A stretch of 64,000 nucleotides of DNA from NCBI GenBank assembly GCA_964600895.1, contig CAZRKP010000005.1, positions 118,068 through 182,067 of the forward strand. Reading direction: 5' to 3'. Source of the stretch: an uncultured Victivallis sp. (GTDB lineage: Bacteria > Verrucomicrobiota > Lentisphaeria > Victivallales > GWF2-50-93). The position numbers and the translations under genes are program-made. Below the pieces are notes generated by a model, which was not told where the DNA came from, did not search any database, and was given only the letters and a program-made list of their open reading frames with translations. This document shows, in pieces, positions 1 to 64,000 of this stretch (position 1 is its first letter; the number at the start of each line of letters is the position of its first letter).

Positions 1-52
1 GAATGTATTCGGGATTCTTCCTGAACATCGATTTCATCCTGTCGCTCATCAT
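1..52 (-). CDS. 5' end of an unidentified CDS that runs off the left edge
   Basis: GGAGG (complement of 61-66) lies 8 nt upstream of ATGATG (52..47). The frame stays open to position 1. An alternative ATG at 71 is in another frame. The fragment is too short to name. Confidence 0.3.
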   Translation of the reverse strand, partial: MMSDRMKSMFRKNPEYI

Positions 53-77
53 GGATATTTTCCTCCTTCATAAGATT

Positions 78-112
78 TTTTAACCACAGAACACACGAAA
101 CACACAGAATTC
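78..112. repeat. CACAGAA-word repeat element: three ~8-9 bp units preceded by TTTTAACC
   Basis: 'ttttaaccacagaacacacgaaacacacagaattc'. The same architecture occurs at 10531-10563 and, inverted, at 10806-10837. Variants occur at 39646, 40307 and 45781. Confidence 0.7.
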
Positions 113-192
113 TCAATTATGCCAAAGAATTTATCATTAATATTAATATCTTGCGTTCAATAATATATGCAGTATTATTATGAACATGAAAG

Positions 193-316
193 AATGGGTG
201 GATGGATGACAGGATTGATGGATGATTGGGTAGAATATACAAATTAGTTATTGAGATGATTATTAATAGATTTCCTGAGTTTTCAAACCCATCCATCCAA
301 TCATCCATTCATCCAG
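193..316. repeat. GGATG-word arm (193-233) and CATCC-word arm (288-316) in inverted orientation, immediately upstream of an AraC gene
   Basis: The arms are built from GGATG(A/G)NT and CATCC words. A 12-bp perfect complement links 218-229 to 297-308. The arm ends 11 nt before the ATG at 328. Confidence 0.7.
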
Positions 317-327
317 AATAGGCAATT

Positions 328-1188
328 ATGAAACCATCTGCACGGCGCAAATACTACAAGGAGTTCCATGACCTGACGGGATATGGATTCCCGGAAGTGC
401 CTCTTTTCGGTGCATACAAATTCGACAAGGCTATCGAACCACTGCAGATCCACACCCACAGCGCATTCGAGATCTGCTATCTGGTGGAGGGCAGGCAGAA
501 CTACCGTGCGTTCGGACGTGACTACCTTCTCAAAGGCGGAGATCTTTTCATAACCCGTCCTGATGAACCGCACAGCACCGGAAAACAGCCTCAGGAGAAG
601 GGAAGCCTTTTCTGGCTGCATCTAATGGCTCCGAAGAAGAACAGACCGTTCCTCGGACTTCATCCGGCTTTTGGAGCGGATCTTTATGCGGAACTGTCCA
701 CTGTCCAGGAAAAATGTTTCCTGGCATCGGCACAGATACGCGAGCTCTTTGAACGGCTTTATGCCCAACTTTCTGTTCCGGAGACTCCTTCAAGGAAGAT
801 ACTGATGGGGAATATACTTGTCTCACTGATAATGGAGATCTCAAGATGCGGACAGAATCTCCAGCGCAGTGGTGTCGGGAACCTGAACAGGATCATCCAA
901 TTCATGAACGAAAAGGCGGAATCGAGGATAAGCGTCCCTGAAATGGCGAAATTCATGGGTCTTTCGGTGTCGAGGTTCAAGGCGAGGTTCAGGCAGGAGA
1001 CCGGCATGCCTCCGGCAGAATATTTCCTGCGCCTGCGGATCGCAAAGGCCAGGGAGTTCCTTGAATCAGGAATGGGAAATGTCGGCGACGCATCGTTACG
1101 CTACAATTTCTCTTCATCACAACACTTCGCGACCACCTTCAAGCGGTTCACGGGGAAAAGCCCGTCTGAACTTATAAAAGTTGAATGA
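328..1188 (+). CDS. AraC family transcriptional regulator (N-terminal cupin-like sensor, C-terminal AraC HTH)
   Basis: The C-terminus 'MAKFMGLSVSRFKARFRQETGMPPAEYFLRLRIAKAREFL...FSSSQHFATTFKRFTGKSPSE' is a typical AraC double HTH. The N-terminus 'HTHSAFEICYLVEG...GDLFITRPDEPH' is cupin-like. Confidence 0.9.
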   Translation: MKPSARRKYYKEFHDLTGYGFPEVPLFGAYKFDKAIEPLQIHTHSAFEICYLVEGRQNYRAFGRDYLLKGGDLFITRPDEPHSTGKQPQEKGSLFWLHLMAPKKNRPFLGLHPAFGADLYAELSTVQEKCFLASAQIRELFERLYAQLSVPETPSRKILMGNILVSLIMEISRCGQNLQRSGVGNLNRIIQFMNEKAESRISVPEMAKFMGLSVSRFKARFRQETGMPPAEYFLRLRIAKAREFLESGMGNVGDASLRYNFSSSQHFATTFKRFTGKSPSELIKVE

Positions 1189-1213
1189 AAAATACCTTCG
1201 CCTGAAGGAATTT

Positions 1214-3031
1214 TTATTCATACAGTTCGTAGATCACGCATTTGCCGTTTTCCATCACGTATGGCTTGGCGAATTTCCTGAAATCCCTGAAGAAGGTGAA
1301 TTTACCGAGATAGTTGTCGTTGACGGACCCGCCTTCATGCATGATATACCTGATGTTTCTTTTCCTGAGTTCTGCAAGCATTGAAGGTATATCTCCGTCC
1401 TTGAAGAGGAATGAAAGTTCCGGACTCCAGACCGGTATCAGCATAATCCCCCTCTGAGGGTTGGATGACAGGGCTGCATGGAAGAAGGGACTGTCACTGA
1501 TGATCTTTGAATTGTCCGGTAGTGGTTCCACATAGGCGAATATCCTGTTTCCCACGAAATTCATCGGTGCAAAGGCCGCGGTCGTGATATCACCGGAATT
1601 CAAGCGCCATATCGGCATGGGAACGGTAATATCCTGAATGAATGAGATCAGGAAAATTACTCCGAGAATGAAATAAGCAATCTTCTTCTTTGACATCGTC
1701 CAAAGAGAAAAGGCTCCACCGCAGAGGATGGATAGGACGATTATTGCCGGACTGAGCACCCTCACCGAATAGAAGAATCCTCCGTTGGTCTGTCCGACAG
1801 AATATATCCATAGGACGAATATTATTGCGGCGGAAACCACCAGATATCCATATTTCCTGAACAGCAGAACTGATGCGATGATTCCTATTGTTGCCTGTAT
1901 CGGGGCTGTAAAGAGCAGTGAGGTGGCAAGATAATTGAGCTTCATCATCGGATGGTTGGAAAAACCGAAATACTGTTCGTATGCATTAAAGATTCCACAG
2001 CGGACTTCGTTTACCGGGAATAATCCACCTAATGACGAAATGCTGTAGAAGGGGTTGCCACTCAAGATCCATGTGCGGATGTACCACGGAGCCGCAAGAA
2101 CCATGACTGTCAATATATAAACTCCTATCAATTTAGCGTTTTCCTTCCGCCATAGGCAGACCAGGATCCCGCAGACCAGGAACGTGCATCCGTATTCGCG
2201 GGAAAGTGCGCCGAGGGATGTTGCAAATCCCGCGAGGATCATCGACTTGACAGTCCCCTTATCGTTTTCCGTGAGATAGTATATTGTCGCCGCTAGGGAA
2301 AGGGCGGTCAAACCGGTCTCCTGTCCCATGACCACGGAAAAGAAAGCGAGAGTAGACGTTGCCAGGATGATTGCCGCAAATACACCCGCTTGGGCAGAAG
2401 AGAAAAGTTTTTCTGATATCCTGTATGCAAGCCACAGCAGCAGGCAGTATTGAAGTGTGACGAGTAGTCCGGTAAGTATCATTTCCGGTCTGCCATAGGA
2501 CGCATAGAGCCAGTAATAGGAGAATGAGACAAGCGGGGGAATTCCGTCGACATAGAAATAGCTGCTGAAATCTTCTGCGGTCAGTGGCGGATAGAAGCTG
2601 ATGTTGCCGGTCTCGAGGATCTTAAGGGCCAGATGGTTCCATCTGAACTCCGCATCGCAGTAGTTGAACGGCTGGAGCACGCTTCTAAGGAGCATGAGCA
2701 CCGATACCGCAGCCAGCGGGACCAGGAAAGGAAGTTGTTTCGAAATGCCGGAAAAATCAACCTGTACGTTGAATTCTGAGGACTTGGAATCCCTGATCCG
2801 GTAATTCAGGACCAGAAGCACTCCGGACACGGCCACCAATACTGACAAAACCGATGGAAAGCTTATCCTTATGCCGATGACAGCAAGCCAGAAAATGCAC
2901 TGGAAGAGGATGACCGAGGAGATCATGAAGTCCGACAGGATACTGTGCCTGGCTCCGAGTAGCCTGGTGAACAGGAAACCTGTGAGGAAGAATCCTGTTA
3001 TGATTCCCAATGTTAGTAAAATGGCATGCAT
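1214..3031 (-). CDS. Polytopic membrane protein, possibly a GT-C-fold (ArnT/PMT-like) glycosyltransferase
   Basis: More than 10 hydrophobic segments are followed by a soluble C-terminal domain. The longest ORF starts at TTG 3133 and would overlap the divergent gene. ATG 3031 ('MHAILLTLG') avoids that overlap. The function is only a family-level guess. Confidence 0.55.
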   Translation of the reverse strand: MHAILLTLGIITGFFLTGFLFTRLLGARHSILSDFMISSVILFQCIFWLAVIGIRISFPSVLSVLVAVSGVLLVLNYRIRDSKSSEFNVQVDFSGISKQLPFLVPLAAVSVLMLLRSVLQPFNYCDAEFRWNHLALKILETGNISFYPPLTAEDFSSYFYVDGIPPLVSFSYYWLYASYGRPEMILTGLLVTLQYCLLLWLAYRISEKLFSSAQAGVFAAIILATSTLAFFSVVMGQETGLTALSLAATIYYLTENDKGTVKSMILAGFATSLGALSREYGCTFLVCGILVCLWRKENAKLIGVYILTVMVLAAPWYIRTWILSGNPFYSISSLGGLFPVNEVRCGIFNAYEQYFGFSNHPMMKLNYLATSLLFTAPIQATIGIIASVLLFRKYGYLVVSAAIIFVLWIYSVGQTNGGFFYSVRVLSPAIIVLSILCGGAFSLWTMSKKKIAYFILGVIFLISFIQDITVPMPIWRLNSGDITTAAFAPMNFVGNRIFAYVEPLPDNSKIISDSPFFHAALSSNPQRGIMLIPVWSPELSFLFKDGDIPSMLAELRKRNIRYIMHEGGSVNDNYLGKFTFFRDFRKFAKPYVMENGKCVIYELYE

Positions 3032-3078
3032 GCTGTAAATTATTGCCTCGGATAAAGGAAATTTAGGAAAGTTAGCAT

Positions 3079-4008
3079 ATGGTGCCCAAAAGTAAATTTT
3101 TACCGGTTCAAAATTTCCCATTTCCATTAACAACCTGTCTCACGATTCTGCTGTTTACAGGCATTTCACTGCCTTTACTGTTCTCACAGAATGAGAAGCC
3201 TTCCATGAAACAGCCGGAAAATGCCGTAGCAGGGGAAAAGGATGCCAAACCAGTGTATCGTCAGCCTTTTCTCCTGAAACTGAACATGGACAAGAAGCAA
3301 AAGCACGAGCAGAAATTTGACAAGACTCCATATGTGCTGGAAAACTCAATATATATATTTCCTGGGGAATCCTTCGGTGTGAACGTATCGGTGCAAAAGG
3401 ACGAGATATCGATGATCAGCTATCAGAAGGATGTCACCAAGGCCGATATTGAATTTTCCTTCAAGCAGGAGCCTGAAGAGAAAGGCGATTTCATGATGAT
3501 GCTTGCGATCGTGAATAAGCTTAAGAAGACCATATATGTCGACGCATTCATGTCGCTGCCCGGAAAGAAGGATGCGGAGCCTGTGACAATCCTTCCGATT
3601 GAGCCGGGTCAGAGTGGAAATGAGATGTGGCCTCAGCCGATCGTGCAGCTTATCCTGGTCAATCTGAGATTCAGTGAAAAAGCCGCCGTGATAGCCAAGC
3701 CGAAGGAATTGCCGAAGAAGGATCCACCGAAACCCGTCGAACAGAAGGCTGATCCAAAGAAGACCGGAAGGCTGAAGATTGAGAATACGCTTTATGAGGA
3801 CAGGAATGGTGATGGCAGGATTGATTATGAGTCAAAGAATGACAATCCTGGTGGACCAGACGGACTTGTCACATACAAGATCGACGACGACTTTGATGGG
3901 TTCTACGACAGGCAGGTCACAGAAGGCGGCATTGATGGGGGGCATAAGGAAAAGAAGATCCATGTGGAGGTATCACCCATAAAAGGTCTTAAATATCCGA
4001 ACCAGTAA
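3079..4008 (+). CDS. Hypothetical secreted protein
   Basis: N-terminal hydrophobic segment 'LTTCLTILLFTGISLPLLF'. A Lys/Pro-rich linker is followed by the Asp-rich segment 'DRNGDGRIDYESKNDNPGGPDG'. No family was recognised. Confidence 0.6.
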   Translation: MVPKSKFLPVQNFPFPLTTCLTILLFTGISLPLLFSQNEKPSMKQPENAVAGEKDAKPVYRQPFLLKLNMDKKQKHEQKFDKTPYVLENSIYIFPGESFGVNVSVQKDEISMISYQKDVTKADIEFSFKQEPEEKGDFMMMLAIVNKLKKTIYVDAFMSLPGKKDAEPVTILPIEPGQSGNEMWPQPIVQLILVNLRFSEKAAVIAKPKELPKKDPPKPVEQKADPKKTGRLKIENTLYEDRNGDGRIDYESKNDNPGGPDGLVTYKIDDDFDGFYDRQVTEGGIDGGHKEKKIHVEVSPIKGLKYPNQ

Positions 4009-4078
4009 CTTCCTGATTTTTCAAAAAATATTTCCTTTCCATACTTGACTCCGTATAATATTGTATTAATTTAACTGG

Positions 4079-4097
4079 TAACTGGTCTGACCAGTTA
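4079..4097. promoter_or_regulatory. 19-bp perfect palindrome TAACTGGTC-T-GACCAGTTA, a candidate GntR/FadR-type operator
   Basis: Read directly from the sequence. It lies 46 nt upstream of ATG 4143 and 20 nt downstream of a TATAAT at 4054-4059. The TGGTNNNACCA core matches the general GntR-family operator pattern. Confidence 0.45.
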
Positions 4098-4142
4098 TTC
4101 GTATGCAATTTGCTGATAACTAATATTATAGGAGATTTTAAT

Positions 4143-5576
4143 ATGACATTATTTAAAAGTTTATGTTATCCTTTAGGAACTTCAGTGATTGCTGTAGTCT
4201 TTTTTGGAGCAACATCAATAAAAAGTCTTGCCGCCGATGTCTTCATTCTTCCGGAAGGAGCTGGAGCAAAGGACGGATCAAACTGGGAAAATGCCAGGTC
4301 CGGAACACCAGAAGATTTTCAGAACGTTTGGAGCGCATTAGCACCATCAGAAACTCTTTTTGTCGGAAGCGGAACGTATCCGGAAGTTGCAATTTCCGCA
4401 GAAAAGGGAGGAGAGGCGGACAAACCTGTAAAGATCGTCGGTGTTGACCGCGGACAGGGGCTCCCCCTCTTCACCAGCAAGTTCGACAAGGATGCTGCAA
4501 ATCCCGGAAAGACCGGAGCTGTTTTCTTCGAGGCGATGACAGGTGCATCCAATTTTGAACTGAGCAATCTCCATCTGAAAGGATATAACAATGGAATCCT
4601 TTTGAAAGGGCAGAACTCCAATATTAAGATATCAAAGATGAACATTGAGAACTCGCGCGAATGCATCCGGAGCGAAGGTGGCGCAACGGCTGAAAATCTC
4701 GAGAAGGGATCCCATGATGTTGATATCAGCGACTGCAGGTTCATCAACTTCACGAAGCGCGGTATACGCCTGCAGAACGGAAACTACAAGTGGAGGATAG
4801 AACGCTGTTATGCCGACGCCGGTGGCAAGGAATGGGGAACTGAGATATTCCCGATCTGCTACCATGTCATCGGAGATTCGGAAGCACTTGCCAACAGAAA
4901 GACCGGATATAAGCCTGTATTGATTGACCACCACATCGAATTCATAGACTGTGCTGCAATGAACGCCTACTGTGAATCAACCAAGAAAGGATCATCAGGC
5001 GACAAGGCCTACTGGAACGGTGATGGGTTCTGCGTGGAAAATGACTGCCATGACATCTCCTACAACAGATGCGTCTCCATGCACCACACAGACGGCGGAT
5101 GGGATGACAAGTCGGTCGCTCCCGTATATAAGGACTGTGTAGCCATGGACAACAAGCGAAACATCAGGATCCACAAGGGAACCGGTGCAAAAATGATCAA
5201 CTGTCTCACGGGATTCTCATTCAAGCGTGGAGGAAGTGGCCCCGCCTCGGAAATATGGACTGATGGCAGCATTGACGTAATTAACTCCACTATTATCAGC
5301 AATGGTTCCCTTCCTGTGGAGATCATGTATGGAAACTCTCCGGATGCCAAGCTGACATTCAAGGATTCTATATTTGTGATAAAAGGAAATGCTGAACTGC
5401 CAAAGAGCGAGCAGGTCAAACTTGTAGATTCAGTAATCCAAAAGGACGACGATCCTGCAACAGATGTCGGGATCAGCGCCACGAAAGACACTGGATGGAA
5501 AGAACTGGTCAAAACCTATGACAGCTCCAAGTATGGGGATTCAAAGGGATTCAGCAGCACGCGCTGGGGAAAGTAA
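4143..5576 (+). CDS. Secreted right-handed parallel beta-helix repeat protein (pectate-lyase-fold)
   Basis: Signal peptide '[33 protein letters not shown]'. The motif '[13 protein letters not shown]' and the following repetitive N/G/I-rich turns are typical of beta-helix proteins. AGGAG sits 8 nt before ATG 4143. Confidence 0.75.
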
Positions 5577-5578
5577 AA

Positions 5579-6340
5579 ATGGAGATAAAAAGGAAAAACC
5601 CAGATCCAAGATGCAAGATGCTAGTTGCTGGATTTTTCCATCCGGTATCCAGCATCCGGCATCCAGTATCTATCTTTACTCTTATCGAGCTGCTCGTGGT
5701 AATTGCCATCATTGCGATACTCGCAGCCCTGCTCCTGCCGGCCCTCAAACGTGCAAAGGACGTGGCTCAGTGCATAAAATGCCTGGGTAATCTAAGGCAG
5801 ATCGGTGTTGCAGAAAGCCTATATCTTGTCGATAATAGCCCTTATTATCTCCCATGGGAGGTTGACAATGTGAAATGGTTCGAAAACGAATCCTTCAGGG
5901 ACTACATGAACGCTCCGAAGAACAGTTCCGGTTATCAGTATGGAATGATATGCCCTGTATCAAAGGCGGCGATGGTCGCGACCTCCGAGATCGCCAGCAT
6001 GAACGGAAGTTATGGCAAGAACGCCGAGAACAGTAGAAAACCTTCCTACGGAGAATACCAGTCCATATACATTCCTGAGCCCAGGGTGAAAAGCCACGCC
6101 ATACATCCTCTTTACATGGATTCCATGGTTGGAGGACAGACCTCCCTCAATGACCGTTATCAGTATGTCGACGAGGACAATCCGACCGGTTACAACAGGT
6201 ATGGAGTTACGGCATATCGCCATTATAAGAACGCCAACGTGGTATATTTCGACATGCACGCTTCGACCACGCCTAAAAAGCTGGTTGTCGGAGTTGACAC
6301 CAATGATGCAAACCGAATATGGCTCTACTGGTACAAATAA
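5579..6340 (+). CDS. Prepilin-type N-terminal cleavage/methylation domain protein (DUF1559-like)
   Basis: '[29 protein letters not shown]' is the canonical type IV pilin-like N-terminus. The start is uncertain (ATG 5579 or 5618). The leader is encoded by a CATCC-word repeat at 5638-5670. Confidence 0.8.
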
Positions 6341-6369
6341 AATGCTTTATGGAGGTAATTTCAAAATAT

Positions 6370-6457
6370 GAATTCAGGAGCCAGAATCCAGGAGTCAGAA
6401 TTAAATTTGAACTCAAATTAGATTTATTCTGAATCCTGACTACTGAATTCTGACTAC
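6370..6457. repeat. Imperfect inverted repeat of TCAGAAT/CAGGAG words around a small central palindrome
   Basis: 'gaattcaggagccagaatccaggagtcagaatt' (6370-6402) faces 'attctgaatcctgactactgaattctgactac' (6426-6457). The centre is 'aatttgaactcaaatt'. Confidence 0.7.
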
Positions 6458-6511
6458 TTTTGAAATTGGCTCAATGGGTGCTTGGTTAGAAATGAAAGGA
6501 AAATTCATATA

Positions 6512-7519
6512 ATGAAATCGAGATCTGAACATTTTAAGAAAATGCTTTTGAAGCAAAGCTTTACCGTCGGCAAATGCATTCCTTCGGAAAGGCAGCTTGC
6601 TGAAAAATACGGAGTAAGCCGGGCGACGATAGGAAGGGTCATCTCCGAACTCGTGTCCGAAGGACTGCTTGAGCGGAAATGGGGAAAGGGAGTCTTCTAT
6701 CTTGGCAGCCAGCCGAAACACATCTTCGTCCTTTTCCAGGTGAATTCGATGATGCGCTCCGCAAATCCAAACTCCTGGTTCGTACCACTCGACATACTGA
6801 AGGGGATACTTGCGGCGTCAAGGAACAGGATAACTGTCGACCTCTGTGAAACCGCGGATGAGATCCTGAAACTTGCATCGCCCCCGCTACAGGGAGTCAT
6901 CAAGATGGGAGATGACGAAGAACAGCTGAAAAAGATCCCGGAAAATCTTCCTTGCGTGCTGGTGAACTGCCATGAATCTTCCACCCTGCCCTCAGTCCGC
7001 TGCAAGGTGAAGGAAGGAGTGGCGAAAGGGGTGGCATACCTTATTGGCAAAGGCTATTCGAAGATCGCATATATTGGAGGTCCTCTTTCAAACACAAGCC
7101 AGAGGCTGCGTTTCGAAGGATACAGGGATGCCATGATAGGAAAAGGACTTCCTCTCGTCCAGGAAATGATCATTGAATGCTCCTACGGTTCTGATGAGGG
7201 AGAGAAGGCCATGTCCCAGATCCTCGATACAGGGATCAGACCTGATGCGGTGATGTGCGCCGATGATCTCAGGGCCATGGGCGCCTATCAGGCAGTGAAG
7301 AAGGCTGGGCTCAGCGTCCCAAAAGACGTGAAGCTTCTGGGATTCGATGACGTTCCCGACGCAATCAATTTCGAGGTTCCTCTGAGTACGCTCAGATATC
7401 CAAGGTTTGAAATGGGCGAAAAGGCCGTGGAAATGCTGACCGGCATCATCAATGGGAGATCTGATGTGAAGCTTGAGGAAAAACTTGAGATGAAATTGGT
7501 TCTCCGCGAGAGCTGTTAA
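6512..7519 (+). CDS. Transcriptional regulator with a GntR-type winged HTH fused to a LacI/PBP1-like sugar-binding domain
   Basis: N-terminus 'IPSERQLAEKYGVSRATIGRVISELVSEGLLERKWGKGVFY' is a GntR HTH. C-terminus 'AYIGGPLSNTSQRLRFEGYRDAM...VMCADDLRAMGAYQAVKKAGLSVPKDVKLLGFDD' is a LacI-type effector domain. ATG 6512 is preferred over TTG 6482. Confidence 0.85.
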   Translation: MKSRSEHFKKMLLKQSFTVGKCIPSERQLAEKYGVSRATIGRVISELVSEGLLERKWGKGVFYLGSQPKHIFVLFQVNSMMRSANPNSWFVPLDILKGILAASRNRITVDLCETADEILKLASPPLQGVIKMGDDEEQLKKIPENLPCVLVNCHESSTLPSVRCKVKEGVAKGVAYLIGKGYSKIAYIGGPLSNTSQRLRFEGYRDAMIGKGLPLVQEMIIECSYGSDEGEKAMSQILDTGIRPDAVMCADDLRAMGAYQAVKKAGLSVPKDVKLLGFDDVPDAINFEVPLSTLRYPRFEMGEKAVEMLTGIINGRSDVKLEEKLEMKLVLRESC

Positions 7520-7539
7520 TTAAACAAGGAGTGCAAGAT

Positions 7540-8601
7540 ATGAAGAAACTGACTTTAAGCGTAGTCGGAGGAGGTTTTGGAGGAAGACTGAGCATGGACG
7601 GGATCAAGGACTCGTCCATGTTCGAACTGAAGGCAGTGACCGACATCAGGCCTGAGACCTGCAGGGAACTTGAACAGAAGTATCCTGGTATCAGGACATT
7701 CTGCGATCACAGGGAAATGTTCGAGGTTTGTCCTACGGACGTCGTTTGCGTGAGTACATATCCCCCGAGCCATGAACCGATAACCATGGATGCATTGAAG
7801 CTTCCCCTCAAGGGAATACTTGTTGAAAAACCTCTCGGGCACACGGCGGCTTCCGGCCGTGCAATCCTTGAAGCTGTGAGGAAAAAGGGGATTCCCATGG
7901 CCGTCCCACATGGAATGCTTGTGAAAAAAGTTCCGACCGAAGTCATTGAACGCGTCCGCAGGGGTGACATAGGCGAACTCAAGCTCATAGAGATTGAAAA
8001 TGACAAGTGGGACATCATCAACGCCGGAATCCACTGGCTGAACTGGACAGTGAACCTTCTCAACAACGAACCTTTCAAGTATGTGATGGCAAGCATTGAC
8101 GCCGGCACGCGCACATACCGCGACGGCATGCAGGTTGAAACCCTTGCAGTGACCTATGCGGAGACAAAGAGCGGAATACGTGTAGTCATGAATACCGGAG
8201 ACTATGTGACTGTCAACACAAAGGGTCATGGAACTCTCTTCAGGATAGTCGGAATGCTCGGGGTCATTGAGTTCTATGGATGGGAAGACGCTTATTATAT
8301 CTGCAACAGGGAGTTTCCTGACGGCAAGACCATAAAACCCGATGAATTTCCAGTGAAAGGACATCGAGCACATCTCGAGAACATGGCAAAGATGATCGAA
8401 TCCGGAAAGATCAGCTATGCAATACCGGAAAGTTCCCTGACCGCCCTGGAGATCTGCGAGGCAGCATATGTCTCCGGAAAGAACAGGTGCATGGTCACAT
8501 TCCCGTTTGAAAAATTCAAGGTTCCATCCCCGGTCAACTGGGAACCAGGCCAACCTTATTCAGGAAAGGATGGCGGACGAGACGGAAGGAAGCTGGCATA
8601 G
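7540..8601 (+). CDS. Gfo/Idh/MocA family oxidoreductase
   Basis: 'LTLSVVGGGFGGR' Rossmann N-terminus, plus 'LVEKPL'. AGGAG sits 8 nt upstream of ATG 7540. The ORF-track GTG 7531 is less likely. Confidence 0.85.
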   Translation: MKKLTLSVVGGGFGGRLSMDGIKDSSMFELKAVTDIRPETCRELEQKYPGIRTFCDHREMFEVCPTDVVCVSTYPPSHEPITMDALKLPLKGILVEKPLGHTAASGRAILEAVRKKGIPMAVPHGMLVKKVPTEVIERVRRGDIGELKLIEIENDKWDIINAGIHWLNWTVNLLNNEPFKYVMASIDAGTRTYRDGMQVETLAVTYAETKSGIRVVMNTGDYVTVNTKGHGTLFRIVGMLGVIEFYGWEDAYYICNREFPDGKTIKPDEFPVKGHRAHLENMAKMIESGKISYAIPESSLTALEICEAAYVSGKNRCMVTFPFEKFKVPSPVNWEPGQPYSGKDGGRDGRKLA

Positions 8602-8616
8602 GAAGAAATGAAAATA

Positions 8617-8647
8617 GAAGTCAGGACACAGAATTCAGAATAAAGGA
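8617..8647. repeat. Single arm of the TCAGAAT/CAGGA word repeat
   Basis: 'agaagtcaggacacagaattcagaataaagg' lies between the two oxidoreductase genes. Confidence 0.5.
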
Positions 8648-8655
8648 ATTTTCAT

Positions 8656-9732
8656 ATGAACAAAAGAATTGAATTTGGGATTATCGGTGGAGGATGGAGG
8701 GCGGAATTTTTCCTCAGGATAGCGCAGGCGCTTCCCGAAAGGTTCGGAATTACCGCCATGATGGTGCGCAACCCGGAAAAAGGAGCGGTCATAGAATCCA
8801 CCTGGGGAGTGAAGACCTACAGCAATATGGATGAGTTCCTTCAGAAGTCGAAACATTCATTCGTTGTAGTTTCAGTTCCTTCAGACATCGCAGGAAAGAT
8901 CGTAACGGATCTTGCAGGGAAAAAGGTCCCAGTCCTGATGGAAACACCACCAGCCAAGGATCTCAACGGACTTACCACCCTCTTCAATGCTGTCGGTTCA
9001 AGTGCCATGGTCCAGGTGGCGGAACAATACGCCTTCCAGCCCATACATGCGGCCCGTCTCAACTTCATCAGTTCAAAAAGACTTGGTGACATAAGCCAGG
9101 CCCAGGTTTCAGTGACCCATGACTATCACGGCATAAGCCTGATGCGCAGATTCCTGGACATCGGCTTTGAAAACGCCACGATCCGTGGATTTTCCTTCAA
9201 GGCCCCGATAGTCTCAGGTCCCGGGCGCAATGGTCCTCCGGAAAGCGAGAAGATCAACATGTCCGGACATTCCATCGCGTCCTTTGAATTCGACGGGAAA
9301 CTTGGCATATATGATTTTACTTTTGACCAGTATTTCTCATGGATAAGGACGCCGAGGGTGCTGATACGCGGTGAACGGGGAGAGATCAACAACAGCATGA
9401 TCAACTATCTCGAGGAATTCAAATCACCGATCCGTACGGAGTTCATCAGGCAGGAGGCCGGACAGGACGGAAACCTGGAAGGCCATTACCTGAAAGGAAT
9501 CCTGGCCTGTGGTGAATGGTTCTACAGGAATCCATTTGTTCCCGGCAGGCTGTCCGACGACGAAATAGCGATAGCGACCTGTCTTGAGAAGATGAGCCTG
9601 TTCGTGGAAAACAGAATTGACTTCTATAGCCTGGCTGAAGCATGCCAGGATGCTTATCTGGGCATTTTGATGAACAGGGCAATCGCCTCAGGCGAACAGA
9701 TCAGGACTGAAAAGCAGGTCTGGGCTCCTTAA
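8656..9732 (+). CDS. Gfo/Idh/MocA family oxidoreductase (second, divergent copy)
   Basis: 'IEFGIIGGGWRAEFFLRIA' N-terminal dinucleotide-binding motif, plus 'LMETPPA'. Confidence 0.8.
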   Translation: MNKRIEFGIIGGGWRAEFFLRIAQALPERFGITAMMVRNPEKGAVIESTWGVKTYSNMDEFLQKSKHSFVVVSVPSDIAGKIVTDLAGKKVPVLMETPPAKDLNGLTTLFNAVGSSAMVQVAEQYAFQPIHAARLNFISSKRLGDISQAQVSVTHDYHGISLMRRFLDIGFENATIRGFSFKAPIVSGPGRNGPPESEKINMSGHSIASFEFDGKLGIYDFTFDQYFSWIRTPRVLIRGERGEINNSMINYLEEFKSPIRTEFIRQEAGQDGNLEGHYLKGILACGEWFYRNPFVPGRLSDDEIAIATCLEKMSLFVENRIDFYSLAEACQDAYLGILMNRAIASGEQIRTEKQVWAP

Positions 9733-9739
9733 GAAAATA

Positions 9740-9768
9740 AAAAACCCGCCTTTCGGGCGGGTTTTTAA
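9740..9768. terminator. Bidirectional rho-independent terminator
   Basis: 'aaaaacccgcc-tttcg-ggcgggttttt' is an 11-bp stem flanked by an A-run and a T-run. It sits between two convergent genes. Confidence 0.9.
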
Positions 9769-9788
9769 TATCGAAAATAGCAGAGCTA

Positions 9789-10385
9789 TTATCTGGCGTA
9801 GAATTCAACTACTCTCATGATCTCGACGCCTGTGGGATTTTCTTCAAGCAGGGGTTCCCTGACGACCTTCACCTTGCAGTGTTCCCTGTCGACCTCATGA
9901 TATGGCGGAACTTCGCAGTTCGCGTTCTTTGCGATGTTCGCAATTGCGGGATCCTTCTCTACATTGATGCTGATGACCTGTCCAGGACGGAGCCTGTATG
10001 AGGGACGGTCGACGATCTTGCCGTCGACAAGTATATGGCGGTGCACAACAAACTGTTTTGCCGCATGGATAGTCGGAGCGAGTCCGCTACGGTAAACTGC
10101 CGCGTCAAGCCTGAATTCGAGGTTGCGGAGGAGCTTCTGGTCGGTCTGGGTCTTACCGCTCTTCGCATCGACGAATGAGAGGTGGAGCTGTTTCTCGGTG
10201 AGTCCGTAGTAGACCTTCAGCCTCTGCTTCTGCAGGAGGAGTTCCCCGTAGGTTGAGAGTTTCTTCTGTGCGGTCTTTCCGTGCGGTCCGGCCGCGTACG
10301 GCCTTTTCGCACTTGGACACTTGGCTTTCCCCCAGATGCAGACACCCAGGCGGCGGCATAGTTTGTGTTTGGCTCGAGCTTGCAT
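9789..10385 (-). CDS. rpsD: 30S ribosomal protein S4
   Basis: 'KLCRRLGVCIWGK...YGELLLQKQRLKVYYGLTEKQ...LEFRLDAAVYRSGLAPTIHAAKQFVVHRHILVDGKIVDRPSYRLRPG' matches S4 along its full length. Confidence 0.97.
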   Translation of the reverse strand: MQARAKHKLCRRLGVCIWGKAKCPSAKRPYAAGPHGKTAQKKLSTYGELLLQKQRLKVYYGLTEKQLHLSFVDAKSGKTQTDQKLLRNLEFRLDAAVYRSGLAPTIHAAKQFVVHRHILVDGKIVDRPSYRLRPGQVISINVEKDPAIANIAKNANCEVPPYHEVDREHCKVKVVREPLLEENPTGVEIMRVVEFYAR

Positions 10386-10530
10386 GATCTCCTTTGATTG
10401 TTTTGTTTTATGGAAGCAGGTGTCAAGCTGTTTTGGAACCTGTCCTCCACCTTTTTACTCTTCTGCCTTTTATTTGGCAAAGGGGTGAAATTTAGCAGAT
10501 ATTGAAGCTTTATCAACTGCAATATGGATT

Positions 10531-10837
10531 TTTTAACCACAGAACACACAGATTACACAGAAAAATATGATGTTATTACCGTTTAACCACTTAATTGTAA
10601 GATGCTTAGGTGATATAGAAAAACCTTTAATTCTCCAAATGAAAAGATCACCGTATTTAGGTAGCAAAGGAGGAAAAGAAATCATGTAAAGCTATGCCGA
10701 GGGATATGTCACCCCTCTCCTTCTAACCGACAGGCTCTGGAACCGCAGAACCGAATCCGGCAGTGTCCTGCTCAGTCTACGAATATTTTTTTCTTTTTTT
10801 GAATCTTCTGTGTAATCTGTGTGTTCTGTGGTTAAAA
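10531..10837. repeat. 32-bp perfect inverted repeat (10531-10562 / 10806-10837) bracketing a 242-bp non-coding segment
   Basis: 'ttttaaccacagaacacacagattacacagaa' and its exact reverse complement 'ttctgtgtaatctgtgtgttctgtggttaaaa'. Confidence 0.9.
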
Positions 10838-10843
10838 TATCTC

Positions 10844-11491
10844 ATGAATTATTCCCAAAAACTCAAGAAGCTTACCGATAGGGTGCGTAAACGCCTGGAA
10901 TCGGCACCGGGCTGCCATGACTGGGAGCACACTCGCCGCGTCCTGCACAACGCCCGCATGATCGCTTCGGGTGAAAAGAAGGTCAATCTGCATGTGGTCG
11001 AATGCGCTGCGGTCCTGCATGACATTGCCCGTCCTGAAGAACTGAAGAGCAAAGGAAAGCTATGCCATGCTGTAATCGGTTCAGAACTCGCCATAAAGTT
11101 CCTCAGATCCTGCGAATTCCGCAACGAGGAATTCATCAGGAAGGTCTGCACCTGCGTAAAAACACACAGATACCGCGGGGGGCACAGCCCTTTACTTATT
11201 GAAGAAAAGATCGTGTATGACGCGGATAAGCTTGATTCCATTGGAGCGATCGGTGTCGGTCGTGCTTTCCATTTCGCCGGCAGGATCGGGGCGAAGGTCC
11301 ACAACACCGAATCCGAGGCTCTCGGATCAGATTCATACAGTTCGGAAGATTCCGCCTACCGCGAATATCTTGTGAAGCTCCGCCACATCCATGGCAAGAT
11401 GCTGACGAAAACTGGCCGTAAGATAGCAAGGCAGCGTTCCGACTTCATGCACGAGTTCTTTAAACAAATCAACAGAGAAGTCTACGGATAA
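10844..11491 (+). CDS. HD domain-containing metal-dependent phosphohydrolase
   Basis: 'HDWEHTRRVLHNARMI...AAVLHDIARPEE...YDADKLDSIGAIG' carries the H..HD..D signature. The ORF-track extension from 10763 reads through the repeat element, so ATG 10844 is preferred. Confidence 0.85.
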   Translation: MNYSQKLKKLTDRVRKRLESAPGCHDWEHTRRVLHNARMIASGEKKVNLHVVECAAVLHDIARPEELKSKGKLCHAVIGSELAIKFLRSCEFRNEEFIRKVCTCVKTHRYRGGHSPLLIEEKIVYDADKLDSIGAIGVGRAFHFAGRIGAKVHNTESEALGSDSYSSEDSAYREYLVKLRHIHGKMLTKTGRKIARQRSDFMHEFFKQINREVYG

Positions 11492-11570
11492 GATTTTTAT
11501 TGCCAAAATTTTATAATGGACTATTTTTTATAAGTAATCATATAAGAATTATCATTCCAGGGGGTATACA

Positions 11571-12671
11571 ATGGGCAAGGAACTTAGCGCAGGCCTCAAG
11601 CTCAAGGAAAAATACGAGATCGTCAGAAAATATGGAACTGGCAGTCTTGGTGACGACGTATATATAGGAAAACACCTTGAACTGGACCGTGAGATACTGA
11701 TAAGGATACTTCCCGTATCGATGACCTCCGACAAGGAGATCGCCCAGCGTTTCATCCAGGGTGTAAGGCTTACCGCATCACTCCAGCACCCGAACATCCT
11801 TCCAGCCTATGATGCCGGAGAGCAAGAGGATTTTTTCTTCTTTGTCACTGGGTTTGAAAAGGGTTTTTTCCTGAATGAATATCTTGTACAGCGCGGAAAA
11901 CTTGAGGAAAAGGAGGCTGTCAGGATCATAATCGCCCTTTCCGATGCGCTGAAATTCGCCTGGAAGACAAACAGCATAATTCATAGGAACGTATGTCCCG
12001 AAACCATTCTGATCGCCAGGGGCAACCAGCCGATGCTAACTGATTTTGGCATGGCGAAGTCGCAGGCGTCGGCGTCCCAAGGACTCACAATGCCCGGATT
12101 CACGGTCGGAAATCCGAAATATATGAGTCCGGAACAGGTCATGGCTGAGAAGGACATTGATTTCCATGCGGACATGTACTGTCTTGGCCTAGTCTTCTAC
12201 GAGATGCTCGCCGGCCATCCTGCCTTTGACGACAAGTCGGCTGTCGCTCTTATGGAGGCACAAACCAGCAAACAACCGAAGGATCTAAAGACCATAAATC
12301 CTCAAATTTCCGACCGCTGCATAAAAGTCATCAACGGCATGATCGAGAAGGACAAGAAAAAACGCTTCAGTTCCTGGGATGAGCTCATGGGCAAGCTTGA
12401 TGGACTGCTCGAAGATCAGAAGCCTGACGCGCAGATGGACAAGAAGAAGGAAGCTGAAATCAAGAAGAAAGCTTCAGAAGAGGCAGACAAGAAAATCAAG
12501 GACGTCATAAGGATGCTTGCTGCGGAGAAGAAACGCAAAATCAAGCGCAATATAACGATCATATTCATCATCCTGAACCTAATAATCCTTGCCCTGTTCA
12601 TCATGTTCTTAATGAATAAAATGAACAAGCCAGCCCAGAAGGATACGGATGTCCAGGAATTAAAACAATAG
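11571..12671 (+). CDS. Ser/Thr protein kinase-like protein, predicted pseudokinase, with a C-terminal TM anchor
   Basis: The kinase fold is recognisable ('DFGMAK', 'SPEQ', 'DMYCLGLVFYEML'). The catalytic loop reads 'HRNVCPET' instead of HRDxKxxN, and the VAIK lysine position reads 'LIRIL'. C-terminal TM 'ITIIFIILNLIILALFIMFLM'. Confidence 0.8.
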   Translation: MGKELSAGLKLKEKYEIVRKYGTGSLGDDVYIGKHLELDREILIRILPVSMTSDKEIAQRFIQGVRLTASLQHPNILPAYDAGEQEDFFFFVTGFEKGFFLNEYLVQRGKLEEKEAVRIIIALSDALKFAWKTNSIIHRNVCPETILIARGNQPMLTDFGMAKSQASASQGLTMPGFTVGNPKYMSPEQVMAEKDIDFHADMYCLGLVFYEMLAGHPAFDDKSAVALMEAQTSKQPKDLKTINPQISDRCIKVINGMIEKDKKKRFSSWDELMGKLDGLLEDQKPDAQMDKKKEAEIKKKASEEADKKIKDVIRMLAAEKKRKIKRNITIIFIILNLIILALFIMFLMNKMNKPAQKDTDVQELKQ

Positions 12672-12681
12672 CACAGATACT

Positions 12682-16113
<3,432 letters not shown>

Positions 16114-16216
16114 CCCCCCACGCCCTATGTCCTTTTCAAGCGTAGGATGAACTGACTTTTGCTCGCTACCGTTGATAGAATCTTTTTTTCCATAAATATT
16201 ATCCGAAATATTTAGT

Positions 16217-19200
16217 TTACTTTGAACTCCAGCGTTTCCGCCAGTTTTCGGTGCTTTCCTTACGGAGTTCATCAGAGGTCTTGGTCCAATCAAGGGCGGT
16301 GAAAATGGTAAACCCCTCCTTGCCATCGGTCCGCCCGTCAATAACTAATTCCCTCTGATCGGGGGAGAACCTGCCCCATGAAACTTGTCTAATGATGCCA
16401 CTAAACTTCAGAAGTTCATTCTGGGTATTCGGCTCCCAGATTCGGACTGTATGATCATTACTTCCGGAAATAATTCTCTTCCCGTCCGGTGAAAATTCAG
16501 CGAAACAGACAGCCTGTGAATGCATTTTTATTTCCCAGGCACAGGTTCCTGCCTCAATATTCCAAAATCTTATATATCCTGAATAATAGCCTACCAGTAA
16601 ATATTTCCCGTCTGGCGAGAAAGTCACTGACCAAGGGGAATCCATTGCTATGAAAGTCCTGTTCTCTTTCCGGGAAACAAGATCCCAAATGACAATACTG
16701 CTTTGGGGAGGGCATATGGCAATGCACGAGTCGTCTGGACTGAATGCTATCCAATGCGGATTATTCCATTGGATCTTGGATATTTTCAAATCCAAAATTA
16801 TCTGGCCTGAAGCCGCATCCCTTATAAAAGGACCTGCTTTCACATATCGTCCAGTGTTTGAGAATCCAAGATTCATGTCCAGTTTGGTATCCTGCTGCAC
16901 GGACCATATATTCTTCTTTGTCTGAAGATTGTGGAGAACAAGCGTGTTGGCCTTGTCCTTGTCAAACATGAGCATATAGCGACCATCTCTAGAGACGGTT
17001 GAATATCCATATCTGACTCCAGAGGGGCCTATGGAACGCTGTTCAACTGCCTGATTCCATATGCCCTTTGCATAGAAAAATGAATTCTTGCCTTGTAACT
17101 CTGAAATAAAGGCTCTTCCATCATCAAGAAATTCCAAATCCCCCATCATGGAAGGTTTGGAAAAGGGAATAATGACCTTTTGAGGAAGCTGCTGGAACGG
17201 CCAGATCCTGACAGCATATTTCGATTCATTTGCAGCGGTAAGCAGGCTTTTACTGTAGGGAAGAAGGACACACTTCAGTACTTGTTCGGAATGTCCTGTA
17301 AATTTACTGATCATCCTTCCAGTTTTACTTTCCCAGACATGAACCGCCCCTCCTGCATCTCCTGAAAAGATGTAATCTCCTTCCGGCGAATAGGAAATTG
17401 TGGAAATCGCAGCTCCTGTATTTTGAGACATGAGAACAGTCTTTCCTGTTGTCAAATCCAGTTCAACAACACTTCCGTTCCAACAGCCTCCGGCAAGCCT
17501 TGATCCATCCGGTGAAAAAACACTATATTCATGCCATCCTTCGGTGGTCAGTAAAATATCACCCTTCTGCGTGTCATATATTTTTGTTCTGTGCAAATTA
17601 CTACCAACATCTTCAGAAAATGACATTTTTCTCCCGTCAGGTGAGACAATAATGGGGATACTTCCTTCATTAAGCTTGCGAATCTCCTTCCCTTCCCTAA
17701 TATCCCATAAGGCGTGCTCCATCTTCTTTTTATCTGTATCAAGAGAGGCTGAAATCACGGCATGTGAATTATCTTGCATAAAGATGACCTTCTGGAAGGA
17801 ATAGCCTTCTTTATTTTGAGTCCATAAGACACGACTGCTTTCCAAATCAAACAAGGAAATATCACTGTCTCTCGCCATAATTATAGTCTGCCCATCAGGA
17901 GAAATAGAGAGTACAAATGTTGAAGCTGGTTTTGTTAAATATGAAATATCCAGCCGTTTCAACTCCCGTGCCCCTTGTACGTCCCATAGGATCCTTTCTT
18001 TAGCTTTATGAGATCCAGTAATCATCCTTTTCCCATCTGCGCTCACTTTGCAGAGCCAGATCGATTCGACATTGAAAACAGCTTCCTCTCTGGGGCAAAG
18101 CCCCATCAGATATCCCCATTCCCAGTTCCGCAGATATTGAGGACAACTTTCCAAAGTATTCTTGGCCGAAATAATATCTCCCTCGGCTATTTTACGGTCC
18201 GCAAGCTGGATTTTCGCCACATAGGCTTCCCATTCAGCCTTCTTCCTGATTTCTTTTTCACTTTCTTCAGCAGCTTGGGCTTTTTTCATGGAAGCAGAAG
18301 CAACTTTTTCATTGGCAACTGCCTTCCTCCACTGGGCAAGAGAGATTACAAGACCAAGCATTATTGAAAGAAGGACAAGGGCGGCAGCAGTTACAAAACC
18401 CTTGTGCCGTTTCGCCAGAAGCCAGAACTGCTTTATCACGCCTGCCTTTTCTGCGGATGTCGCAAATCCCCCTTGATACGCCTCAATGTCCTTCTGCAAA
18501 GCCTTCACATCCTGATAACGTTCCTCTTTCCTAAGCGACAACGCCTTCAGTGCTACTGACGACAGCGCCGGAGGTATATGCCCTCCGGGCAGATGAGGCA
18601 AGGACAATTTGTGTGACTTCTCATATTTCGTCGGCGGTTCGATCTGCCCCTTCGCCACCTTCATGAGGACTTCGTTGACGCTGGTACCTTCAATCGGAGG
18701 ATGAAGGGTGAGTATCTGGTAGAGGATGGCACCGAGTGCATAGATGTCGGTTCGCTGGTCAATCTCCGATATTCTGCCATACGCCTGTTCCGGAGCCATA
18801 TATAACGGAGTGCCCCTGAGCTGTCCTTCCATGGTCATCGCACCTGATCCGGCAATATTCTCTTCTGTCCTTGCGGATTCTATCTGAGCACTGGTATCTT
18901 CAGCTTCTTCCTCTTTGCTCCCAAGAACCTTCCCAAGACCCCAGTCCATAACAAGCGCCTCTCCGAACTCTCCAACCATGATGTTCTCGGGTTTCAGATC
19001 CCGGTGGACAACTCCTTTTGTATGCGCAAAAGACATGGCTTCGCAGATCTTCAGGAAGATATTGAGAAGACTGTTTAGAGGATATTTCGTGATTAATTCG
19101 GCGTCCCCATCTTTGATTCCCGCCAGAATCTTATCAAGGTTGTCCCCTTTTATGAACTTCATCGTGTAGAAGACGTTGCCAGAAGAATCGACCCCGAGCT

Positions 19201-19582
19201 CATGGACAGGAACGATACTCGGATGCTCCATCTGTCCGGTGATCTGCGCTTCCTCAATAAACCTTAGTATCTGTTCATCGTTGGCCCTTTTCGGATCAAG
19301 TAGCACCTTCATCGCTACGGTACGACGGATATTTAAATCCTTGGCCTGAAGTATCGCTCCCATGCCCCCTGCGGCAACTTTGCTTCCAATGTCGTATTTC
19401 TTTCCGGCTTGATCGACGAGAATTGAAGATGCGGAAGAAGAGGACTTTCCCTTTTCATCAAGGGCAACTCCACCATCAATTCCCTTCTTTTCCAGGAACT
19501 GCGTGATCGTTATCCCGCCGCGCTGGATGTCGGAGTCAAGGGTTGCTTTCAATTCGGAAAGATTATTTTCCCTGTCAGCCAT
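16217..19582 (-). CDS. Ser/Thr protein kinase - TM - coiled coil - WD40 beta-propeller protein (paralogue 2)
   Basis: Same architecture as paralogue 1. The kinase domain is near-identical, including an 89-nt stretch of perfect DNA identity (19113-19201 versus 15713-15801). Confidence 0.9.
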   Translation of the reverse strand: MADRENNLSELKATLDSDIQRGGITITQFLEKKGIDGGVALDEKGKSSSSASSILVDQAGKKYDIGSKVAAGGMGAILQAKDLNIRRTVAMKVLLDPKRANDEQILRFIEEAQITGQMEHPSIVPVHELGVDSSGNVFYTMKFIKGDNLDKILAGIKDGDAELITKYPLNSLLNIFLKICEAMSFAHTKGVVHRDLKPENIMVGEFGEALVMDWGLGKVLGSKEEEAEDTSAQIESARTEENIAGSGAMTMEGQLRGTPLYMAPEQAYGRISEIDQRTDIYALGAILYQILTLHPPIEGTSVNEVLMKVAKGQIEPPTKYEKSHKLSLPHLPGGHIPPALSSVALKALSLRKEERYQDVKALQKDIEAYQGGFATSAEKAGVIKQFWLLAKRHKGFVTAAALVLLSIMLGLVISLAQWRKAVANEKVASASMKKAQAAEESEKEIRKKAEWEAYVAKIQLADRKIAEGDIISAKNTLESCPQYLRNWEWGYLMGLCPREEAVFNVESIWLCKVSADGKRMITGSHKAKERILWDVQGARELKRLDISYLTKPASTFVLSISPDGQTIIMARDSDISLFDLESSRVLWTQNKEGYSFQKVIFMQDNSHAVISASLDTDKKKMEHALWDIREGKEIRKLNEGSIPIIVSPDGRKMSFSEDVGSNLHRTKIYDTQKGDILLTTEGWHEYSVFSPDGSRLAGGCWNGSVVELDLTTGKTVLMSQNTGAAISTISYSPEGDYIFSGDAGGAVHVWESKTGRMISKFTGHSEQVLKCVLLPYSKSLLTAANESKYAVRIWPFQQLPQKVIIPFSKPSMMGDLEFLDDGRAFISELQGKNSFFYAKGIWNQAVEQRSIGPSGVRYGYSTVSRDGRYMLMFDKDKANTLVLHNLQTKKNIWSVQQDTKLDMNLGFSNTGRYVKAGPFIRDAASGQIILDLKISKIQWNNPHWIAFSPDDSCIAICPPQSSIVIWDLVSRKENRTFIAMDSPWSVTFSPDGKYLLVGYYSGYIRFWNIEAGTCAWEIKMHSQAVCFAEFSPDGKRIISGSNDHTVRIWEPNTQNELLKFSGIIRQVSWGRFSPDQRELVIDGRTDGKEGFTIFTALDWTKTSDELRKESTENWRKRWSSK

Positions 19583-19679
19583 ATACCCCCGAAAAATGAT
19601 TAAAGAAGTTGTATATAAATACTTTTCTTACCGCATATAGTCAATAATGACAAAGCAGTAAATTCATGCTGGTATGGAA

Positions 19680-20660
19680 TTATTTTCCTTTTGCAGGCAC
19701 CCAGCTGACATCTTTTACGGTGAACGAGGATTTGTCGTCTTTTTCCTTGGAGATGGAAGGACAGTATACCCAGGTCCTGATGGTTCCGTTCTTAGTGTCA
19801 ATCTCGAAAAGCCTTACAGGATTCGTCTCATTGTCGTGATAGCACTGGATGAATTCGTAAATGGTGTTGCCATTGTCACCCTTGTCGGTCCTGTATCCAT
19901 GCTTCCCGGCGTGGCCGCAGAAGACAAGCTTGACATTTGAATACTTCTTTACGAGGTTGTCAAAGATGAACTGTGGACTGTTGTTGCCATACCCTCCATT
20001 TGTCTTTTCAATCGCTCCTCCCCCATTCAGGAAGGAATGTGTAACAAAGATTATGTTGTGGTTGGGATGATCCTCCACGACTTTCTTCGCCCATTCGACA
20101 GCCTCGGTCCTCGCCCACAGTTCCAGGCTGATCACGAGCCAGTCAAGTCCGCCTGCCTTGAATGTCTGGAACGAGTTTTCTACCTTGGCCTTCTCAAATG
20201 TTCCTCCCAGGTTCTTGAAGCGTTTAACCGGGAAATATGTATTGAAAGTCGAAGTGTTCCTCAGGTTTGTGTTGACATTGCCCGGAGCTGCGCTGCCACC
20301 TTCCTTCGTTGCCGCAGAATCATGGTTCCCAAGCGCAACGGCATATTGGATCCCGGCCTTGTCGAGGATCTCAAATCCCTTGCTGTTCCTTTCATACTGG
20401 GCATGGTCCGGAGTGTCCCAGTTCATCATGTCGCCCACATGCAGGACTATCTTGAGATTAAGCTCCTTCTGGTTGTCGACGAGCCACTGCATGCGGTTCT
20501 TGAGCCTGGTATCCTTGTCGTTTAAGATCTCCTGCTGGGAATCCGGAATGACGGCGATAGTGAATTTATCCTCGGAAAAACAGTTCCATGAATAAAGCAC
20601 TCCTGCCAGCAATCCAAACAGCAGGATTATTTTTCTAAGCATTGCCATAAAAATTCTCAT
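19680..20660 (-). CDS. Secreted calcineurin-like metallophosphoesterase
   Basis: Signal-like N-terminus. 'IAVIPDSQQE', 'LHVGDMMNWD', 'LGNHD' and 'FVTHSF' are the metallophosphatase motifs. The start overlaps the upstream stop (ATGA). Confidence 0.8.
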   Translation of the reverse strand: MRIFMAMLRKIILLFGLLAGVLYSWNCFSEDKFTIAVIPDSQQEILNDKDTRLKNRMQWLVDNQKELNLKIVLHVGDMMNWDTPDHAQYERNSKGFEILDKAGIQYAVALGNHDSAATKEGGSAAPGNVNTNLRNTSTFNTYFPVKRFKNLGGTFEKAKVENSFQTFKAGGLDWLVISLELWARTEAVEWAKKVVEDHPNHNIIFVTHSFLNGGGAIEKTNGGYGNNSPQFIFDNLVKKYSNVKLVFCGHAGKHGYRTDKGDNGNTIYEFIQCYHDNETNPVRLFEIDTKNGTIRTWVYCPSISKEKDDKSSFTVKDVSWVPAKGK

Positions 20661-21841
20661 ATCTGGTACGACTGGTTTCCGGCCGGTATTTCTATGAAGA
20701 ATGTGGTTCCCTCAGATTCATTTGAAGTGAACCATGCCCTTCCCTTGAGATATTTTTCTGTAAGGAGCCTGATGCTATAGGTGCCAAGACCGCGACCAAC
20801 GCCCTTTGAAGAAAAGGAACGGTTGAAGACCTGTCTCTGTACATGTTCAGGCATCATGCCGGGATTGTTGACGCTGAAAATCACATTTGTACCGTTGGAA
20901 CAACATCCAAGCGTGACTTCCTGCCCTGTCTTTATCGCTTCAAGTGCATTCTTGACCATGTTGCCAAGAATCCTGCGGACAATTGTCTTGTCGGAAACAA
21001 CTGGCAAGTCCTTGAAATCCGTGGAGATAACAACCGTTTTACCTTCGTCTCCCTGCTTCCTCCTGTATAGAGAACAAACTTCCTCTGCAACCATGCAAGT
21101 TCTGAATTCCTGTGGGGACAGTTTCAGATCATTGTGTTCGGCGTATGATATCATGCGCTGTGCCTTTATCTCTTCCGTAAGTGCCTCGGTGGAATCCGCA
21201 AAGAGATGCATGAGCTTGTCAATATCCTTCACCCTTCCCATCTTGAACAGCTCCGAGATCTGGTGAAGTTCGTTTGCTATGTTCATCACATCGTGGAAGA
21301 AAATCTTTTCGAGAGCGACCCTCCTCTTTTCGTCGCTGATGCATCTGAGCACATAGGCCACGAAATTCTTTTCACCTATCTGAATAGGTTTCGCCCAAAG
21401 GCGGAAATCCATGGCGTGTCCAGGTGGTTCCCTGAGAAAAAGGAGAACTTCCCTGCGGCCCTCATTGCCTTTCTGGGCATCCATGAATGCATTCGTACCT
21501 GCGCAGAACTGGCACACATCAGAAGTACCGCAACCTCCACTGCTATTGAAGGAGTTCTTGCAACCAAGCAGTTCACCTACGCGCAGCCCATAAGGCTCAG
21601 GCCCGTTGTTCTCCCTCTGGAAGTCAAGGCATGCCTTGTTTGCGAAGACTATCTGCCTCTGGTCATTGAGAACAATGAACATATCGGTGGTCGCATCAAG
21701 AAATTCCTGTATCAAATGGACCTTGGCCTTGTTCACCTTGGATATCTGGGTTTCCAGTTCGTCCAAGGACAGCCTTTCGGCCGGGGCATACTTGCTATTT
21801 TCCTTCACAGGCAGGTCCATTTTTATCTCCTTGAAAATCAT
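20657..21841 (-). CDS. Soluble sensor histidine kinase with a PAS-like domain carrying a C-x9-C-x5-C-x2-C motif
   Basis: No TM segment. 'FIVLNDQRQIVFANKA' is PAS-like. Cys motif 'CKNSFNSSGGCGTSDVCQFC'. H-box-like 'FFHDVMNIANELH'. HATPase_c motifs 'NMVKNALEA...GVGRGLGTYSIRLL'. Confidence 0.8.
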   Translation of the reverse strand: MIFKEIKMDLPVKENSKYAPAERLSLDELETQISKVNKAKVHLIQEFLDATTDMFIVLNDQRQIVFANKACLDFQRENNGPEPYGLRVGELLGCKNSFNSSGGCGTSDVCQFCAGTNAFMDAQKGNEGRREVLLFLREPPGHAMDFRLWAKPIQIGEKNFVAYVLRCISDEKRRVALEKIFFHDVMNIANELHQISELFKMGRVKDIDKLMHLFADSTEALTEEIKAQRMISYAEHNDLKLSPQEFRTCMVAEEVCSLYRRKQGDEGKTVVISTDFKDLPVVSDKTIVRRILGNMVKNALEAIKTGQEVTLGCCSNGTNVIFSVNNPGMMPEHVQRQVFNRSFSSKGVGRGLGTYSIRLLTEKYLKGRAWFTSNESEGTTFFIEIPAGNQSYQI

Positions 21842-21933
21842 AAGGAACTAGAGGTCTTTTCGTTTGAAACTTTGTATTTTAAAACCTCCAATGTATACTG
21901 ATATTATAGGGAATTGAAAAGTCCAGAGGCCCC

Positions 21934-22944
21934 ATGAAATATGACCGTAAAAACTTCACGATGATTGAGATCGTCCTGGCGATATCCGTCATATTCATTC
22001 TTCTCAGCCTTACCTTGCCTGGAATCCAGAAGGCCAAGCTGAAGGCCAAAGCCGTAAGATGGCTTGCCTACAACAATGGACTCAACAGGGATCCTGATCT
22101 GGTATTGAACTACAATTTCCAGAATCCTGATATGAGAATGGACACTCCAATGGGAAATTGCGATGTGGTCATCAATGGCGGAGTGGGTTGCGGATTCGAC
22201 GGATTCAAGCCGGAAAAATATAATGCGGTCATGATGAACGCACCCGAATGGAAAAAATCCGGAAGATGGTTGAGTTTTGACAAGTCAATGTCATTTGACG
22301 GTTTCACAGGATACCTCCAGGTTCCAGGCAATGAAGTCCTGAAGCTGACCCCTGGAAGTTCGGATTTCACCGTGGCGGGATGGGTGAAGTTTGATGTTCT
22401 TGGAGGAATCCAGGTCGTCATCTCAAAATCCCTCTGGCCGAACTACTCGGTCTTCGCGATCTATTCCCTGAACAATTCACTGAATGCGGACATCGGCTCC
22501 ATGACTCTTTCCTATACTGGAAATGACTTCAAGGCCGGGAAGTGGTTCCATTTCGCGCTTGTGGCCGACGGCCCGCAGATCTCCTTTTATGTAAACGGGA
22601 AGATTGCTGATTCCTCAAGCTTTGGGTCCGGTGGCAAGGTTGTAATATCTCATGATCCTGGCAACGGTGATCCTCCACACGTTCTTGTAGTCGGCGCCGC
22701 AGGATGGAATGGACACAAGAACCATCCTGGAGATCAGTTGCTTTCAACGGATCCAAACGCGTATTTCCAGCAGAACTATATTCAGGACATCAAGGATACA
22801 ACCGTTATCATTGGTGCAGCCGGGATGCAGGATGCTGCCCCCAGCTTGTTTTTCAAAGGTGCAATGGATGAGATAATACTCTCAAGAAGAGCCTGGAAGA
22901 AAGATGCGGTAAGTGGTCATTTTGAAATGGGAAATCCTTACTAA
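21934..22944 (+). CDS. Prepilin-type N-terminal domain fused to a LamG/concanavalin-A-like lectin domain
   Basis: 'FTMIEIVLAISVIFILLSLTLPGIQKAK' followed by 'DFTVAGWVKF...GKWFHFALVADGPQISFYVNG...FKGAMDEIILSRRAW', a LamG-like pattern. Confidence 0.75.
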   Translation: MKYDRKNFTMIEIVLAISVIFILLSLTLPGIQKAKLKAKAVRWLAYNNGLNRDPDLVLNYNFQNPDMRMDTPMGNCDVVINGGVGCGFDGFKPEKYNAVMMNAPEWKKSGRWLSFDKSMSFDGFTGYLQVPGNEVLKLTPGSSDFTVAGWVKFDVLGGIQVVISKSLWPNYSVFAIYSLNNSLNADIGSMTLSYTGNDFKAGKWFHFALVADGPQISFYVNGKIADSSSFGSGGKVVISHDPGNGDPPHVLVVGAAGWNGHKNHPGDQLLSTDPNAYFQQNYIQDIKDTTVIIGAAGMQDAAPSLFFKGAMDEIILSRRAWKKDAVSGHFEMGNPY

Positions 22945-22962
22945 GGGGAAAAGGGGTTTACA

Positions 22963-24801
22963 ATGGCAAGGATAATAGCTGCTGACGACAATAAGATAAC
23001 CCAGATGTTCTACGAGAACATTTTGGAATTCCTCGGCCATGAATACAAGATATGTTCAAACGGCGAGGAGGTCATCGAGGAGTTCATAAGGAAACCAGTG
23101 GACCTCCTGATACTTGACTACCAGATGCCCAAGATGGACGGATTTGAGGTCTGCCGCAAACTCAGGGCTTCTGCGGAAGGAATAACTGTCCCTATAATCA
23201 TAGTCTCCGCCATGCAGGATGAGGAGACCATCATGGAGGGACTCGATGCAGGAGCTACCGACTATCTGCTCAAACCGGTCACAGAAGCACATCTGATTGC
23301 AAAGCTCAAGAACTATCTTAATACTTCCTCCCTTCACAGGAAGGATCTGGATCTTGTGAAGAGCCAGACTGTCTTCGCCGGCCATTACAAGATCGAAAAA
23401 CTGCTCGGATATGGCAGCCATTCAGTGGTTTTCCTGGCGAAGGACAGGAAGAACAATGATGCCGATGTCGCCATAAAGCTCCTGCATGAGAATTCAGATA
23501 CCGTGGCAATAGCCCCAACATTCATGGAGACGGCCTCCAGGATGAGGAATTTGAACTCCGAAAACATATTGAAGATACTTGATTCAGGCCAGTATGGGGG
23601 TCGCCTCTATCTGATAATGGAATACGCGAACCAGAAGGATCTCGCTTCACTGCTGAAGACAAGAACCCTCACCGACAGGGAGACGGCTCTTCTGATATCA
23701 AGCATGCTGGAAGCACTGAAGACACTAAAGGAAAACAACCTCGTCCATTTTGACATAAAACCGGAGAACATCCTGATAAAGGACAATCTCTTCAAGCTGG
23801 GCGATTTTGGGATAGTACCATCTGCCAATGCTAAAAGTACGATTTCACTGGACAAGGGGAATGTCTGGACAACGATGTCCTATCTTGCCCCGGAAAATCT
23901 GAATCTCTCCACAGATCAGACATTCTCTCCTGATATAAGATGCGACATCTACAGTCTTGGTGTCACTGCATATGAATCATTTTCCGGAGACAATCCTTTC
24001 GATTCTGACAAGCTCACTGTTTCAATTCACAGGCAGCTGAGCTATGTCCCTCCTCCATTGCATGTCCAGACTCCTGCGATCCTGCGCATACTTTCAGATG
24101 CTATTGAATCAATGCTCAGGAAAAATCCCGAGGAAAGGGCTGAACTCGACCAGCTTCTGCCTGCTTTTGTGGAAATAAACGCCTATCTCGCGACCAAAAA
24201 TCCTGTCTTAGTAGGATATACTACCGGTTCAGAGGCCAAGCCTGAGGAACAGAAACCTGTCGGTAATGCCGGTCCTGCCCAGGAACCATCAAAATCTGAA
24301 CCTGCTGAAGCCAGCGAACCAGTTCTGGAACCGCTGTCCAAAACATATTTCAGGGAGCTTCCCTACAGGGAGGCCTATGATTTCAAATATAAGGCTCTCA
24401 GGCTCATTGCTGCCGTTGCAATTCTGGCAGTAAGCACCTGGCTCAGCCTGACATTATACAAGTTCATGTTGAACAAGATGACCCCTGTAGATGATACTGC
24501 TTCCATATACGCGGTCAAATGCAGGAGTTGCGGACAGTTCCAGGAAATGAACATAACTGACATAAAGAATGCAAAATGCCAGTTCTGCAAAAAGACAGAT
24601 CTTTGCTATATGATGACTTGCGACGACTGCGGAAACGTATTCCCGTTCAGAAATGAATATCCGAAGGATGTAAAGTCAAAGGAAGAAATGATAGAAGCTC
24701 TTCAGCAGATGAACCGCTGTCCATCATGCGGCTCATCGAAGATCGAACCTTCATATACGAATATCAAGATGCTGAAGAAGTTCAAATCCGAAAAGAAGTG
24801 A
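22963..24801 (+). CDS. Response-regulator receiver (REC) - Ser/Thr protein kinase - TM - double zinc-ribbon fusion protein
   Basis: REC: 'IIAADDN...DLLILDYQMPKMDGFEVCRKLR...DYLLKPV'. Kinase: 'VAIKLL', 'HFDIKPENILI', 'GDFGI', 'YLAPE'. TM: 'LIAAVAILAVSTWLSLTLY'. The C-terminus has CxxC pairs ('CRSCG..CQFCKK', 'CDDCG..CPSCGS'). Confidence 0.9.
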   Translation: MARIIAADDNKITQMFYENILEFLGHEYKICSNGEEVIEEFIRKPVDLLILDYQMPKMDGFEVCRKLRASAEGITVPIIIVSAMQDEETIMEGLDAGATDYLLKPVTEAHLIAKLKNYLNTSSLHRKDLDLVKSQTVFAGHYKIEKLLGYGSHSVVFLAKDRKNNDADVAIKLLHENSDTVAIAPTFMETASRMRNLNSENILKILDSGQYGGRLYLIMEYANQKDLASLLKTRTLTDRETALLISSMLEALKTLKENNLVHFDIKPENILIKDNLFKLGDFGIVPSANAKSTISLDKGNVWTTMSYLAPENLNLSTDQTFSPDIRCDIYSLGVTAYESFSGDNPFDSDKLTVSIHRQLSYVPPPLHVQTPAILRILSDAIESMLRKNPEERAELDQLLPAFVEINAYLATKNPVLVGYTTGSEAKPEEQKPVGNAGPAQEPSKSEPAEASEPVLEPLSKTYFRELPYREAYDFKYKALRLIAAVAILAVSTWLSLTLYKFMLNKMTPVDDTASIYAVKCRSCGQFQEMNITDIKNAKCQFCKKTDLCYMMTCDDCGNVFPFRNEYPKDVKSKEEMIEALQQMNRCPSCGSSKIEPSYTNIKMLKKFKSEKK

Positions 24802-24812
24802 TGAAGACTTTC

Positions 24813-25325
24813 TCAGCCGAAGATCCTGTTGATGAATGAAAGGATCCTGGACACCAGGTTCAGTGTAGTTTTCTTACGCTTCCGGATGGATTCCCTATGG
24901 GCAAGGCTCTCCTCCTTCAGCCTTTTCAGTAGTTCCTCAAGTTCAGGAAGCTTGGTGGTAAAAGCATCAAAGACAATGGAATCAATTGTCTTATCCTCAA
25001 CAGTTTCAGCTAAAGAGAGAGCATCTGCCGATGAAAAATAATCCTTCGTGTTGAGGACACGGAGCTGCAGTTCCAAAAATTCGCATGTCTTTTCAAGAGT
25101 ATGTAGGGTTACGTCCTCATGCTCAACTGAAATTTTCCCTTCCTTAAGGCTGTCATGGAACTTGGTGACAATCCTTTCATGTCCTTCTTCCTCTTTCTTG
25201 AGCTTCGACCACAGATCGCGGTTGGCATGGTTCTTTTCTGCAAGCTTGCCGTAGATTTCGGCGGAAAGGGCCTCAACCAGTGCCATTTTCTTCAAGCGTA
25301 TTTCCTGTGTGACAACGCTGGTCAT
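24813..25325 (-). CDS. Hypothetical helical protein (possibly a ferritin-like four-helix bundle)
   Basis: Helical and Glu-rich with one 'EEGH' (ExxH) motif. ATG 25325 lies 4 nt after the FHA gene stop, and GTG 25337 is an alternative. The family assignment is weak. Confidence 0.5.
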   Translation of the reverse strand: MTSVVTQEIRLKKMALVEALSAEIYGKLAEKNHANRDLWSKLKKEEEGHERIVTKFHDSLKEGKISVEHEDVTLHTLEKTCEFLELQLRVLNTKDYFSSADALSLAETVEDKTIDSIVFDAFTTKLPELEELLKRLKEESLAHRESIRKRKKTTLNLVSRILSFINRIFG

Positions 25326-25329
25326 CAGC

Positions 25330-25731
25330 CTAAGCACTCTTTACATAGTTGAATTTAAAGGAACCGGTGCCGATGGGAATCACAGCGTCATCAAAGAGCC
25401 TGTAGGTATCCTTCTCGAATTTCTGTCTGTTCTGGCCTAAAACATGCACTTCGAAGTATTTCTCGGCAGGATGGCATATGAGCTCGAGGTGGTGCCTTGA
25501 AACAAACTTGTCTGTTATTGTGATGTGATTGCCAGATCCCCTTCCTATGGAATACGACAGGGGTAGAAGATCTATTACAGTTCCCTCCTTAATGTTCTCA
25601 AAGGGATCGATGCATACAAGCCTGGCCACTACGAGGTTCTTCTTGCAATTGGGACAGGAAAGTGAATTTCTGCCATTGTCCGCCCCGCAATGGAAACATT
25701 TGAAAGATTCTTCCATCTCCACTTCTCCCAT
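25330..25731 (-). CDS. Zinc-ribbon + FHA domain protein
   Basis: 'CFHCGADNGRNSLSCPNCKK' is a zinc ribbon. 'IGRGSGNHITITDKFVSRHHLEL...' is the FHA GR...SxxH core. Confidence 0.8.
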   Translation of the reverse strand: MGEVEMEESFKCFHCGADNGRNSLSCPNCKKNLVVARLVCIDPFENIKEGTVIDLLPLSYSIGRGSGNHITITDKFVSRHHLELICHPAEKYFEVHVLGQNRQKFEKDTYRLFDDAVIPIGTGSFKFNYVKSA

Positions 25732-25851
25732 TTCTACGAATACTATATCTCTGATTCTAAGATATCGCCAGCTAAAAAATATAGGACTCCTCTTAAAACT
25801 TAGTCAGCTCGCTGCTTTTGACTTTCAGCTTAAACGTCTTATTTTAGAACC

Positions 25852-27549
25852 ATGAAAATGCCATTCCCATCTGTCTCAAGGACAATCATAGTTCTCATGC
25901 TGTTTTTGTCGACCGCCGCTTCGGCAAGGGCAATAAGCTGGGAGTTCTCTGAAGTCTCGCTTTCGATCCGGCCAGACGGCAAGGCGACGGTCGTGTATCA
26001 AGTTGCAATCAATCCCCAGGGCTTCAACCTCCACGGATTCTATTTTGAAGGGTTTACTGGTAAGCCGCATTTCGACATGACACGCTGTTTCGCCCTTGAC
26101 GCGCAGAACAAAAAATATGATCTTTCAATAAAGCCTGTGAGCAGTTCGAAATACGACGTGATCCTCGCAAATGGCGCCGCCATCTCAAACAGCCGGGTGA
26201 TCTACAATCTAACCTATGGCACCGATCTCGCTGAAACCGGCAATCTTGCAGCTACAACATCTTCGGATGGAAAGAATCTCGTGGTCCTCAACTGGGCACC
26301 GGTCCAATGGGAGGATCCTGTCGGACACTATGCCCTGAAGATATACTGGCCAATGGAACTGCCAGACAACAAGGCTCCACGAGAAGAACTCTCGAAGAAA
26401 ATCCTGACTGAACAGTGGATGAACAAGCAATACAAGATGGACTATCGCGCCCAGGAATACAACGGAAAATTCTGGCTGATGCAGCTAATATACTGGGAGA
26501 AAGTGCCTGTCAAGGGGCATTTCCGCATCCAGGAATACGTCGATGCCTCCATCTTCAACCTTCCGGCAAAGAAATCCGCAGACTTGAATACAGGACTCGT
26601 CGAACCTCAGCCGGATGGAGGGAAACAAGTCCAGAATTTTGTACCTCCGACGAATGAACAGAACAACTATGGAGAGAACATAAGGAAATATTCGGTCATT
26701 GCATTGGCTGTGATGGCGGTCATACTGATCATTGCATTCCTGATCATAGTGATCGGAAAACACAACAGCATGCTGAGCGCAGCTGACGGGCTTTCGGATG
26801 TAAGCTGGATAGATCAGGACTGGACTCCTCCGAAAATGATCATCACAACTTTCAGGGAAAAGGGGAAGATCCCGAAGCTTTCAGTTCTTGAAGCCGCCTT
26901 GTTCATCGGTCTTCCAGTCAACCGTATCCTTGGAATAATGCTTGGCAAACTCCAGAACCAGGGGGTGGTAAGTCTCCATGATGACGGTCGCATAGATGTC
27001 CTTGATGCTGGAGCAAACCTCGATCAGTTCGAAACTCTGCTTGTACAGGCTGTAGGTCCGGACAACAGGCTCAATCCCGACAAGATCCGTGGACTGGTGA
27101 ATCTCATGGTAGATGAGATGCGCCGCAAATCCTGGGATGCCGACCCTGAAGCGACCACGGAATTTTACACCAATAAGTTCAGGGAGTCCTTTGAAAAGAA
27201 GCCACAGCCCACTGAACAGGATAAAAATTCCCAGCAGTATTATTATGACAACTATTATCCCTACTGGTTCTACTACTGCCATCATAACCATGACTCATAT
27301 CAAACTGCCAGCAATCAAGTTCCCAAGACCGTTCAGGGCAGTCTTGATTCGATTACTGGAATATCCGGGGACTACAAGAGCTTCATGGACAGCCCGGCCT
27401 GTTACCAGGGATGCTTTGTCCATACCGCATGCCATGATGCTTGTCACTCGGCCTGCCATTCGGCGTGTCATTCAGCATGTCATTCGGCATGCCACTCTGC
27501 GTGCCATTCTGCATGCCATTCAGCCTGTGTCAGCGGAGGTGCACATTGA
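25852..27549 (+). CDS. DUF2207-like single-pass membrane protein with a C-terminal Cys/His-rich (Ala-Cys-His-Ser)n repeat tail
   Basis: Signal peptide 'MKMPFPSVSRTIIVLMLFLSTAASARA'. N-terminal domain 'SLSIRPDGKATVVYQVAINPQGFNLHGFYF'. One TM at about aa 280-303 (26689-26760). 'LSVLEAALFIGLPVNRILGIMLGKLQNQGVV' resembles the DUF2207 post-TM motif. The tail reads 'CYQGCFVHTACHDACHSACHSACHSACHSACHSACHSACHSACVSGGAH'. Confidence 0.85.
   Translation: MKMPFPSVSRTIIVLMLFLSTAASARAISWEFSEVSLSIRPDGKATVVYQVAINPQGFNLHGFYFEGFTGKPHFDMTRCFALDAQNKKYDLSIKPVSSSKYDVILANGAAISNSRVIYNLTYGTDLAETGNLAATTSSDGKNLVVLNWAPVQWEDPVGHYALKIYWPMELPDNKAPREELSKKILTEQWMNKQYKMDYRAQEYNGKFWLMQLIYWEKVPVKGHFRIQEYVDASIFNLPAKKSADLNTGLVEPQPDGGKQVQNFVPPTNEQNNYGENIRKYSVIALAVMAVILIIAFLIIVIGKHNSMLSAADGLSDVSWIDQDWTPPKMIITTFREKGKIPKLSVLEAALFIGLPVNRILGIMLGKLQNQGVVSLHDDGRIDVLDAGANLDQFETLLVQAVGPDNRLNPDKIRGLVNLMVDEMRRKSWDADPEATTEFYTNKFRESFEKKPQPTEQDKNSQQYYYDNYYPYWFYYCHHNHDSYQTASNQVPKTVQGSLDSITGISGDYKSFMDSPACYQGCFVHTACHDACHSACHSACHSACHSACHSACHSACHSACVSGGAH
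27427..27534 (+). repeat. Coding tandem repeat: nine 12-nt units encoding A-C-x-[D/S] (1x ACHD, 7x ACHS, 1x ACVS)
   Basis: I read the codons directly. Every 12-nt unit differs from the others at synonymous positions (Ala gca/gct/gcc/gcg, Cys tgc/tgt, His cat/cac, Ser tcg/tca/tct). Confidence 0.95.
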
Positions 27550-28880
27550 TCGATGCCTGGAAAAACAAGGATGCTTTCTCATGGGTGGACGACTATTTCT
27601 CCCATGTCAGACCTCATTTTGACGTAAGGGAGGAAGACAGTCTCCTGATCATACTTCCTAACCGGGCGATGAAGTTGAACAATACCGGTTTCAAGGTCCT
27701 GAAATTCATGAAGGACGGGGGTTCAATCGATAAACTGGTTGGCAAGATAGGGGAAAATGATGGCCGGCGCAGGGAACTTTTCCATTTCCTCTGCGATTTT
27801 CGCAGCCTCATGACCGGATGTCTTGGCGAAGGCAGGGGGCGCAAGGCGGTTTCCATAGAAAAATATTCTGGTTTATTCAATTCACTTCCGGTGCTTTCGG
27901 AGATCGCCGTCACCTACCGTTGCAACCTGAAATGCAGGTTCTGCTACGCTGCATGCGGATGCCGGCGGAAAGATGAAGATGAACAAGAAATGTCCACCAA
28001 TGAAATCAAACGCGTCCTCGGTACAATCAGAAATGACGCCAAGGTCCCATCGGTCAGTTTTACAGGAGGAGAACCTCTTCTCAGGAATGATCTGGAGGAA
28101 CTTGTCTCTTCAGCAAAGAAAATCGGGCTGAGAGTCAACCTGATAACCAACGGAACGCTTCTTGCAGGAAATGATCGTGCAGGAAGGCTTCAGAAGGCGG
28201 GATTGAATTCGGCACAGGTTTCCCTCGAAGGTCCGAATGCAGAAATCCATGATGAACTTACGGAAGTTGCGGGCTCATTTGAAAAGACGATGGAAGGGAT
28301 ACGCGCCTTGAAGAAATCCGGAATACATGTCCATACGAACACGACCATAAATTCGAAGAATTCCGGCCATCTCGTGGAACTTGTCCGGACCGTATCGGAA
28401 CTCGGGCTGAGTCGGATGTCCATGAACATGGTGATTCCGACCGGCAGCGCAGTCAAATCAAAGCTGCAGGTCTCATACACGGAGATATGGCCAATAATCG
28501 AGCCAGTTCGAAATGAAGCGAGACGGCTCGGAATTGAATTCATGTGGTATTCACCGACCCCCATGTGCATATTCAATCCTCTTGCGGAAGGATTCGGCAA
28601 CAAGAGCTGTGCTGCATGCGACGGACTGCTCAGCATCGCACCGAACGGCGATATACTGCCATGTTCAAGTTATCCAAAATCCGTAGGCAACCTGCTGCGC
28701 CAGCCGTTCCCGGAAGTTTGGAATTCCGCTACCTCCCTTTTCTTCAGGAAAAAGGAATATGCGCCGGGAGAGTGTTCGGGATGCGGCGACTTTTCAGCCT
28801 GTACAGGAGCATGCCCTCTCTACTGGTCCGCCATGGGAACTGCCGAACTCGGTGAAAGGAGGAAGCATGCTGCTGCCTGA
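27546..28880 (+). CDS. Radical SAM / SPASM domain peptide-modifying enzyme with an N-terminal PqqD/RRE-like domain
   Basis: 'YRCNLKCRFCYA' is the CxxxCxxC motif. The SPASM motifs are 'CDGLLSIAPNGDILPC' (CX9GX4C) and 'CSGCGDFSACTGAC' (CX2CX5CX3C). The N-terminus 'LLIILPNRAMKLNNTGFKVLKFMKDGGSIDKLVGKI' is PqqD-like. The likely start is TTG 27546, overlapping the upstream TGA, with GTG 27585 as an alternative. The ORF-track start at 27441 is an out-of-frame reading of the repeat. Confidence 0.9.
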   Translation: MIDAWKNKDAFSWVDDYFSHVRPHFDVREEDSLLIILPNRAMKLNNTGFKVLKFMKDGGSIDKLVGKIGENDGRRRELFHFLCDFRSLMTGCLGEGRGRKAVSIEKYSGLFNSLPVLSEIAVTYRCNLKCRFCYAACGCRRKDEDEQEMSTNEIKRVLGTIRNDAKVPSVSFTGGEPLLRNDLEELVSSAKKIGLRVNLITNGTLLAGNDRAGRLQKAGLNSAQVSLEGPNAEIHDELTEVAGSFEKTMEGIRALKKSGIHVHTNTTINSKNSGHLVELVRTVSELGLSRMSMNMVIPTGSAVKSKLQVSYTEIWPIIEPVRNEARRLGIEFMWYSPTPMCIFNPLAEGFGNKSCAACDGLLSIAPNGDILPCSSYPKSVGNLLRQPFPEVWNSATSLFFRKKEYAPGECSGCGDFSACTGACPLYWSAMGTAELGERRKHAAA

Positions 28881-29868
28881 TCCAAAACGCCGTGGGGAGA
28901 TCCATTTTATCTTCGTGAAATCTATGCCATATACGACCAGGCTTTCCCTGATCGTCATTTTACTTCTAACTGGATTTGGATTGCAGATATTCCTCGGATG
29001 GACTGTAATTGGCGCCATATTCCTCCTTGTTTCATCCATGATGGGGATCGTGAAAGGATATACGAACGTACCGGAGGAGCTTGGTTCAAAGAAGGAATGG
29101 CGCTCGGGCGACAAGCAGCAGCTTGAAAAAATCCTCGAGATATCGGAGAATTCACGAAGATGGGACAGGAGCTTCATCGACATCACATGCCCCCATGGAT
29201 GCTTTACCCTTGCAGCAATCATTGGAGTCTTCTTCCTCTTTTATTTTGTAAGCTCCAGCTGCGGATATACCTGGCTTGCGCTCACAGTGTCCGTGGATGC
29301 CATCGTATTACTGTTTCCGCACTGGGTGACCGGTGTCCGTCGCATCCTGACAAATGCGCCTCTGACAGTGAAGGTTGAAAATCTCCTGCATATATATACC
29401 ATCTGGGAGGCTATCAAGAAGGATGGAGAGAACATGACCGTCCAACTCGAAGTAGTAAAGGGAACAAAAGGAGAGATGCCTGTTGACGCAAAACTGATTT
29501 TGCAGATACCGGCACTCGGTGAGGATTTCTTCGGTGTGCAGACACAGGTGGTCCTCAATAATGTCCAGGGATCTGATTATCCATATCTCTACTGTGTCCT
29601 TGTTGCAAAGGAAAAATTCGAACTTAGGAAAAAACTATCAAAGGTTTCCTCTGAGGCTGAAGAGTCTTCGAAATCCTCTGATTCATTCCTTGTCAGGCTG
29701 ATAAGGACATCTTCCGGAATCTGTACGGAATGGAAGTCCCAGGACGGCATGGATGTACTCGTGATCCGCCAGCAGACGACTCAGCAGACCGGATACCATA
29801 CCGACAGAAATGCCACGGAACGTCTTTTCAGGTTCGCTTTAAGCAAAGCCCGCAACCTTGTCAAGTAG
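28867..29868 (+). CDS. Uncharacterised membrane protein (about 4 TM plus a soluble C-terminal domain), third gene of the radical-SAM operon
   Basis: ATG 28867 overlaps the rSAM stop by 14 nt. Hydrophobic pairs 'LSLIVILLLTGFGLQIFLGWTVIGAIFLLVSSMMGIV' and 'CFTLAAIIGVFFLFYFV...YTWLALTVSVDAIVLLF'. No family was recognised. Confidence 0.7.
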   Translation: MLLPDPKRRGEIHFIFVKSMPYTTRLSLIVILLLTGFGLQIFLGWTVIGAIFLLVSSMMGIVKGYTNVPEELGSKKEWRSGDKQQLEKILEISENSRRWDRSFIDITCPHGCFTLAAIIGVFFLFYFVSSSCGYTWLALTVSVDAIVLLFPHWVTGVRRILTNAPLTVKVENLLHIYTIWEAIKKDGENMTVQLEVVKGTKGEMPVDAKLILQIPALGEDFFGVQTQVVLNNVQGSDYPYLYCVLVAKEKFELRKKLSKVSSEAEESSKSSDSFLVRLIRTSSGICTEWKSQDGMDVLVIRQQTTQQTGYHTDRNATERLFRFALSKARNLVK

Positions 29869-29898
29869 GTAGTTTCTAAAACGCCTGTTTCAATATTC

Positions 29899-30963
29899 TT
29901 ACTTGTATTCCTCGCATGCTTCCTTCATGGCCACAAGGTTCTCCCATGGGACTTCAGGTTCAACCATGTGAGTAGGACCGATAACAATACCGCCCTGCTT
30001 GCCACAGATTTGCAAATTCTTCCGGATAACATCCTTCACCTCGGCAGGTTTTCCAAAAGGAAGCGTGGTCTGCGTGCCTATGGTGCTCCAGAATGACATC
30101 CTTCCGCCGACAAGCTTGTGCACATCCTCGAACTTCATGCATTCCGGCTGCACGGGATTCAGAATGTCAACTCCAACCTCGATCAGATCGTCCAGGAACG
30201 GCAGGACGAATCCGCATGAATGGTAGAACACAAGGATGTCGGGCTTGATGTTACGAGCCTCGGCAATCACCTTTGCCAGCCTCGGCTTGAGCCACTGGCG
30301 CCAGAGCTCCACGCTCATCATCGGGGTCGACTGCATGCCGATGTCATCGCCAAGTTGGACAAGGTCCGTTCCAGCCTTCGCTGCAATACGGATCCTCTCG
30401 CAGGAAAGGTCTGTGATCTTGTCGAGAAGAACGGTGGCCTTCTCATCCTCGCTCAGCATATCGATCATCAGATCTTCCATTGAACGCATGTACCAGGATC
30501 CCTCCCATATCGTGCATGCCATCCCGACCATGGAAGCAAGTCCTTCCTTCCTCAGGTCCTCCACTTTCTTTTTCGCTTCAGGAAGTGCGTCCTTGTGGAA
30601 CGTAGGGAACGGATAATTATTGATCTCTTCGACGGTACGGTCGTCCCCTTTGAGAGGATGGTGCATTCGAGTCATGTGGAAGCATCCCGGCTGGTGTGAA
30701 TGTCCAACTCCGGTATTGCTGAAAGTCGTATCTGGTGGGAGTTCCTCGTGTCGATAGTATCTCTTCCAGTCTTTGAACGCCTGTTCCTCCCTTATCCCTA
30801 ATCCCCTGCACGGTGAACCAAACCATTTGTGATAATCCGTATGTCCGAAACGTTTCTTGAACGCCTCGAGCTGGTCCGGGCAGAACGCATTCGGATCGAT
30901 CGGAACCTTCTCAAATCCCTGCCTTCTCAACGACCTTAGAAGATTTTCGCGTAAAGTTGCCAT
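29899..30963 (-). CDS. Uroporphyrinogen decarboxylase (URO-D) family protein, not in a haem context
   Basis: The length and the motifs 'LGDDIGMQSTPMMS', 'FYHSCG' and 'VDILNPVQP' are typical of the URO-D/MtaA-like TIM-barrel family. Confidence 0.75.
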   Translation of the reverse strand: MATLRENLLRSLRRQGFEKVPIDPNAFCPDQLEAFKKRFGHTDYHKWFGSPCRGLGIREEQAFKDWKRYYRHEELPPDTTFSNTGVGHSHQPGCFHMTRMHHPLKGDDRTVEEINNYPFPTFHKDALPEAKKKVEDLRKEGLASMVGMACTIWEGSWYMRSMEDLMIDMLSEDEKATVLLDKITDLSCERIRIAAKAGTDLVQLGDDIGMQSTPMMSVELWRQWLKPRLAKVIAEARNIKPDILVFYHSCGFVLPFLDDLIEVGVDILNPVQPECMKFEDVHKLVGGRMSFWSTIGTQTTLPFGKPAEVKDVIRKNLQICGKQGGIVIGPTHMVEPEVPWENLVAMKEACEEYK

Positions 30964-31170
30964 ATTCTTACCTCATAAGTATGTCGGTTTTTAAACCGAC
31001 GATTTTGTTGACGGGTTAAAACCCGTCCTACTTTTTTAATCATACATATAAAATATGCCTTTATTCTATATCATGAATAGCAAAATCACCTATTTGCATA
31101 TACTTTTCGTATGGTCTATATTTTGAACCATCAAATCGAAAATCATCAATCAAAAATTAAAAATGCTCCT

Positions 31171-31980
31171 ATGCACAACCAGATGTTTTCACCGGACCGT
31201 ACGACTTCCTCTGGCACACTCAACATAAGGCGTGTCTGGGAGGTGCGAGGTGATCTGGACTATCAGAACGTCTGGAACAAGGGGTATCCTGGAAAAGGCA
31301 GTATCCTTGTCCGGACACTGGCAGGAGAAGGTTTCATCAAGCTGAAAAACGGCAAAAGACTCAAATGCCTCCCGGAAACTTTCGTCAATCTGAATCCGGA
31401 AATGGTCACCGCCTATGGCTGTGTCAGGCCACAATGGTCGTTCTGGTGGATCGAATGCGAGAATCCAAGCTCACTGAAATTTCCTGCGAACATCGCACTG
31501 AATATCAGGCAGGCCAAGGATGAACTGAATTTCCTCACTGAAAGCGTAAGGATGCTGTCGGAGGGCGAAGCCGCTGCGGTGGAAGCCGCAGCATCTATAA
31601 ATCTCCTCCTGCAGAAATGGTATCGGAGCTGGCGAGATGGAGAAAAGACTGCCTGCCATCCAGGAAGACGTGACAGGCTCCGCAACATTCTTACGATAAT
31701 GCAGGCTTCCGCAGAAAATCCCCTGCCGATTGCGACACTCGCAAAAAAAGCCTTCCTCAGCGAAGGAAGGTTCCGGCATGTATTTATGAAGACAACAGGG
31801 ATTTCTCCGAAATCATACTACGACAGCCTCAGACTGAATAGGGCACTGACCTGGCTGAGGGACACCGACATGAAGCTTGCGGATATCGCATCGCGGTTGA
31901 ACTATTCCAGCGCATTCCATTTAAGCCGTGCTTTCAAGAAGCGTTTCGGCAGACCGCCAACGGAATACAGGCCGAAATGA
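31171..31980 (+). CDS. AraC family transcriptional regulator
   Basis: The C-terminus 'LAKKAFLSEGRFRHVFMKTTGISPKSYYDSLRLNRALTWL...SSAFHLSRAFKKRFGRPPTEY' is an AraC HTH. The start is ATG 31171 or ATG 31111. The latter reads through an 'atcaaatcgaaaatcatcaatc' word repeat. Confidence 0.85.
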   Translation: MHNQMFSPDRTTSSGTLNIRRVWEVRGDLDYQNVWNKGYPGKGSILVRTLAGEGFIKLKNGKRLKCLPETFVNLNPEMVTAYGCVRPQWSFWWIECENPSSLKFPANIALNIRQAKDELNFLTESVRMLSEGEAAAVEAAASINLLLQKWYRSWRDGEKTACHPGRRDRLRNILTIMQASAENPLPIATLAKKAFLSEGRFRHVFMKTTGISPKSYYDSLRLNRALTWLRDTDMKLADIASRLNYSSAFHLSRAFKKRFGRPPTEYRPK

Positions 31981-32105
31981 AGAGGTGACGGCGTATCGGC
32001 GTAAGGGAGTAACGGCGTTTGGGCACATCCTCCGTAGTCCTCCATGGAGAACTATGGCGGACAAGTCGGAGAACCTGTTTTGGCAGGTGTATGGAGCTTG
32101 ATATT

Positions 32106-33278
32106 CTATGATGAGGGGGCTTTTCCATCTTCAATAAGGCCTATGTACCCGAAATGTATCGTCATGTCTCCCTTAATGCTTTGCACCTGCGACTTATCAT
32201 AATAAATTACAGAGCACCCTCCTAACTGGACAAGATCCCCGGAAACAAGAATCCTGCGTTCAATCCTTGAACCATTGACATAGGTTCCATTCGCGCTGCT
32301 TTCATCCTTGACTGAGACAGTTGTCCCTTTGAGTTCAAAGGTCGCATGATGGCCCGATACTGTTTCAGAATTTAAGATTACGTCTGAAGACCTGTCCCTT
32401 CCGGCCCTGAGTGTTTTTCCGACGGATACATGGAAGGGATTTCCTTTTTCCGGGATAACAAGCAGGAAAAGTCCTGTCTGTTCGGGAATTGAAACCGACG
32501 ACATCTTTATCCTTATATCATCAATCCTCCTGCTCAGAGCCCTGTTCATTGTATCCTGCACTATCGTTTCCCTGTAGTTTGGAGTGCTATCCACCAGCGA
32601 TTCCAATGCGGATAAGATCACCTTCTCGTTTTTCGTCATCATCGCCAAAGTCTCTTCATCTCCAATGTCCTGGATTATCTGCATAAATTCCTTCTGCACG
32701 ATACCGAGGAAGCGGCTTTTGTGCTGGTAGACTGTTCCCGGTCTGTCAATCCCCAGCCTTTTGCATACTTCATTTACATCCAAGCCTTCAAGGACATAAA
32801 GGCAGAACGATTTATATGTCAGCGAATCAACTTTTCCATATGCTTGCCTGAGAGCCTGGGAGACAACTCCCCTTATCCATATTTCATCATTTTCAGAGTT
32901 GTCGGATACAGCGAGTAAAATATTGTTTTCTACTGCATCTTTTTCATCTGATTCGCCATCTGGAGAGGCAAATAGTTCATTTTCATTCTTCCTGCTTCTT
33001 ATGGTATCAATCACTCGCGCGTAAACTATTTTTTTCAAAAGACCGCGGAAACGACCTTTTTCAGGATGATATTCGAACTCCGGCATTATCCTAAGGAGAC
33101 ATAGCATGGTCTCCTGGAATACGTCATCCAGAAGGGACGGAGGACAGCCCTTGTTCCTTGCCCATCCGGTGATGATGTCCCAGTAAAACTGTGCGAATTC
33201 GGTCCATGCCGTCTCGTCGGCAGGATTTTTGAGCCGCATAAGAAGCGTACAGTGGGTCATTTTATCTGAATACTGCAT
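32106..33278 (-). CDS. Sigma-70 family (ECF-like) RNA polymerase sigma factor fused to a C-terminal FHA domain
   Basis: Region 2-like: 'AWTEFAQFYWDIITGWARNKG...DDVFQETMLCLL'. Region 4-like: 'FCLYVLEGLDVNEVCKRLGIDRPGTVYQHKSRF'. FHA: 'LRAGRDRSSDVILNSETVSGHHATFEL...SSANGTYVNGSRI...GDLVQLG'. Start candidates are TTG 33311, ATG 33278 and ATG 33260. Confidence 0.85.
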   Translation of the reverse strand: MQYSDKMTHCTLLMRLKNPADETAWTEFAQFYWDIITGWARNKGCPPSLLDDVFQETMLCLLRIMPEFEYHPEKGRFRGLLKKIVYARVIDTIRSRKNENELFASPDGESDEKDAVENNILLAVSDNSENDEIWIRGVVSQALRQAYGKVDSLTYKSFCLYVLEGLDVNEVCKRLGIDRPGTVYQHKSRFLGIVQKEFMQIIQDIGDEETLAMMTKNEKVILSALESLVDSTPNYRETIVQDTMNRALSRRIDDIRIKMSSVSIPEQTGLFLLVIPEKGNPFHVSVGKTLRAGRDRSSDVILNSETVSGHHATFELKGTTVSVKDESSANGTYVNGSRIERRILVSGDLVQLGGCSVIYYDKSQVQSIKGDMTIHFGYIGLIEDGKAPSS

Positions 33279-33383
33279 GGATAAAATTATTATAAATAAC
33301 CCTTTTTTCAATATTTATCTAAATTTGAGGCGGTTCATGTTTTCAGGATATTTGGTGTGATTTTAGTCAAAATGCGCCTTCTT

Positions 33384-33770
33384 TCACATTTTTGCCGAAT
33401 TATGATGTTTTTTTGAGGACACTTTATATGAAACATAGCGTGGACCAGGATGCCTGTGGTATTCATCTAAGGCATTTATGTTGGTATGATCAGGGGTCCT
33501 GCTGAAAAAATTAACTTCTTTTGCATGATATTTTGCCAAGGTCTGATCCTGAAGCTTGTTCATTTTAGACTGGGACTGGACCATCAGCCAATTATATGCA
33601 TTTTCCCTTTCCTTTCCGCTAATCTGGCATAGGACTAATCCGTTCTGGGTGGCTACAGGGGCCTCTATGCTGGTATACGAAATCGTCTTGCCGGTATTGA
33701 CAAAGTCCATGTTGGAAGGCTTGGAGATCCCCATATATGCTACTAGAACCAATCCGATTAGACTTTTCAT
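33384..33770 (-). CDS. Small hypothetical secreted protein
   Basis: N-terminal signal-like 'MKSLIGLVLVAYMGIS'. No recognisable family. Confidence 0.5.
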   Translation of the reverse strand: MKSLIGLVLVAYMGISKPSNMDFVNTGKTISYTSIEAPVATQNGLVLCQISGKERENAYNWLMVQSQSKMNKLQDQTLAKYHAKEVNFFSRTPDHTNINALDEYHRHPGPRYVSYKVSSKKHHNSAKM

Positions 33771-34074
33771 TGTATCCTCCTTGTTTTGGCTATCCCGATG
33801 TTTTCTTCTACAGGTGTATTCGGATGCAGATATTATTTCTCACGCATATATGCTGAAAATATTAAATTTTTTTGAGTTTTTCTGAAATTCCATGGTTTTT
33901 CCCAGGGGAAATACATTTTTAGGATGATTTTCATGCAAAAGGCGGAATTGCACACGTAAAAGGGGTACCGGAGTAATGGAGAATCAGAGATTGAATTGAA
34001 TCCAAAAAGATGAAATTTTGCTGATTACAGCTTATAATAAACTTTCATTACTAATAAACTCCAGGAGAGCATAA

Positions 34075-34926
34075 ATGAGTGCATCAAAGACCCCTTCACG
34101 AATAGAGATACCATCGTTCCCGAATGGAAAGAGAATTGCGCTGACCACGAGCTTCGACGATGGTGTTATCCAGGACCGCAAGGTCATCAAGGCGTTCAAC
34201 GAATGGGGGATCAAGGGGACGTTCAACCTCAATTCCGGTAAATTCCTACGGACAGGAAAGACATCAAAGGAAAGTTCAGGACATATTGACGTGTCAGAGG
34301 TTGCGAAACTCTACGAGGGGCATGAAGTGGCTGTCCATACTGTCACCCATCCGCACCTGACAAAGTTAGATCCCACACAGATAGCCCTTGAGATCATCAA
34401 TGATCGAAAGGCTCTTGAAGACCTTGTAGGATATCCAGTGCGTGGAATGGCATATCCATATGGATCATATAACGAGAAGGTAATAAATGTCCTAAGTCAA
34501 TGCGGGATAGTTTATTCACGGACATGTGAAAACAATCCAAACTGCTTCCCACCCAAGGAACCATTGGCCTGGGCATCAACCGCACACATGTTCTGTAAGA
34601 ATCCTCCGGTACCGGATACATTTGAGAAACTATATGGGAATTCCAGATATTCGGGAGTTATCTACATCTGGGGTCATACCTATGAATTTGACCGGGAAGG
34701 GGCAACCTGGGCGGATCTTGACAGGATATTCAAGCCAATGTCAGGAAAGCCAGACATCTGGTATTGCACAAACATCGAGCTGTTCGACTATGAGGCCGCA
34801 AGGAACAGGGTCGTGATATCGGCAAACCTGAAGACGGCATTCAATCCGAGCTCAATACCGGTAAGTGTCAGCGTCGATGGAAAGCTGATGGATCTTCCTC
34901 CGGGAAAGACAGTAAAGCTACAATAA
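34075..34926 (+). CDS. Polysaccharide deacetylase (NodB-homology, CE4-like)
   Basis: 'IALTTSFDDG', 'HEVAVHTVTHPHL' and 'GMAYPYGSY' are the NodB motif series. Confidence 0.8.
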   Translation: MSASKTPSRIEIPSFPNGKRIALTTSFDDGVIQDRKVIKAFNEWGIKGTFNLNSGKFLRTGKTSKESSGHIDVSEVAKLYEGHEVAVHTVTHPHLTKLDPTQIALEIINDRKALEDLVGYPVRGMAYPYGSYNEKVINVLSQCGIVYSRTCENNPNCFPPKEPLAWASTAHMFCKNPPVPDTFEKLYGNSRYSGVIYIWGHTYEFDREGATWADLDRIFKPMSGKPDIWYCTNIELFDYEAARNRVVISANLKTAFNPSSIPVSVSVDGKLMDLPPGKTVKLQ

Positions 34927-34939
34927 TTTGAATAGCAAA

Positions 34940-35003
34940 GGAGGGCGGGTTTTCTTACCCGCCAAATTCTAAATCTAATGGCGGACAGGAATGTCCGCCC
35001 TCC
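34940..35003. terminator. Pair of GC-rich hairpins between convergent genes, with an alternative long-range pairing
   Basis: Hairpin A is 'ggcgggt-tttctt-acccgcc' (34944-34963). Hairpin B is 'ggcggaca-ggaa-tgtccgcc' (34980-34999). The outer 'ggagggcgg' (34940-48) is complementary to 'ccgccctcc' (34995-35003). There is no strong U-run. Confidence 0.5.
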
Positions 35004-35038
35004 GTTACTTGAATATAGAACAGGCAGGCTTGCCTTTT

Positions 35039-35314
35039 TTATTTTATCTTGAAGGCCTTTGCGAGGTCTATTTTTGCCTCGACATCCAAGGCAATGAGAG
35101 TCTTGGTATGTGTGATCCCGTCGATATGATGGGGCATCTTGTCGACCACGATATCAGAAAGCTGTTTGTTGTCCTTCACGCGCACGATGGCGGCCAAGTC
35201 ATATTCACCGGCCACGGTATAGAGCTCCGTAACTCCCTTTATCTTCATCACATTGTCTGTAACCTGTTTGAGCTTAGGGCGCTGCACGTTGATCAGGACA
35301 ATTGCCGTTACCAT
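35039..35314 (-). CDS. Stand-alone Lrp/AsnC-type ligand-binding (RAM) domain protein
   Basis: A 91-aa protein. 'VTAIVLINV...IKGVTELYTVAGEYDLAAIVRVKDNKQLSDIV' matches the AsnC-family effector domain and has no HTH. Confidence 0.75.
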   Translation of the reverse strand: MVTAIVLINVQRPKLKQVTDNVMKIKGVTELYTVAGEYDLAAIVRVKDNKQLSDIVVDKMPHHIDGITHTKTLIALDVEAKIDLAKAFKIK

Positions 35315-35483
35315 AGTCTTCCCTCTCTTTTTCTGTTATATTCTTTTGAAATCAATTTAACCCAAAGCCATTAAGACTCAAAGGATTTTAAGAAAATATT
35401 CAATTTTTCATAAATTGGTTGCACAAGCAGACCAAAGCGTTATATTAACCGGCTCTCTGAAAAAAGCTTTGAAGTTTTAGGGC

Positions 35484-35509
35484 GCCACCGGAAAGGTGGC
35501 AATTTTTTT
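35484..35509 (+). terminator. Stem-loop plus U-run in the rplU 5' leader (attenuator or terminator-like)
   Basis: 'gccacc-ggaaa-ggtggc' followed by 'aattttttt'. It lies 35 nt upstream of the rplU ATG. Confidence 0.5.
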
Positions 35510-35543
35510 ACGGAAAATAAAACATAATCAGGAGATAGAAACA

Positions 35544-35855
35544 ATGTATGCGATAATCGCAGCAGGTGGAAGACAGTACAGGGTCAACAAGAACGACATC
35601 ATCGACGTCGATCTCATGAGCGGAAAAGAAGGTGAAAAAATCACTTTCTCGGAAGTCCTCGCAGCCGGAGAAGGCAAGGACATCAAGCTCGGAAACCCTC
35701 TCGTCAAGGGAGCAAAGGTCTCTGGTGAAATCATCAAGCACTTCCGCGGTCCTAAGCTCATTGCCTTCAAGATCAAGCGCCGCAAGGGATACAGAAAGAC
35801 CAAGGGACACCGTTCCGAGTTGACCAAGGTCAAGATCACCGAGATCGAGGCCTGA
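35544..35855 (+). CDS. rplU: 50S ribosomal protein L21
   Basis: 'MYAIIAAGGRQYRVNKNDIIDVDLM...KHFRGPKLIAFKIKRRKGYRKTKGHR'. AGGAG sits 9 nt upstream of ATG 35544. Confidence 0.95.
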   Translation: MYAIIAAGGRQYRVNKNDIIDVDLMSGKEGEKITFSEVLAAGEGKDIKLGNPLVKGAKVSGEIIKHFRGPKLIAFKIKRRKGYRKTKGHRSELTKVKITEIEA

Positions 35856-35929
35856 GGAATATCGAATTTCGAACGCTGGATTTCGAATGTCGAAGCAATA
35901 ACTATTCCCGACGACAGGAGACTGCTTAA

Positions 35930-36829
35930 ATGAAATACGACAGGAACAAGGCTCTTCTCGAGACGAAAATGGATGGTTTTCCAGAACCCAGGCGCGGAAA
36001 AGTCCGCGACATCTATGATCTCGGGGATTCCCTTCTCTTCGTCGCAACCGACCGCATAAGCGCTTTTGACGTCGTCATGCCCAACGGCATTCCTGACAAA
36101 GGCAGAGTGCTTACCGGACTTTCACTTTTCTGGTTCGATCTGATGAAATGGATGCAGAACCATCTTATCACTGCAGACGTCTCGAAATATCCGGAGAAGC
36201 TCAAGAAATATTCCAATGATCTCAAGGGTCGTTCGATGCTTGTGAAGAAGGCGAAACCCCTCGCCGTAGAATGCATAGTGCGCGGCTACATAACTGGCAG
36301 CGGATGGAAGGACTACCAGAAGACCGGTTCCGTATGCGGCATCCCTCTCCGCCAAGGTTACAGGCAGGCGGAGAAACTTGATGAAGCCCTTTTCACTCCT
36401 TCTACCAAGGCTGAACTCGGTACTCACGACGAGAACATAAGCTTCGAGAAGTCCAAGGAGATAGTCGGTGCGAAGTTCGCACAGCTGGCAAAAGATTATT
36501 CCATAAAGGTCTACAATACCGCCGCAGACTATGCCGCCAAGAAGGGCATCATCCTCGCGGATACAAAGTTCGAGTTCGGCGTACTAGGTGAAGATCTCAT
36601 CCTGATCGACGAAGTGCTCACCCCGGATTCCAGCCGTTTCTGGCCTGCTGACCAGTATAAGGTCGGTGGAAATCCCCCGAGCCTCGACAAGCAGTTCGTC
36701 AGGGACTACCTCGAAAGCCTCAACTGGAGCAAGACTCCCCCTGCTCCGGACCTTCCTGATGACATCGTCTCGAAAACGCATGAGAAGTATCTCGATGCAT
36801 ACAAGAGAATCACTGGCAAGAGCCTGTAG
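35930..36829 (+). CDS. purC: Phosphoribosylaminoimidazole-succinocarboxamide (SAICAR) synthase
   Basis: 'GKVRDIYDLGDSLLFVATDRISAFDVVMPNGIPDKGRVLT...LADTKFEFG...DEVLTPDSSRFW'. Confidence 0.95.
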   Translation: MKYDRNKALLETKMDGFPEPRRGKVRDIYDLGDSLLFVATDRISAFDVVMPNGIPDKGRVLTGLSLFWFDLMKWMQNHLITADVSKYPEKLKKYSNDLKGRSMLVKKAKPLAVECIVRGYITGSGWKDYQKTGSVCGIPLRQGYRQAEKLDEALFTPSTKAELGTHDENISFEKSKEIVGAKFAQLAKDYSIKVYNTAADYAAKKGIILADTKFEFGVLGEDLILIDEVLTPDSSRFWPADQYKVGGNPPSLDKQFVRDYLESLNWSKTPPAPDLPDDIVSKTHEKYLDAYKRITGKSL

Positions 36830-36832
36830 AAC

Positions 36833-36925
36833 GGGAATTCAGAAGTCAGGAGACAGAAGTCAGAAGTAATTTCTATCTGCAGAATCTTAAATTTTCATTA
36901 TGAATTCTGTTTCTTATCTTCAGGC
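36833..36925. repeat. TCAGAAG/CAGGAG word repeat with a partial inverted arm
   Basis: 'gggaattcagaagtcaggagacagaagtcagaagtaat' is followed by 'gaattctgtttcttatcttcagg'. Confidence 0.55.
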
Positions 36926-36977
36926 TTACTAAATTACATTCTAAAAATTATAAATATATATAAAAAGGTGCACCAAG

Positions 36978-38786
36978 ATGATAACAGAATTCACAAAGAA
37001 CAAGAAGCTGCTCTCCTTTGTCGATGAAGCCATCAAGCTCTGCAGGCCCACCCGCGTCCACTGGTGCGATGGTTCCAATGAGGAGTATGATCGCCTCTGT
37101 GAGGAACTTGTAAAGCATGGAACTTTTACAAAGCTTAACGAAAAGCTGCGTCCCGGCTGCTATCTGGCCCGTTCACATGCAAGCGATGTAGCCCGTGTCG
37201 AGGATCGCACATACATATGCTCGACGAAACATGAGGATGCAGGTCCGACGAACAACTGGACGGATCCTGCCGAGATGAAACTGAAGCTCAAGAACATGTT
37301 CAGCGGCTGCATGGAAGGCCGTACGATGTATGTAATCCCCTTCTCAATGGGGCCACTTGACTCACCTATTCACAAGGTTGGGATAGAGATCACGGATTCA
37401 GCATACGTCGTCGTCAACATGAGAATCATGACCCGCATGGGAAAAAAGGTACTTGATGTCCTCGGCGACCGTACGGATTTCATCCCGTGCATGCATTCAG
37501 TCGGCGCTCCTCTCAAGTCCGGACAGAAGGATGTTCCATGGCCATGCGAGCCCGATCCGTCAAAGAAATACATTGTCCACTTCCCTGAGGAGCCTTCCAT
37601 CTGGTCATATGGTTCCGGATACGGTGGAAACGCCCTTCTTGGAAAGAAATGCCTCGCCCTTCGCATAGCATCCTCCATCGCCAGGAAGGAAGGTTGGATG
37701 GCCGAACACATGCTCATACTTTCCCTCACTTCTCCAAAAGGAAAGAAATATTACATCGCTGCCGCATTCCCCAGCGCCTGCGGAAAAACGAATCTTGCGA
37801 TGATGCAGCCTTCCCTTCCTGGGTGGACTGTAAAATGCCTCGGCGACGACATCGCCTGGATGAGGATAGGCAAGGGAGGAAAGCTACATGCTATCAATCC
37901 GGAAACCGGATTCTTCGGGGTAGCACCAGGAACTTCGATGAAGTCAAATCCGAACGCGATGCTTTCAATGACCAAGAATTCCATCTTCACGAACGTCGCG
38001 CTCACACCTGAAGGAGATGTCTGGTGGGAGGATATGGGAGTTCCTGCACCGGCAAAGGCCATTGACTGGGAAGGAAAGGAATGGACTCCGGACTGCGGAC
38101 GCAAGGCCGCACATCCCAACTCGCGTTTCACGGCTCCGGCAGCACAGTGCCCGGTGCTTGATCCAGACTGGGAGAAACCAGAGGGTGTTCCAATCTCCGC
38201 GATACTTGTGGGTGGACGCCGTCCTTCGACGATTCCACTTGTCAACGAAGCTTTCAACTGGGAGCATGGCGTGTTCATGGGTTCCGCCGCCGGTTCCGAA
38301 ACGACAACTGCAGCACTTGGCAAGGCTGGTGTGCTGCGCCGCGATCCATTCGCGATGCTTCCGTTCTGTGGATACCATATGGGCGACTACCTTGCCCACT
38401 GGCTATCCATGGCCAATCGCACCGACCGCGCAAATCTTCCGAAGGTTTATTTCGTGAACTGGTTCAGGAAGACCGCGGACGGCAAATGGCTCTGGCCGGG
38501 ATATGGCGAAAACAGCCGCGTTCTCAAATGGATATGCGACAGGATTGAAGGACTTGTGAAGGCAAATCCGACAGCCATCGGAAATCTCCCGAGATGCGAG
38601 GACTTCGACACCGGCGACCTCCAGATCAGCTGCAACGACATGAAACAGCTACTATCCGTGGATGTTGAGGGTTGGAAGGCAGAGCTCAACGACATCTCGC
38701 AGAACTATGAGAAATTCGGCAGCAAGCTTCCAGAAGCCCTCAAGAAGGAACTTGAGGAATTGAAGTCGAGACTGGAAAAGAACTAA
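36978..38786 (+). CDS. pckG: Phosphoenolpyruvate carboxykinase (GTP)
   Basis: '[22 protein letters not shown]', '[15 protein letters not shown]' and 'GDDIAWM' are GTP-PEPCK signatures. Confidence 0.95.
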
Positions 38787-38893
38787 TTTCCCGACAGGAT
38801 AACTGGATTTATTCGCCTTGGCGAATTAACAGGATGAATTAGATTTTAAATCATGGAAATCCTGTAATCCTGTCTAAATATCTTTAATTACAT

Positions 38894-38920
38894 ATCCCGC
38901 CTTTGCGGCGGGATTTTTTT
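38894..38920 (+). terminator. Rho-independent terminator of pckG
   Basis: 'atcccgcc-tttgc-ggcgggat' followed by a 7-T run. Confidence 0.9.
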
Positions 38921-39120
38921 ACCCAAAATGCCAGGGGCTACGTTGGAAAGGGTCGTTTTACCAGCGTAGCCCCTACATTTTAACCGTCATATTTGAACTC
39001 AGTATGAACTGCCGTCACACAGTCTTCCAACCTGTTGATGACTGCAATCCGGTACTGGGGTATCCCATGATTGCATTTGCCCAAGGTCTTATAAGCAGAA
39101 AGCATGCCAACTTAAGAAAG

Positions 39121-39155
39121 GATGAATGGATGGCTGGATGAATGGGTGATTGGCT
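39121..39155. repeat. Solitary GGATG-word arm
   Basis: 'gatgaatggatggctggatgaatgggtgattgg'. Confidence 0.6.
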
Positions 39156-39194
39156 TAATTAAAAATGAATTCCAAAGCTAACCGCTGCTGTCTA

Positions 39195-39620
39195 TTAAAA
39201 TTTTCTTATATCATCATCATTTGGAGATCCCATCTCGTCGAATTTCCTGTTCGGTCCTGCGGAAATTATCATCGGCCTCCCATCCTTATAATAAATTTTC
39301 ATGGGCGTTCCCCATTTGTCTAAACAGTTTCCGCTTTTATCGAGACTCAATCTATCAATCTCTCCTTTTTCAAAAATCTCTTTTATAATATCCTTATTCC
39401 CACCCTCAGGATACTTTCCTTGTTTCGCCCTGTAATTTTCAATTGCTATTTCTATTTTTGCATTCATAGCAGTTTGTTTTGATGGATGTCTATGAAATAT
39501 AATTTCATTAAAATAAACTAGGAACAAGAATATTAAGATAATCAAAGGAGGCGAATAAAGAAGTATCCTATAAAGTAGATCTTTCTCTTTCATGCTTAAC
39601 CTCTTCGTAGAGAAAGCCAA
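39195..39620 (-). CDS. GspG-like (type II secretion pseudopilin C-terminal domain) protein with a non-canonical N-terminal anchor
   Basis: 'ENYRAKQGKYPEGG...DKWGTPMKIYYKDGRPMIISAGPNRKFDEMGSPNDDDI' resembles the GspG globular domain. The N-terminus 'LLYRILLYSPPLIILIFLFLVYF' lacks the G-FTLIE motif. The start is TTG 39620 or ATG 39593. Confidence 0.55.
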   Translation of the reverse strand: MAFSTKRLSMKEKDLLYRILLYSPPLIILIFLFLVYFNEIIFHRHPSKQTAMNAKIEIAIENYRAKQGKYPEGGNKDIIKEIFEKGEIDRLSLDKSGNCLDKWGTPMKIYYKDGRPMIISAGPNRKFDEMGSPNDDDIRKF

Positions 39621-39645
39621 TACGATTCCACTTTAAATTTCTTAA

Positions 39646-39675
39646 CTCTGTGCCTTTGTGCCTCTGTGGCTGGCT
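39646..39675. repeat. CACAGAG-word repeat (GC-richer variant)
   Basis: 'ctctgtgcctttgtgcctctgtggctgg' is the reverse complement of 'ccagccacagaggcacaaaggcacagag'. It abuts the hisB stop. Confidence 0.6.
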
Positions 39676-39678
39676 ATC

Positions 39679-40275
39679 TTACAGCAAACCCTTTGTCGAG
39701 AGGACGCCGGAGATGCGGCTGTCGTATGACACCGCCTGGTCCAATGCTTTTGCAAACGCCTTGAACACGGCTTCAAAGGCGTGGTGTGCCTCTTCACCTT
39801 TCATGAGGTTTATGTGGAGATTCATTCCGGCCTTGACAGACAATGCCTGGAAGAACTCGTGGAATAGACGTGTGTCGATGTCCTTCACCTTCGCGGCTGG
39901 AGGAACAAGATCATAGACAAGATACGGCCTGCCGGAAAGATCGAGCGAGACCATCGCAAGCGCTTCGTCCATGGGAAGAATGCACCAGCCATAGCGGCGG
40001 ATACCTTTTTTGTCGCCTGCTGCCTTCGCGATCGCGTCACCCAGGACAATTCCAAGATCCTCTATGGTATGGTGGCAGTCTATCTGCAGGTCACCTTTTG
40101 CGCTGATGTCCAGATCGAACAGACCGTGCTTCGCGAAGAGCTCGAGCATGTGGTTGAGGAAAGGAATTCCTGTGGAGATGGAACTTTTCCCGTTGCCATC
40201 AAGATTAATCTCAACGGTGATGTTTGTCTCCTTCGTCTTCCTGACAATCTTCGCTGTACGCTTAGCATTTTTCAT
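39679..40275 (-). CDS. hisB: Imidazoleglycerol-phosphate dehydratase
   Basis: 'RKTKETNITVEINLDG...GIPFLNHMLELFAKHGLFDL...GDLQIDCHHTIEDLGIVLG...NLHINLMKGEEAHHAFEAVFKAFAKAL'. ATG 40275 gives the canonical length. Confidence 0.93.
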   Translation of the reverse strand: MKNAKRTAKIVRKTKETNITVEINLDGNGKSSISTGIPFLNHMLELFAKHGLFDLDISAKGDLQIDCHHTIEDLGIVLGDAIAKAAGDKKGIRRYGWCILPMDEALAMVSLDLSGRPYLVYDLVPPAAKVKDIDTRLFHEFFQALSVKAGMNLHINLMKGEEAHHAFEAVFKAFAKALDQAVSYDSRISGVLSTKGLL

Positions 40276-40301
40276 ATGACAACCACAATTATTTTTGTCC
40301 A

Positions 40302-41168
40302 TTAATATAAACCACGAATCACACGAATTACACGGAAGTTCAAATATTTTTTTTCTTTCATGAGGGAATCCTTCCCGTTCCTGTATTCGATCGGTGTGCA
40401 TCCGGTGATCTTCTTGAAGACGGTGCTGAAATAATTACCATTCCTGAATCCGCACATTCCAGCTATCTCCGAAATGGTCAATTCCTTATGGAGCCTCAGG
40501 AAGGTTTTCGCCTCATGCGCCCGTTTCCCATTCAGGAGGATCCGGAAAGTCTTGCCGGTAGTGCTGTGTATCCGTCCACTGAGATAATTTGGATTCACAC
40601 CCATTAGCGCCGCAAGATCCAGGAGGGAAACATCCTTGGCATATTTCTGGTCGATGAATGAATTGCACTGGGAGATGAAGTCCGAATCCTTGCGGTGTTT
40701 GAACAACTCCGGCTGTTCGAACGCCAGCAGCTCCAGTTCTGTCCTTATGAACTGGGAAGTAAATGACGCCCAACTGCGAAGCTCATTTTTCTTCATTGTC
40801 TCCACAGAACTTGCAACGGCTGTTCCACCTTTTACTTTTCCCTCTTCACGGATATGTCCAAGATATATTACTGCAGCAAGTTTCCCGGCATACATCACTG
40901 GCTGTGCAAGTTCCCAGACCCCGAACGGGCACACACCGCAGAATGATCTTCCCTTCTGCGAGATCAAGATGCTTCTTTTCTTGTTTTTCTGGCATGCCTT
41001 GAAATCTGAACCAAGTTTCATCTGCCTGCAGAAATCTCCGGAATGGATATGCTGGTCCGGATCCAGCTTCAGCCTGTCGGCAGTAAGGAAAGCCGGATGC
41101 AAGGTCTCGATGTTGACCACCGTCCCTGTCTTCCTTGCAATATACCTGAGTAATTTTGATAGCCTCAT
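40302..41168 (-). CDS. AraC family transcriptional regulator with an N-terminal PocR-like sensory domain
   Basis: The N-terminus 'FCRQM...CQKNKK...SFCGVCPFGVWELAQPVMYAGKLAAVIYLG' is PocR-like. The C-terminus 'LAALMGVNPNYLSGRIHSTTGKTF...EIAGMCGFRNGNYFSTVFKKITGCTPIEYR' is an AraC HTH. Confidence 0.8.
   Translation of the reverse strand: MRLSKLLRYIARKTGTVVNIETLHPAFLTADRLKLDPDQHIHSGDFCRQMKLGSDFKACQKNKKRSILISQKGRSFCGVCPFGVWELAQPVMYAGKLAAVIYLGHIREEGKVKGGTAVASSVETMKKNELRSWASFTSQFIRTELELLAFEQPELFKHRKDSDFISQCNSFIDQKYAKDVSLLDLAALMGVNPNYLSGRIHSTTGKTFRILLNGKRAHEAKTFLRLHKELTISEIAGMCGFRNGNYFSTVFKKITGCTPIEYRNGKDSLMKEKKYLNFRVIRVIRGLY
40307..40341. repeat. CACGAAT-word repeat (variant of the CACAGAA family)
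   Basis: 'ataaaccacgaatcacacgaattacacggaagttc'. It lies 32 nt upstream of the hisB ATG and forms the last codons of the upstream AraC ORF ('RVIRVIRGLY'). Confidence 0.6.
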
Positions 41169-41271
41169 ACGTTAAAACCTGAGATATTTAGAGACTTTTA
41201 CTGATATATTTAGATTTAAACATGATATACTTATATTATTGTTTCTTTTAAAATCAAAGGAGGAAATAGAT

Positions 41272-42576
41272 ATGAAGACTTATATGGAACCTTCAAAGAA
41301 CATCCCTGTTGTTGATGAAGTTGATGTGCTGGTCGCTGGTGGAGGCCCGGCCGGAATAGGTGCTGCGCTTGCGGCCGCACGCACCGGAGCCAAAACGCTT
41401 CTCATCGAGACGCAGAACTGTCTCGGTGGAATGGCAACTTCAGGAATGATGTCCCACTTCACAGGTTCCAAGGATTCTCCTCTATTCAAGGAAATAAGCG
41501 ACCGTTGCAGAAAAATGAAATGGTTCTGCGAAGATCTTGATGCTGTCGGGCCAAATACCATCAACCATGAAAAGTTGAAGTTGGTACTCTTCGATATGAT
41601 GGATGATGCCGGCGCCAAATACCAGCTCCATACCATGGTATCAGACGTGATAATGGAAGGAGATATGGTAAAAGGAGTGATAACTGAAAGCAAGTCAGGA
41701 CGTGAAGCGATCATGGCGAAGGTCGTTGTCGACTGCACCGGTGACGGAGATGTCGCATTCAAGGCCGGAGCTGCATTCATCAAGGGGCGAGAAAAGGACG
41801 GCAAGATGCAGCCGGTCACCCTCATGTTCAAGATAGGCGGGGTTGATCGCAGCCGCGCAGTATACCCCGGATCATTTGAAACTCTCGTAGAAACTCCAAA
41901 GGGCGAACTGCAGGCGTTGGCGCGCAATATCCTCCCTGCTCCCGCAGGACATGTGCTCCTGTATAAGTCGACAATTCCTGACCAGGTTGTCGTCAATATG
42001 ACAAACCTCACAGGTATCGACGGTTCGGACATCCGAGATCTGACAAAGGCCGAAACAATCTGCCAGCGCCAGATCCCCGAGATAATAAAATTCCTCCACG
42101 ATTATGTTCCAGGCTATGAAAAATGCTATCTGATAGCCGCTGCTTCAAATGTAGGTGTCAGGGAAACCCGTCATTTCAAGGGACTTTACACCATAAATGA
42201 AAACGACATTGTCGAGGCCAAGGTCTTCGACGACTGGATTGCCACGAGGAACTTCTTCAACTTCGACATTCATAATATCGAAGGTTCCGGCCTCGACGCC
42301 AACGGCGCCCAGCACAAGTTTAAGGCCCGCGGAGATTATACAATTCCATATCGTTGCTGTGTTCCGGAGAAGATTGATGGTCTCCTTTTTTCCGGACGCA
42401 ATATTTCAGGCACGCACAAGGCCCATTCAAATTTCAGGGTGATGTCCATCTGTCTGAACATAGGCCATGGTACAGGCGTCGCCGCAGCACTCGCGGCGAA
42501 AAAGAACATCCAGCCGCGCAAGGTCGATGTCAAGGAAATCCAGGAAATCCTCAAGAAACAAGGAATGCAGGTGTGA
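41272..42576 (+). CDS. FAD-dependent oxidoreductase
   Basis: 'VDVLVAGGGPAGIGAALAAARTGAKTLLIE...CLGGMATSG'. AGGAGG sits upstream of ATG 41272. Confidence 0.8.
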   Translation: MKTYMEPSKNIPVVDEVDVLVAGGGPAGIGAALAAARTGAKTLLIETQNCLGGMATSGMMSHFTGSKDSPLFKEISDRCRKMKWFCEDLDAVGPNTINHEKLKLVLFDMMDDAGAKYQLHTMVSDVIMEGDMVKGVITESKSGREAIMAKVVVDCTGDGDVAFKAGAAFIKGREKDGKMQPVTLMFKIGGVDRSRAVYPGSFETLVETPKGELQALARNILPAPAGHVLLYKSTIPDQVVVNMTNLTGIDGSDIRDLTKAETICQRQIPEIIKFLHDYVPGYEKCYLIAAASNVGVRETRHFKGLYTINENDIVEAKVFDDWIATRNFFNFDIHNIEGSGLDANGAQHKFKARGDYTIPYRCCVPEKIDGLLFSGRNISGTHKAHSNFRVMSICLNIGHGTGVAAALAAKKNIQPRKVDVKEIQEILKKQGMQV

Positions 42577-42627
42577 AAGCTAATATCTTATTGATTCAAA
42601 ACTGAGTCAGATTATCATACAGGCACT

Positions 42628-43824
42628 ATGAATTCAAAATCAGGATCGTCGGTAAAACTCTCGTTTGCTGGTGACATAATGTGCATAGGCAGACAGCTTG
42701 AAGCCTGCACTGTCGGGAGAGTTCATGATTTCACCCCGTTGTTTGCTGATGCAAAAGAACTTTTTTCCTGCAGCGACTATGTTGTCGGGAATTTTGAAAC
42801 TCCCGTCGCAGGTGAATCGTTCGGCTATACTTCTGAACGCTACTGTTTCAATAATCCTGAAGCCTTTGCGGAAACGGTACGCAACGCCGGATTCAATCTT
42901 GTATCAACTGCCAACAACCATTGCATGGACCGGAATGTTTCAGGTCTCTTCGCCACCCTTGACACATTGGACCATGTCTGTCTTGATCATATAGGGACAT
43001 ACAGGAGCCGTGAGGAGCGGGACAGATGCTTCATACGGGAAATAAATGGCATAAAGATCGGATTTCTGGCATATACCTATGGTACAAATGCCTTTGCGCA
43101 CCACATGTATCTTGAAGACAACCAGTTGTTTGCCGTAAATCTCTTCCAACCTCAGGAATGCAGGCCCGGTTCAATTCACCTCCTGGATCCCGTGGATCGG
43201 ATCGCCCAGCAGGTAGAAGATCTCTACCGCCCGGACAATCCAGTATTTCAAAAGGAGATCAGTCCATATCATGATCAGCTCAGAAGGGATCTTCGCACAC
43301 TCAGGGAAAATGGTGCCGAGTTCATTGTCCTGATCATGCACAGCGGCGGTCAATACAATAAAATGCCCGACCCGTATACTCTCAAACTGGTCGATATGAT
43401 ATTTGAGATGGGCGGTATAGACGCCATAATAGGGCATCACCCACACATAATACTTCCTTGCATGATGAAAAAGAATATTCCAGTCGCATATTCCATCGGC
43501 AATTTCATCGGGATGCCGAACACGGCACCGGACTGGGCAGCCGACTATGTCGATTATTCCGTGGTTGCGCATCTGCATCTGCAGAAGGGCAGCCCAGGAA
43601 AGATGCTGGATAAATTGACATTTTCCATAACAAAGTCAATACTACGTCCCAATGACGTAGCCTCAGTGATGCCCTTATGGAAATTGATCCGTGAGGCCTC
43701 CAATCCGGAACTCAGATCCAAGCTGCTGGATGACAACTGCAGAATGGTGAACCTGTTCCGTAATTCCTCCGACAGTGAAATCCCCCTTTGCGAGGAATAT
43801 GAATTTCAGCTGTATCCGTCATAA
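42628..43824 (+). CDS. CapA family protein (PGA_cap metallophosphatase-like)
   Basis: 'LSFAGDIMC', 'GNFETPV', 'STANNHCMD' and 'HSGGQY...GHHPH' are CapA-type motifs. Confidence 0.8.
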   Translation: MNSKSGSSVKLSFAGDIMCIGRQLEACTVGRVHDFTPLFADAKELFSCSDYVVGNFETPVAGESFGYTSERYCFNNPEAFAETVRNAGFNLVSTANNHCMDRNVSGLFATLDTLDHVCLDHIGTYRSREERDRCFIREINGIKIGFLAYTYGTNAFAHHMYLEDNQLFAVNLFQPQECRPGSIHLLDPVDRIAQQVEDLYRPDNPVFQKEISPYHDQLRRDLRTLRENGAEFIVLIMHSGGQYNKMPDPYTLKLVDMIFEMGGIDAIIGHHPHIILPCMMKKNIPVAYSIGNFIGMPNTAPDWAADYVDYSVVAHLHLQKGSPGKMLDKLTFSITKSILRPNDVASVMPLWKLIREASNPELRSKLLDDNCRMVNLFRNSSDSEIPLCEEYEFQLYPS

Positions 43825-43848
43825 TTCACAGAAAAGCCTGTAGGCAGA

Positions 43849-44319
43849 TCAGGCACGGAGGAAGAATGCCATGACGCTTGCGACATAGAATGATAGTCCT
43901 ATCACAAGAAAAACTATCTCCGCCACGTAAAAGCGCGTCTTCCGGTTCCTATAGGTGATAATTTCGGTCAGAGTTTCAAGTGGTGTTGCGGCTTTGAACT
44001 GCGTTGTCCAGCGGATGCCCAGCGTGCCGATAAGAGTAAGTATCATCGCAATTAGGACCAGCAGGATGCCGGCCGTCATGCTGTACCGGCTGAATGCACT
44101 GCTTTCGGCGATCTTCGGTCCGGAAAATCCCGTAATGGTGAGTGCGACCGTGCCTAGGGTAAGCAAAAGCTGGCTCCGGCCCTGGATAACGCCGAACTGT
44201 CCGTTCAGGAGATCAAGGCATCTTGTCATATCACCGGAATATATCCGAAGAAGCTCAGTAGCCTCTTCCGTTGCGGAGAACTGCTTGCCGGCATTTGCTG
44301 ATTCAGTTTTCGATTCCAT
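43849..44319 (-). CDS. Hypothetical membrane protein (3-4 TM)
   Basis: Hydrophobic segments 'LLLTLGTVALTITGF', 'MTAGILLVLIAMILTLIGTL' and 'FYVAEIVFLVIGLSFYVASVMAFF'. No family was recognised. Confidence 0.55.
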   Translation of the reverse strand: MESKTESANAGKQFSATEEATELLRIYSGDMTRCLDLLNGQFGVIQGRSQLLLTLGTVALTITGFSGPKIAESSAFSRYSMTAGILLVLIAMILTLIGTLGIRWTTQFKAATPLETLTEIITYRNRKTRFYVAEIVFLVIGLSFYVASVMAFFLRA

Positions 44320-44330
44320 AAGCTTTTACT

Positions 44331-45695
44331 TTACTGCTTGATATGCACTTTGACCATACGAGAATAAAGGGAATAGAAAGTAGCCTTGTTACGCGCGTCC
44401 GGCCATACAATACGGAAACTTCCATCGGAAGCCACATCTCCATAAACCTGATCCTGTCCCGGTGTCCGGGGCTGTCTGGGATTTTTTGGTTCAGTGGACG
44501 TCTCCTTCGATACTCTGGCAGGAGCGGTGAACGTATTACCGCCATCGGCTGAGGCTGTAAAGTATATGTCGAACTCATTGTTTCCTTCCTTCATGCTGTA
44601 ATACTGGACACCTACGACTCCATCTGCATTCACCATTACACTTGAAGAACCCGCTCCCCATCCGGATGGAGTTGAAGGAACAATTGCGCGTGGTTTGCTC
44701 CAGTTCATCCCGGCATCGTCTGATGTCGTTAGCATGAGATCTGCAGGTTTTCCCGGACGGCTCTGGGAATATGTCAGGTATACTCTCTGCCCCTTGCCCC
44801 ATTTTCCCGCCGCAAAACCGCCAAGACAGCTGGCATCTCCCGCACCGGCATCGTTTCCAATAGAATTCTTGCTGGCTATCTTGACCGGATTTCCAAATGT
44901 CTCACCACCATCTGTCGATCGAAGACAATAGATGTCCTTAAGACTGCCGGCATAGCCTCCTTTGGCATCGGCCAGCATCGTGTGAGATGTCATCATTGGT
45001 ATCAGCAGGGTCCCATCGGAGAGGATTACAGGGGCGAACACAAATCCCGTCTGTAACTTGCCGATGCCGGTTGGTTTCCATATGGAAATTCCCGGCTTGA
45101 GTTCAGGCGTCGCAACTTCGTATCCCGCAAGTGGAATGCTCAGCGACTTGAAGTTCGCACCTCCATCACGCGAACGTTCCAGTCCGAGTCCTCCTCCTGA
45201 GAACGGTCTTCCGGCGACATATATTGATCCCTTGAACGGGCTTTTCTCATTCCTGTCGCAGACAATGTGCGGATGATCTACGGCAACACTGAGGGACTTC
45301 TTGTCCTCCCAGGTCGCTCCGCCATCCTTTGAGCGCCGGTAACCGAGCTTATTGGACGCTGATTTATCTATGAAGGACCAATGCGCGGTTCCAGAAAGAT
45401 CGTATGCAACATCCGGATCCCCGCTTGCAGGCTGCTGTAGCATATTCCAGGTGGCACCTCCGTCGGCAGTATGAAACAGGATCGTCTCCTTTTCCGAATT
45501 GTTCTGTTTTGCGGTAATGCAGAACTCGAGAGGTTTCGAAGGATTGCAGCGCAGATCGGACTGGTAAAGGTTGCTGCCGGGTTTCCCAACTACGATCTCC
45601 TCGGACATAGTTATTTCCAGCTTGTCACCGGCAACACAGGCGAAGGTTCCGAGGAAACAGATAAGAAATAAAGCTGACAGGAATTTTGATTTCAT
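44331..45695 (-). CDS. BNR/Asp-box repeat protein (sialidase-like beta-propeller), lipoprotein-type signal
   Basis: Six SxDxGxTW-type boxes: 'TADGGATWN', 'SKDGGATWE', 'SRDGGANF', 'STDGGETF', 'SDDAGMNWS', 'SADGGNTF'. ATG 45695 gives the signal 'MKSKFLSALFLICFLGTFAC'. Confidence 0.8.
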   Translation of the reverse strand: MKSKFLSALFLICFLGTFACVAGDKLEITMSEEIVVGKPGSNLYQSDLRCNPSKPLEFCITAKQNNSEKETILFHTADGGATWNMLQQPASGDPDVAYDLSGTAHWSFIDKSASNKLGYRRSKDGGATWEDKKSLSVAVDHPHIVCDRNEKSPFKGSIYVAGRPFSGGGLGLERSRDGGANFKSLSIPLAGYEVATPELKPGISIWKPTGIGKLQTGFVFAPVILSDGTLLIPMMTSHTMLADAKGGYAGSLKDIYCLRSTDGGETFGNPVKIASKNSIGNDAGAGDASCLGGFAAGKWGKGQRVYLTYSQSRPGKPADLMLTTSDDAGMNWSKPRAIVPSTPSGWGAGSSSVMVNADGVVGVQYYSMKEGNNEFDIYFTASADGGNTFTAPARVSKETSTEPKNPRQPRTPGQDQVYGDVASDGSFRIVWPDARNKATFYSLYSRMVKVHIKQ

Positions 45696-45780
45696 GGTTG
45701 AGGTAAGATAGTCCGGATTAACAGGTGAATCAAGGCGTTCGGTACGCTTCATAACTTTTAGTTATTTTCAAAATAAATAA

Positions 45781-45809
45781 CTTTGTGCCTTAGTGTCTCT
45801 GTGGTTAGA
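45781..45809. repeat. CACAGAG-word repeat (GC-richer variant)
   Basis: 'ctttgtgccttagtgtctctgtggttaga' overlaps the purB stop codon and lies 29 nt upstream of the longest BNR ORF start. Confidence 0.6.
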
Positions 45810-47259
45810 CTGAAATGCTGCTCTTCTTCTTTTCGCCTTCGGCGAGGACGGCCTTATATTTCTTGAGGACCGGAGCAACCTCGTCTTTCAGGAAATCGTC
45901 CACCTGTTCCGGAGCGCGGCCGACGAATTTCCTCGGATCCATGATCTTGTCGATGTTCTTTGCGATCTTCGCAAAAAGCTTGTCTTTCTTGATGCGTTCA
46001 AGGAGATCGTTTGATTCTCCCAGTTCCTTGACCCTTCTTCCGGCCGCCATCGAATGCGTGCGGATCGCCTCGTGGAGTTCCTGTCGGTCCCCGCCGGCCT
46101 TCACTGCGGCCATGAGGATGTTTTCGGTGGCCATGAAGGGGAGTTCGCTCCTGACGCGGTTCTCGATGATCTTCGGCCAGACCTGTATCCCTTCTGCGAC
46201 ATTCGCAAGAACGGAGAGGATGATGTCTGTAGCGAGGAACGATTCTCCCAGGACTATCCTGCGGTTGGCAGAGTCATCAAGCGTCCTTTCGAACCACTGG
46301 CTGGCATGAGTGTTTGCGGGATTCGCAGTAAGGGAGATGACGTATCTCGCAAGCGAGCAAACCCTCTCGCAGCGCATCGGGTTGCGCTTGTACGCCATCG
46401 CGCTGGAACCGACCTGTTTTGACTCGAATGGCTCCTCAATTTCCTTCAGGTTCGCAAGCAGACGCAGGTCTCCGGCAAACTTGTAGGCTGTCTGGGCGAT
46501 TCCAGAAAGAACGGATATCACATAATAGTCGACTTTTCTCGTATATGTCTGTCCGCTGACCGGTATTGATTTTTCAAAACCCATTTCCTTGGTGACCAGT
46601 TCATTGAGCTTTCTGACCTTGGCGTGGTCGCCATTGAAAAGCTCAAGGAAACTGGCCTGTGTACCGGTAGTTCCTTTTACTCCCCTGAATGGAAGATGTT
46701 CAAGCTCATATTCGAGGCGCTCCAGATCGAGGAGCATGTCCTGGATGTAGAGTGTAAATCTTTTTCCGACTGTCGTTAGCTGGGCCGGCTGGTAGTGCGT
46801 GAACCCGAGGGTCGGCATGTCCTTGTACTGTTCAGCGATCTTTGCGAACTTCGCAATAGCCACCAGCAGGGCACGGCGGATGAGTTTCAGGCCGTCGCGC
46901 ATCTGGATGAGTTCAGTATTGTCAGTGACATAACAGCTTGTAGCTCCAAGGTGTATGATGGGTTTCGCCTTGGGACAGAGTTCCCCGAAGACGTGGATGT
47001 GGCTCATCACGTCGTGGCGTAGTTCCTTTTCCTTGGCGGTGGCGGCTTCGAAATCAATGTCGTCGAGATGGGCTGCCATCTGTTTGAGCTGCTCATCAGT
47101 TATGTCGAGTCCGAGCTTTTTTTCGTTCTTTGCGAGTACAAACCAGAGACGGCGCCAGGTGGAATGTTTTTTCTGGGCTGACCAGTTATAGCTCATTTCC
47201 TTGCTGGCATAGCGTGAAGTTAATGGATTTTCATAGATTTGGCAGTTCACCTTTTTCAC
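45805..47259 (-). CDS. purB: Adenylosuccinate lyase
   Basis: '[19 protein letters not shown]', '[12 protein letters not shown]' and '[15 protein letters not shown]' are fumarate-lyase/ADSL signatures. Confidence 0.95.
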
Positions 47260-47363
47260 CCATAAATTTGATCAAATAAGTTGCAGGTTCAGTTAAAAAC
47301 AATAGATTATGGTTTGATTTTCCAATAATCCCTGTAAGTTATTCTTCAGGTAACAAATTCATA

Positions 47364-47750
47364 ATGATTGACAAGGACACAAAACAAAATAGCCTTTACG
47401 GCGTGATAATCAAGGTTGAGAACATCGATGTATGCAGGTCTTTTTACAGGGATGTTCTCGAACTTGGAGCACCGGTGATAGACAGCAATTTCTGGATTGA
47501 ATTCAAGCTCCAGGACGAGGTCTCACTTGTGCTTGAACAGGCCGCCGAAGGTGAAAAGCTTCCGCCCGGCCGCGACAGGATATCGTGGCTCTACCGCATC
47601 GAGGACATCGACGGCATGCTCGCAAAGCTGAAGGAGCACGGACACCAGCCGCACGCCGAGGATGAACGGCTTGGCTACAAGGTCTACCAGTTCCTGGATC
47701 CCGAAGGCAACCCCTTCTACCTCTACTCGGCCAAGGAAGACAAGAAATAA
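47364..47750 (+). CDS. VOC (glyoxalase/bleomycin-resistance) family protein
   Basis: 'IIKVENIDVCRSFYRDVLEL...FLDPEGNPFYLY'. Confidence 0.75.
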   Translation: MIDKDTKQNSLYGVIIKVENIDVCRSFYRDVLELGAPVIDSNFWIEFKLQDEVSLVLEQAAEGEKLPPGRDRISWLYRIEDIDGMLAKLKEHGHQPHAEDERLGYKVYQFLDPEGNPFYLYSAKEDKK

Positions 47751-47789
47751 AATTTTTCAGGCGAAAAATTTTATAAACTTTAGGACTCT

Positions 47790-48398
47790 ATGATATCCAT
47801 CATTGATTACGGCATGGGCAACCTTTCGAGCGTATACAAGGCGCTTAAGAAGCTTGGAGCCGATGTATCCATAACCGACAAGGTTCAGGAAATCAGAAAT
47901 TCAGAGGCACTTATCCTGCCGGGTGTCGGACATTTCGGCGATGGAATGAAGAATCTTAAGTCTTCCGGGATGTTCGAGATAATCAAGGAAGGGATTTCCT
48001 CCGGAAAGCCTTTCCTGGGGATTTGCCTGGGAATGCAGCTGCTGATGGATGAGAGCGAAGAAGCTCCGGGAGTTGCAGGGCTTGGTATTTTCAAGGGCAA
48101 GGTCGTCAAATTCCCGAAAAGCTCACTGAAAGTACCTCACATGGGATGGAATGACATTTCTGTAGTAAGGAAAAACCCTACTCTAAAAGGAATCCCGGAC
48201 AATACTTTTTTCTATTTTGTCCACTCCTACTATGTAAAACCAAAAAACGCCGATGTGATAGCTGCTACATGCACTTATGGAGTTGATTTCGCTGCCTGCC
48301 TGGGGAAAGACAATATCTTCGCCACCCAGTTCCACCCGGAAAAAAGCCAGGAAGCTGGCCTTCTGATATTGGAAAACTGGATTCACGGACTACAGTAA
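47790..48398 (+). CDS. hisH: Imidazole glycerol phosphate synthase, glutamine amidotransferase subunit
   Basis: 'ISIIDYGMGNLSSVYKAL...LILPGVGHFG...GKPFLGICLGMQLL...PHMGWN...FYFVHSY...QFHPEKS'. Confidence 0.95.
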   Translation: MISIIDYGMGNLSSVYKALKKLGADVSITDKVQEIRNSEALILPGVGHFGDGMKNLKSSGMFEIIKEGISSGKPFLGICLGMQLLMDESEEAPGVAGLGIFKGKVVKFPKSSLKVPHMGWNDISVVRKNPTLKGIPDNTFFYFVHSYYVKPKNADVIAATCTYGVDFAACLGKDNIFATQFHPEKSQEAGLLILENWIHGLQ

Positions 48399-48419
48399 GG
48401 CAGACACACTGGGGGATTT

Positions 48420-49175
48420 ATGACAGACATTAAAGATAGGACCTTGTTCACGGTTTTTCCTGCCATCGACATAAAGGATGGCAAATGCGTCAGGCTGATC
48501 CAGGGAAACTACGATAAGCAGATCACATACTCGGACAGCCCTTCATCACAGGCCGCACTTTGGGAAAAACAGGGAGCTCGTTTCCTGCACATTGTGGATC
48601 TTGACGGTGCCAAGCAAGGCCGTCCAATTAACCTCAAGACAGTCGAATCCATAACGAAGGCCATAAAGATCCCCTGTCAGCTCGGTGGTGGTATCAGGAC
48701 CATAGAAGATGCCGAACTCGCTTTCAATGCAGGCGTTGAAAGGATCATCATTGGCACGGCGGCCTGCGAAAATCCCGAGTTCGTTGAGGATCTGATCCTA
48801 AAATTTACTCATGAAAAAATAGTTATCGGCATCGACGCCAAGAATGGCAAAGCTTCAATCAGGGCCTGGATGAAGGACACCAACCTGAAAGCCACTGATC
48901 TTGCCGCGGAATTCGCAAAGAAGGGCGTCAACAGGTTTATCTATACTGACATTGCGACCGACGGAATGCTTTCCGGACCAAATTTTTCCGCGATAAGCGA
49001 ATTCAGCGATGCAGTTCCCGGCGCTAAGGTGATCGCTTCCGGAGGAGTCGCTTCGGCAAATGATGTAATCAAACTTCTCAATCTTGCAAAGAAGAACATC
49101 GAGGGAGTGATCGTCGGGAAGGCCCTCTACGACGGAAAACTTGTTCTCTCGGATCTGATGAAGCTCTTCAGATAA
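48420..49175 (+). CDS. hisA: 1-(5-phosphoribosyl)-5-[(5-phosphoribosylamino)methylideneamino]imidazole-4-carboxamide isomerase
   Basis: 'VFPAIDIKDGKCVRLIQGNY...LHIVDLDGAKQG...QLGGGIRT...IIGTAA...YTDIATDGMLSGPN...ASGGV'. Confidence 0.93.
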   Translation: MTDIKDRTLFTVFPAIDIKDGKCVRLIQGNYDKQITYSDSPSSQAALWEKQGARFLHIVDLDGAKQGRPINLKTVESITKAIKIPCQLGGGIRTIEDAELAFNAGVERIIIGTAACENPEFVEDLILKFTHEKIVIGIDAKNGKASIRAWMKDTNLKATDLAAEFAKKGVNRFIYTDIATDGMLSGPNFSAISEFSDAVPGAKVIASGGVASANDVIKLLNLAKKNIEGVIVGKALYDGKLVLSDLMKLFR

Positions 49176-49182
49176 CGGATTC

Positions 49183-50031
49183 TTAACCTGCTTTCAGCCA
49201 TCTCTTCAGGAATGCAAGCATCTCATCGTTCATTCCGTCATACCATGCCCCATGATCACCGTTCTCAATATAATGGACCTTATGCTCAACATTGTTCTTC
49301 TTCAACGAACCCTCCAGCGATCTGCTGTGCTGGACAGGAACCGTCGTATCAGCTGTACCGTGAATTATGAAGACTGGCGGACTGTCCTTGGAGACATAGG
49401 TGACAGGAGAGACGACTTCCATCTGTTCTTTTGTGAGAATTCCCCAGGGACTTCCTTCCTTTTCCTTCCCGTCATATTTGTGACCGAGGAACAGATAGAC
49501 CAGTTCGTGTGCCTCATGCCGTATTTTCTCCATAAGAAAGAAATCGGCCGGGCCCGCCCGATCAACTATGGCACGGACTTTTGTTGAAATCCTCCTTATG
49601 GGATCCTTTGATTCCGGATCCGCCTGGTCGGGATGCAGCCCCACCCATAGGGAAAGATGCCCTCCGGCGGAATGTCCTTCCAGTGCAATCCTGTCGGGAT
49701 CGATGTTCCATTCCTTTGCCTTGCTCTTCACGAACTGCAGGGCATAGGTGCAGTCATCCACCTGTGCCGGATAGATTGCTTCGGTTGTGAGCCTGTAGTC
49801 GATGGTCACCCAGGAAATACCTTCATTCATGAACTTCACCAGCAGGGGATGGGCGTTGTTCTTGCTCCCTAACTTCCATCCGCCACCATGTATGGTAATG
49901 ACGACCGGTGACGGTTTTTCCGCATCCGCAATTACAGCATCCAGGCATATCTCCCTTCCATTAATACTTCTGTATGGCACGTCAAACAAAAACTTCGCAT
50001 TTCGCATGTTCTTCTGCATTGTCATCTCCAA
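49183..50031 (-). CDS. Alpha/beta hydrolase (esterase/lipase-type)
   Basis: 'VVITIHGGGWKLGS' forms the oxyanion hole. 'LEGHSAGGHL' is the nucleophile elbow GxSxG. Confidence 0.8.
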   Translation of the reverse strand: MEMTMQKNMRNAKFLFDVPYRSINGREICLDAVIADAEKPSPVVITIHGGGWKLGSKNNAHPLLVKFMNEGISWVTIDYRLTTEAIYPAQVDDCTYALQFVKSKAKEWNIDPDRIALEGHSAGGHLSLWVGLHPDQADPESKDPIRRISTKVRAIVDRAGPADFFLMEKIRHEAHELVYLFLGHKYDGKEKEGSPWGILTKEQMEVVSPVTYVSKDSPPVFIIHGTADTTVPVQHSRSLEGSLKKNNVEHKVHYIENGDHGAWYDGMNDEMLAFLKRWLKAG

Positions 50032-50043
50032 TTTAGGGAACCT

Positions 50044-51690
50044 CTATTTCAAGAATTCCGGAACGTTATCGCCATATGTCATTATCACGGAAGCTCCATA
50101 GTGGCTGTAACGGGGAAGTTTTTCAAGTTTTGCCTTTGAGACATCCGGGACCTGCCAGAAGGAACGCAGTTCCTCCGGAGCCCCTTTCACGCTGACGTAT
50201 GATGCGTTGCTTATTGTTATTGTACCATGGCCGCTGCCGAATGGCGCGACGACGCCAATCGCCGAAATCTTCACTGGATCCAGGGGCAGCTGCTTAAGCT
50301 GCATCTCCTTGCATTCCCCCTGCCCGTACACGCATATGAAATCGGCAAAAGGTATGACTGCCGATGACCATTCTCCTGCCGGCAGATATCTGCGTGCGGA
50401 ATAAAATCCGAACGAACCTGCCTGCCGTATGTCAGCCACATTGATGCTTTTTGCCTTGTCGTTCGTCAGCAGATAATCGTATTTCGCTCCGGGTCCCTTG
50501 TATCCGCTGTCCTTGAACGCCTGCTTTAACTCGTCGGTGGCTTCGATGTCATGCCATGGGAAATCACTTCCCTTCGGAGAGACAAAAACTATGAAATCGA
50601 CCGCATGGGCTTTTTTGCCATCGAATTGAAAGTCATAGATAGTTTTTGTGACAGCGGGATAATTAGGTTTCAAACCAAATTTAAATGCGTTGGACTTTCC
50701 ATCACCGTTTGTCTTGAACGTGATTATCTGCCCTTCCTCCGCCCACGTGCATTCCGCTTTCAACGCCTTTCCTCCATTAATTCCGTCGACAATGCTGTAT
50801 CGCGGCGCCGGATATAGCGTCCCTTCCTCCTGTATGAAAGGGGAGGCCTTCTTCATATAATCGGCGATAGGACGTGCTTCATCTGTCTTGCGGCGATATC
50901 CGAATTCAAACGGCTTGGATATGGAATATCCGTGCGCCACTGAGAACACCTTGCCCAGATCTTCATCCTTCTGAAACGACACTATGTTGGCAATTTCCTT
51001 TTCACCAGAACTGTCAAACTTTGGAAAACTCCTGCCTTCCCCTTTTGCAACAAGTTCGACATTGTCAATGAACAGTTCCGTTTCAACTTCGGGCCGCAGT
51101 TTTCCAGATATCGAAATCAAATACAGATATACCGGCTCCTGCACCCAGCGGGTATAATACACGACGGGCAGTTCAGCCGTAAAGTTCGCCCTTCTGAAGT
51201 TGCGCACGAGAGGATGGTTTAACGATATTTCTATTGTCTGCCAGGCATCCCCTTTCGCTTCAACCATCTTGGGATCGCAGAATACGTCCGAATTGCCCAT
51301 CTGGCTGACAGGGCCTCCGACCGAGATGATCGCCCTTCCGGAAAGGACTTTCACTTTCATGCGGATGGCATCGGCTTCCGGAGGTAGATAAGGACAGGAC
51401 AATGTCATCACCGAGACGTTATCCAGCTGTCTTTCCTGTTTTCCATCCCATCCCTTCCATTTCCAGTCGAAGTCCTTCGGTATTGTGATGCGAAGACATG
51501 ATTTCCCCATGTCTGTCTTGTCGGAAAGCTCCATCTTTATAGCCGTAGGCTGATTTGTCCTTATATTTCCGCCCATTGATTCGAAGTCCTGCAGGACCTT
51601 TATGACCTTCCCTTCATCTGCCACGATACGGGAAGGTGCGGCAGCCAGCAATAACAGACCCATTGCGCAATTTATGAATGTCCTTTTCAT
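50044..51690 (-). CDS. Hypothetical secreted protein
   Basis: Signal peptide 'MKRTFINCAMGLLLLAAAPSRIVA'. It is beta-rich and no family was recognised. Confidence 0.6.
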   Translation of the reverse strand: MKRTFINCAMGLLLLAAAPSRIVADEGKVIKVLQDFESMGGNIRTNQPTAIKMELSDKTDMGKSCLRITIPKDFDWKWKGWDGKQERQLDNVSVMTLSCPYLPPEADAIRMKVKVLSGRAIISVGGPVSQMGNSDVFCDPKMVEAKGDAWQTIEISLNHPLVRNFRRANFTAELPVVYYTRWVQEPVYLYLISISGKLRPEVETELFIDNVELVAKGEGRSFPKFDSSGEKEIANIVSFQKDEDLGKVFSVAHGYSISKPFEFGYRRKTDEARPIADYMKKASPFIQEEGTLYPAPRYSIVDGINGGKALKAECTWAEEGQIITFKTNGDGKSNAFKFGLKPNYPAVTKTIYDFQFDGKKAHAVDFIVFVSPKGSDFPWHDIEATDELKQAFKDSGYKGPGAKYDYLLTNDKAKSINVADIRQAGSFGFYSARRYLPAGEWSSAVIPFADFICVYGQGECKEMQLKQLPLDPVKISAIGVVAPFGSGHGTITISNASYVSVKGAPEELRSFWQVPDVSKAKLEKLPRYSHYGASVIMTYGDNVPEFLK

Positions 51691-51749
51691 AGTAAACTCC
51701 CTCTTCTTATCTCTTATTATGTCTTATTATACATTGTTCAAAACATATT

Positions 51750-52559
51750 TCAAGCCCTGCGTCCACGATAAAACGTAGGAGGTTTCCCGGTACGCTCCTT
51801 GAACTGCTTGCTGAAGGCGTAGACGTTCGGATACCCGAGTATCTCCGCGATCTGGCTGATATTGCGGGTGGACGACTGCAGGAGCCCCCGCGCGGCCTCG
51901 AGCCGGCAGTTGATGACATATTCACCGGGTGTCATGCCCTTGTGCCGTCTGAAGACGCGGATGAAATGATCCACGCACATAGATGCCTTGGACGCAAGCT
52001 GCGGGATACGGAACTTATGCCCGGGATTCTCACGGATGTTCCGGCAGATCTGCCCGATCATCTCCTCATGCTCAAGATCAATTCCCTGCAGTGTCTTGAG
52101 ACGCTGGTCCTGATGATCAACCTCGTTCAATGCTGCCTGCAGCCATTCTATCGTGCGTTTCCCGTTAGGATCCGACTGGAAAGACTCTATCAGGCGGTCC
52201 ATGAGAGATTCGAAGAATGATGTCTCGGTCAGCATACGATGCCTTTGCGGGATTCGCACTTTTTCAGGCGATATCCTCCTGCCTCTGACATCAAAGTAGT
52301 CATAGCAGCACCATGAAACGACAACAGGATCTTCCTTTACGGATGTACCCATGTGCTCCTCCCAGGATCGGAGGAGGAAGCATTCTCCGCGGTTCAATTC
52401 AAACTGCCCTTCCGGTGTCTTGAGGAACCCTTTACCTTCTGCCACATACCAGAGATTATAACCGAGACGGATGTCTCCGGACTGCAGCCGGCTGTCCCAG
52501 AACCAGTTCGGTCCGCAGTAGGTCTTGTGCGCCGTCCGGATGATGATGTGGGAGTTCAT
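51750..52559 (-). CDS. AraC family transcriptional regulator
   Basis: The C-terminus 'LASKASMCVDHFIRVFRRHKGMTPGEYVINCRLEAARGLL...NVYAFSKQFKERTGKPPTFY'. ATG 52559 is preferred because the ORF-track extension to 52634 reads through the CATCC-word arm. Confidence 0.85.
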   Translation of the reverse strand: MNSHIIIRTAHKTYCGPNWFWDSRLQSGDIRLGYNLWYVAEGKGFLKTPEGQFELNRGECFLLRSWEEHMGTSVKEDPVVVSWCCYDYFDVRGRRISPEKVRIPQRHRMLTETSFFESLMDRLIESFQSDPNGKRTIEWLQAALNEVDHQDQRLKTLQGIDLEHEEMIGQICRNIRENPGHKFRIPQLASKASMCVDHFIRVFRRHKGMTPGEYVINCRLEAARGLLQSSTRNISQIAEILGYPNVYAFSKQFKERTGKPPTFYRGRRA

Positions 52560-52566
52560 AAGTACC

Positions 52567-52727
52567 TTGGATGACTGGATGAAAGGATGATTGGATGGGT
52601 GGGCAAGTTGGAATTTAGATTTGCGAAAACACAAATCCTGCTTAGGAGGACTACTACAAGCTTGACAATCATTTGATTTCCTTTTCCAAACCCATTCATC
52701 CGTTCATCCAACCATCCATTCACCCAT
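52567..52727. repeat. GGATG-word arm (52567-52607) and CATCC-word arm (52691-52727), the second copy of the structure seen at 193-316
   Basis: 'ttggatgactggatgaaaggatgattggatgggtggg' ... 'cccattcatccgttcatccaaccatccattcacccat'. The arm abuts the AraC start at 52559. Confidence 0.7.
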
Positions 52728-52858
52728 TTTTATCTAAGTCGATATTTTATATCATTTTATCGAAAAAGGAAATACTAATTCCAATATTTACCAGTAGTGT
52801 TGCAGCTGTTTACTTGATTAATCATATCGTAATCTGATAAATTATTTAGGAGTTGCCG

Positions 52859-53926
52859 ATGAAACCAATGACCACCTTCGAGCGTATGAAATGCATGTAT
52901 GAGCACCGGGATGCGGATTGCGTCCCCGTCACAGATTCACCATGGGGCGCGACAGTCCAGCGCTGGCACAGGGAAGGAATGCCGGAGAAGGTAGGCTATG
53001 ATGAATTCTTCGGTCTAGACAAGTTTGCACATATCGGAGCCGACAACAGCCCGCGTTATCCAGCAAAGGTCATCGAGGAGAACGAGGAATACGTCATCCG
53101 TACAACTGCCTGGGGACAGACCATCAAGGACTGGAAGAGCCATGGCGGTGTTCCGGAATTCCTGGACTGCAAGATCATCACCCCGGATGCCTGGAAGGAG
53201 GCCAAGGAGAGGATGACACCATCCCGTGACCGCATCGACTGGGAAAATCTCAAGAAGAATTATCCAAAATGGAGGAAGGATGGTTGCTGGATCAGGGCGG
53301 GATTCTGGTTCGGATTCGATGTCACACATTCATGGATGACCGGTACAGAGACGCTTCTTATGGCGATGGTCACCGAGCCTGAATGGGTGATGGACATGTT
53401 CAAACATCAGCTGGAAGTCGACATCGCCCTTTTTGAAATGGTATGGGATGCCGGTTACAAGTTCGACGCCATCCGCTGGCCCGATGACATGGGATACAAG
53501 TTCAAGCAGTTCTTCTCGGTTGACACATACCGTGAAATCCTGAAGCCTTATCACAAACGCGCCATTGAATGGGCTCACGCAAAAGGGATCAAGGCGGAAC
53601 TTCATTCATGCGGCGACATACGCCCACTTGTGCCGGAACTTGTAGGAATGGGTCTCGATTCATTGAATCCCCTTGAGGTCAAGGCCGGGATGGATCCAAT
53701 TGCAATCAAGGAGGAGTATGGTGGCAAGCTTGTCTTGCACGGAGGACTTAATGCCCTTCTCTACAATGAACCGGAAAAGCTTTGGACCGAAATGCACCGC
53801 GTAATACCGCTCCTGAAGAAGAACGGAGGATTCGTGATCAGCAGCGACCATTCCGTACCAGACTGCGTATCGCTGGAAATGTTCCGCGAATTCGTCAGGC
53901 TTTCACGCGAACTCGGGAAATATTGA
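52859..53926 (+). CDS. Uroporphyrinogen decarboxylase (URO-D) family protein (second copy)
   Basis: 'WPDDMGYKFKQFFS', 'LHSCGD' and 'LDSLNPLEVKAGMD'. AGGAG sits 6 nt upstream of ATG 52859. Confidence 0.75.
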   Translation: MKPMTTFERMKCMYEHRDADCVPVTDSPWGATVQRWHREGMPEKVGYDEFFGLDKFAHIGADNSPRYPAKVIEENEEYVIRTTAWGQTIKDWKSHGGVPEFLDCKIITPDAWKEAKERMTPSRDRIDWENLKKNYPKWRKDGCWIRAGFWFGFDVTHSWMTGTETLLMAMVTEPEWVMDMFKHQLEVDIALFEMVWDAGYKFDAIRWPDDMGYKFKQFFSVDTYREILKPYHKRAIEWAHAKGIKAELHSCGDIRPLVPELVGMGLDSLNPLEVKAGMDPIAIKEEYGGKLVLHGGLNALLYNEPEKLWTEMHRVIPLLKKNGGFVISSDHSVPDCVSLEMFREFVRLSRELGKY

Positions 53927-53933
53927 TTTTCTG

Positions 53934-55046
53934 TCACCCCTTTATTCCGGTCGTGGAAATTCCTTCGATGAAGGCCTTCTGAGTGAAGAGGAACAGCACG
54001 ATTACTGGTGTGACGACAAGAAGGCTTGCCGCCATGAGATAGTTCCATTCCGTTCCTCCGTGCTGACTCTGGAAGAACTGGAGTCCGAGCGCAAGGGTGA
54101 AGTCCTCCTGGTTCGTCAGGAAGAGTAATGGTCCGAGGAAGTCGTTCCAGGTGCCCATGAACTGGAAGAGCGCGACTACGAGCAACGCCGGTTTCGACAT
54201 TGGAAGGATTATCCTCATGAATATCTGGAATTCGCTGCAGCCATCTATCCTTGCAGCTTCGGAAAGGGACTGGGGAATCGTCAGGAAGAACTGCCTCAGA
54301 AGAAAGACATTGAATGCTCCTGCGAAGAACGATCCTATCCATAGCGGATGAGGCGTACCTACAAGTCCGAATGTCCTGTAGAGGCAATACAGCGGAACCA
54401 TGATCACCGGGAAGGGAATCATCATTGTTGCGAGAGCCAGGAGGAAAATCTTGTCGCGTCCCTTCCACTGGATCCTTGCAAAGCCGTAGGCGGCGAACGC
54501 ACTTGATATCACTGTGCCGATGACGGTGAAGAAGCACAGGATAAGAGTATTCTTCGTATACATCCAGAAGCATTTCATCGCATGGATCGCCCCCTTGAAG
54601 TTGCTCCAGCGGAAGCACAGCGTACGTTCGATGCTTTTCACCGGAACAAAATACTGTTCGGATATGTTTTCTTTGCCGGTGATCTTTTCCAGAGTGACGG
54701 CCGACCAGAGATTTGCCTTATCAGCCTGGATTTCCCTGATCACCTTGTATTTCCCCTGCTGTTTTTCAAGTTTTGCCTGAGGGACTATCTGAGCTTCAGT
54801 GGAACCTTCGGGCAGAATCGCAACAGATGGTTCTTCTATCCTGACCTTTGGAACTATGGCTGTCCTTTTCCCTTCTATATCCGTGAAATACCTGTATGGC
54901 AGCCATGTTGGGGGCATGCTCATCGTCTGATCAATCGGCTTTAGCGCCGTGGAGATCATCCAGATGAGCGGGGTACTGAAGATGATGGATCCTATCACAA
55001 GGAGGAGGAACACAATCATTTTTCCGAATGTATTAAGTTTTATCAT
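53934..55046 (-). CDS. Carbohydrate ABC transporter permease (MalG-like)
   Basis: Six TM segments with the EAA-loop region 'SLSEAARIDGCSEFQIFMRIILPMSKPAL'. A long periplasmic insertion follows TM1. Confidence 0.85.
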   Translation of the reverse strand: MIKLNTFGKMIVFLLLVIGSIIFSTPLIWMISTALKPIDQTMSMPPTWLPYRYFTDIEGKRTAIVPKVRIEEPSVAILPEGSTEAQIVPQAKLEKQQGKYKVIREIQADKANLWSAVTLEKITGKENISEQYFVPVKSIERTLCFRWSNFKGAIHAMKCFWMYTKNTLILCFFTVIGTVISSAFAAYGFARIQWKGRDKIFLLALATMMIPFPVIMVPLYCLYRTFGLVGTPHPLWIGSFFAGAFNVFLLRQFFLTIPQSLSEAARIDGCSEFQIFMRIILPMSKPALLVVALFQFMGTWNDFLGPLLFLTNQEDFTLALGLQFFQSQHGGTEWNYLMAASLLVVTPVIVLFLFTQKAFIEGISTTGIKG

Positions 55047-55133
55047 TTAAATCCTTTTTCAGACTCCTGTATCAATATCCAAGTGTTTGATCTAATTCAT
55101 CATTCGATATTTCTTGTTCGATATTGGATATTC

Positions 55134-56021
55134 TTACTCCCCGTAATGGATGTGTTTGCGGCTCATGACCGTCGCCAGATATGTCAGCCCGAGGATTATC
55201 AGGAAAAGTATCCACGCCATCGCGCAGGCATATCCCATCTGGTTGTATGTAAATGCATTTTCATATAGATAAACCGCATAGAAGAGCGCTGAACGGTTGG
55301 GACCGCCTGTTCCTGCACCAAACATGATGTATGGCTGGGCAAAGACCTGAAGGCATCCGATAATTCCCATTACAAGGTTGAAATATATTACCGGAGATAT
55401 CGAGGGAATTGTTATATGCCAGACTTTCCTGAGGAATCCGGCACCGTCGATCTCAGCCGACTCGTAAAGCTGAATCGGTACTTCCTGCAGGGCGGCAAGA
55501 TATATCACGACAGAATGCCCTATGCCCCATATCACCGTCAGAACAAGAGCAGGTTTGGTATAATGCTCGTTCGTCAGCCATTCCGGCCCCGGAAGCCCGG
55601 CAAGATTCAGGAAATAATTGAGAAGACCGAACTTGCCGTTGTAGATCCACAGCCATATCATCGAGGTCGCAACTGCCGGAACAAGCGAAGGAAGGAAGAA
55701 TATCGTCCTGAATATCGGTCGTCCGCTGATAGGCATGTTCAGCAGTATCGCCACACAGATCGATGATATAAGTCCGAGCGGAATCGCGAAGAACGCAAAG
55801 GTCAGAGTGTTATAAAGCGCTTTCCAGAATACTGTGTCCTGAATCATGTCCGTATAGTTTGCAGTCCCTATGAACACCGGCTTTGAGAGCACGTCGTAGT
55901 CACAGAAGGAATAGAATAACGAGGCTCCCACAGTGTATACGGTGAACACCATGAACCCGATTATCCACGGGCTCACGAAGAGCAGTCCCATCTTCAGATT
56001 GTATTTCTCACCACGCGTCAT
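55134..56021 (-). CDS. Carbohydrate ABC transporter permease (MalF-like)
   Basis: 'LYESAEIDGAGFLRKVWHITIPSISPVI' is the EAA motif. The protein has multiple TM segments. Confidence 0.85.
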   Translation of the reverse strand: MTRGEKYNLKMGLLFVSPWIIGFMVFTVYTVGASLFYSFCDYDVLSKPVFIGTANYTDMIQDTVFWKALYNTLTFAFFAIPLGLISSICVAILLNMPISGRPIFRTIFFLPSLVPAVATSMIWLWIYNGKFGLLNYFLNLAGLPGPEWLTNEHYTKPALVLTVIWGIGHSVVIYLAALQEVPIQLYESAEIDGAGFLRKVWHITIPSISPVIYFNLVMGIIGCLQVFAQPYIMFGAGTGGPNRSALFYAVYLYENAFTYNQMGYACAMAWILFLIILGLTYLATVMSRKHIHYGE

Positions 56022-57489
56022 TTTCCTGCTTCCACTCCTTCATCCTGTCATCCTTTATCATGTCCCATCTCTTGAGTATCTTGTCCAATTTCCACTGTGT
56101 CCTTTCCCTGGCGTTCTTCAACGCCTCCTCAGGGCTGAGGACATCTGTAAAGGCCTGGTCATATGCCACTGAAAGTTCAGTGTTGTATTCGTTCCATACC
56201 GGCATTTTCGGGATCGTCCTGACGCCGGGGCTCTTTGCAAGATCGATGAACACCTGTATGTATTTGTTCGGATGGTCCTTCACGAAATCAGGACTTACTT
56301 CCGCGAGGGGGCTGAATTTCCTCTGCCCCATGTTGAGTTTCTCCATCGGCCCCCTGCTGTTCACATAGCTCATGAACTCGAACGCCTCCTTTGCATGTCT
56401 CGCACCCTTCGGTATCACCAGCACATCGCATTCCGCGATGGAGACAAACGGATTCTTCGGGTTCTCGCCAAGACTGGGGAACGGAGCGGCAGCCCATTCG
56501 ACCTGGGGGGCATATTTCTCTATGAAGTTGAACATCCAGACTCCCTGCAACACCATCGCCACTTTCTCGGAAAGAAATGGATTCTGGGGTGATGAGAAGT
56601 TTCCAAAGGACGCACCGAAGTTCCTCAGGTTCTGGATACCGTATTTTTCTCCGAAGCTCTTGAACCACTTCAGTGCTTCAATACCTTCCTTGCTGTCGGC
56701 AGTGATCTTTCTCTCCCCATCCCAGAGTTCTCCATCGAACCAGTAGCACCACATCGAATTCCACCAGCCGGGTTCCGTGGGGGTGTAACCGAGTTGGACA
56801 ATGTCAAAGTTTTTCTGCTTCTTTTCCTCATCCGTCAGTTCGCAATAACGGACTTTCACCACCTCTGAACCCCTCTTGAGTGAAACGATTGTGAGCTTTT
56901 CGTTCATCTCATCAAGTTCTGCACGGCTCTTCGGAGGTTTGTCGGGATCCAGTCCGGCATCCCTGAAAAGTCTTTTGTTCCAGTGGAGCGCTACGGTCGC
57001 CGGCGTCGAAGGCAGAGCCCACATGAATCCCTTGCGCTCGCAGAGGTCCCAGAATACGGGAATATAGTCCTTTCTCGAGATGCCTTTCTTCTCAAGCATC
57101 TTATTCAGCGGAGTAAGCGCTCCCTTTTCCGCGAAGACGTTCACGTTCTGCACCCAGACACCGGCAATGTCGGGAGGAGTTCCTCCGGCGGTGGCAAGAA
57201 GGAGTTTCTGGTCGATCGTGCTGACGGTCAGCAGCTTCACGAAGATCTTGTTCTGGGACTTGTTGAAGTCATCAATGACAGCCACCAGGGCATCGCGTTC
57301 GAATCCGGTCCATTTCTCCCAGTAGTTTACTATTATTCGGCCGTCGGGAGTTCTCTCGTCCTTTACTGCCGTCTTGGTGACGAGGAAGAAGAGAGCGGAG
57401 ACAATTCCGATGATCAGGACGGCCATGAAGATGATCGGCTCGAATCGTGAAAAGCTCTCAAGATTTTTACTGTTGTCGTCGGACATCAA
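56008..57489 (-). CDS. ABC transporter extracellular solute-binding protein (sugar family), N-terminal membrane anchor
   Basis: It overlaps the downstream permease by 14 nt. Anchor 'IIFMAVLIIGIVSALFFLV'. The Trp-rich SBP-like body is about 490 aa. Confidence 0.75.
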   Translation of the reverse strand: MMSDDNSKNLESFSRFEPIIFMAVLIIGIVSALFFLVTKTAVKDERTPDGRIIVNYWEKWTGFERDALVAVIDDFNKSQNKIFVKLLTVSTIDQKLLLATAGGTPPDIAGVWVQNVNVFAEKGALTPLNKMLEKKGISRKDYIPVFWDLCERKGFMWALPSTPATVALHWNKRLFRDAGLDPDKPPKSRAELDEMNEKLTIVSLKRGSEVVKVRYCELTDEEKKQKNFDIVQLGYTPTEPGWWNSMWCYWFDGELWDGERKITADSKEGIEALKWFKSFGEKYGIQNLRNFGASFGNFSSPQNPFLSEKVAMVLQGVWMFNFIEKYAPQVEWAAAPFPSLGENPKNPFVSIAECDVLVIPKGARHAKEAFEFMSYVNSRGPMEKLNMGQRKFSPLAEVSPDFVKDHPNKYIQVFIDLAKSPGVRTIPKMPVWNEYNTELSVAYDQAFTDVLSPEEALKNARERTQWKLDKILKRWDMIKDDRMKEWKQENDAW

Positions 57490-57559
57490 AATTCCCCTTG
57501 GCCACTAATCTAATATTTCTTCCTACCCATTCAAGCTTTCCATTTTACTTCAATGTCAT

Positions 57560-59380
57560 TCACTCGAACCTGATGTCGTCCAGATAGAACGTGATCGGCT
57601 TGCCCTGTCCGCCGAAGAACATCGTGAATCCGGTCTTGATCCTGCGAAGATCGCAGCCATCAAGTGAAATCGTATATTCCTTCCATTCCTTCTCAAGCAC
57701 CAGGTCTCCGGTCTCCTTCTTGGCTGTATCAAAATATTTCTTCTCCCTGCCGATCATGCCGAAACCGAACTTGACCTTTTCTCCGCCTTCCTTGCCGCGC
57801 GCCCAGAACTTGAAGTTCTTCGCACCGGTGAGATCATAGCCGCCCGGCTTCTCTCCGCCCCAGTCGTTCGCTGGCGACTGCCAGGCAAGACCGCACCAGT
57901 CTCCGTTCGCGGAGTATGCGACCTCTATGCAGTTCGGCGCGGAGTGCGGATTGTCAGTGCATTCCATGTTGTGCTTCAGCGCCTTGAAATTTCCCATCAA
58001 CCCGGAGGGGATATATGGAAGCTTGGTCTGCGGCGTCGTATTGTCGAAAACAAACAGCGGCAGCTCTGCCTTCTGTCCGGGTTCACCTACAGCAGTTCCC
58101 TGCTTCGTAACGAAAAGCGAGGTGTATGCGATTGAAAGGTTCGGATAGCTGTCCTGGCAGTATGCGTATACCTTGTAGAGCCCATCATCCTTTGGAGCCT
58201 GTATCGAGTAGGAACCGTTCTCATTCTTCTTCGAATTGAGAGGCTTGATGGCGTCCCGGTCTTCCCTGGAGCCCCTTTCCCTGCAATTGTAGTTGAAGCT
58301 GATCTTGAGGTCCTTGTCCTCCTTGTCGGAAACTTTCAGTACCACAGGCACCCAGTCTTCAGGCTTCACAACGCTGTTGGGGATTGAGAATTCCGAGATA
58401 TCAGGACATGCGTCCGGAGCCTTCTGTCCGGTATATATTTCACGGATTGCCCAGTAATATGGACGATATGCTTCACCCATCTTGAAGTTGAGCCATACGC
58501 CGCCATGATTGGTGCTCCTCCCGAAATTAAAGATGAAAGCTCCAAGGCATTCCTTGTTGGCTTTGATCAATTTCGGATATCCCTGAAGGATCGTATCAAC
58601 CTTCTCCTTCTCGCTAGGTTCGATCTTAAGTCCGTTGCTGTCCTTTGGCGCATCCCATTCGCCACGAGGACCGAACTCCGTCAGGACATACGGTTTTTCG
58701 ACGCCATTCTTCTTCAGCTCATCCGGGAGCGCGCCTGCTCCCCAGCCATAGGTGTTTACTCCGTAGACATCAAGCGATGGGGTATACTGCTTCCAGAATT
58801 TCCACTCAATTGTCCATGCGCCGGCTGAGAAGATAGGGTGGTTGGGATCAACCTTCTTTATCTCGCCGCATATCTTCTCAAGAAGCTTGGCATACGCTAC
58901 CTTCTCCTCCTCAGGCCCGATGTTCAGGATGACCTCGTTTCCTACGCACCATCCCAGTATCGCCTTGTGATCCTTGAACTTGTTCACCCATTTGATAGCT
59001 TCTGCGAACATCTTCTCCTTGCCAGTCTCATCCTTCACGTAATTGAAATTGTCGTCCCCCTCTGCTCCGGATCGGCCATGTCTCATCCAGATTCCAAGCA
59101 ATACCTTGATGTTGTATTTCGCCGCAGTATCGAGAAGAAGCTGTGTGTCGTTTCCGCAACCCCAGTTCCTGATGGCGTTGACCCCCATGTTCTGAAGCTC
59201 CTTGAAGCTTGCATCAACCGTATCCTCCTTTATCGGCACACCGAAAGTGACGCCTTTGAGCTCAAAAGGTTTTCCATCCACGGAGAGTCCGAATTTCCCG
59301 TCAGCAGACTTTTCTATCTTCACCTGTGCGGAAGAGGAAAGAATCATCAAGCAAGAAAGAATGGAGATTAAGATTTTCAT
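57560..59380 (-). CDS. Secreted clan GH-A (beta/alpha)8 glycoside hydrolase with a C-terminal CBM-like beta-sandwich; the context suggests a beta-1,3-glucanase
   Basis: Signal peptide. 'GVNAIRNWG'. 'GWCVGNEV' is the acid/base NE motif and 'VLTEFG' is the nucleophile E. The C-terminus is 'YSANGDWCGLAWQSP...FKFWARG'. The exact GH family (for example GH158, GH5 or GH17) cannot be assigned by eye. Confidence 0.7.
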   Translation of the reverse strand: MKILISILSCLMILSSSAQVKIEKSADGKFGLSVDGKPFELKGVTFGVPIKEDTVDASFKELQNMGVNAIRNWGCGNDTQLLLDTAAKYNIKVLLGIWMRHGRSGAEGDDNFNYVKDETGKEKMFAEAIKWVNKFKDHKAILGWCVGNEVILNIGPEEEKVAYAKLLEKICGEIKKVDPNHPIFSAGAWTIEWKFWKQYTPSLDVYGVNTYGWGAGALPDELKKNGVEKPYVLTEFGPRGEWDAPKDSNGLKIEPSEKEKVDTILQGYPKLIKANKECLGAFIFNFGRSTNHGGVWLNFKMGEAYRPYYWAIREIYTGQKAPDACPDISEFSIPNSVVKPEDWVPVVLKVSDKEDKDLKISFNYNCRERGSREDRDAIKPLNSKKNENGSYSIQAPKDDGLYKVYAYCQDSYPNLSIAYTSLFVTKQGTAVGEPGQKAELPLFVFDNTTPQTKLPYIPSGLMGNFKALKHNMECTDNPHSAPNCIEVAYSANGDWCGLAWQSPANDWGGEKPGGYDLTGAKNFKFWARGKEGGEKVKFGFGMIGREKKYFDTAKKETGDLVLEKEWKEYTISLDGCDLRRIKTGFTMFFGGQGKPITFYLDDIRFE

Positions 59381-59441
59381 ATGTCTTCCTTTTTGTATTT
59401 ATGGAGCGCAAGTAATTCTCTGGCAAGATGTCGGCGCTCCA

Positions 59442-62400
59442 TTATTTTATGTAAAAATCTATCCTTCTGAATTTCCCATCCCTGATCATTTCAGCCACCG
59501 GCGAAGGGGCCACGGCCCTCTTGATCTTCACGGGTTTTCCGTACCCGGTCAATACCATTTCCGTAATCATATCCGGTCCAAAGACATCCTTGCCCGATAA
59601 ATTATGGTAGGCAAGAAGGATTCCATCAAGACATCTGGCGTAGAATGAGCCTTCTTCAATTTCAATCTCTTTCTCAACCCCATCGATGAAGATCCACCCT
59701 TTATCCTTCTTTCCCGTGAAAATCCATTTCGGCAGCACCGGAGAAACACAGAAGACAAGTTTCCCATCCCCATCAAGCCTGAAGGGTTTTTCTCCAAGAG
59801 CCATTATGAGCAGCATATTGTAGAACTCGGATGTAGATCCGCTGAGCCTGGCAACAAAGCCGCTTCCATGAACCGACCTGTCGGGATTTGCGGAACTCGC
59901 AATGAAGGAGCTGTTCTCAAAAATGCTCCTGCCATATGTCCCGGGGTCCATGAATGGCACAAGAGCATTCTGCACGTCACGGAAGAATTCCCTGTAGAGG
60001 CCTTTACGAAGGAGTTCAAGGAGATATTTGTATTCCATGTGCAGGAAGACCGACTCGTTCTCCAGCCAGCCGGGAGTGAACGCGCGTATCCTTCCGATCT
60101 CCAGCGGATACTTTTCAAGCGAGGCGTTGACCTTGTACATCCCGAGCTTTTCATCGAAGAGCTGGGAATTCCGTACTGACTTGTATAGCAAAGCGCCCTT
60201 TTCCACAGTATCCGAATCCTTCATTCCGTGCACCTGCCCCTCCAGGAACGGAGGGAGTTGCACCTGCCTGAATTTCCTGACGACAATCCCTTTTTCAACT
60301 TTTTCACCATCTGCGCTTCTGAATTCAACAATGTCGTATTTCTCCGGGATGTTGATGAAATAAGTGCTGTAGAGGCCGGTCTTCATGTTGAACGACTTCG
60401 AAATTCCCTTCTCCGCCTTCAATATGCAGAGCTCCGAGAAAAGCAGGATCTCATTTTTAGTGACATCCTTCTCCTGTCCCTTTACCCCGAACTTGGTCTC
60501 CTCCCTGAACTTCTCCCTGGCCGAACTTGCGTAGTCCCAGCACTCGTGATTGCTGAATTCACCGGATTCCAAGTTCTTCTCAAGCGCCTTGCTTACTGCA
60601 TTGAAGAATTTGGAAGCCTCAACTGGAATGCATATGGAGTCATCATCGTCCCTCAGGACCCCGGCATACCTCTTGATGCTCTCGGCAAGACGCTTTATTT
60701 CGAAAGTCTCGGAAATGCATGATCCGAACATTGCAGGAAGCCCGTTGATGGCATCGTTCCAGCTCGGTTTCCCCGCTTCCATCTCAACACCGACGCCGCT
60801 GGCGTCGATGGATGACACCTTGTTGATGAGAAGGATGAGAAGTTTTCCCAAAAGGGTTGTCCGGTATATCACACCCTTCCCATTCTGTGTCCGGACCTTG
60901 TTGGGATCTATCTTCCTCGAACGGATCATCTTGTCCTTAGCAAAAATCCTGACCAGAGAATTCAGCTGCGACGGGTTTGTTCCATTGTAAAGGACATATT
61001 TCCGTGATCTGGGCTGGACGAAGTAGCAGTCATCGTAGAAAGTCAATGTCATCTCAAGCATCAGTTCCCTGATCCTGTCGGGGAACATGCTTTCATAGCT
61101 GTCTATCAGGTCGAGATTGTAGAACCAGTGGTCGATCCAGTATCCTTCCCCGTGTGAAGCCTCACCGTTCTTCTCGGAACGAAGAAGTATCTCGGAGACA
61201 AAATCCTCGAGAGGCATCTTGAGCCTGATCTTCCTTGATTTCAGGAAGTCTATCAACGTATATGGTATGAACTTTTTCCTGAAGAATCCGTATAGCATCT
61301 GCGGATTATCGGTCTTCTCTCGGAGAAATCTCCTGTTGTCACCGGATGACTCGAACCTGTATGAGACCCCTTTCACAACAAGCGGATTGTAACCGTCAAG
61401 CTGTATGAGGCTGAGAAAATATTCTATGTTGGACTCCAGGACGTCCGGATTGCAGAAGACATCGTTGCGCCTGTTCTGGTTGATGTCACGGTATCCTCCG
61501 TTGCCCTGAGAATAGAAGGTCGGCATGATCAGGAACGAATTGTAGTCCCTTTCCGGATCCCCGTGTTTCCTGGAGTAGACATGTATGACGTCCCTCTTCT
61601 CCCCTTTTGCTGATCTGATCGATACCGGAAGCCCGCCACGCAGGACGTTGTCGATGAAGTTCTGCCCGCAATACGAGTCGAATGCCGGGGACGACGATTT
61701 TACGAAGCACTTGTCGGCGATGTCAAGGATTATCCTCCTGTTGTCTTCGCGGGAAGATGTGACGAATTCCGGAGAGCTGATCCTGCCAAGCATGCTGTTC
61801 AAGACTGAAAGATTCTCTGAATTTCCGAATATAGAAAATACTGTTCTTGACATGCCGGATCCGAGTGTGAAATTCGAGATCCCCATCGCGCATGGCGTCC
61901 TGTTCACGAACATGAGCGGATCGGAGGACTGGGTCCTGCCATCCGCGAAAATCTCAGGATGCCGGAAACCCGTATCCATTCCGAATACAGCCTGGGGATT
62001 GATGACCGGCAGACACATCCTCGTCCTGCCTTTATCCTCCGTGAAGTGGAGGAAGAAATTGCCTCTGTCGATCTTCACGACATCCGGCTTGTCATCGTTC
62101 ATGGCCTGAATGTGTAAGAACGGTGCGTTCCTCTCCAGATTCTCGGCGAACGCCCAGGCTTCAATTGTGCGGCTCATGTTCTTCAGGAAATTCTCAAGCA
62201 TTCCGAAACAATTTATGTTGGGTAGTCCGTCAAGCATCTCTACGACCGCGGGATCCCTGCCGGTATTCGTGAGCGTGACTATCCTTGCGAACATCGCACA
62301 TGGCTGTCCGGGAACCGTGAAATATGAAATCCTTATGTCAAAACCCGTGGTTGCATCAGTCTCTTCAATCTCGATCTCGTATGGACGGATCTTCATCAGG

Positions 62401-62723
62401 GTTTCAGCCTGTTCAGAAGAGAAGAACTCCTTGAAACCCGATTCCTCCCCCCTTTTCCAGTTTAAGAATGTCCTGAATCCGCGCGTAGCAGTTAGATTAT
62501 ATGCCTTGTTGGCGGCATGGAACTCGAGGATTGCTCCATCCTTGCTTTCAATCCCGAAACTGCTTATGCACTGGCCCCGGTTGGTGTAGAAGGCCCACAT
62601 CGGAATACCGTCGAGTCCTGCTATTCCCGGAAGGAAACTGGAAAACGGCTTTGCCCTGGCAAAATTCCTGATGCAGAAAGTGAACCTTTCATCAGGAATG
62701 AAATATTCCGGGCTGTTGCTCAT
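59442..62723 (-). CDS. Large (1093 aa) cytoplasmic glycoside phosphorylase/hydrolase-like protein (GH94/GH149/GH161-like candidate)
   Basis: No signal peptide. Its size, the internal 'GNGGYRDINQNRRND' motif and its position next to a GH81 gene and an oligosaccharide ABC importer fit a beta-1,3-glucan phosphorylase. This is unverified. Confidence 0.45.
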   Translation of the reverse strand: MSNSPEYFIPDERFTFCIRNFARAKPFSSFLPGIAGLDGIPMWAFYTNRGQCISSFGIESKDGAILEFHAANKAYNLTATRGFRTFLNWKRGEESGFKEFFSSEQAETLMKIRPYEIEIEETDATTGFDIRISYFTVPGQPCAMFARIVTLTNTGRDPAVVEMLDGLPNINCFGMLENFLKNMSRTIEAWAFAENLERNAPFLHIQAMNDDKPDVVKIDRGNFFLHFTEDKGRTRMCLPVINPQAVFGMDTGFRHPEIFADGRTQSSDPLMFVNRTPCAMGISNFTLGSGMSRTVFSIFGNSENLSVLNSMLGRISSPEFVTSSREDNRRIILDIADKCFVKSSSPAFDSYCGQNFIDNVLRGGLPVSIRSAKGEKRDVIHVYSRKHGDPERDYNSFLIMPTFYSQGNGGYRDINQNRRNDVFCNPDVLESNIEYFLSLIQLDGYNPLVVKGVSYRFESSGDNRRFLREKTDNPQMLYGFFRKKFIPYTLIDFLKSRKIRLKMPLEDFVSEILLRSEKNGEASHGEGYWIDHWFYNLDLIDSYESMFPDRIRELMLEMTLTFYDDCYFVQPRSRKYVLYNGTNPSQLNSLVRIFAKDKMIRSRKIDPNKVRTQNGKGVIYRTTLLGKLLILLINKVSSIDASGVGVEMEAGKPSWNDAINGLPAMFGSCISETFEIKRLAESIKRYAGVLRDDDDSICIPVEASKFFNAVSKALEKNLESGEFSNHECWDYASSAREKFREETKFGVKGQEKDVTKNEILLFSELCILKAEKGISKSFNMKTGLYSTYFINIPEKYDIVEFRSADGEKVEKGIVVRKFRQVQLPPFLEGQVHGMKDSDTVEKGALLYKSVRNSQLFDEKLGMYKVNASLEKYPLEIGRIRAFTPGWLENESVFLHMEYKYLLELLRKGLYREFFRDVQNALVPFMDPGTYGRSIFENSSFIASSANPDRSVHGSGFVARLSGSTSEFYNMLLIMALGEKPFRLDGDGKLVFCVSPVLPKWIFTGKKDKGWIFIDGVEKEIEIEEGSFYARCLDGILLAYHNLSGKDVFGPDMITEMVLTGYGKPVKIKRAVAPSPVAEMIRDGKFRRIDFYIK

Positions 62724-62745
62724 AATAGTTTCTCCAATCCGATGA

Positions 62746-64000
62746 CTATTTTACTTCGTTCCTGGAAAGGATTCCAGCGGGGGCTGTAACACTTCCAATC
62801 CTTTTCCCGTCCTTGAAAACGCCAACCGCGGCATCCTTGGAATCCGGATTATAGATCACGGCGGTATACCTTCCTTTTGCATCGCGGAACACGGTGCTGG
62901 ATGGAACCGATGTATTGCAGTTCCAGGCTATCTGTCCAAGCGACTGAAGGCTGTGCGTATAATAATATGTAAGTGTCGCCCGGCCGAACTGGCCAAGCTT
63001 GTCGTTTGCCGTATATGCCTCATCAAGTACTTTTGCAGCACGGGCAGGATCACCGAACATGGCATATCCGACCGCGATGTTTCCCCAGTCGTCGCCAAGT
63101 TTAGTGAAAGGGACAGGCGTCCCCTTGCCCTGCACCTTCAGCATGTTGTCCACCTGCCAGGTCGCGAATGCGGGATCTTTTCCAAGATATTGCAGGGAGG
63201 TCCACATCGGCAACCACTGGATTCCGTAGACATGTATCGCCTCACCGCTGAACCAGGTCCAGTATCCAATATCGCGGTCCCGGAGAACGCTGACGATCGT
63301 ATGCTTGTTCTTGTAGTTAGGCGAGTAGTTAGAAGCTTCGGGCCCGATCTTCCAGGAATAATAATCGTTCCAATATTCGGCGATTGCCTCAGCCTCTATC
63401 GCCCATCCCATCGCTCCGGCAGCAACCATGTCCTCGTCCTTCAGCATGACTCCCAGCAGGAACAAGCCTGTCCATCCCCCCATCGATTCAGAAGAAGATT
63501 CCTGGTTGTTGCCGTCATTGAAGTTCGATCCTCCTCCAGCATAACAATGTCCGTTCCAGGGATCGAAGCAGCGCATCCAGGGAAAATCCTTGTCTTTCCG
63601 GTCCCAGTTTGCATACTGCTTTGCGACCAGCTTCAGCATCGGTCCGTAATCCAAGCCCCACTGAGGATCCTCCATTGCAAGTAGTGCTCCAGCTAACGTA
63701 AAATATCCATAATGGAAATGGTTGTCTGTGAAACCTCCGGACCCATAACTTGTCTTGAATCCCACCAGACCGCTCCATGGTGGAGGATATTTTGCGAAGA
63801 AGTGGGCGTTCTCGCCGGGAGTGTATGTAAGCCAGTCTGTCAGGCAGGTCTTTGTCATTTCATGTAACTTGTCGGCTTCAGGAAGCTTCAGCTGGCGCGC
63901 CATGGCCATAGTCTCTGCCATGACAAGAAAATCCTTCGCTCCCCAGTAGGTATCGTCACCATATTTCTTGCCGTTTTTCTCAGCTGTCCATTTCTGTATG
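62746..64000 (-). CDS. GH81 endo-beta-1,3-glucanase (C-terminal part; the gene continues beyond the right edge)
   Basis: 'GGFTDNHFHYGYF' and 'GNNQESSSESMGGW' are the GH81 signature blocks. The frame is open from 63921 to 64000 ('...IQKWTAEKNGKKYGDDTYWGAKDFLVMAETMAMA'). Confidence 0.85.
   Translation of the reverse strand, partial: IQKWTAEKNGKKYGDDTYWGAKDFLVMAETMAMARQLKLPEADKLHEMTKTCLTDWLTYTPGENAHFFAKYPPPWSGLVGFKTSYGSGGFTDNHFHYGYFTLAGALLAMEDPQWGLDYGPMLKLVAKQYANWDRKDKDFPWMRCFDPWNGHCYAGGGSNFNDGNNQESSSESMGGWTGLFLLGVMLKDEDMVAAGAMGWAIEAEAIAEYWNDYYSWKIGPEASNYSPNYKNKHTIVSVLRDRDIGYWTWFSGEAIHVYGIQWLPMWTSLQYLGKDPAFATWQVDNMLKVQGKGTPVPFTKLGDDWGNIAVGYAMFGDPARAAKVLDEAYTANDKLGQFGRATLTYYYTHSLQSLGQIAWNCNTSVPSSTVFRDAKGRYTAVIYNPDSKDAAVGVFKDGKRIGSVTAPAGILSRNEVK

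Follow-up and report, generated by a model that had tools for sequence, protein, structure and literature searches.

Among alternative sigma factors, the ECF family is the largest, and the control of those of its members that have no anti-sigma factor is only partly understood. To our knowledge, direct phosphorylation of an ECF has been demonstrated for ECF43 alone. Phosphothreonine (pThr) reading is well described for the FHA proteins GarA and OdhI, in which phosphorylation of a tail threonine leads to self-binding and the target is released. GarA first docks on PknB via its FHA domain and then binds itself. Binding of the enzyme targets by the FHA domains of GarA and OdhI needs no phosphate.

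Several ECF groups possess C-terminal extensions fused to the sigma core, namely SnoaL-like domains in ECF41, ECF56, ECF294, and ECF295, TPR in ECF42, and a Cys-rich extension in ECF238 (Casas-Pastor et al. 2021, PMC7826278). In ECF43 (EcfP/PknT and EcfK/PknS), the DAED motif of sigma2.2 is replaced by uncharged residues with S/T, and phosphorylation activates the sigma factor (PMC8999054, PMC8103513). A kinase gene at position +1 has been described for ECF59, ECF62, and ECF217, and the planctomycetal kinase-associated groups are ECF59, ECF61, ECF62, and ECF217. Neither the ECF classification (PMC7826278) nor the 1.3 M characters of its supplements contain the terms FHA, forkhead, or PF00498, and no relevant paper on a fused or paired sigma-FHA arrangement came up in literature searches. 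The wiring of a kinase to transcription through a sigma-FHA chain has apparently not been described so far.

In this study, we analyzed a gene for such a chain in a 64,000-nt stretch of DNA from an uncultured Victivallis sp. (the window), and compared its product with fused, paired, and unfused relatives.

Results

Reading frame and overall architecture

The gene for the sigma-FHA fusion is located at 32106..33278 on the minus strand and encodes 390 residues followed by a stop codon, as given by the list of open reading frames and by an identical database protein, P0001. The mechanical open reading frame (32106..33311, minus strand) is longer, with 401 residues, and runs up to a TTG at 33311. 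The ATG at 33278 is likely the true start, because the N-termini of the homologues align there and the database gene call agrees. P0001, which is identical to the 390-residue product, is found in four contigs from five sources.

The preliminary description of this DNA proposed an ECF-like sigma factor with a C-terminal FHA domain. This assignment is real: TIGR02937, Sigma70_r2, and FHA all match above their cutoffs. By sequence comparison the domain architecture is confirmed and lies far above chance, because about 70 diverged proteins carry it and all of them (70/70) match both FHA and Sigma70_r2. The fusion therefore defines a family, with approximately 60–70 representatives at 50% identity. 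An exhaustive profile search yielded about 60 full-length representatives, and the same search also returned many sigma-only proteins of about 200 residues, which matched profile positions 3–207 with 165–285 bits. Matches to the fusion in genomes were confined to Lentisphaerota (Victivallales; 16/16), and the reading frame is uninterrupted in these 16 loci, save one that is disrupted by an IS element. A metagenome scan with a narrower alignment gave 11 loci. An N-terminal extension in the relative P0101 was considered as a receiver domain and was set aside, being without Pfam support.

The sigma half

Sigma region 2 comprises residues 12–103 (32970..33245, minus strand) and is defined by PF04542, TIGR02937, and PDB profile matches. 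The region 2-like segment noticed earlier in the window protein reaches 25.4 bits with the Pfam model Sigma70_r2 (PF04542), above the gathering score of 24. The NCBIfam model TIGR02937 (sigma70-ECF) is matched from position 2 to 164 of 165 with 46.8 bits against a cutoff of 42.9, and its coverage extends to residue 208 of the 401-residue reading frame. All relatives tested likewise match this model end-to-end and above the cutoff, and the unfused relatives of about 200 residues reach 50–76 bits. PDB profile matches for sigma2 include Mtb SigE, R. sphaeroides RpoE, and SigW. The core-binding segment in region 2 reads D52-x-x-Q55-E56, in which Q55 is invariant and position 52 is D or E in all 70 fused members. 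Region 2 is followed by a short acidic sigma2–sigma4 linker of about 23 residues (residues 104–126; 32901..32969, minus strand), which falls into variable, gap-rich alignment columns and has the lowest pLDDT of the internal segments. Regions 3 and 1.1 are absent, and no further sigma-domain match was found in Pfam or NCBIfam. The curated NCBIfam sigma subfamilies all score far below their cutoffs, both for the window protein and for its relatives.

Sigma region 4, with its helix-turn-helix (HTH), was placed at residues 127–205 (32664..32900, minus strand) based on TIGR02937, the relatives, and the structural model. The earlier assignment of a region 4-like segment is borne out by these three lines, including a four-helix sigma4 with HTH modeled at pLDDT >90, but the Pfam region 4 models are silent on the window protein alone, and only weak HTH_28/29 matches cover the segment in Pfam. 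Sigma70_r4_2 is matched in 11 of the 70 aligned family members (best E=4.6e-6) and also in P0144, P0164, and P0152. The recognition helix carries a conserved motif, G-T-V-Y-Q-x-K-x-R, and its residues Y184, Q185, K187, and R189 are invariant in an 18-sequence alignment. Among 30 sigma-only or reverse-order relatives, Y184 is retained in 29, Q185 in 24, K or R at position 187 in 29, and R189 in all 30. The determinants of sigma activity (D52/Q55/E56 and the recognition helix) are thus conserved as in a working sigma factor, and function as such is predicted.

Alternatively, the sigma-like half may be a decoy that mimics a true sigma factor, titrates an anti-sigma factor when the FHA domain senses phosphorylation, and takes no part in transcription. 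PhyR, a sigma-like domain with a phospho-sensing domain that acts as an anti-anti-sigma factor, provides a precedent (PMC8999054), and the sigma part of our protein is divergent, scores just over the cutoffs, and has no sigma4 match in the PDB. However, D-x-x-Q-E and Y184/Q185/K187/R189 are strongly conserved in fused and unfused relatives alike, and the unfused relatives are of ordinary ECF size, with the TIGR02937 scores given above. Neither a NepR-like gene nor a paired true sigma gene is conserved nearby, and searches for PhyR-like features in the window protein and the loci returned no Response_reg match, no NepR-like partner, and no conserved small neighbor. A decoy role is thus very unlikely.

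The C-terminal half and its separate counterparts

In the window protein, 185 residues come after sigma4. They begin with a helical segment (residues 206–262; 32493..32663, minus strand), which was delimited by family conservation and by alignment to stand-alone FHA partners. Its layout is a fusion junction of about 15 residues, a helix, a loop with a threonine, a second helix with the motif RLxxVxxxL, and a PxP motif. The junction is conserved over the family. The helical segment is likewise conserved throughout the fused family and aligns with the first ~50 residues of the stand-alone partners. The preliminary description had placed a passive linker of about 100 residues here; the stretch that actually separates sigma4 from the FHA sandwich has approximately 60–65 residues and is helical and conserved. 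We also considered an anti-sigma domain in this segment and rejected it, as none of the 70 members has a Pfam match there.

The stand-alone partners were found next to the closest unfused sigma relatives. In all five loci examined (L028–L032), an FHA gene of 141–153 codons occupies position +1, and the sigma and FHA genes overlap by 4–7 nt in three of these five pairs. The partners, of about 150 residues, align with residues ~220–362 of the window protein, including the helix–PxP–FHA layout. Independent fusions in the reverse order, FHA before sigma, occur in P0144 and P0164, and in a neighbor-joining tree several fused lineages are interspersed among paired ones. In related PVC bacteria, sigma and then FHA are encoded by separate, translationally coupled genes, commonly beside a Hanks-type kinase gene. 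Because relatives encode the two halves as separate adjoining genes, we regard the window gene as the probable single-chain form of a kinase/FHA-partner/sigma module, the kinase being encoded elsewhere. The FHA domain, which had been taken for an add-on joined by a linker, is better described as the C-terminal part of a whole cognate partner protein of the sigma clade that has been fused on.

The overlap of the separate genes by 4–7 nt means that one indel could fuse them, and an error of sequencing, assembly, or frame might in principle have joined two neighboring genes. The size and diversity of the family refute this explanation: the identical protein comes from four contigs and five sources, the conserved ~15-residue junction recurs in about 70 diverged representatives, and the 16 loci lie in different Victivallales genomes with the reading frame intact or, once, IS-disrupted.

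The FHA domain

The FHA domain comprises residues 263–362 (32193..32492, minus strand). PF00498 is matched at residues 302–364 with E=8.7e-17 and 61.8 bits against a cutoff of 20.7. The FHA motifs that were initially called textbook are all there in the window protein; in the 390-residue numbering, GR (G293/R294), SGHH (S308/H311), and SANG (S328/N330/G331) were confirmed codon by codon. The strands of the domain are predicted at residues 270–361 with pLDDT >90. The remaining C-terminal tail (residues 363–390; 32109..32192, minus strand) is specific to the window protein, has low pLDDT, and has no counterpart in any aligned relative.

In a fold search with the predicted model, the FHA fold was nearest to GarA/OdhI, with TM 0.8–0.89 and an rmsd of ~2 Å. 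PDB entries 2kb3 and 2kfu (GarA/OdhI) were among the fold and profile matches, and 6i2r and 8p5r among the fold-search matches. With the family profile, the best PDB match was EmbR (5.7e-15), and GarA/OdhI matched at ~1e-13. EmbR was the only match aligned over the full length in the fold searches; just its FHA part superposes, and the overall TM is 0.23. OdhI is the best NCBIfam FHA match (NF041660), covering the FHA part only, with 50.9 bits against a cutoff of 200; membership in the OdhI family was rejected on this score.

Across the 70 fused members, G293, S308, and H311 are invariant (70/70) and N330 is present in 69, and the canonical Arg (R294) is retained in 43. The retention of S308, H311, and N330 is the pattern that would be expected under selection for phosphate binding. 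In the 27 members that lack R294, a basic residue occurs at position 309 or 329 in 12, compared with 7 of the 43 that keep it, so that the loss of the Arg may be offset in part.

These losses bear on the possibility that the FHA half acts independently of phosphate, as an anti-sigma-like or stabilizing domain in which the reading of pThr no longer occurs or plays no role, and that control is exerted by proteolysis, by another ligand, or by the expression level. Besides the 27 fused members without the canonical Arg, a sub-group of stand-alone partners that has lost the Arg and the Asn, and once also the Ser, still adjoins its sigma gene, and the FHA domains of GarA and OdhI bind their enzyme targets without phosphate. 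On the other hand, S308, H311, and, with one exception, N330 are kept throughout the fused members, the window protein keeps the full set of pThr-binding residues, and kinase genes recur beside the sigma-FHA pair. We consider a phosphate-independent role improbable.

Candidate phospho-acceptor threonines

The threonine in the loop of the helical segment, Thr238 (codon at 32565..32567, minus strand), lies in the motif [Y/L]-R-x-T-[ILVM]-[IV] and is a candidate phospho-acceptor for the protein's own FHA domain. Within the partner segment, it falls into the stretch modeled with the lowest confidence (pLDDT 66), about 30 residues ahead of the first FHA strand. Position 238 is T in 61 of the 70 fused members (87%) and S or T in 63. 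Its presence tracks that of R294, since S/T occurs in 42 of the 43 members with the Arg and in 21 of the 27 without it (Fisher p=0.011, a value that ignores phylogeny). Among the stand-alone partners, S/T is found at the equivalent position in 8 of 12, and the remaining four have a degenerate FHA domain. This sub-group without the tail S/T has lost both the Arg and the Asn of the FHA domain, and the Ser too in one case; the co-loss represents one lineage event. The conservation and co-variation of T238 suggest self-binding, instead of or besides docking on a pThr of the kinase. Phosphorylation of T238 would be the trigger of this self-binding, as in GarA and OdhI.

The T238 segment is absent from the reverse-order FHA-sigma fusions. 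Therefore, another ligand must serve in these proteins, such as T8 or a pThr of the kinase. Thr8 (codon at 33255..33257, minus strand) is placed before the first sigma2 helix, within the low-confidence N-terminal tail (residues 1–9). It is T in 67 of the 70 fused members and in 30/30 sigma-only or reverse-order relatives. T8 could be a real phospho-site, or it could merely be a helix N-cap.

Kinase genes near the sigma-FHA genes

In four of the five close paired loci, a Ser/Thr kinase gene is located within 5 kb; in L029, L030, L031, and L032, it is found directly upstream of the sigma-FHA pair or near it. More distant sigma-only relatives (L021, L023, L025, and L033) have a kinase gene at +1, as does one fused member, P0092 (L037). 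A divergently oriented kinase gene is next door in L012, L014, and L015, which belong to one sub-clade of the fused loci. Genes for proteins with an FGE-sulfatase domain were also observed among the neighbors of the fused genes.

The window does contain many kinases, as described previously: four Hanks-type kinases are encoded at 11571–12671, 12682–16341, 16217–19582, and 22963–24801. The nearest of them ends ~7.3 kb from the fusion gene, and the fusion has no kinase gene beside it here or at the majority of fused loci. Kinase genes are not enriched beside the fused genes (6 kinases in 236 kb, not above background). The window kinases had been suggested as partners of the sigma factor; nothing connects them to the fusion gene. 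The broader proposal, a direct switch from pThr to transcription, is reasonable because comparative genomics ties the sigma clade to Ser/Thr kinases. What does not carry over is its link to the kinases of this window, and T238 hints at self-binding.

A model built on docking alone differs in its ligand. The FHA domain would bind, in trans, a pThr on an autophosphorylated kinase, in the manner of EmbR and PknH, and the recruited sigma factor would then be phosphorylated, or else sequestered at, or released from, the membrane, with no self-binding. The window protein has the canonical FHA domain that such docking would use, kinases are linked to the sigma clade, and the top PDB match over the full length, EmbR, is a regulator that binds DNA and bears its FHA domain at the C-terminus. 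The reverse-order fusions, which have no T238 segment, would need a trans ligand or T8, and T8 is invariant over the sigma clade, as might be expected of a kinase target on the sigma factor itself. However, this model leaves unexplained that the ~50-residue helical segment and T238 are conserved together with the FHA domain, that the tail Thr and phosphate-binding residues are lost together, and that the protein is predicted as a single compact fold (see below). It is also disfavored by the lack of an adjoining kinase gene, which holds for the window gene and the majority of fused loci. We regard docking without self-binding as possible but rather unlikely. The two modes are compatible, as the docking of GarA on PknB before its self-binding shows.

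Gene neighborhood and promoters

The neighbors of the fusion gene are a convergent gene of the AraC type, an unconserved open reading frame of 128 residues, and a gene for a polysaccharide deacetylase. The previous statement that no anti-sigma gene is adjacent stands, as none is recognizable beside the window gene; moreover, no anti-sigma-like neighbor was found in the window or in the 16 related loci. No neighbor is common to all 16 fused loci. Recurrent neighbors are restricted to sub-clades; they are an LPP20-like lipoprotein with a gene of no known family, and an alpha-L-fucosidase.

An autoregulatory promoter had been suggested as a search target. We enumerated bipartite −35/−10 motifs in the 280 nt upstream of 16 family genes and compared the counts with those of shuffled sequences. 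The best bipartite motif occurred in 7 of 16 loci, compared with up to 6 in the shuffles, and all of the top motifs were AT-rich. An autoregulatory ECF-type promoter was thus not found beyond the shuffle level in these regions, in a comparison of low power. A scan for sigma-70 promoters and terminators around the gene gave counts at the chance level.

Predicted structure

When the 70 sequences were supplied to AlphaFold, the pTM rose to 0.84 and the mean pLDDT to 87. As read from these pTM and pLDDT scores, the protein is predicted to adopt one compact fold, in which the FHA part is packed against the sigma domains.

Discussion

We propose that the window gene encodes an ECF-type sigma factor fused to its own FHA regulator, which acts as a self-binding pThr switch that gates the sigma factor. 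We assign this reading a probability of roughly 55%. In the proposed mechanism, the partner half would pack on the sigma domains and hold them compact. A Ser/Thr kinase would phosphorylate T238 in the loop, and possibly T8 as well. The FHA domain would then capture the pThr, either within the same chain (in cis) or across two molecules (in trans), in the style of GarA and OdhI, and the rearrangement would alter the access of sigma2 and sigma4 to the RNA-polymerase core. Our best guess for the direction, taken from anti-sigma logic, is that the unphosphorylated protein is inhibited, with the partner half being anti-sigma-like, and that phosphorylation is activating. Counting against a self-binding switch, R294 is missing in 27 of the 70 fused members, the T238 segment is absent from the reverse fusions, and neither the window gene nor most other fused genes have an adjacent kinase gene.

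A wider and more tentative proposal is that the FHA partner of about 150 residues, free or fused, represents a new class of soluble pThr-gated anti-sigma factor in a kinase/FHA/ECF pathway widespread among PVC bacteria, its FHA domain toggling between the sigma factor and its own phosphorylated tail. If this is true, the window protein would be a self-contained, one-component version of a three-component pathway.

The family suggests a different solution to the control of a sigma factor, namely a dedicated pThr reader that is paired with it genetically or fused to it in either order. Such an arrangement would connect transcription in PVC bacteria to their very large sets of Ser/Thr kinases. 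As a natural single-chain complex of a sigma factor and its regulator, the fused form would be handy for structural and biochemical work, and synthetic biology might use it as a compact transcription switch that responds to phosphorylation. Our finding also closes a gap in the classification of ECFs, from which Lentisphaerota are almost absent and in which FHA is unmentioned.

Compared with the ECFs that have fused C-terminal extensions, the window protein shares the minimal sigma2–sigma4 core, the lack of an adjoining anti-sigma gene, and an extension of more than 50 residues, whose contacts with the core domains presumably determine activity in both cases. However, the extension here consists of an FHA domain and a helical segment, and not of a SnoaL-like, TPR, Cys-rich, zinc-finger/TM, DUF1835, or WD40 domain. 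Moreover, unlike in those groups, sister lineages encode it in a gene of its own beside the sigma gene, and it is also found fused at the N-terminus.

The kinase-linked ECF groups are similar in that they have no anti-sigma factor, that a Hanks-type kinase gene adjoins the sigma gene (here, in the relatives), and that both belong to PVC lineages. In contrast to ECF59, ECF61, ECF62, and ECF217, a kinase gene at +1 or −2 was not found in the window but only in relatives (L021, L023, L025, L033, and L037), and no FHA reader has been described for any of the kinase-linked groups. A switch like that of ECF43 was considered and is not present, because position 52 is acidic (D or E) in 70/70 fused members and position 51 is often so (E or D in 37/70); the corresponding residues of the window protein are L49-L50-D51-D52, and there is no conserved S/T.

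The sigma-fold module with a putative phospho-sensing domain that would be packed on it when inactive recalls PhyR, the partner switch that works with NepR and EcfG. The sensor of PhyR is REC, whereas it is FHA in our protein, and the sigma determinants are conserved here. EmbR of M. tuberculosis, a SARP-family protein and the partner of PknH, resembles our protein as a transcription protein with a C-terminal FHA domain, which in EmbR provides the coupling to a Hanks-type kinase; however, it is a DNA-binding activator with winged-helix and BTA domains, and no sigma factor. The partner half resembles GarA and OdhI, with which it shares a length of about 150 residues, a tail, predicted to be flexible, with a conserved Thr followed by the FHA domain, and the nearest FHA fold. 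The target differs, being a sigma factor here and enzymes of the TCA cycle or of glutamate metabolism there. The tail motif is [Y/L]RxT instead of ETTS, and the helical segment is found only in the sigma-FHA family.

Gene and domain composition

The protein encoded at 32106-33311 on the reverse strand is an ECF sigma factor fused to its cognate FHA partner, and it belongs to a clade that is genetically linked to Hanks kinases. The true start is very probably ATG 33278, which gives 390 residues, because the database gene call and the N-termini of all homologues coincide there. The FHA domain was matched in Pfam (E=8.7e-17), and a codon-by-codon check showed that its canonical residues are complete (G293, R294, S308, H311, S328, N330, and G331), in agreement with the motifs quoted in the preliminary description. 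The observation reported there is thus confirmed, and Sigma70_r2 narrowly passes in Pfam (25.4 bits versus a gathering score of 24). Region 4 alone has no Pfam match in this protein. However, it lies within the match to the NCBIfam ECF superfamily model TIGR02937 (positions 2-164 of 165, 46.8 bits versus a cutoff of 42.9), it can be aligned to relatives, 11 of 70 of which carry Sigma70_r4_2, and it forms a confident four-helix sigma4 domain in the structure predicted by AlphaFold.

The sigma module contains D52-x-x-Q55-E56, in which Q55 is invariant and position 52 is Asp or Glu in all 70 fused members. Fused and unfused relatives alike show strong conservation of the recognition helix G-T-V-Y184-Q185-x-K187-x-R189. 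These conserved features indicate that the module retains the hallmarks of a functional ECF sigma factor; a PhyR-like decoy is considered less likely. A Gly-Cys pair (G44-C45, window 33144-33149) between the first two sigma2 helices is kept in approximately 94% of the fused and 26 of 30 unfused relatives. Conserved sigma2 cysteines have been noted in some redox- or metal-responsive ECF groups.

What had been taken for a linker of about 100 residues between sigma4 and the FHA sandwich is a helical and conserved segment of approximately 60-65 residues, not a passive linker. The 28-residue tail after the FHA domain (window 32109-32192) is found only in this protein among the aligned relatives and is predicted with low confidence.

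The fused family

A word-seeded search returned 19 full-length relatives with 34-46% identity, all possessing region 2 and FHA, and about 60 full-length fused representatives at 50% clustering came from an exhaustive profile search across 1.84 billion representatives. Both FHA and Sigma70_r2 were matched in each of the 70 fused sequences collected, and an artefact is considered less likely. All 16 fused loci found in a scan of one genome per species are from Lentisphaerota (Victivallales/Victivallaceae MAGs); GC-rich metagenomic members may represent other PVC lineages. No conserved gene neighborhood was found around the fused genes. A kinase adjoins the fused gene only in one sub-clade (L012, L014, and L015) and at +1 of the database protein P0092, and the kinase density near fused genes (6 in 236 kb) shows no excess over background.

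Several members have unusual architectures. In a Victivallales MAG (L014:9986-12930), a DDE-transposase gene (10694-12226) interrupts the sigma-FHA gene at the sigma/partner junction, leaving a 217-aa sigma ORF and a 177-aa FHA ORF; the result is a pseudogene or else a natural fission. P0101 (L038:92-5908) carries an extra N-terminal extension of approximately 120 aa without a Pfam match. Its gene is located directly downstream of those for a PAS histidine kinase, a hybrid histidine kinase, and an FHA-receiver protein, which suggests that a His-Asp phosphorelay is tied to the sigma-FHA module in this lineage. In P0095 (599 aa), the FHA domain is followed by a prepilin-type N-terminal methylation motif and a tail of approximately 230 aa, which may reflect read-through into the next gene or a genuine triple fusion.

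Separate FHA partners and origin of the fusion

In the exhaustive search, many stand-alone sigma proteins of approximately 200 aa matched only the sigma part of the profile, but with high scores (165-285 bits). We inspected the contigs of the closest of them (L028, L029, L030, L031, and L032), and in all five a gene for a 141-153-aa FHA protein directly follows the sigma gene, with an overlap of 4-7 nt in three loci and a gap of 27-85 nt in the other two. L029 and L031 have a Ser/Thr kinase gene directly upstream of the pair; in L030 it lies a few kb upstream, and in L032 it follows shortly downstream in convergent orientation. In more distant sigma-only relatives, a kinase occupies the +1 position (L021, L023, and L025, translationally coupled, and L033), and one Akkermansia member is an orphan. 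Another distant relative adjoins a gene for a 1022-aa TIR and NPHP3/NACHT-like NTPase protein (L020:3098-6166), an architecture typical of anti-phage or cell-death signalling.

The stand-alone FHA proteins align to window residues ~220-362 and share with the window protein the layout of an N-terminal helix, a loop, a helix 'RLxxVxxLL', PxP, and FHA. This alignment indicates that the window protein carries, as its C-terminal 45%, the entire partner protein of the sigma clade, attached via a junction of ~15 residues. Pfam showed the opposite order in P0144 (L036:701-1597, a complete ORF on its contig) and P0164, in which an N-terminal FHA domain and ~15 residues precede the same sigma module from the invariant T8 motif; both lack the helical segment containing T238, and their contigs are too short for gene context. 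Fusion in both orders and recurrent gene adjacency are classic evidence that the sigma factor and the FHA partner act as a physical pair. In a crude neighbor-joining tree without support values, most fused proteins form one clade, and several other fused lineages lie among the paired or sigma-only proteins.

Predicted structure and candidate phosphothreonines

The AlphaFold prediction improved from a pTM of 0.55 with 18 sequences to 0.84 with 70 sequences (mean pLDDT 87). The latter values suggest that sigma2, sigma4, the partner helices, and FHA adopt one well-defined compact arrangement; the only soft parts of the model are residues 1-9, the sigma2-sigma4 linker, the T238 block, and the protein-specific C-terminal tail.

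G293, S308, and H311 are invariant in the 70 fused members, and N330 is present in 69, but the phosphate-binding Arg294 is found in only 43. A basic residue at 309 or 329 occurs in 12 of the 27 members without Arg294 versus 7 of the 43 with it (p=0.014). Two threonines are candidate phospho-acceptors. T8 immediately precedes the first sigma2 helix, within the disordered N-terminal tail, and is conserved in 97 of the 100 proteins, whether fused, unfused, or reverse-order. T238 belongs to a [Y/L]-R-x-T-[ILVM]-[IV] motif in the part of the partner segment that is modelled with the least confidence; it is Thr in 61 and Ser or Thr in 63 of 70 fused members. This residue tracks Arg294 (present in 42/43 proteins with R294 versus 21/27 without, p=0.011, without correction for phylogeny). 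Among 12 stand-alone partners, 8 have Ser or Thr at the equivalent tail position and all 8 retain the FHA Asn, while the other 4, one sub-group, have an acidic 'PDEAD/N' there and have lost both Arg and Asn.

In GarA and OdhI, a phosphorylated tail Thr is the ligand of the protein's own FHA domain. The co-variation of T238 with Arg294 and the joint loss of the tail Ser/Thr and FHA ligand residues form the pattern expected if the same held here, and a phospho-independent partner is considered less likely. The 'PDEAD/PDEAN' sub-group (P0304, P0306, P0308, and P0310; e.g. L031:5633-6091) is still sigma-coupled and kinase-adjacent; perhaps it is a variant that mimics phosphorylation or acts independently of it.

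We propose with moderate confidence that the partner half is bound to the sigma domains and that T238 and/or T8 are phosphorylated by a kinase encoded elsewhere. More tentatively, pT238 would be captured by the FHA domain of its own or of another molecule, which would free or re-orient the sigma domains so that they can engage the core enzyme; in such a scheme, the partner would be an anti-sigma factor while unphosphorylated. The preliminary description had the FHA domain dock on a phosphothreonine of a kinase. This is a live rival, and by analogy such docking may initiate the same self-binding pathway, as GarA docks on PknB before binding itself. The interpretation given in that description is partly supported, and it is refined in that the FHA half is seen as a fused cognate partner that is probably self-reading.

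Genomic neighborhood in the window

As stated previously, no anti-sigma-like protein is encoded among the immediate neighbors, which are a convergent AraC-type regulator, an unconserved 128-aa ORF, and a polysaccharide deacetylase. The many kinases mentioned earlier are four Hanks-type enzymes at 11571-24801, the closest of which ends 7.3 kb from the sigma-FHA gene. This dense signalling cluster encodes a 366-aa kinase, two giant WD40-propeller kinases (1219 and 1121 aa) with overlapping ORFs, and, as the fourth, a receiver-domain-kinase fusion (22963-24801). The gene for a calcineurin-like phosphoesterase (19680-20660) shares 4 nt with that for a 394-aa HATPase_c protein (20657-21841). These proteins are possible sources of the phosphothreonine signal; nothing was found that links the cluster to the sigma-FHA gene. 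Further along, a 565-aa ORF without a Pfam match (25852-27549) overlaps at its end with the gene for a radical-SAM/SPASM protein (27441-28880), after which comes an ORF without matches (28759-29868); 25852-28880 may be a peptide-maturation or anaerobic-sulfatase-maturase-type cluster.

Comparison with known systems

The ECF reclassification describes 19 groups with C-terminal extensions and eight kinase-associated groups, and Lentisphaerae are nearly missing from it (PMC7826278). FHA, 'forkhead', and PF00498 are absent from its text and nine preprint supplementary files (1.3 M characters; PMC7826278), and FHA is unmentioned in reviews of non-canonical ECFs (PMC8999054, PMC8103513). Neither a sigma-FHA fusion nor such a gene pair turned up in full-text literature searches, and no NCBIfam subfamily model came near its cutoff for any member. 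Therefore, the window protein is classed as an ECF superfamily member whose regulatory extension or partner is of a new type. ECF43 proteins have uncharged Ser/Thr residues in place of the DAED motif (PMC8999054, PMC8103513), a signature absent from this sigma module.

Membership in the GarA/OdhI, EmbR, ECF43, or PhyR families was rejected. EmbR is the sole full-length architectural analogue. The FHA part is nearest to the GarA/OdhI class in both fold and sequence (TM 0.8-0.89, rmsd ~2 Å, profile E ~1e-13), the structure and profile matches including PDB 2kfu and 2kb3 of the self-binding GarA and OdhI. The sigma-FHA module, apparently undescribed and recurring in several forms across PVC bacteria, is a logical step beyond known kinase-ECF and FHA biology; by analogy, the window protein may work like a GarA/OdhI-type switch attached to a sigma factor.

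Follow-up and report, generated by a model that had tools for sequence, protein, structure and literature searches.

Cyanobacterial STRRs are tandem 7-nt intergenic units of unassigned function that form near-perfect, microsatellite-like arrays; REP sequences are known to affect mRNA stability, and the ompA leader hairpin is a single-copy, gene-specific stem-loop that stabilises its mRNA at the 5′ terminus. The nearest described phenomenon to the elements analysed here is the intergenic TAACTGA heptamers of Beggiatoaceae, Cyanobacteria and Bacteroidetes, which lie a few nucleotides 5′ of start codons and for which a post-transcriptional role, with S1, Csp or CsrA-type proteins as binders, has been proposed without a test (MacGregor 2015, PMC4679880). 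REPINs consist of two inverted repeats around a less conserved spacer, and REPs are dispersed extragenic hairpins (Bertels and Rainey 2011, PMC3116915).

Our analysis concerns elements built from the octamer TGGATGRN in a 64-kb stretch of DNA, hereafter the window, whose sequence is also part of the 184.8-kb metagenome contig ERZ27257504 k141_170533 (ENA). Like the TAACTGA repeats and the STRRs, these elements comprise tandem 7-8-nt units at several intergenic loci per genome, near start codons; they further share with TAACTGA repeats a size of 2-6 copies per set, a location mostly a few nucleotides before starts, functionally unrelated downstream genes and a patchy distribution across phyla. 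In contrast, TAACTGA repeats are direct repeats of a different unit, with one indirect repeat among 170 sets (PMC4679880), whereas TGGATGRN elements are typically paired inverted arrays with a conserved core and unconstrained linker bases. The window arms differ from STRRs in their non-identical units, their inverted pairing and their apparent location in gene leaders. As dispersed extragenic hairpin-forming repeats the elements also recall REPs and REPINs; a REP, however, is itself palindromic, conserved and RAYT-linked, whereas the TGGATGRN arms are tandem octamers without palindromic units, and the GGATG arms, with hardly any C, cannot self-pair. No RAYT transposase was noticed in the window, in an inspection less exhaustive than a systematic protein-family scan, and the elements would lie in the 5′ leader, not in 3′ or intercistronic positions as REPs do. 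With the ompA leader they would share a stable hairpin within a few nucleotides of the mRNA 5′ end and a free ribosome-binding site, the TGGATGRN hairpin being, unlike that of ompA, repeat-built, dispersed and much longer.

The element examined most closely, element 2, precedes the start codon of AraC#2, a minus-strand gene (51750-52559) encoding an AraC-family regulator of 269 aa with HTH_18, HTH_AraC and AraC_binding domains. It consists of two inverted arrays of TGGATGRN, at 52568-52603 and 52689-52728, with a period of strictly 8 nt. Each unit comprises the core TGGATG followed by two free bases, position 8 of the unit being almost always a T before the next core. On the plus strand, GGATG cores start at 52569, 52577, 52585 and 52593, with GGGTG at 52597, and CATCC cores start at 52697, 52705 and 52713, with CAYCC on either side at 52689 and 52721. 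The longest inverted pair (52568-52603 with 52691-52726) spans 36 nt, is 75% complementary and has 87 nt between its halves. Read on the minus strand, in the sense of AraC#2, the layout is a GGATG arm, an 85-nt spacer, a CATCC arm and 9 nt, including AAGG, before the ATG at 52559. The promoter-side 5′ arm (52689-52728, AAATGGGTGAATGGATGGTTGGATGAACGGATGAATGGGTTT) holds five TGGATGRN units and is degenerate at both ends (GGGTG/GGGTT), while the gene-side 3′ arm (52568-52603, CCCACCCATCCAATCATCCTTTCATCCAGTCATCCA) is C-rich and G-free. The spacer or loop between them (52604-52688) is not conserved in L128, an ortholog, and does not significantly resemble its counterpart in element 1, the second copy in the window. 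Downstream, the final CATCC ends at 52569 and is followed by the 9 nt AAGGTACTT and the ATG at 52559-52557, a segment (52557-52567) that carries the weak SD-like AAGG and is unpaired in the predicted fold. Upstream of the element, also in AraC#2 sense, lies a conserved promoter- or operator-like block (52735-52782, GGAATTAGTATTTCC..TCGATA..TATAAAATATCGACTTA) that is invariant in four species and is probably the promoter. Beyond it a URO-D-family gene (52860-53926, plus strand) diverges from AraC#2, a partnership kept at all orthologous loci. The nearest named orthologs are those of Lentisphaeria/Lentisphaerae MAGs.

Arrays of this kind are far above chance in the window. The pattern GGATGN3GGATGN3GGATG, with at most one mismatch, has eight matches in the 64 kb where 0.02 are expected from 100 dinucleotide shuffles, and all eight fall in five arms (204-224, 294-314, 39120-39148, 52569-52597 and 52697-52725), bearing out the view of the first-pass annotation that this is not random simple sequence. 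That annotation had further described the element upstream of AraC#2 as a recurrence of the arm arrangement found before another AraC gene, and so it is: element 1 (195-315, plus strand) comprises a GGATG arm (195-231), a spacer (232-285) and a CATCC arm (286-315), followed by the ATG of AraC#1 at 328. The shared order of the arms, which had been taken as positional logic, is automatic, as a GGATG...CATCC pair reads alike on both strands; the one informative feature is proximity to the ATG. The two AraC proteins are indeed not close paralogues, with 27% identity confined to the HTH region. AraC#1, too, has a URO-D-family gene as its divergent neighbour, which makes the two loci analogous modules and not unrelated contexts. 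Three such URO-D/AraC modules are present in 74 kb of this genome, two of them with a GGATG element, and the element stands at two of the six AraC-family genes in the same 74 kb; the 10 kb of contig examined beyond the window contain no additional GGATG arrays.

Two other arrays had been grouped with these elements. A solitary GGATG arm of four units (39120-39151, plus strand) is real and has no partner array within 250 nt, yet it does not stand at a recognised gene 5′ end: it is flanked on one side by the end of a PEPCK gene with its terminator-like hairpin and on the other by that of a minus-strand ORF, and only a 41-codon ORF has its start nearby, 14 nt away. The CATCC array at 5639-5670, proposed as a further instance running into a pilin-like gene, is a different repeat, with a 7/14-nt period (CATCCRG), a position within the pilin-like ORF called from ATG 5579 and a pairing partner at 5602-5633. 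Elsewhere in the window, more inverted pairs of short-period arrays with other cores lie immediately 5′ of start codons.

Comparison of orthologous loci bears on where the element stands relative to the promoter. The block upstream of AraC#2 that is common to four species reads ...GTATTTCC..TCGAY..TATA..TATCGACTTA. In the AraC#2 orthologs of 72% identity (L130/L131) the ATG follows straight after ...TATAATATCGACTT, the whole intergenic region is 122 nt and a leader is absent; the N-termini of AraC#2 and these orthologs are equivalent (MKTHLVIQTAHK vs MNSHIIIRTAHK). In the window and in the orthologs of 78% identity (L128/L129, Lentisphaerae GWF2_50_93) a GGATG/CATCC element is placed between block and ATG, and in those of 81% identity (L126/L127) a different hairpin, with arms CCAAGTG and CACTTGG, occupies the equivalent place. 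Between the window and L128, three of the four cores in each arm match exactly and the remaining one differs by a single base, while about half of the linker bases have changed and the spacers are unalignable; CCAAGGT before the ATG is retained. The AraC#1 locus offers a parallel series behind a block common to all species (...TTGCGT-16 nt-TATAAT-TATGTACAT). There, the ATG of the ortholog with 71% identity (L253) comes immediately after the conserved block; the 48-nt leader of L252 contains a 12-bp hairpin (AAGGAATCTC/GAGATTCTTT), whose stem recurs in L251 around a long loop. This AAGAATCTCC/GGAGATTCTT stem is the replacement hairpin in L251 and L252, and the window carries its GGATG/CATCC hairpin at the same position. 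From these comparisons, the position of the predicted hairpin appears to be retained in most, not all, orthologs, and its sequence to be replaceable over evolution.

Because the ATG directly follows the block in L130 and L253, the promoter of these genes must lie within the block, with the element, where present, downstream of it, and the homologous block in the window is therefore most likely the promoter as well. On that inference the element, lying between block and start codon, would be transcribed as almost the whole AraC 5′ leader. Against a leader hairpin, the solitary arm exists away from a recognised leader, and a sigma-70 consensus scan is silent on the conserved block, calling neither the AraC#2 nor the AraC#1 block as a promoter and finding no promoter-like site in 52400-52950, spacer included.

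The AraC#2 leader, folded in AraC sense, has a predicted energy of −63.5 kcal/mol (z = −4.5 to −5.4 vs shuffles), with the SD-like AAGG and the AUG unpaired; element 1 gives z = −2.4 and −3.3, and the antisense strand folds well too (z = −2.9). Across the six leaders compared, five fold far better than shuffles, with z from −3.3 to −5.4 (window AraC#2, −5.4; window AraC#1, −3.3; L128, −4.2; L126, −3.4; L252, −3.6), and the sixth, L251, is no better than shuffles (z = −0.8) yet has a clear 13-bp closing stem. The hairpin starts 3-13 nt from the inferred 5′ end in those five leaders and stops short of the start codon in four of them; in the L128 fold the outer helix pairs the ATG itself. A known RNA family is rejected as the identity of the element, since Rfam 15 gave no match in the whole window at gathering score, none at E ≤ 1 in 52450-52900, and none in 12 related loci bearing the elements.

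Whether pairing as such is selected is a separate matter. The first-pass annotation had proposed covariation across aligned instances as a check for RNA pairing, and the outcome is negative. In 27 paired elements with 79 unit pairs, with the register chosen to maximise matches and linkers permuted among elements as the null, linker identity at unit positions 6, 7 and 8 was 65, 51 and 90%, against 63, 51 and 85% after permutation (overall p = 0.2), so that the arms show no covariation at their linker bases. G-U-compatible mismatches numbered 10 in sense and 10 in antisense, with no strand bias, and the core pairs, which never vary across elements, are uninformative on covariation. Counting pairs in a fixed-register alignment of the arms was not meaningful, the register being too ambiguous. 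With linker complementarity at the permuted level, the units of the two arms look as if drawn independently from a common pool of variants; the pairing follows from the conserved TGGATG core and the T that precedes the next core, and no sign of selection on pairing itself emerges.

The elements extend beyond this genome. With one genome per species, the single-arm pattern occurs in at least 118 stretches from many phyla, against roughly 17 expected by our estimate. Many of these single-arm matches are microsatellites of Cyanobacteria and Bacteroidota, either (GGAT)n or perfect (GGATGGGT)n, which often adjoin STRR-like heptamer arrays; the (TGACCAA)n-type arrays beside (GGATGGGT)n in cyanobacterial loci match STRR2. 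The genome and metagenome matches listed are thus a mixture, including (GGAT)n, (GGATGGGT)n, human-gut coding sequence and probable eukaryotic microsatellites, and are read here as occurrences and not as a census or a frequency. Paired arrays among them come from Planctomycetota/Phycisphaerae (L025, L044, L045, L054, L056, L058, L075, L101 and L104 with two each, and L113), from Verrucomicrobiota (L090) and from a few cyanobacteria. Their spacers range from 1 to about 250 nt. Among the matches listed, the order GGATG...CATCC outnumbers the reverse by 47 to 3 at the level of arrays, or by about 24 elements to at most 3, an order that pairing alone leaves unexplained. In MAGs of Planctomycetota, Phycisphaerae and Verrucomicrobiota 9-44 nt separate the end of the gene-side arm from a plausible start codon, in many cases with an intervening SD, and the downstream genes are unrelated, their N-termini reading like TsaD, a lipoyl-domain acyltransferase, FolD and GspF. 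A 4.5-kb metagenome contig (L250) has elements in all of its intergenic regions, one of them beginning at a stop codon. A metagenome scan anchored on ...GGATGRATGGGTTT gave, among the matches listed, two sets of copies (L135/L143 and L151/L220) with shared internal sequence and different flanks, which points to a dispersed family. To judge from these sequences, the family to which the GGATG version belongs extends to Planctomycetota and Verrucomicrobiota. A phage feature is rejected: 74 stretches in viral contigs are almost all solitary or tetranucleotide arrays, with one GGATG...CATCC hairpin only. Four specific strings, each of two repeat units, were searched for in full-text literature, and none led to a paper dealing with repeats of bacteria.

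Several readings would have the arrays act as DNA. Were they operators, coated by a ribbon-helix-helix repressor or by AraC itself so as to control a promoter between or beside them, the conserved cores, fixed 8-bp spacing, converging orientation and place in a divergent regulatory region adjoining a regulator gene would all be in keeping. Contiguous short repeats are bound in this way by the omega protein (7-bp heptads) and MetJ (8-bp metboxes), whereas an AraC-family operator consists of two ~17-bp half-sites about 21 bp apart, a description from which arrays of 8-bp period that are absent or replaced in orthologs depart. In related genomes the two arrays may be as close as 1-13 nt, which leaves no room for a promoter between them and favours a hairpin over two operator arrays; the elements also precede many unrelated genes, and two AraC proteins with so little HTH identity would not share a site. 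The conserved ATCGAC ... ATCGAC repeat in the AraC#2 upstream block, its starts 22 nt apart in L128 and L130, appears the likelier AraC-type operator, and we consider it very unlikely that the GGATG arrays are operators, whether for AraC or for another protein. An invertible promoter, with the arms as recombination sites of a phase-variable inverton, would account for inverted repeats enclosing ~85 bp directly 5′ of a gene, but the 300 nt upstream of AraC#2 are 100% identical and in one orientation in seven independent metagenome assemblies from different samples, the arms are only about 75-85% complementary, and the spacer, by the standards of site-specific inversion, is very short; elsewhere in the family spacers of 1-13 nt occur. 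With no promoter-like site in the spacer and no recombinase gene among the neighbours of AraC#2, we reject this reading as scarcely credible. Functionless mobile DNA, selfish or neutral and of MITE or REPIN type, inserted between promoter and start codon with the arms as TIRs carrying transposase sites, is improbable to a lesser degree. It suits the fixed arm orientation, the precise 'empty' sites in orthologs, the metagenome copies with common internal sequence in different flanks and the solitary arms, which resemble decayed copies; in addition, a short direct repeat lies on either side of each window copy (ACTTA at element 2, ATGAAA at element 1), its sequence being single-copy in the empty orthologs. 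These direct repeats, however, do not abut the arms, differ in length and are no more than chance would allow for 5-6-mers, the copies have no associated transposase, the seven assemblies are all identical, and arm length, unit number and spacer (1-250 nt) vary far beyond typical MITEs. Local alignments of the spacers of both window copies and L128 do not rise above shuffles (p = 0.2-0.45; about 0.2 for the two window copies), the only similarity shared by the window spacers being a short motif, TTTGRAAA..AGGAAATC, beside one arm. That motif is the basis for regarding element 1 as inverted with respect to element 2, an idea that was set aside as weak. Retention of the cores with a randomised spacer between orthologs at 78% protein identity argues for constraint, and mobility may be the origin of the elements.

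A further alternative, which we hold doubtful, places sequence recognition in the RNA (or ssDNA): an oligomeric or multi-site RNA-binding protein, for instance a CsrA/Rsm-like GGA binder, would read the UGGAUGR units, and, once bound along the 5′ arm, would unfold the hairpin and make the G-free, C-rich 3′ arm near the start accessible, changing translation or creating a Rho-loading site. Creation of a Rho-loading site by protein binding is the mechanism of CsrA at the pgaA leader. The unit AAUGGAUGA also resembles two CsrA-related motifs, the repeat CAGGAUG of CsrB and the consensus CANGGANG of CsrA/RsmE. Near-complete retention of cores beside drifting linkers between the window and L128 and recurrence of TGGATG in several phyla speak for it, as does the absence of covariation, which selection on a motif, and not on pairing, would be expected to give, and the GGATG-first order ensures that the C-rich arm is never made ahead of its partner. 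CsrA and FliW have been reported in Planctomycetes (PMC4682653). For Lentisphaeria, however, the presence of CsrA is not established, and the 1.67 Mb of DNA examined, a sample uninformative on the whole genome, contain no csrA gene. Moreover, the GGA motifs are base-paired in the free RNA and distal to the SD, leaders with unrelated arms hold the same position in orthologs, and each of the other array 'flavours' in this genome would require its own binder. The wider form of the proposal, in which UGGAUGR arrays are the recognition code of a PVC-wide RNA-binding factor and the paired elements are switchable leader hairpins, is a more distant prospect still.

The reading that we prefer, and believe somewhat more probable than all others combined, is that element 2 is one copy of a dispersed repeat that serves as a transcribed, replaceable 5′ leader hairpin, with a generic effect on mRNA or translation and no specificity for AraC. 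Transcription would begin at or near ...ATCGACTTA, upstream of the GGATG arm, and the arms would pair as RNA in UGGAUG/CAUCCA helices of 5-7 bp separated by 1-2-nt internal loops and closed by a variable terminal loop. The hairpin would thus begin a few nucleotides from the 5′ end of the mRNA and end right before the weak SD and the AUG, leaving both free, and it may shield the 5′ end or otherwise tune mRNA stability or translation in the manner of REP-type and 5′-stabiliser hairpins. Transcription through the arms, the position of the 5′ end and the effect on the mRNA are inferred in this account, as is the likeness in action to a REP/STRR-like repeat hairpin. Of the shared cis-regulatory or translational-control element first proposed, the likely position in the leader, beside the start codon, and a plausible effect on mRNA or translation stand, whereas a link to AraC does not: most AraC-family genes in the 74 kb are without the element, orthologs lack or replace it, and paired arrays precede unrelated genes in PVC bacteria. 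That GGATG cores are retained in L128 and recur in several phyla suggests that the sequence itself is constrained beyond what a model of 'any hairpin' would impose. The best-supported reading of the elements is an undescribed form of a bacterial repeat of known type, with paired inverted arrays of a conserved core and free linkers, probably located in leaders and without an Rfam match.

If this reading is true, an undescribed family of leader hairpins assembled from repeats exists in Lentisphaeria and other PVC bacteria, its members being gained and lost between promoter and start codon, apparently even at genes whose orthologs look leaderless. If, instead, a binder reads the units, occupation of the 5′ arm would free the 3′ arm for translation control or Rho entry, a single post-transcriptional regulon would unite scores of unrelated genes, and in two lineages regulator mRNAs that were leaderless in the ancestor would have come under leader control through such an element. 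For annotation, the generic leader hairpin that we favour counsels caution, in that such arrays should not be taken for gene-specific operators or riboswitches. For the biology of these bacteria, it would offer a tractable natural system in which to ask how a leader hairpin alters expression and why the GGATG core and the order of the arms persist.

In two AraC-family orthologs, at locus L130 (2879-3003), whose gene corresponds to the second AraC gene of the window, and at locus L253 (1395-1503), whose gene corresponds to the first, a TATAAT/TATAAA-like hexamer is followed after 8-9 nt by the AraC start codon. Such close placement of the hexamer suggests that these mRNAs would be leaderless and that sister lineages have gained or lost leaders, in the form of hairpins. 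The GGATG arms give rise to short upstream ORFs at window 186-209, encoding MKEWVDG*, and at about 2821-2850 of L128, a further ortholog locus of the second AraC gene, encoding MEVKNGWLD*. The start of each coincides with, or lies close to, the ancestral start position; each stops at a UGA within the arm, and neither is conserved in the remaining orthologs. A direct repeat, ATCGAC ... ATCGAC, is conserved at window 52738-52763 (minus strand) and in the upstream blocks of L128 and L130, and it overlaps the -10-like hexamer. In L128 and L130 the two copies have their starts separated by 22 nt, and the first copy in the window is degenerate (TCGATA). The repeat is a plausible candidate for an AraC-family half-site pair and is the likelier true operator.

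A second arm flavour with an 8-nt period, (ACACAGAN)x3 / (TCTGTGTN)x3, occupies window 10527-10562 and 10806-10841, its 36-nt arms being 97% complementary and separated by 243 nt. The right arm stops 3 nt short of an ATG (10845). The pair may represent a MITE, an inverton or a further leader hairpin. The intergenic region of the first GGATG element also holds a solitary CACAGA-type arm (78-112). Read on the minus strand, this arm directly precedes the start of the divergent URO-D-family gene, and its sequence, TTCTGTGTGTTTCGTGTGTTCTGTGGTTAAAAAATCTTATG, is near-identical to 10806-10848.

Other short-period arrays also occur in this genome. In a prepilin-type (N_methyl) gene, the candidate start codons and the codons for the signal peptide are spanned by (AGATGCA)n / (CATCCRG)n, an inverted pair of 7-nt period at 5602-5633 / 5640-5671 (loop 6 nt, complementarity 72%) that lies shortly upstream of FTLIELL. 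A 14-nt-period pair, (GAATTCAGGAGCCA) / (CTGAATCCTGACTA), at 6370-6402 / 6429-6458 lies in the gap after the stop of the pilin-like gene (6340), ahead of the following gene, which starts at 6482. Small intergenic regions hold further arrays at 31129-31164, 39640-39668 and 51701-51730, and at 4787-4843 and 5522-5567 of the nearby locus L254. The stretch from the PEPCK terminator to the solitary GGATG arm contains a hairpin (GGGGCTACGTTGG...CCAGCGTAGCCCC; 38934-38973) and a 41-codon minus-strand ORF (38980-39105), which may together represent a gene remnant.

In a 4493-nt metagenome contig (L250), GGATG/CATCC hairpins occur in every intergenic region, accompanied by (ACTCAAA)n and (CACCATT)n arrays. 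In cyanobacterial loci including L014, L026 and L123, entire intergenic regions are blocks of differing short repeats, with (GGATGGGT)n arrays adjoining heptamer arrays of the (TGACCAA)n and CCCCACT-like kinds, which are similar to classical STRR sequences.

Divergent URO-D-family/AraC-family gene pairs occur three times within 74 kb (L254 5568-7620; window 1-1188 and 51750-53926), which suggests that this regulator-enzyme module has expanded in this Lentisphaeria genome.
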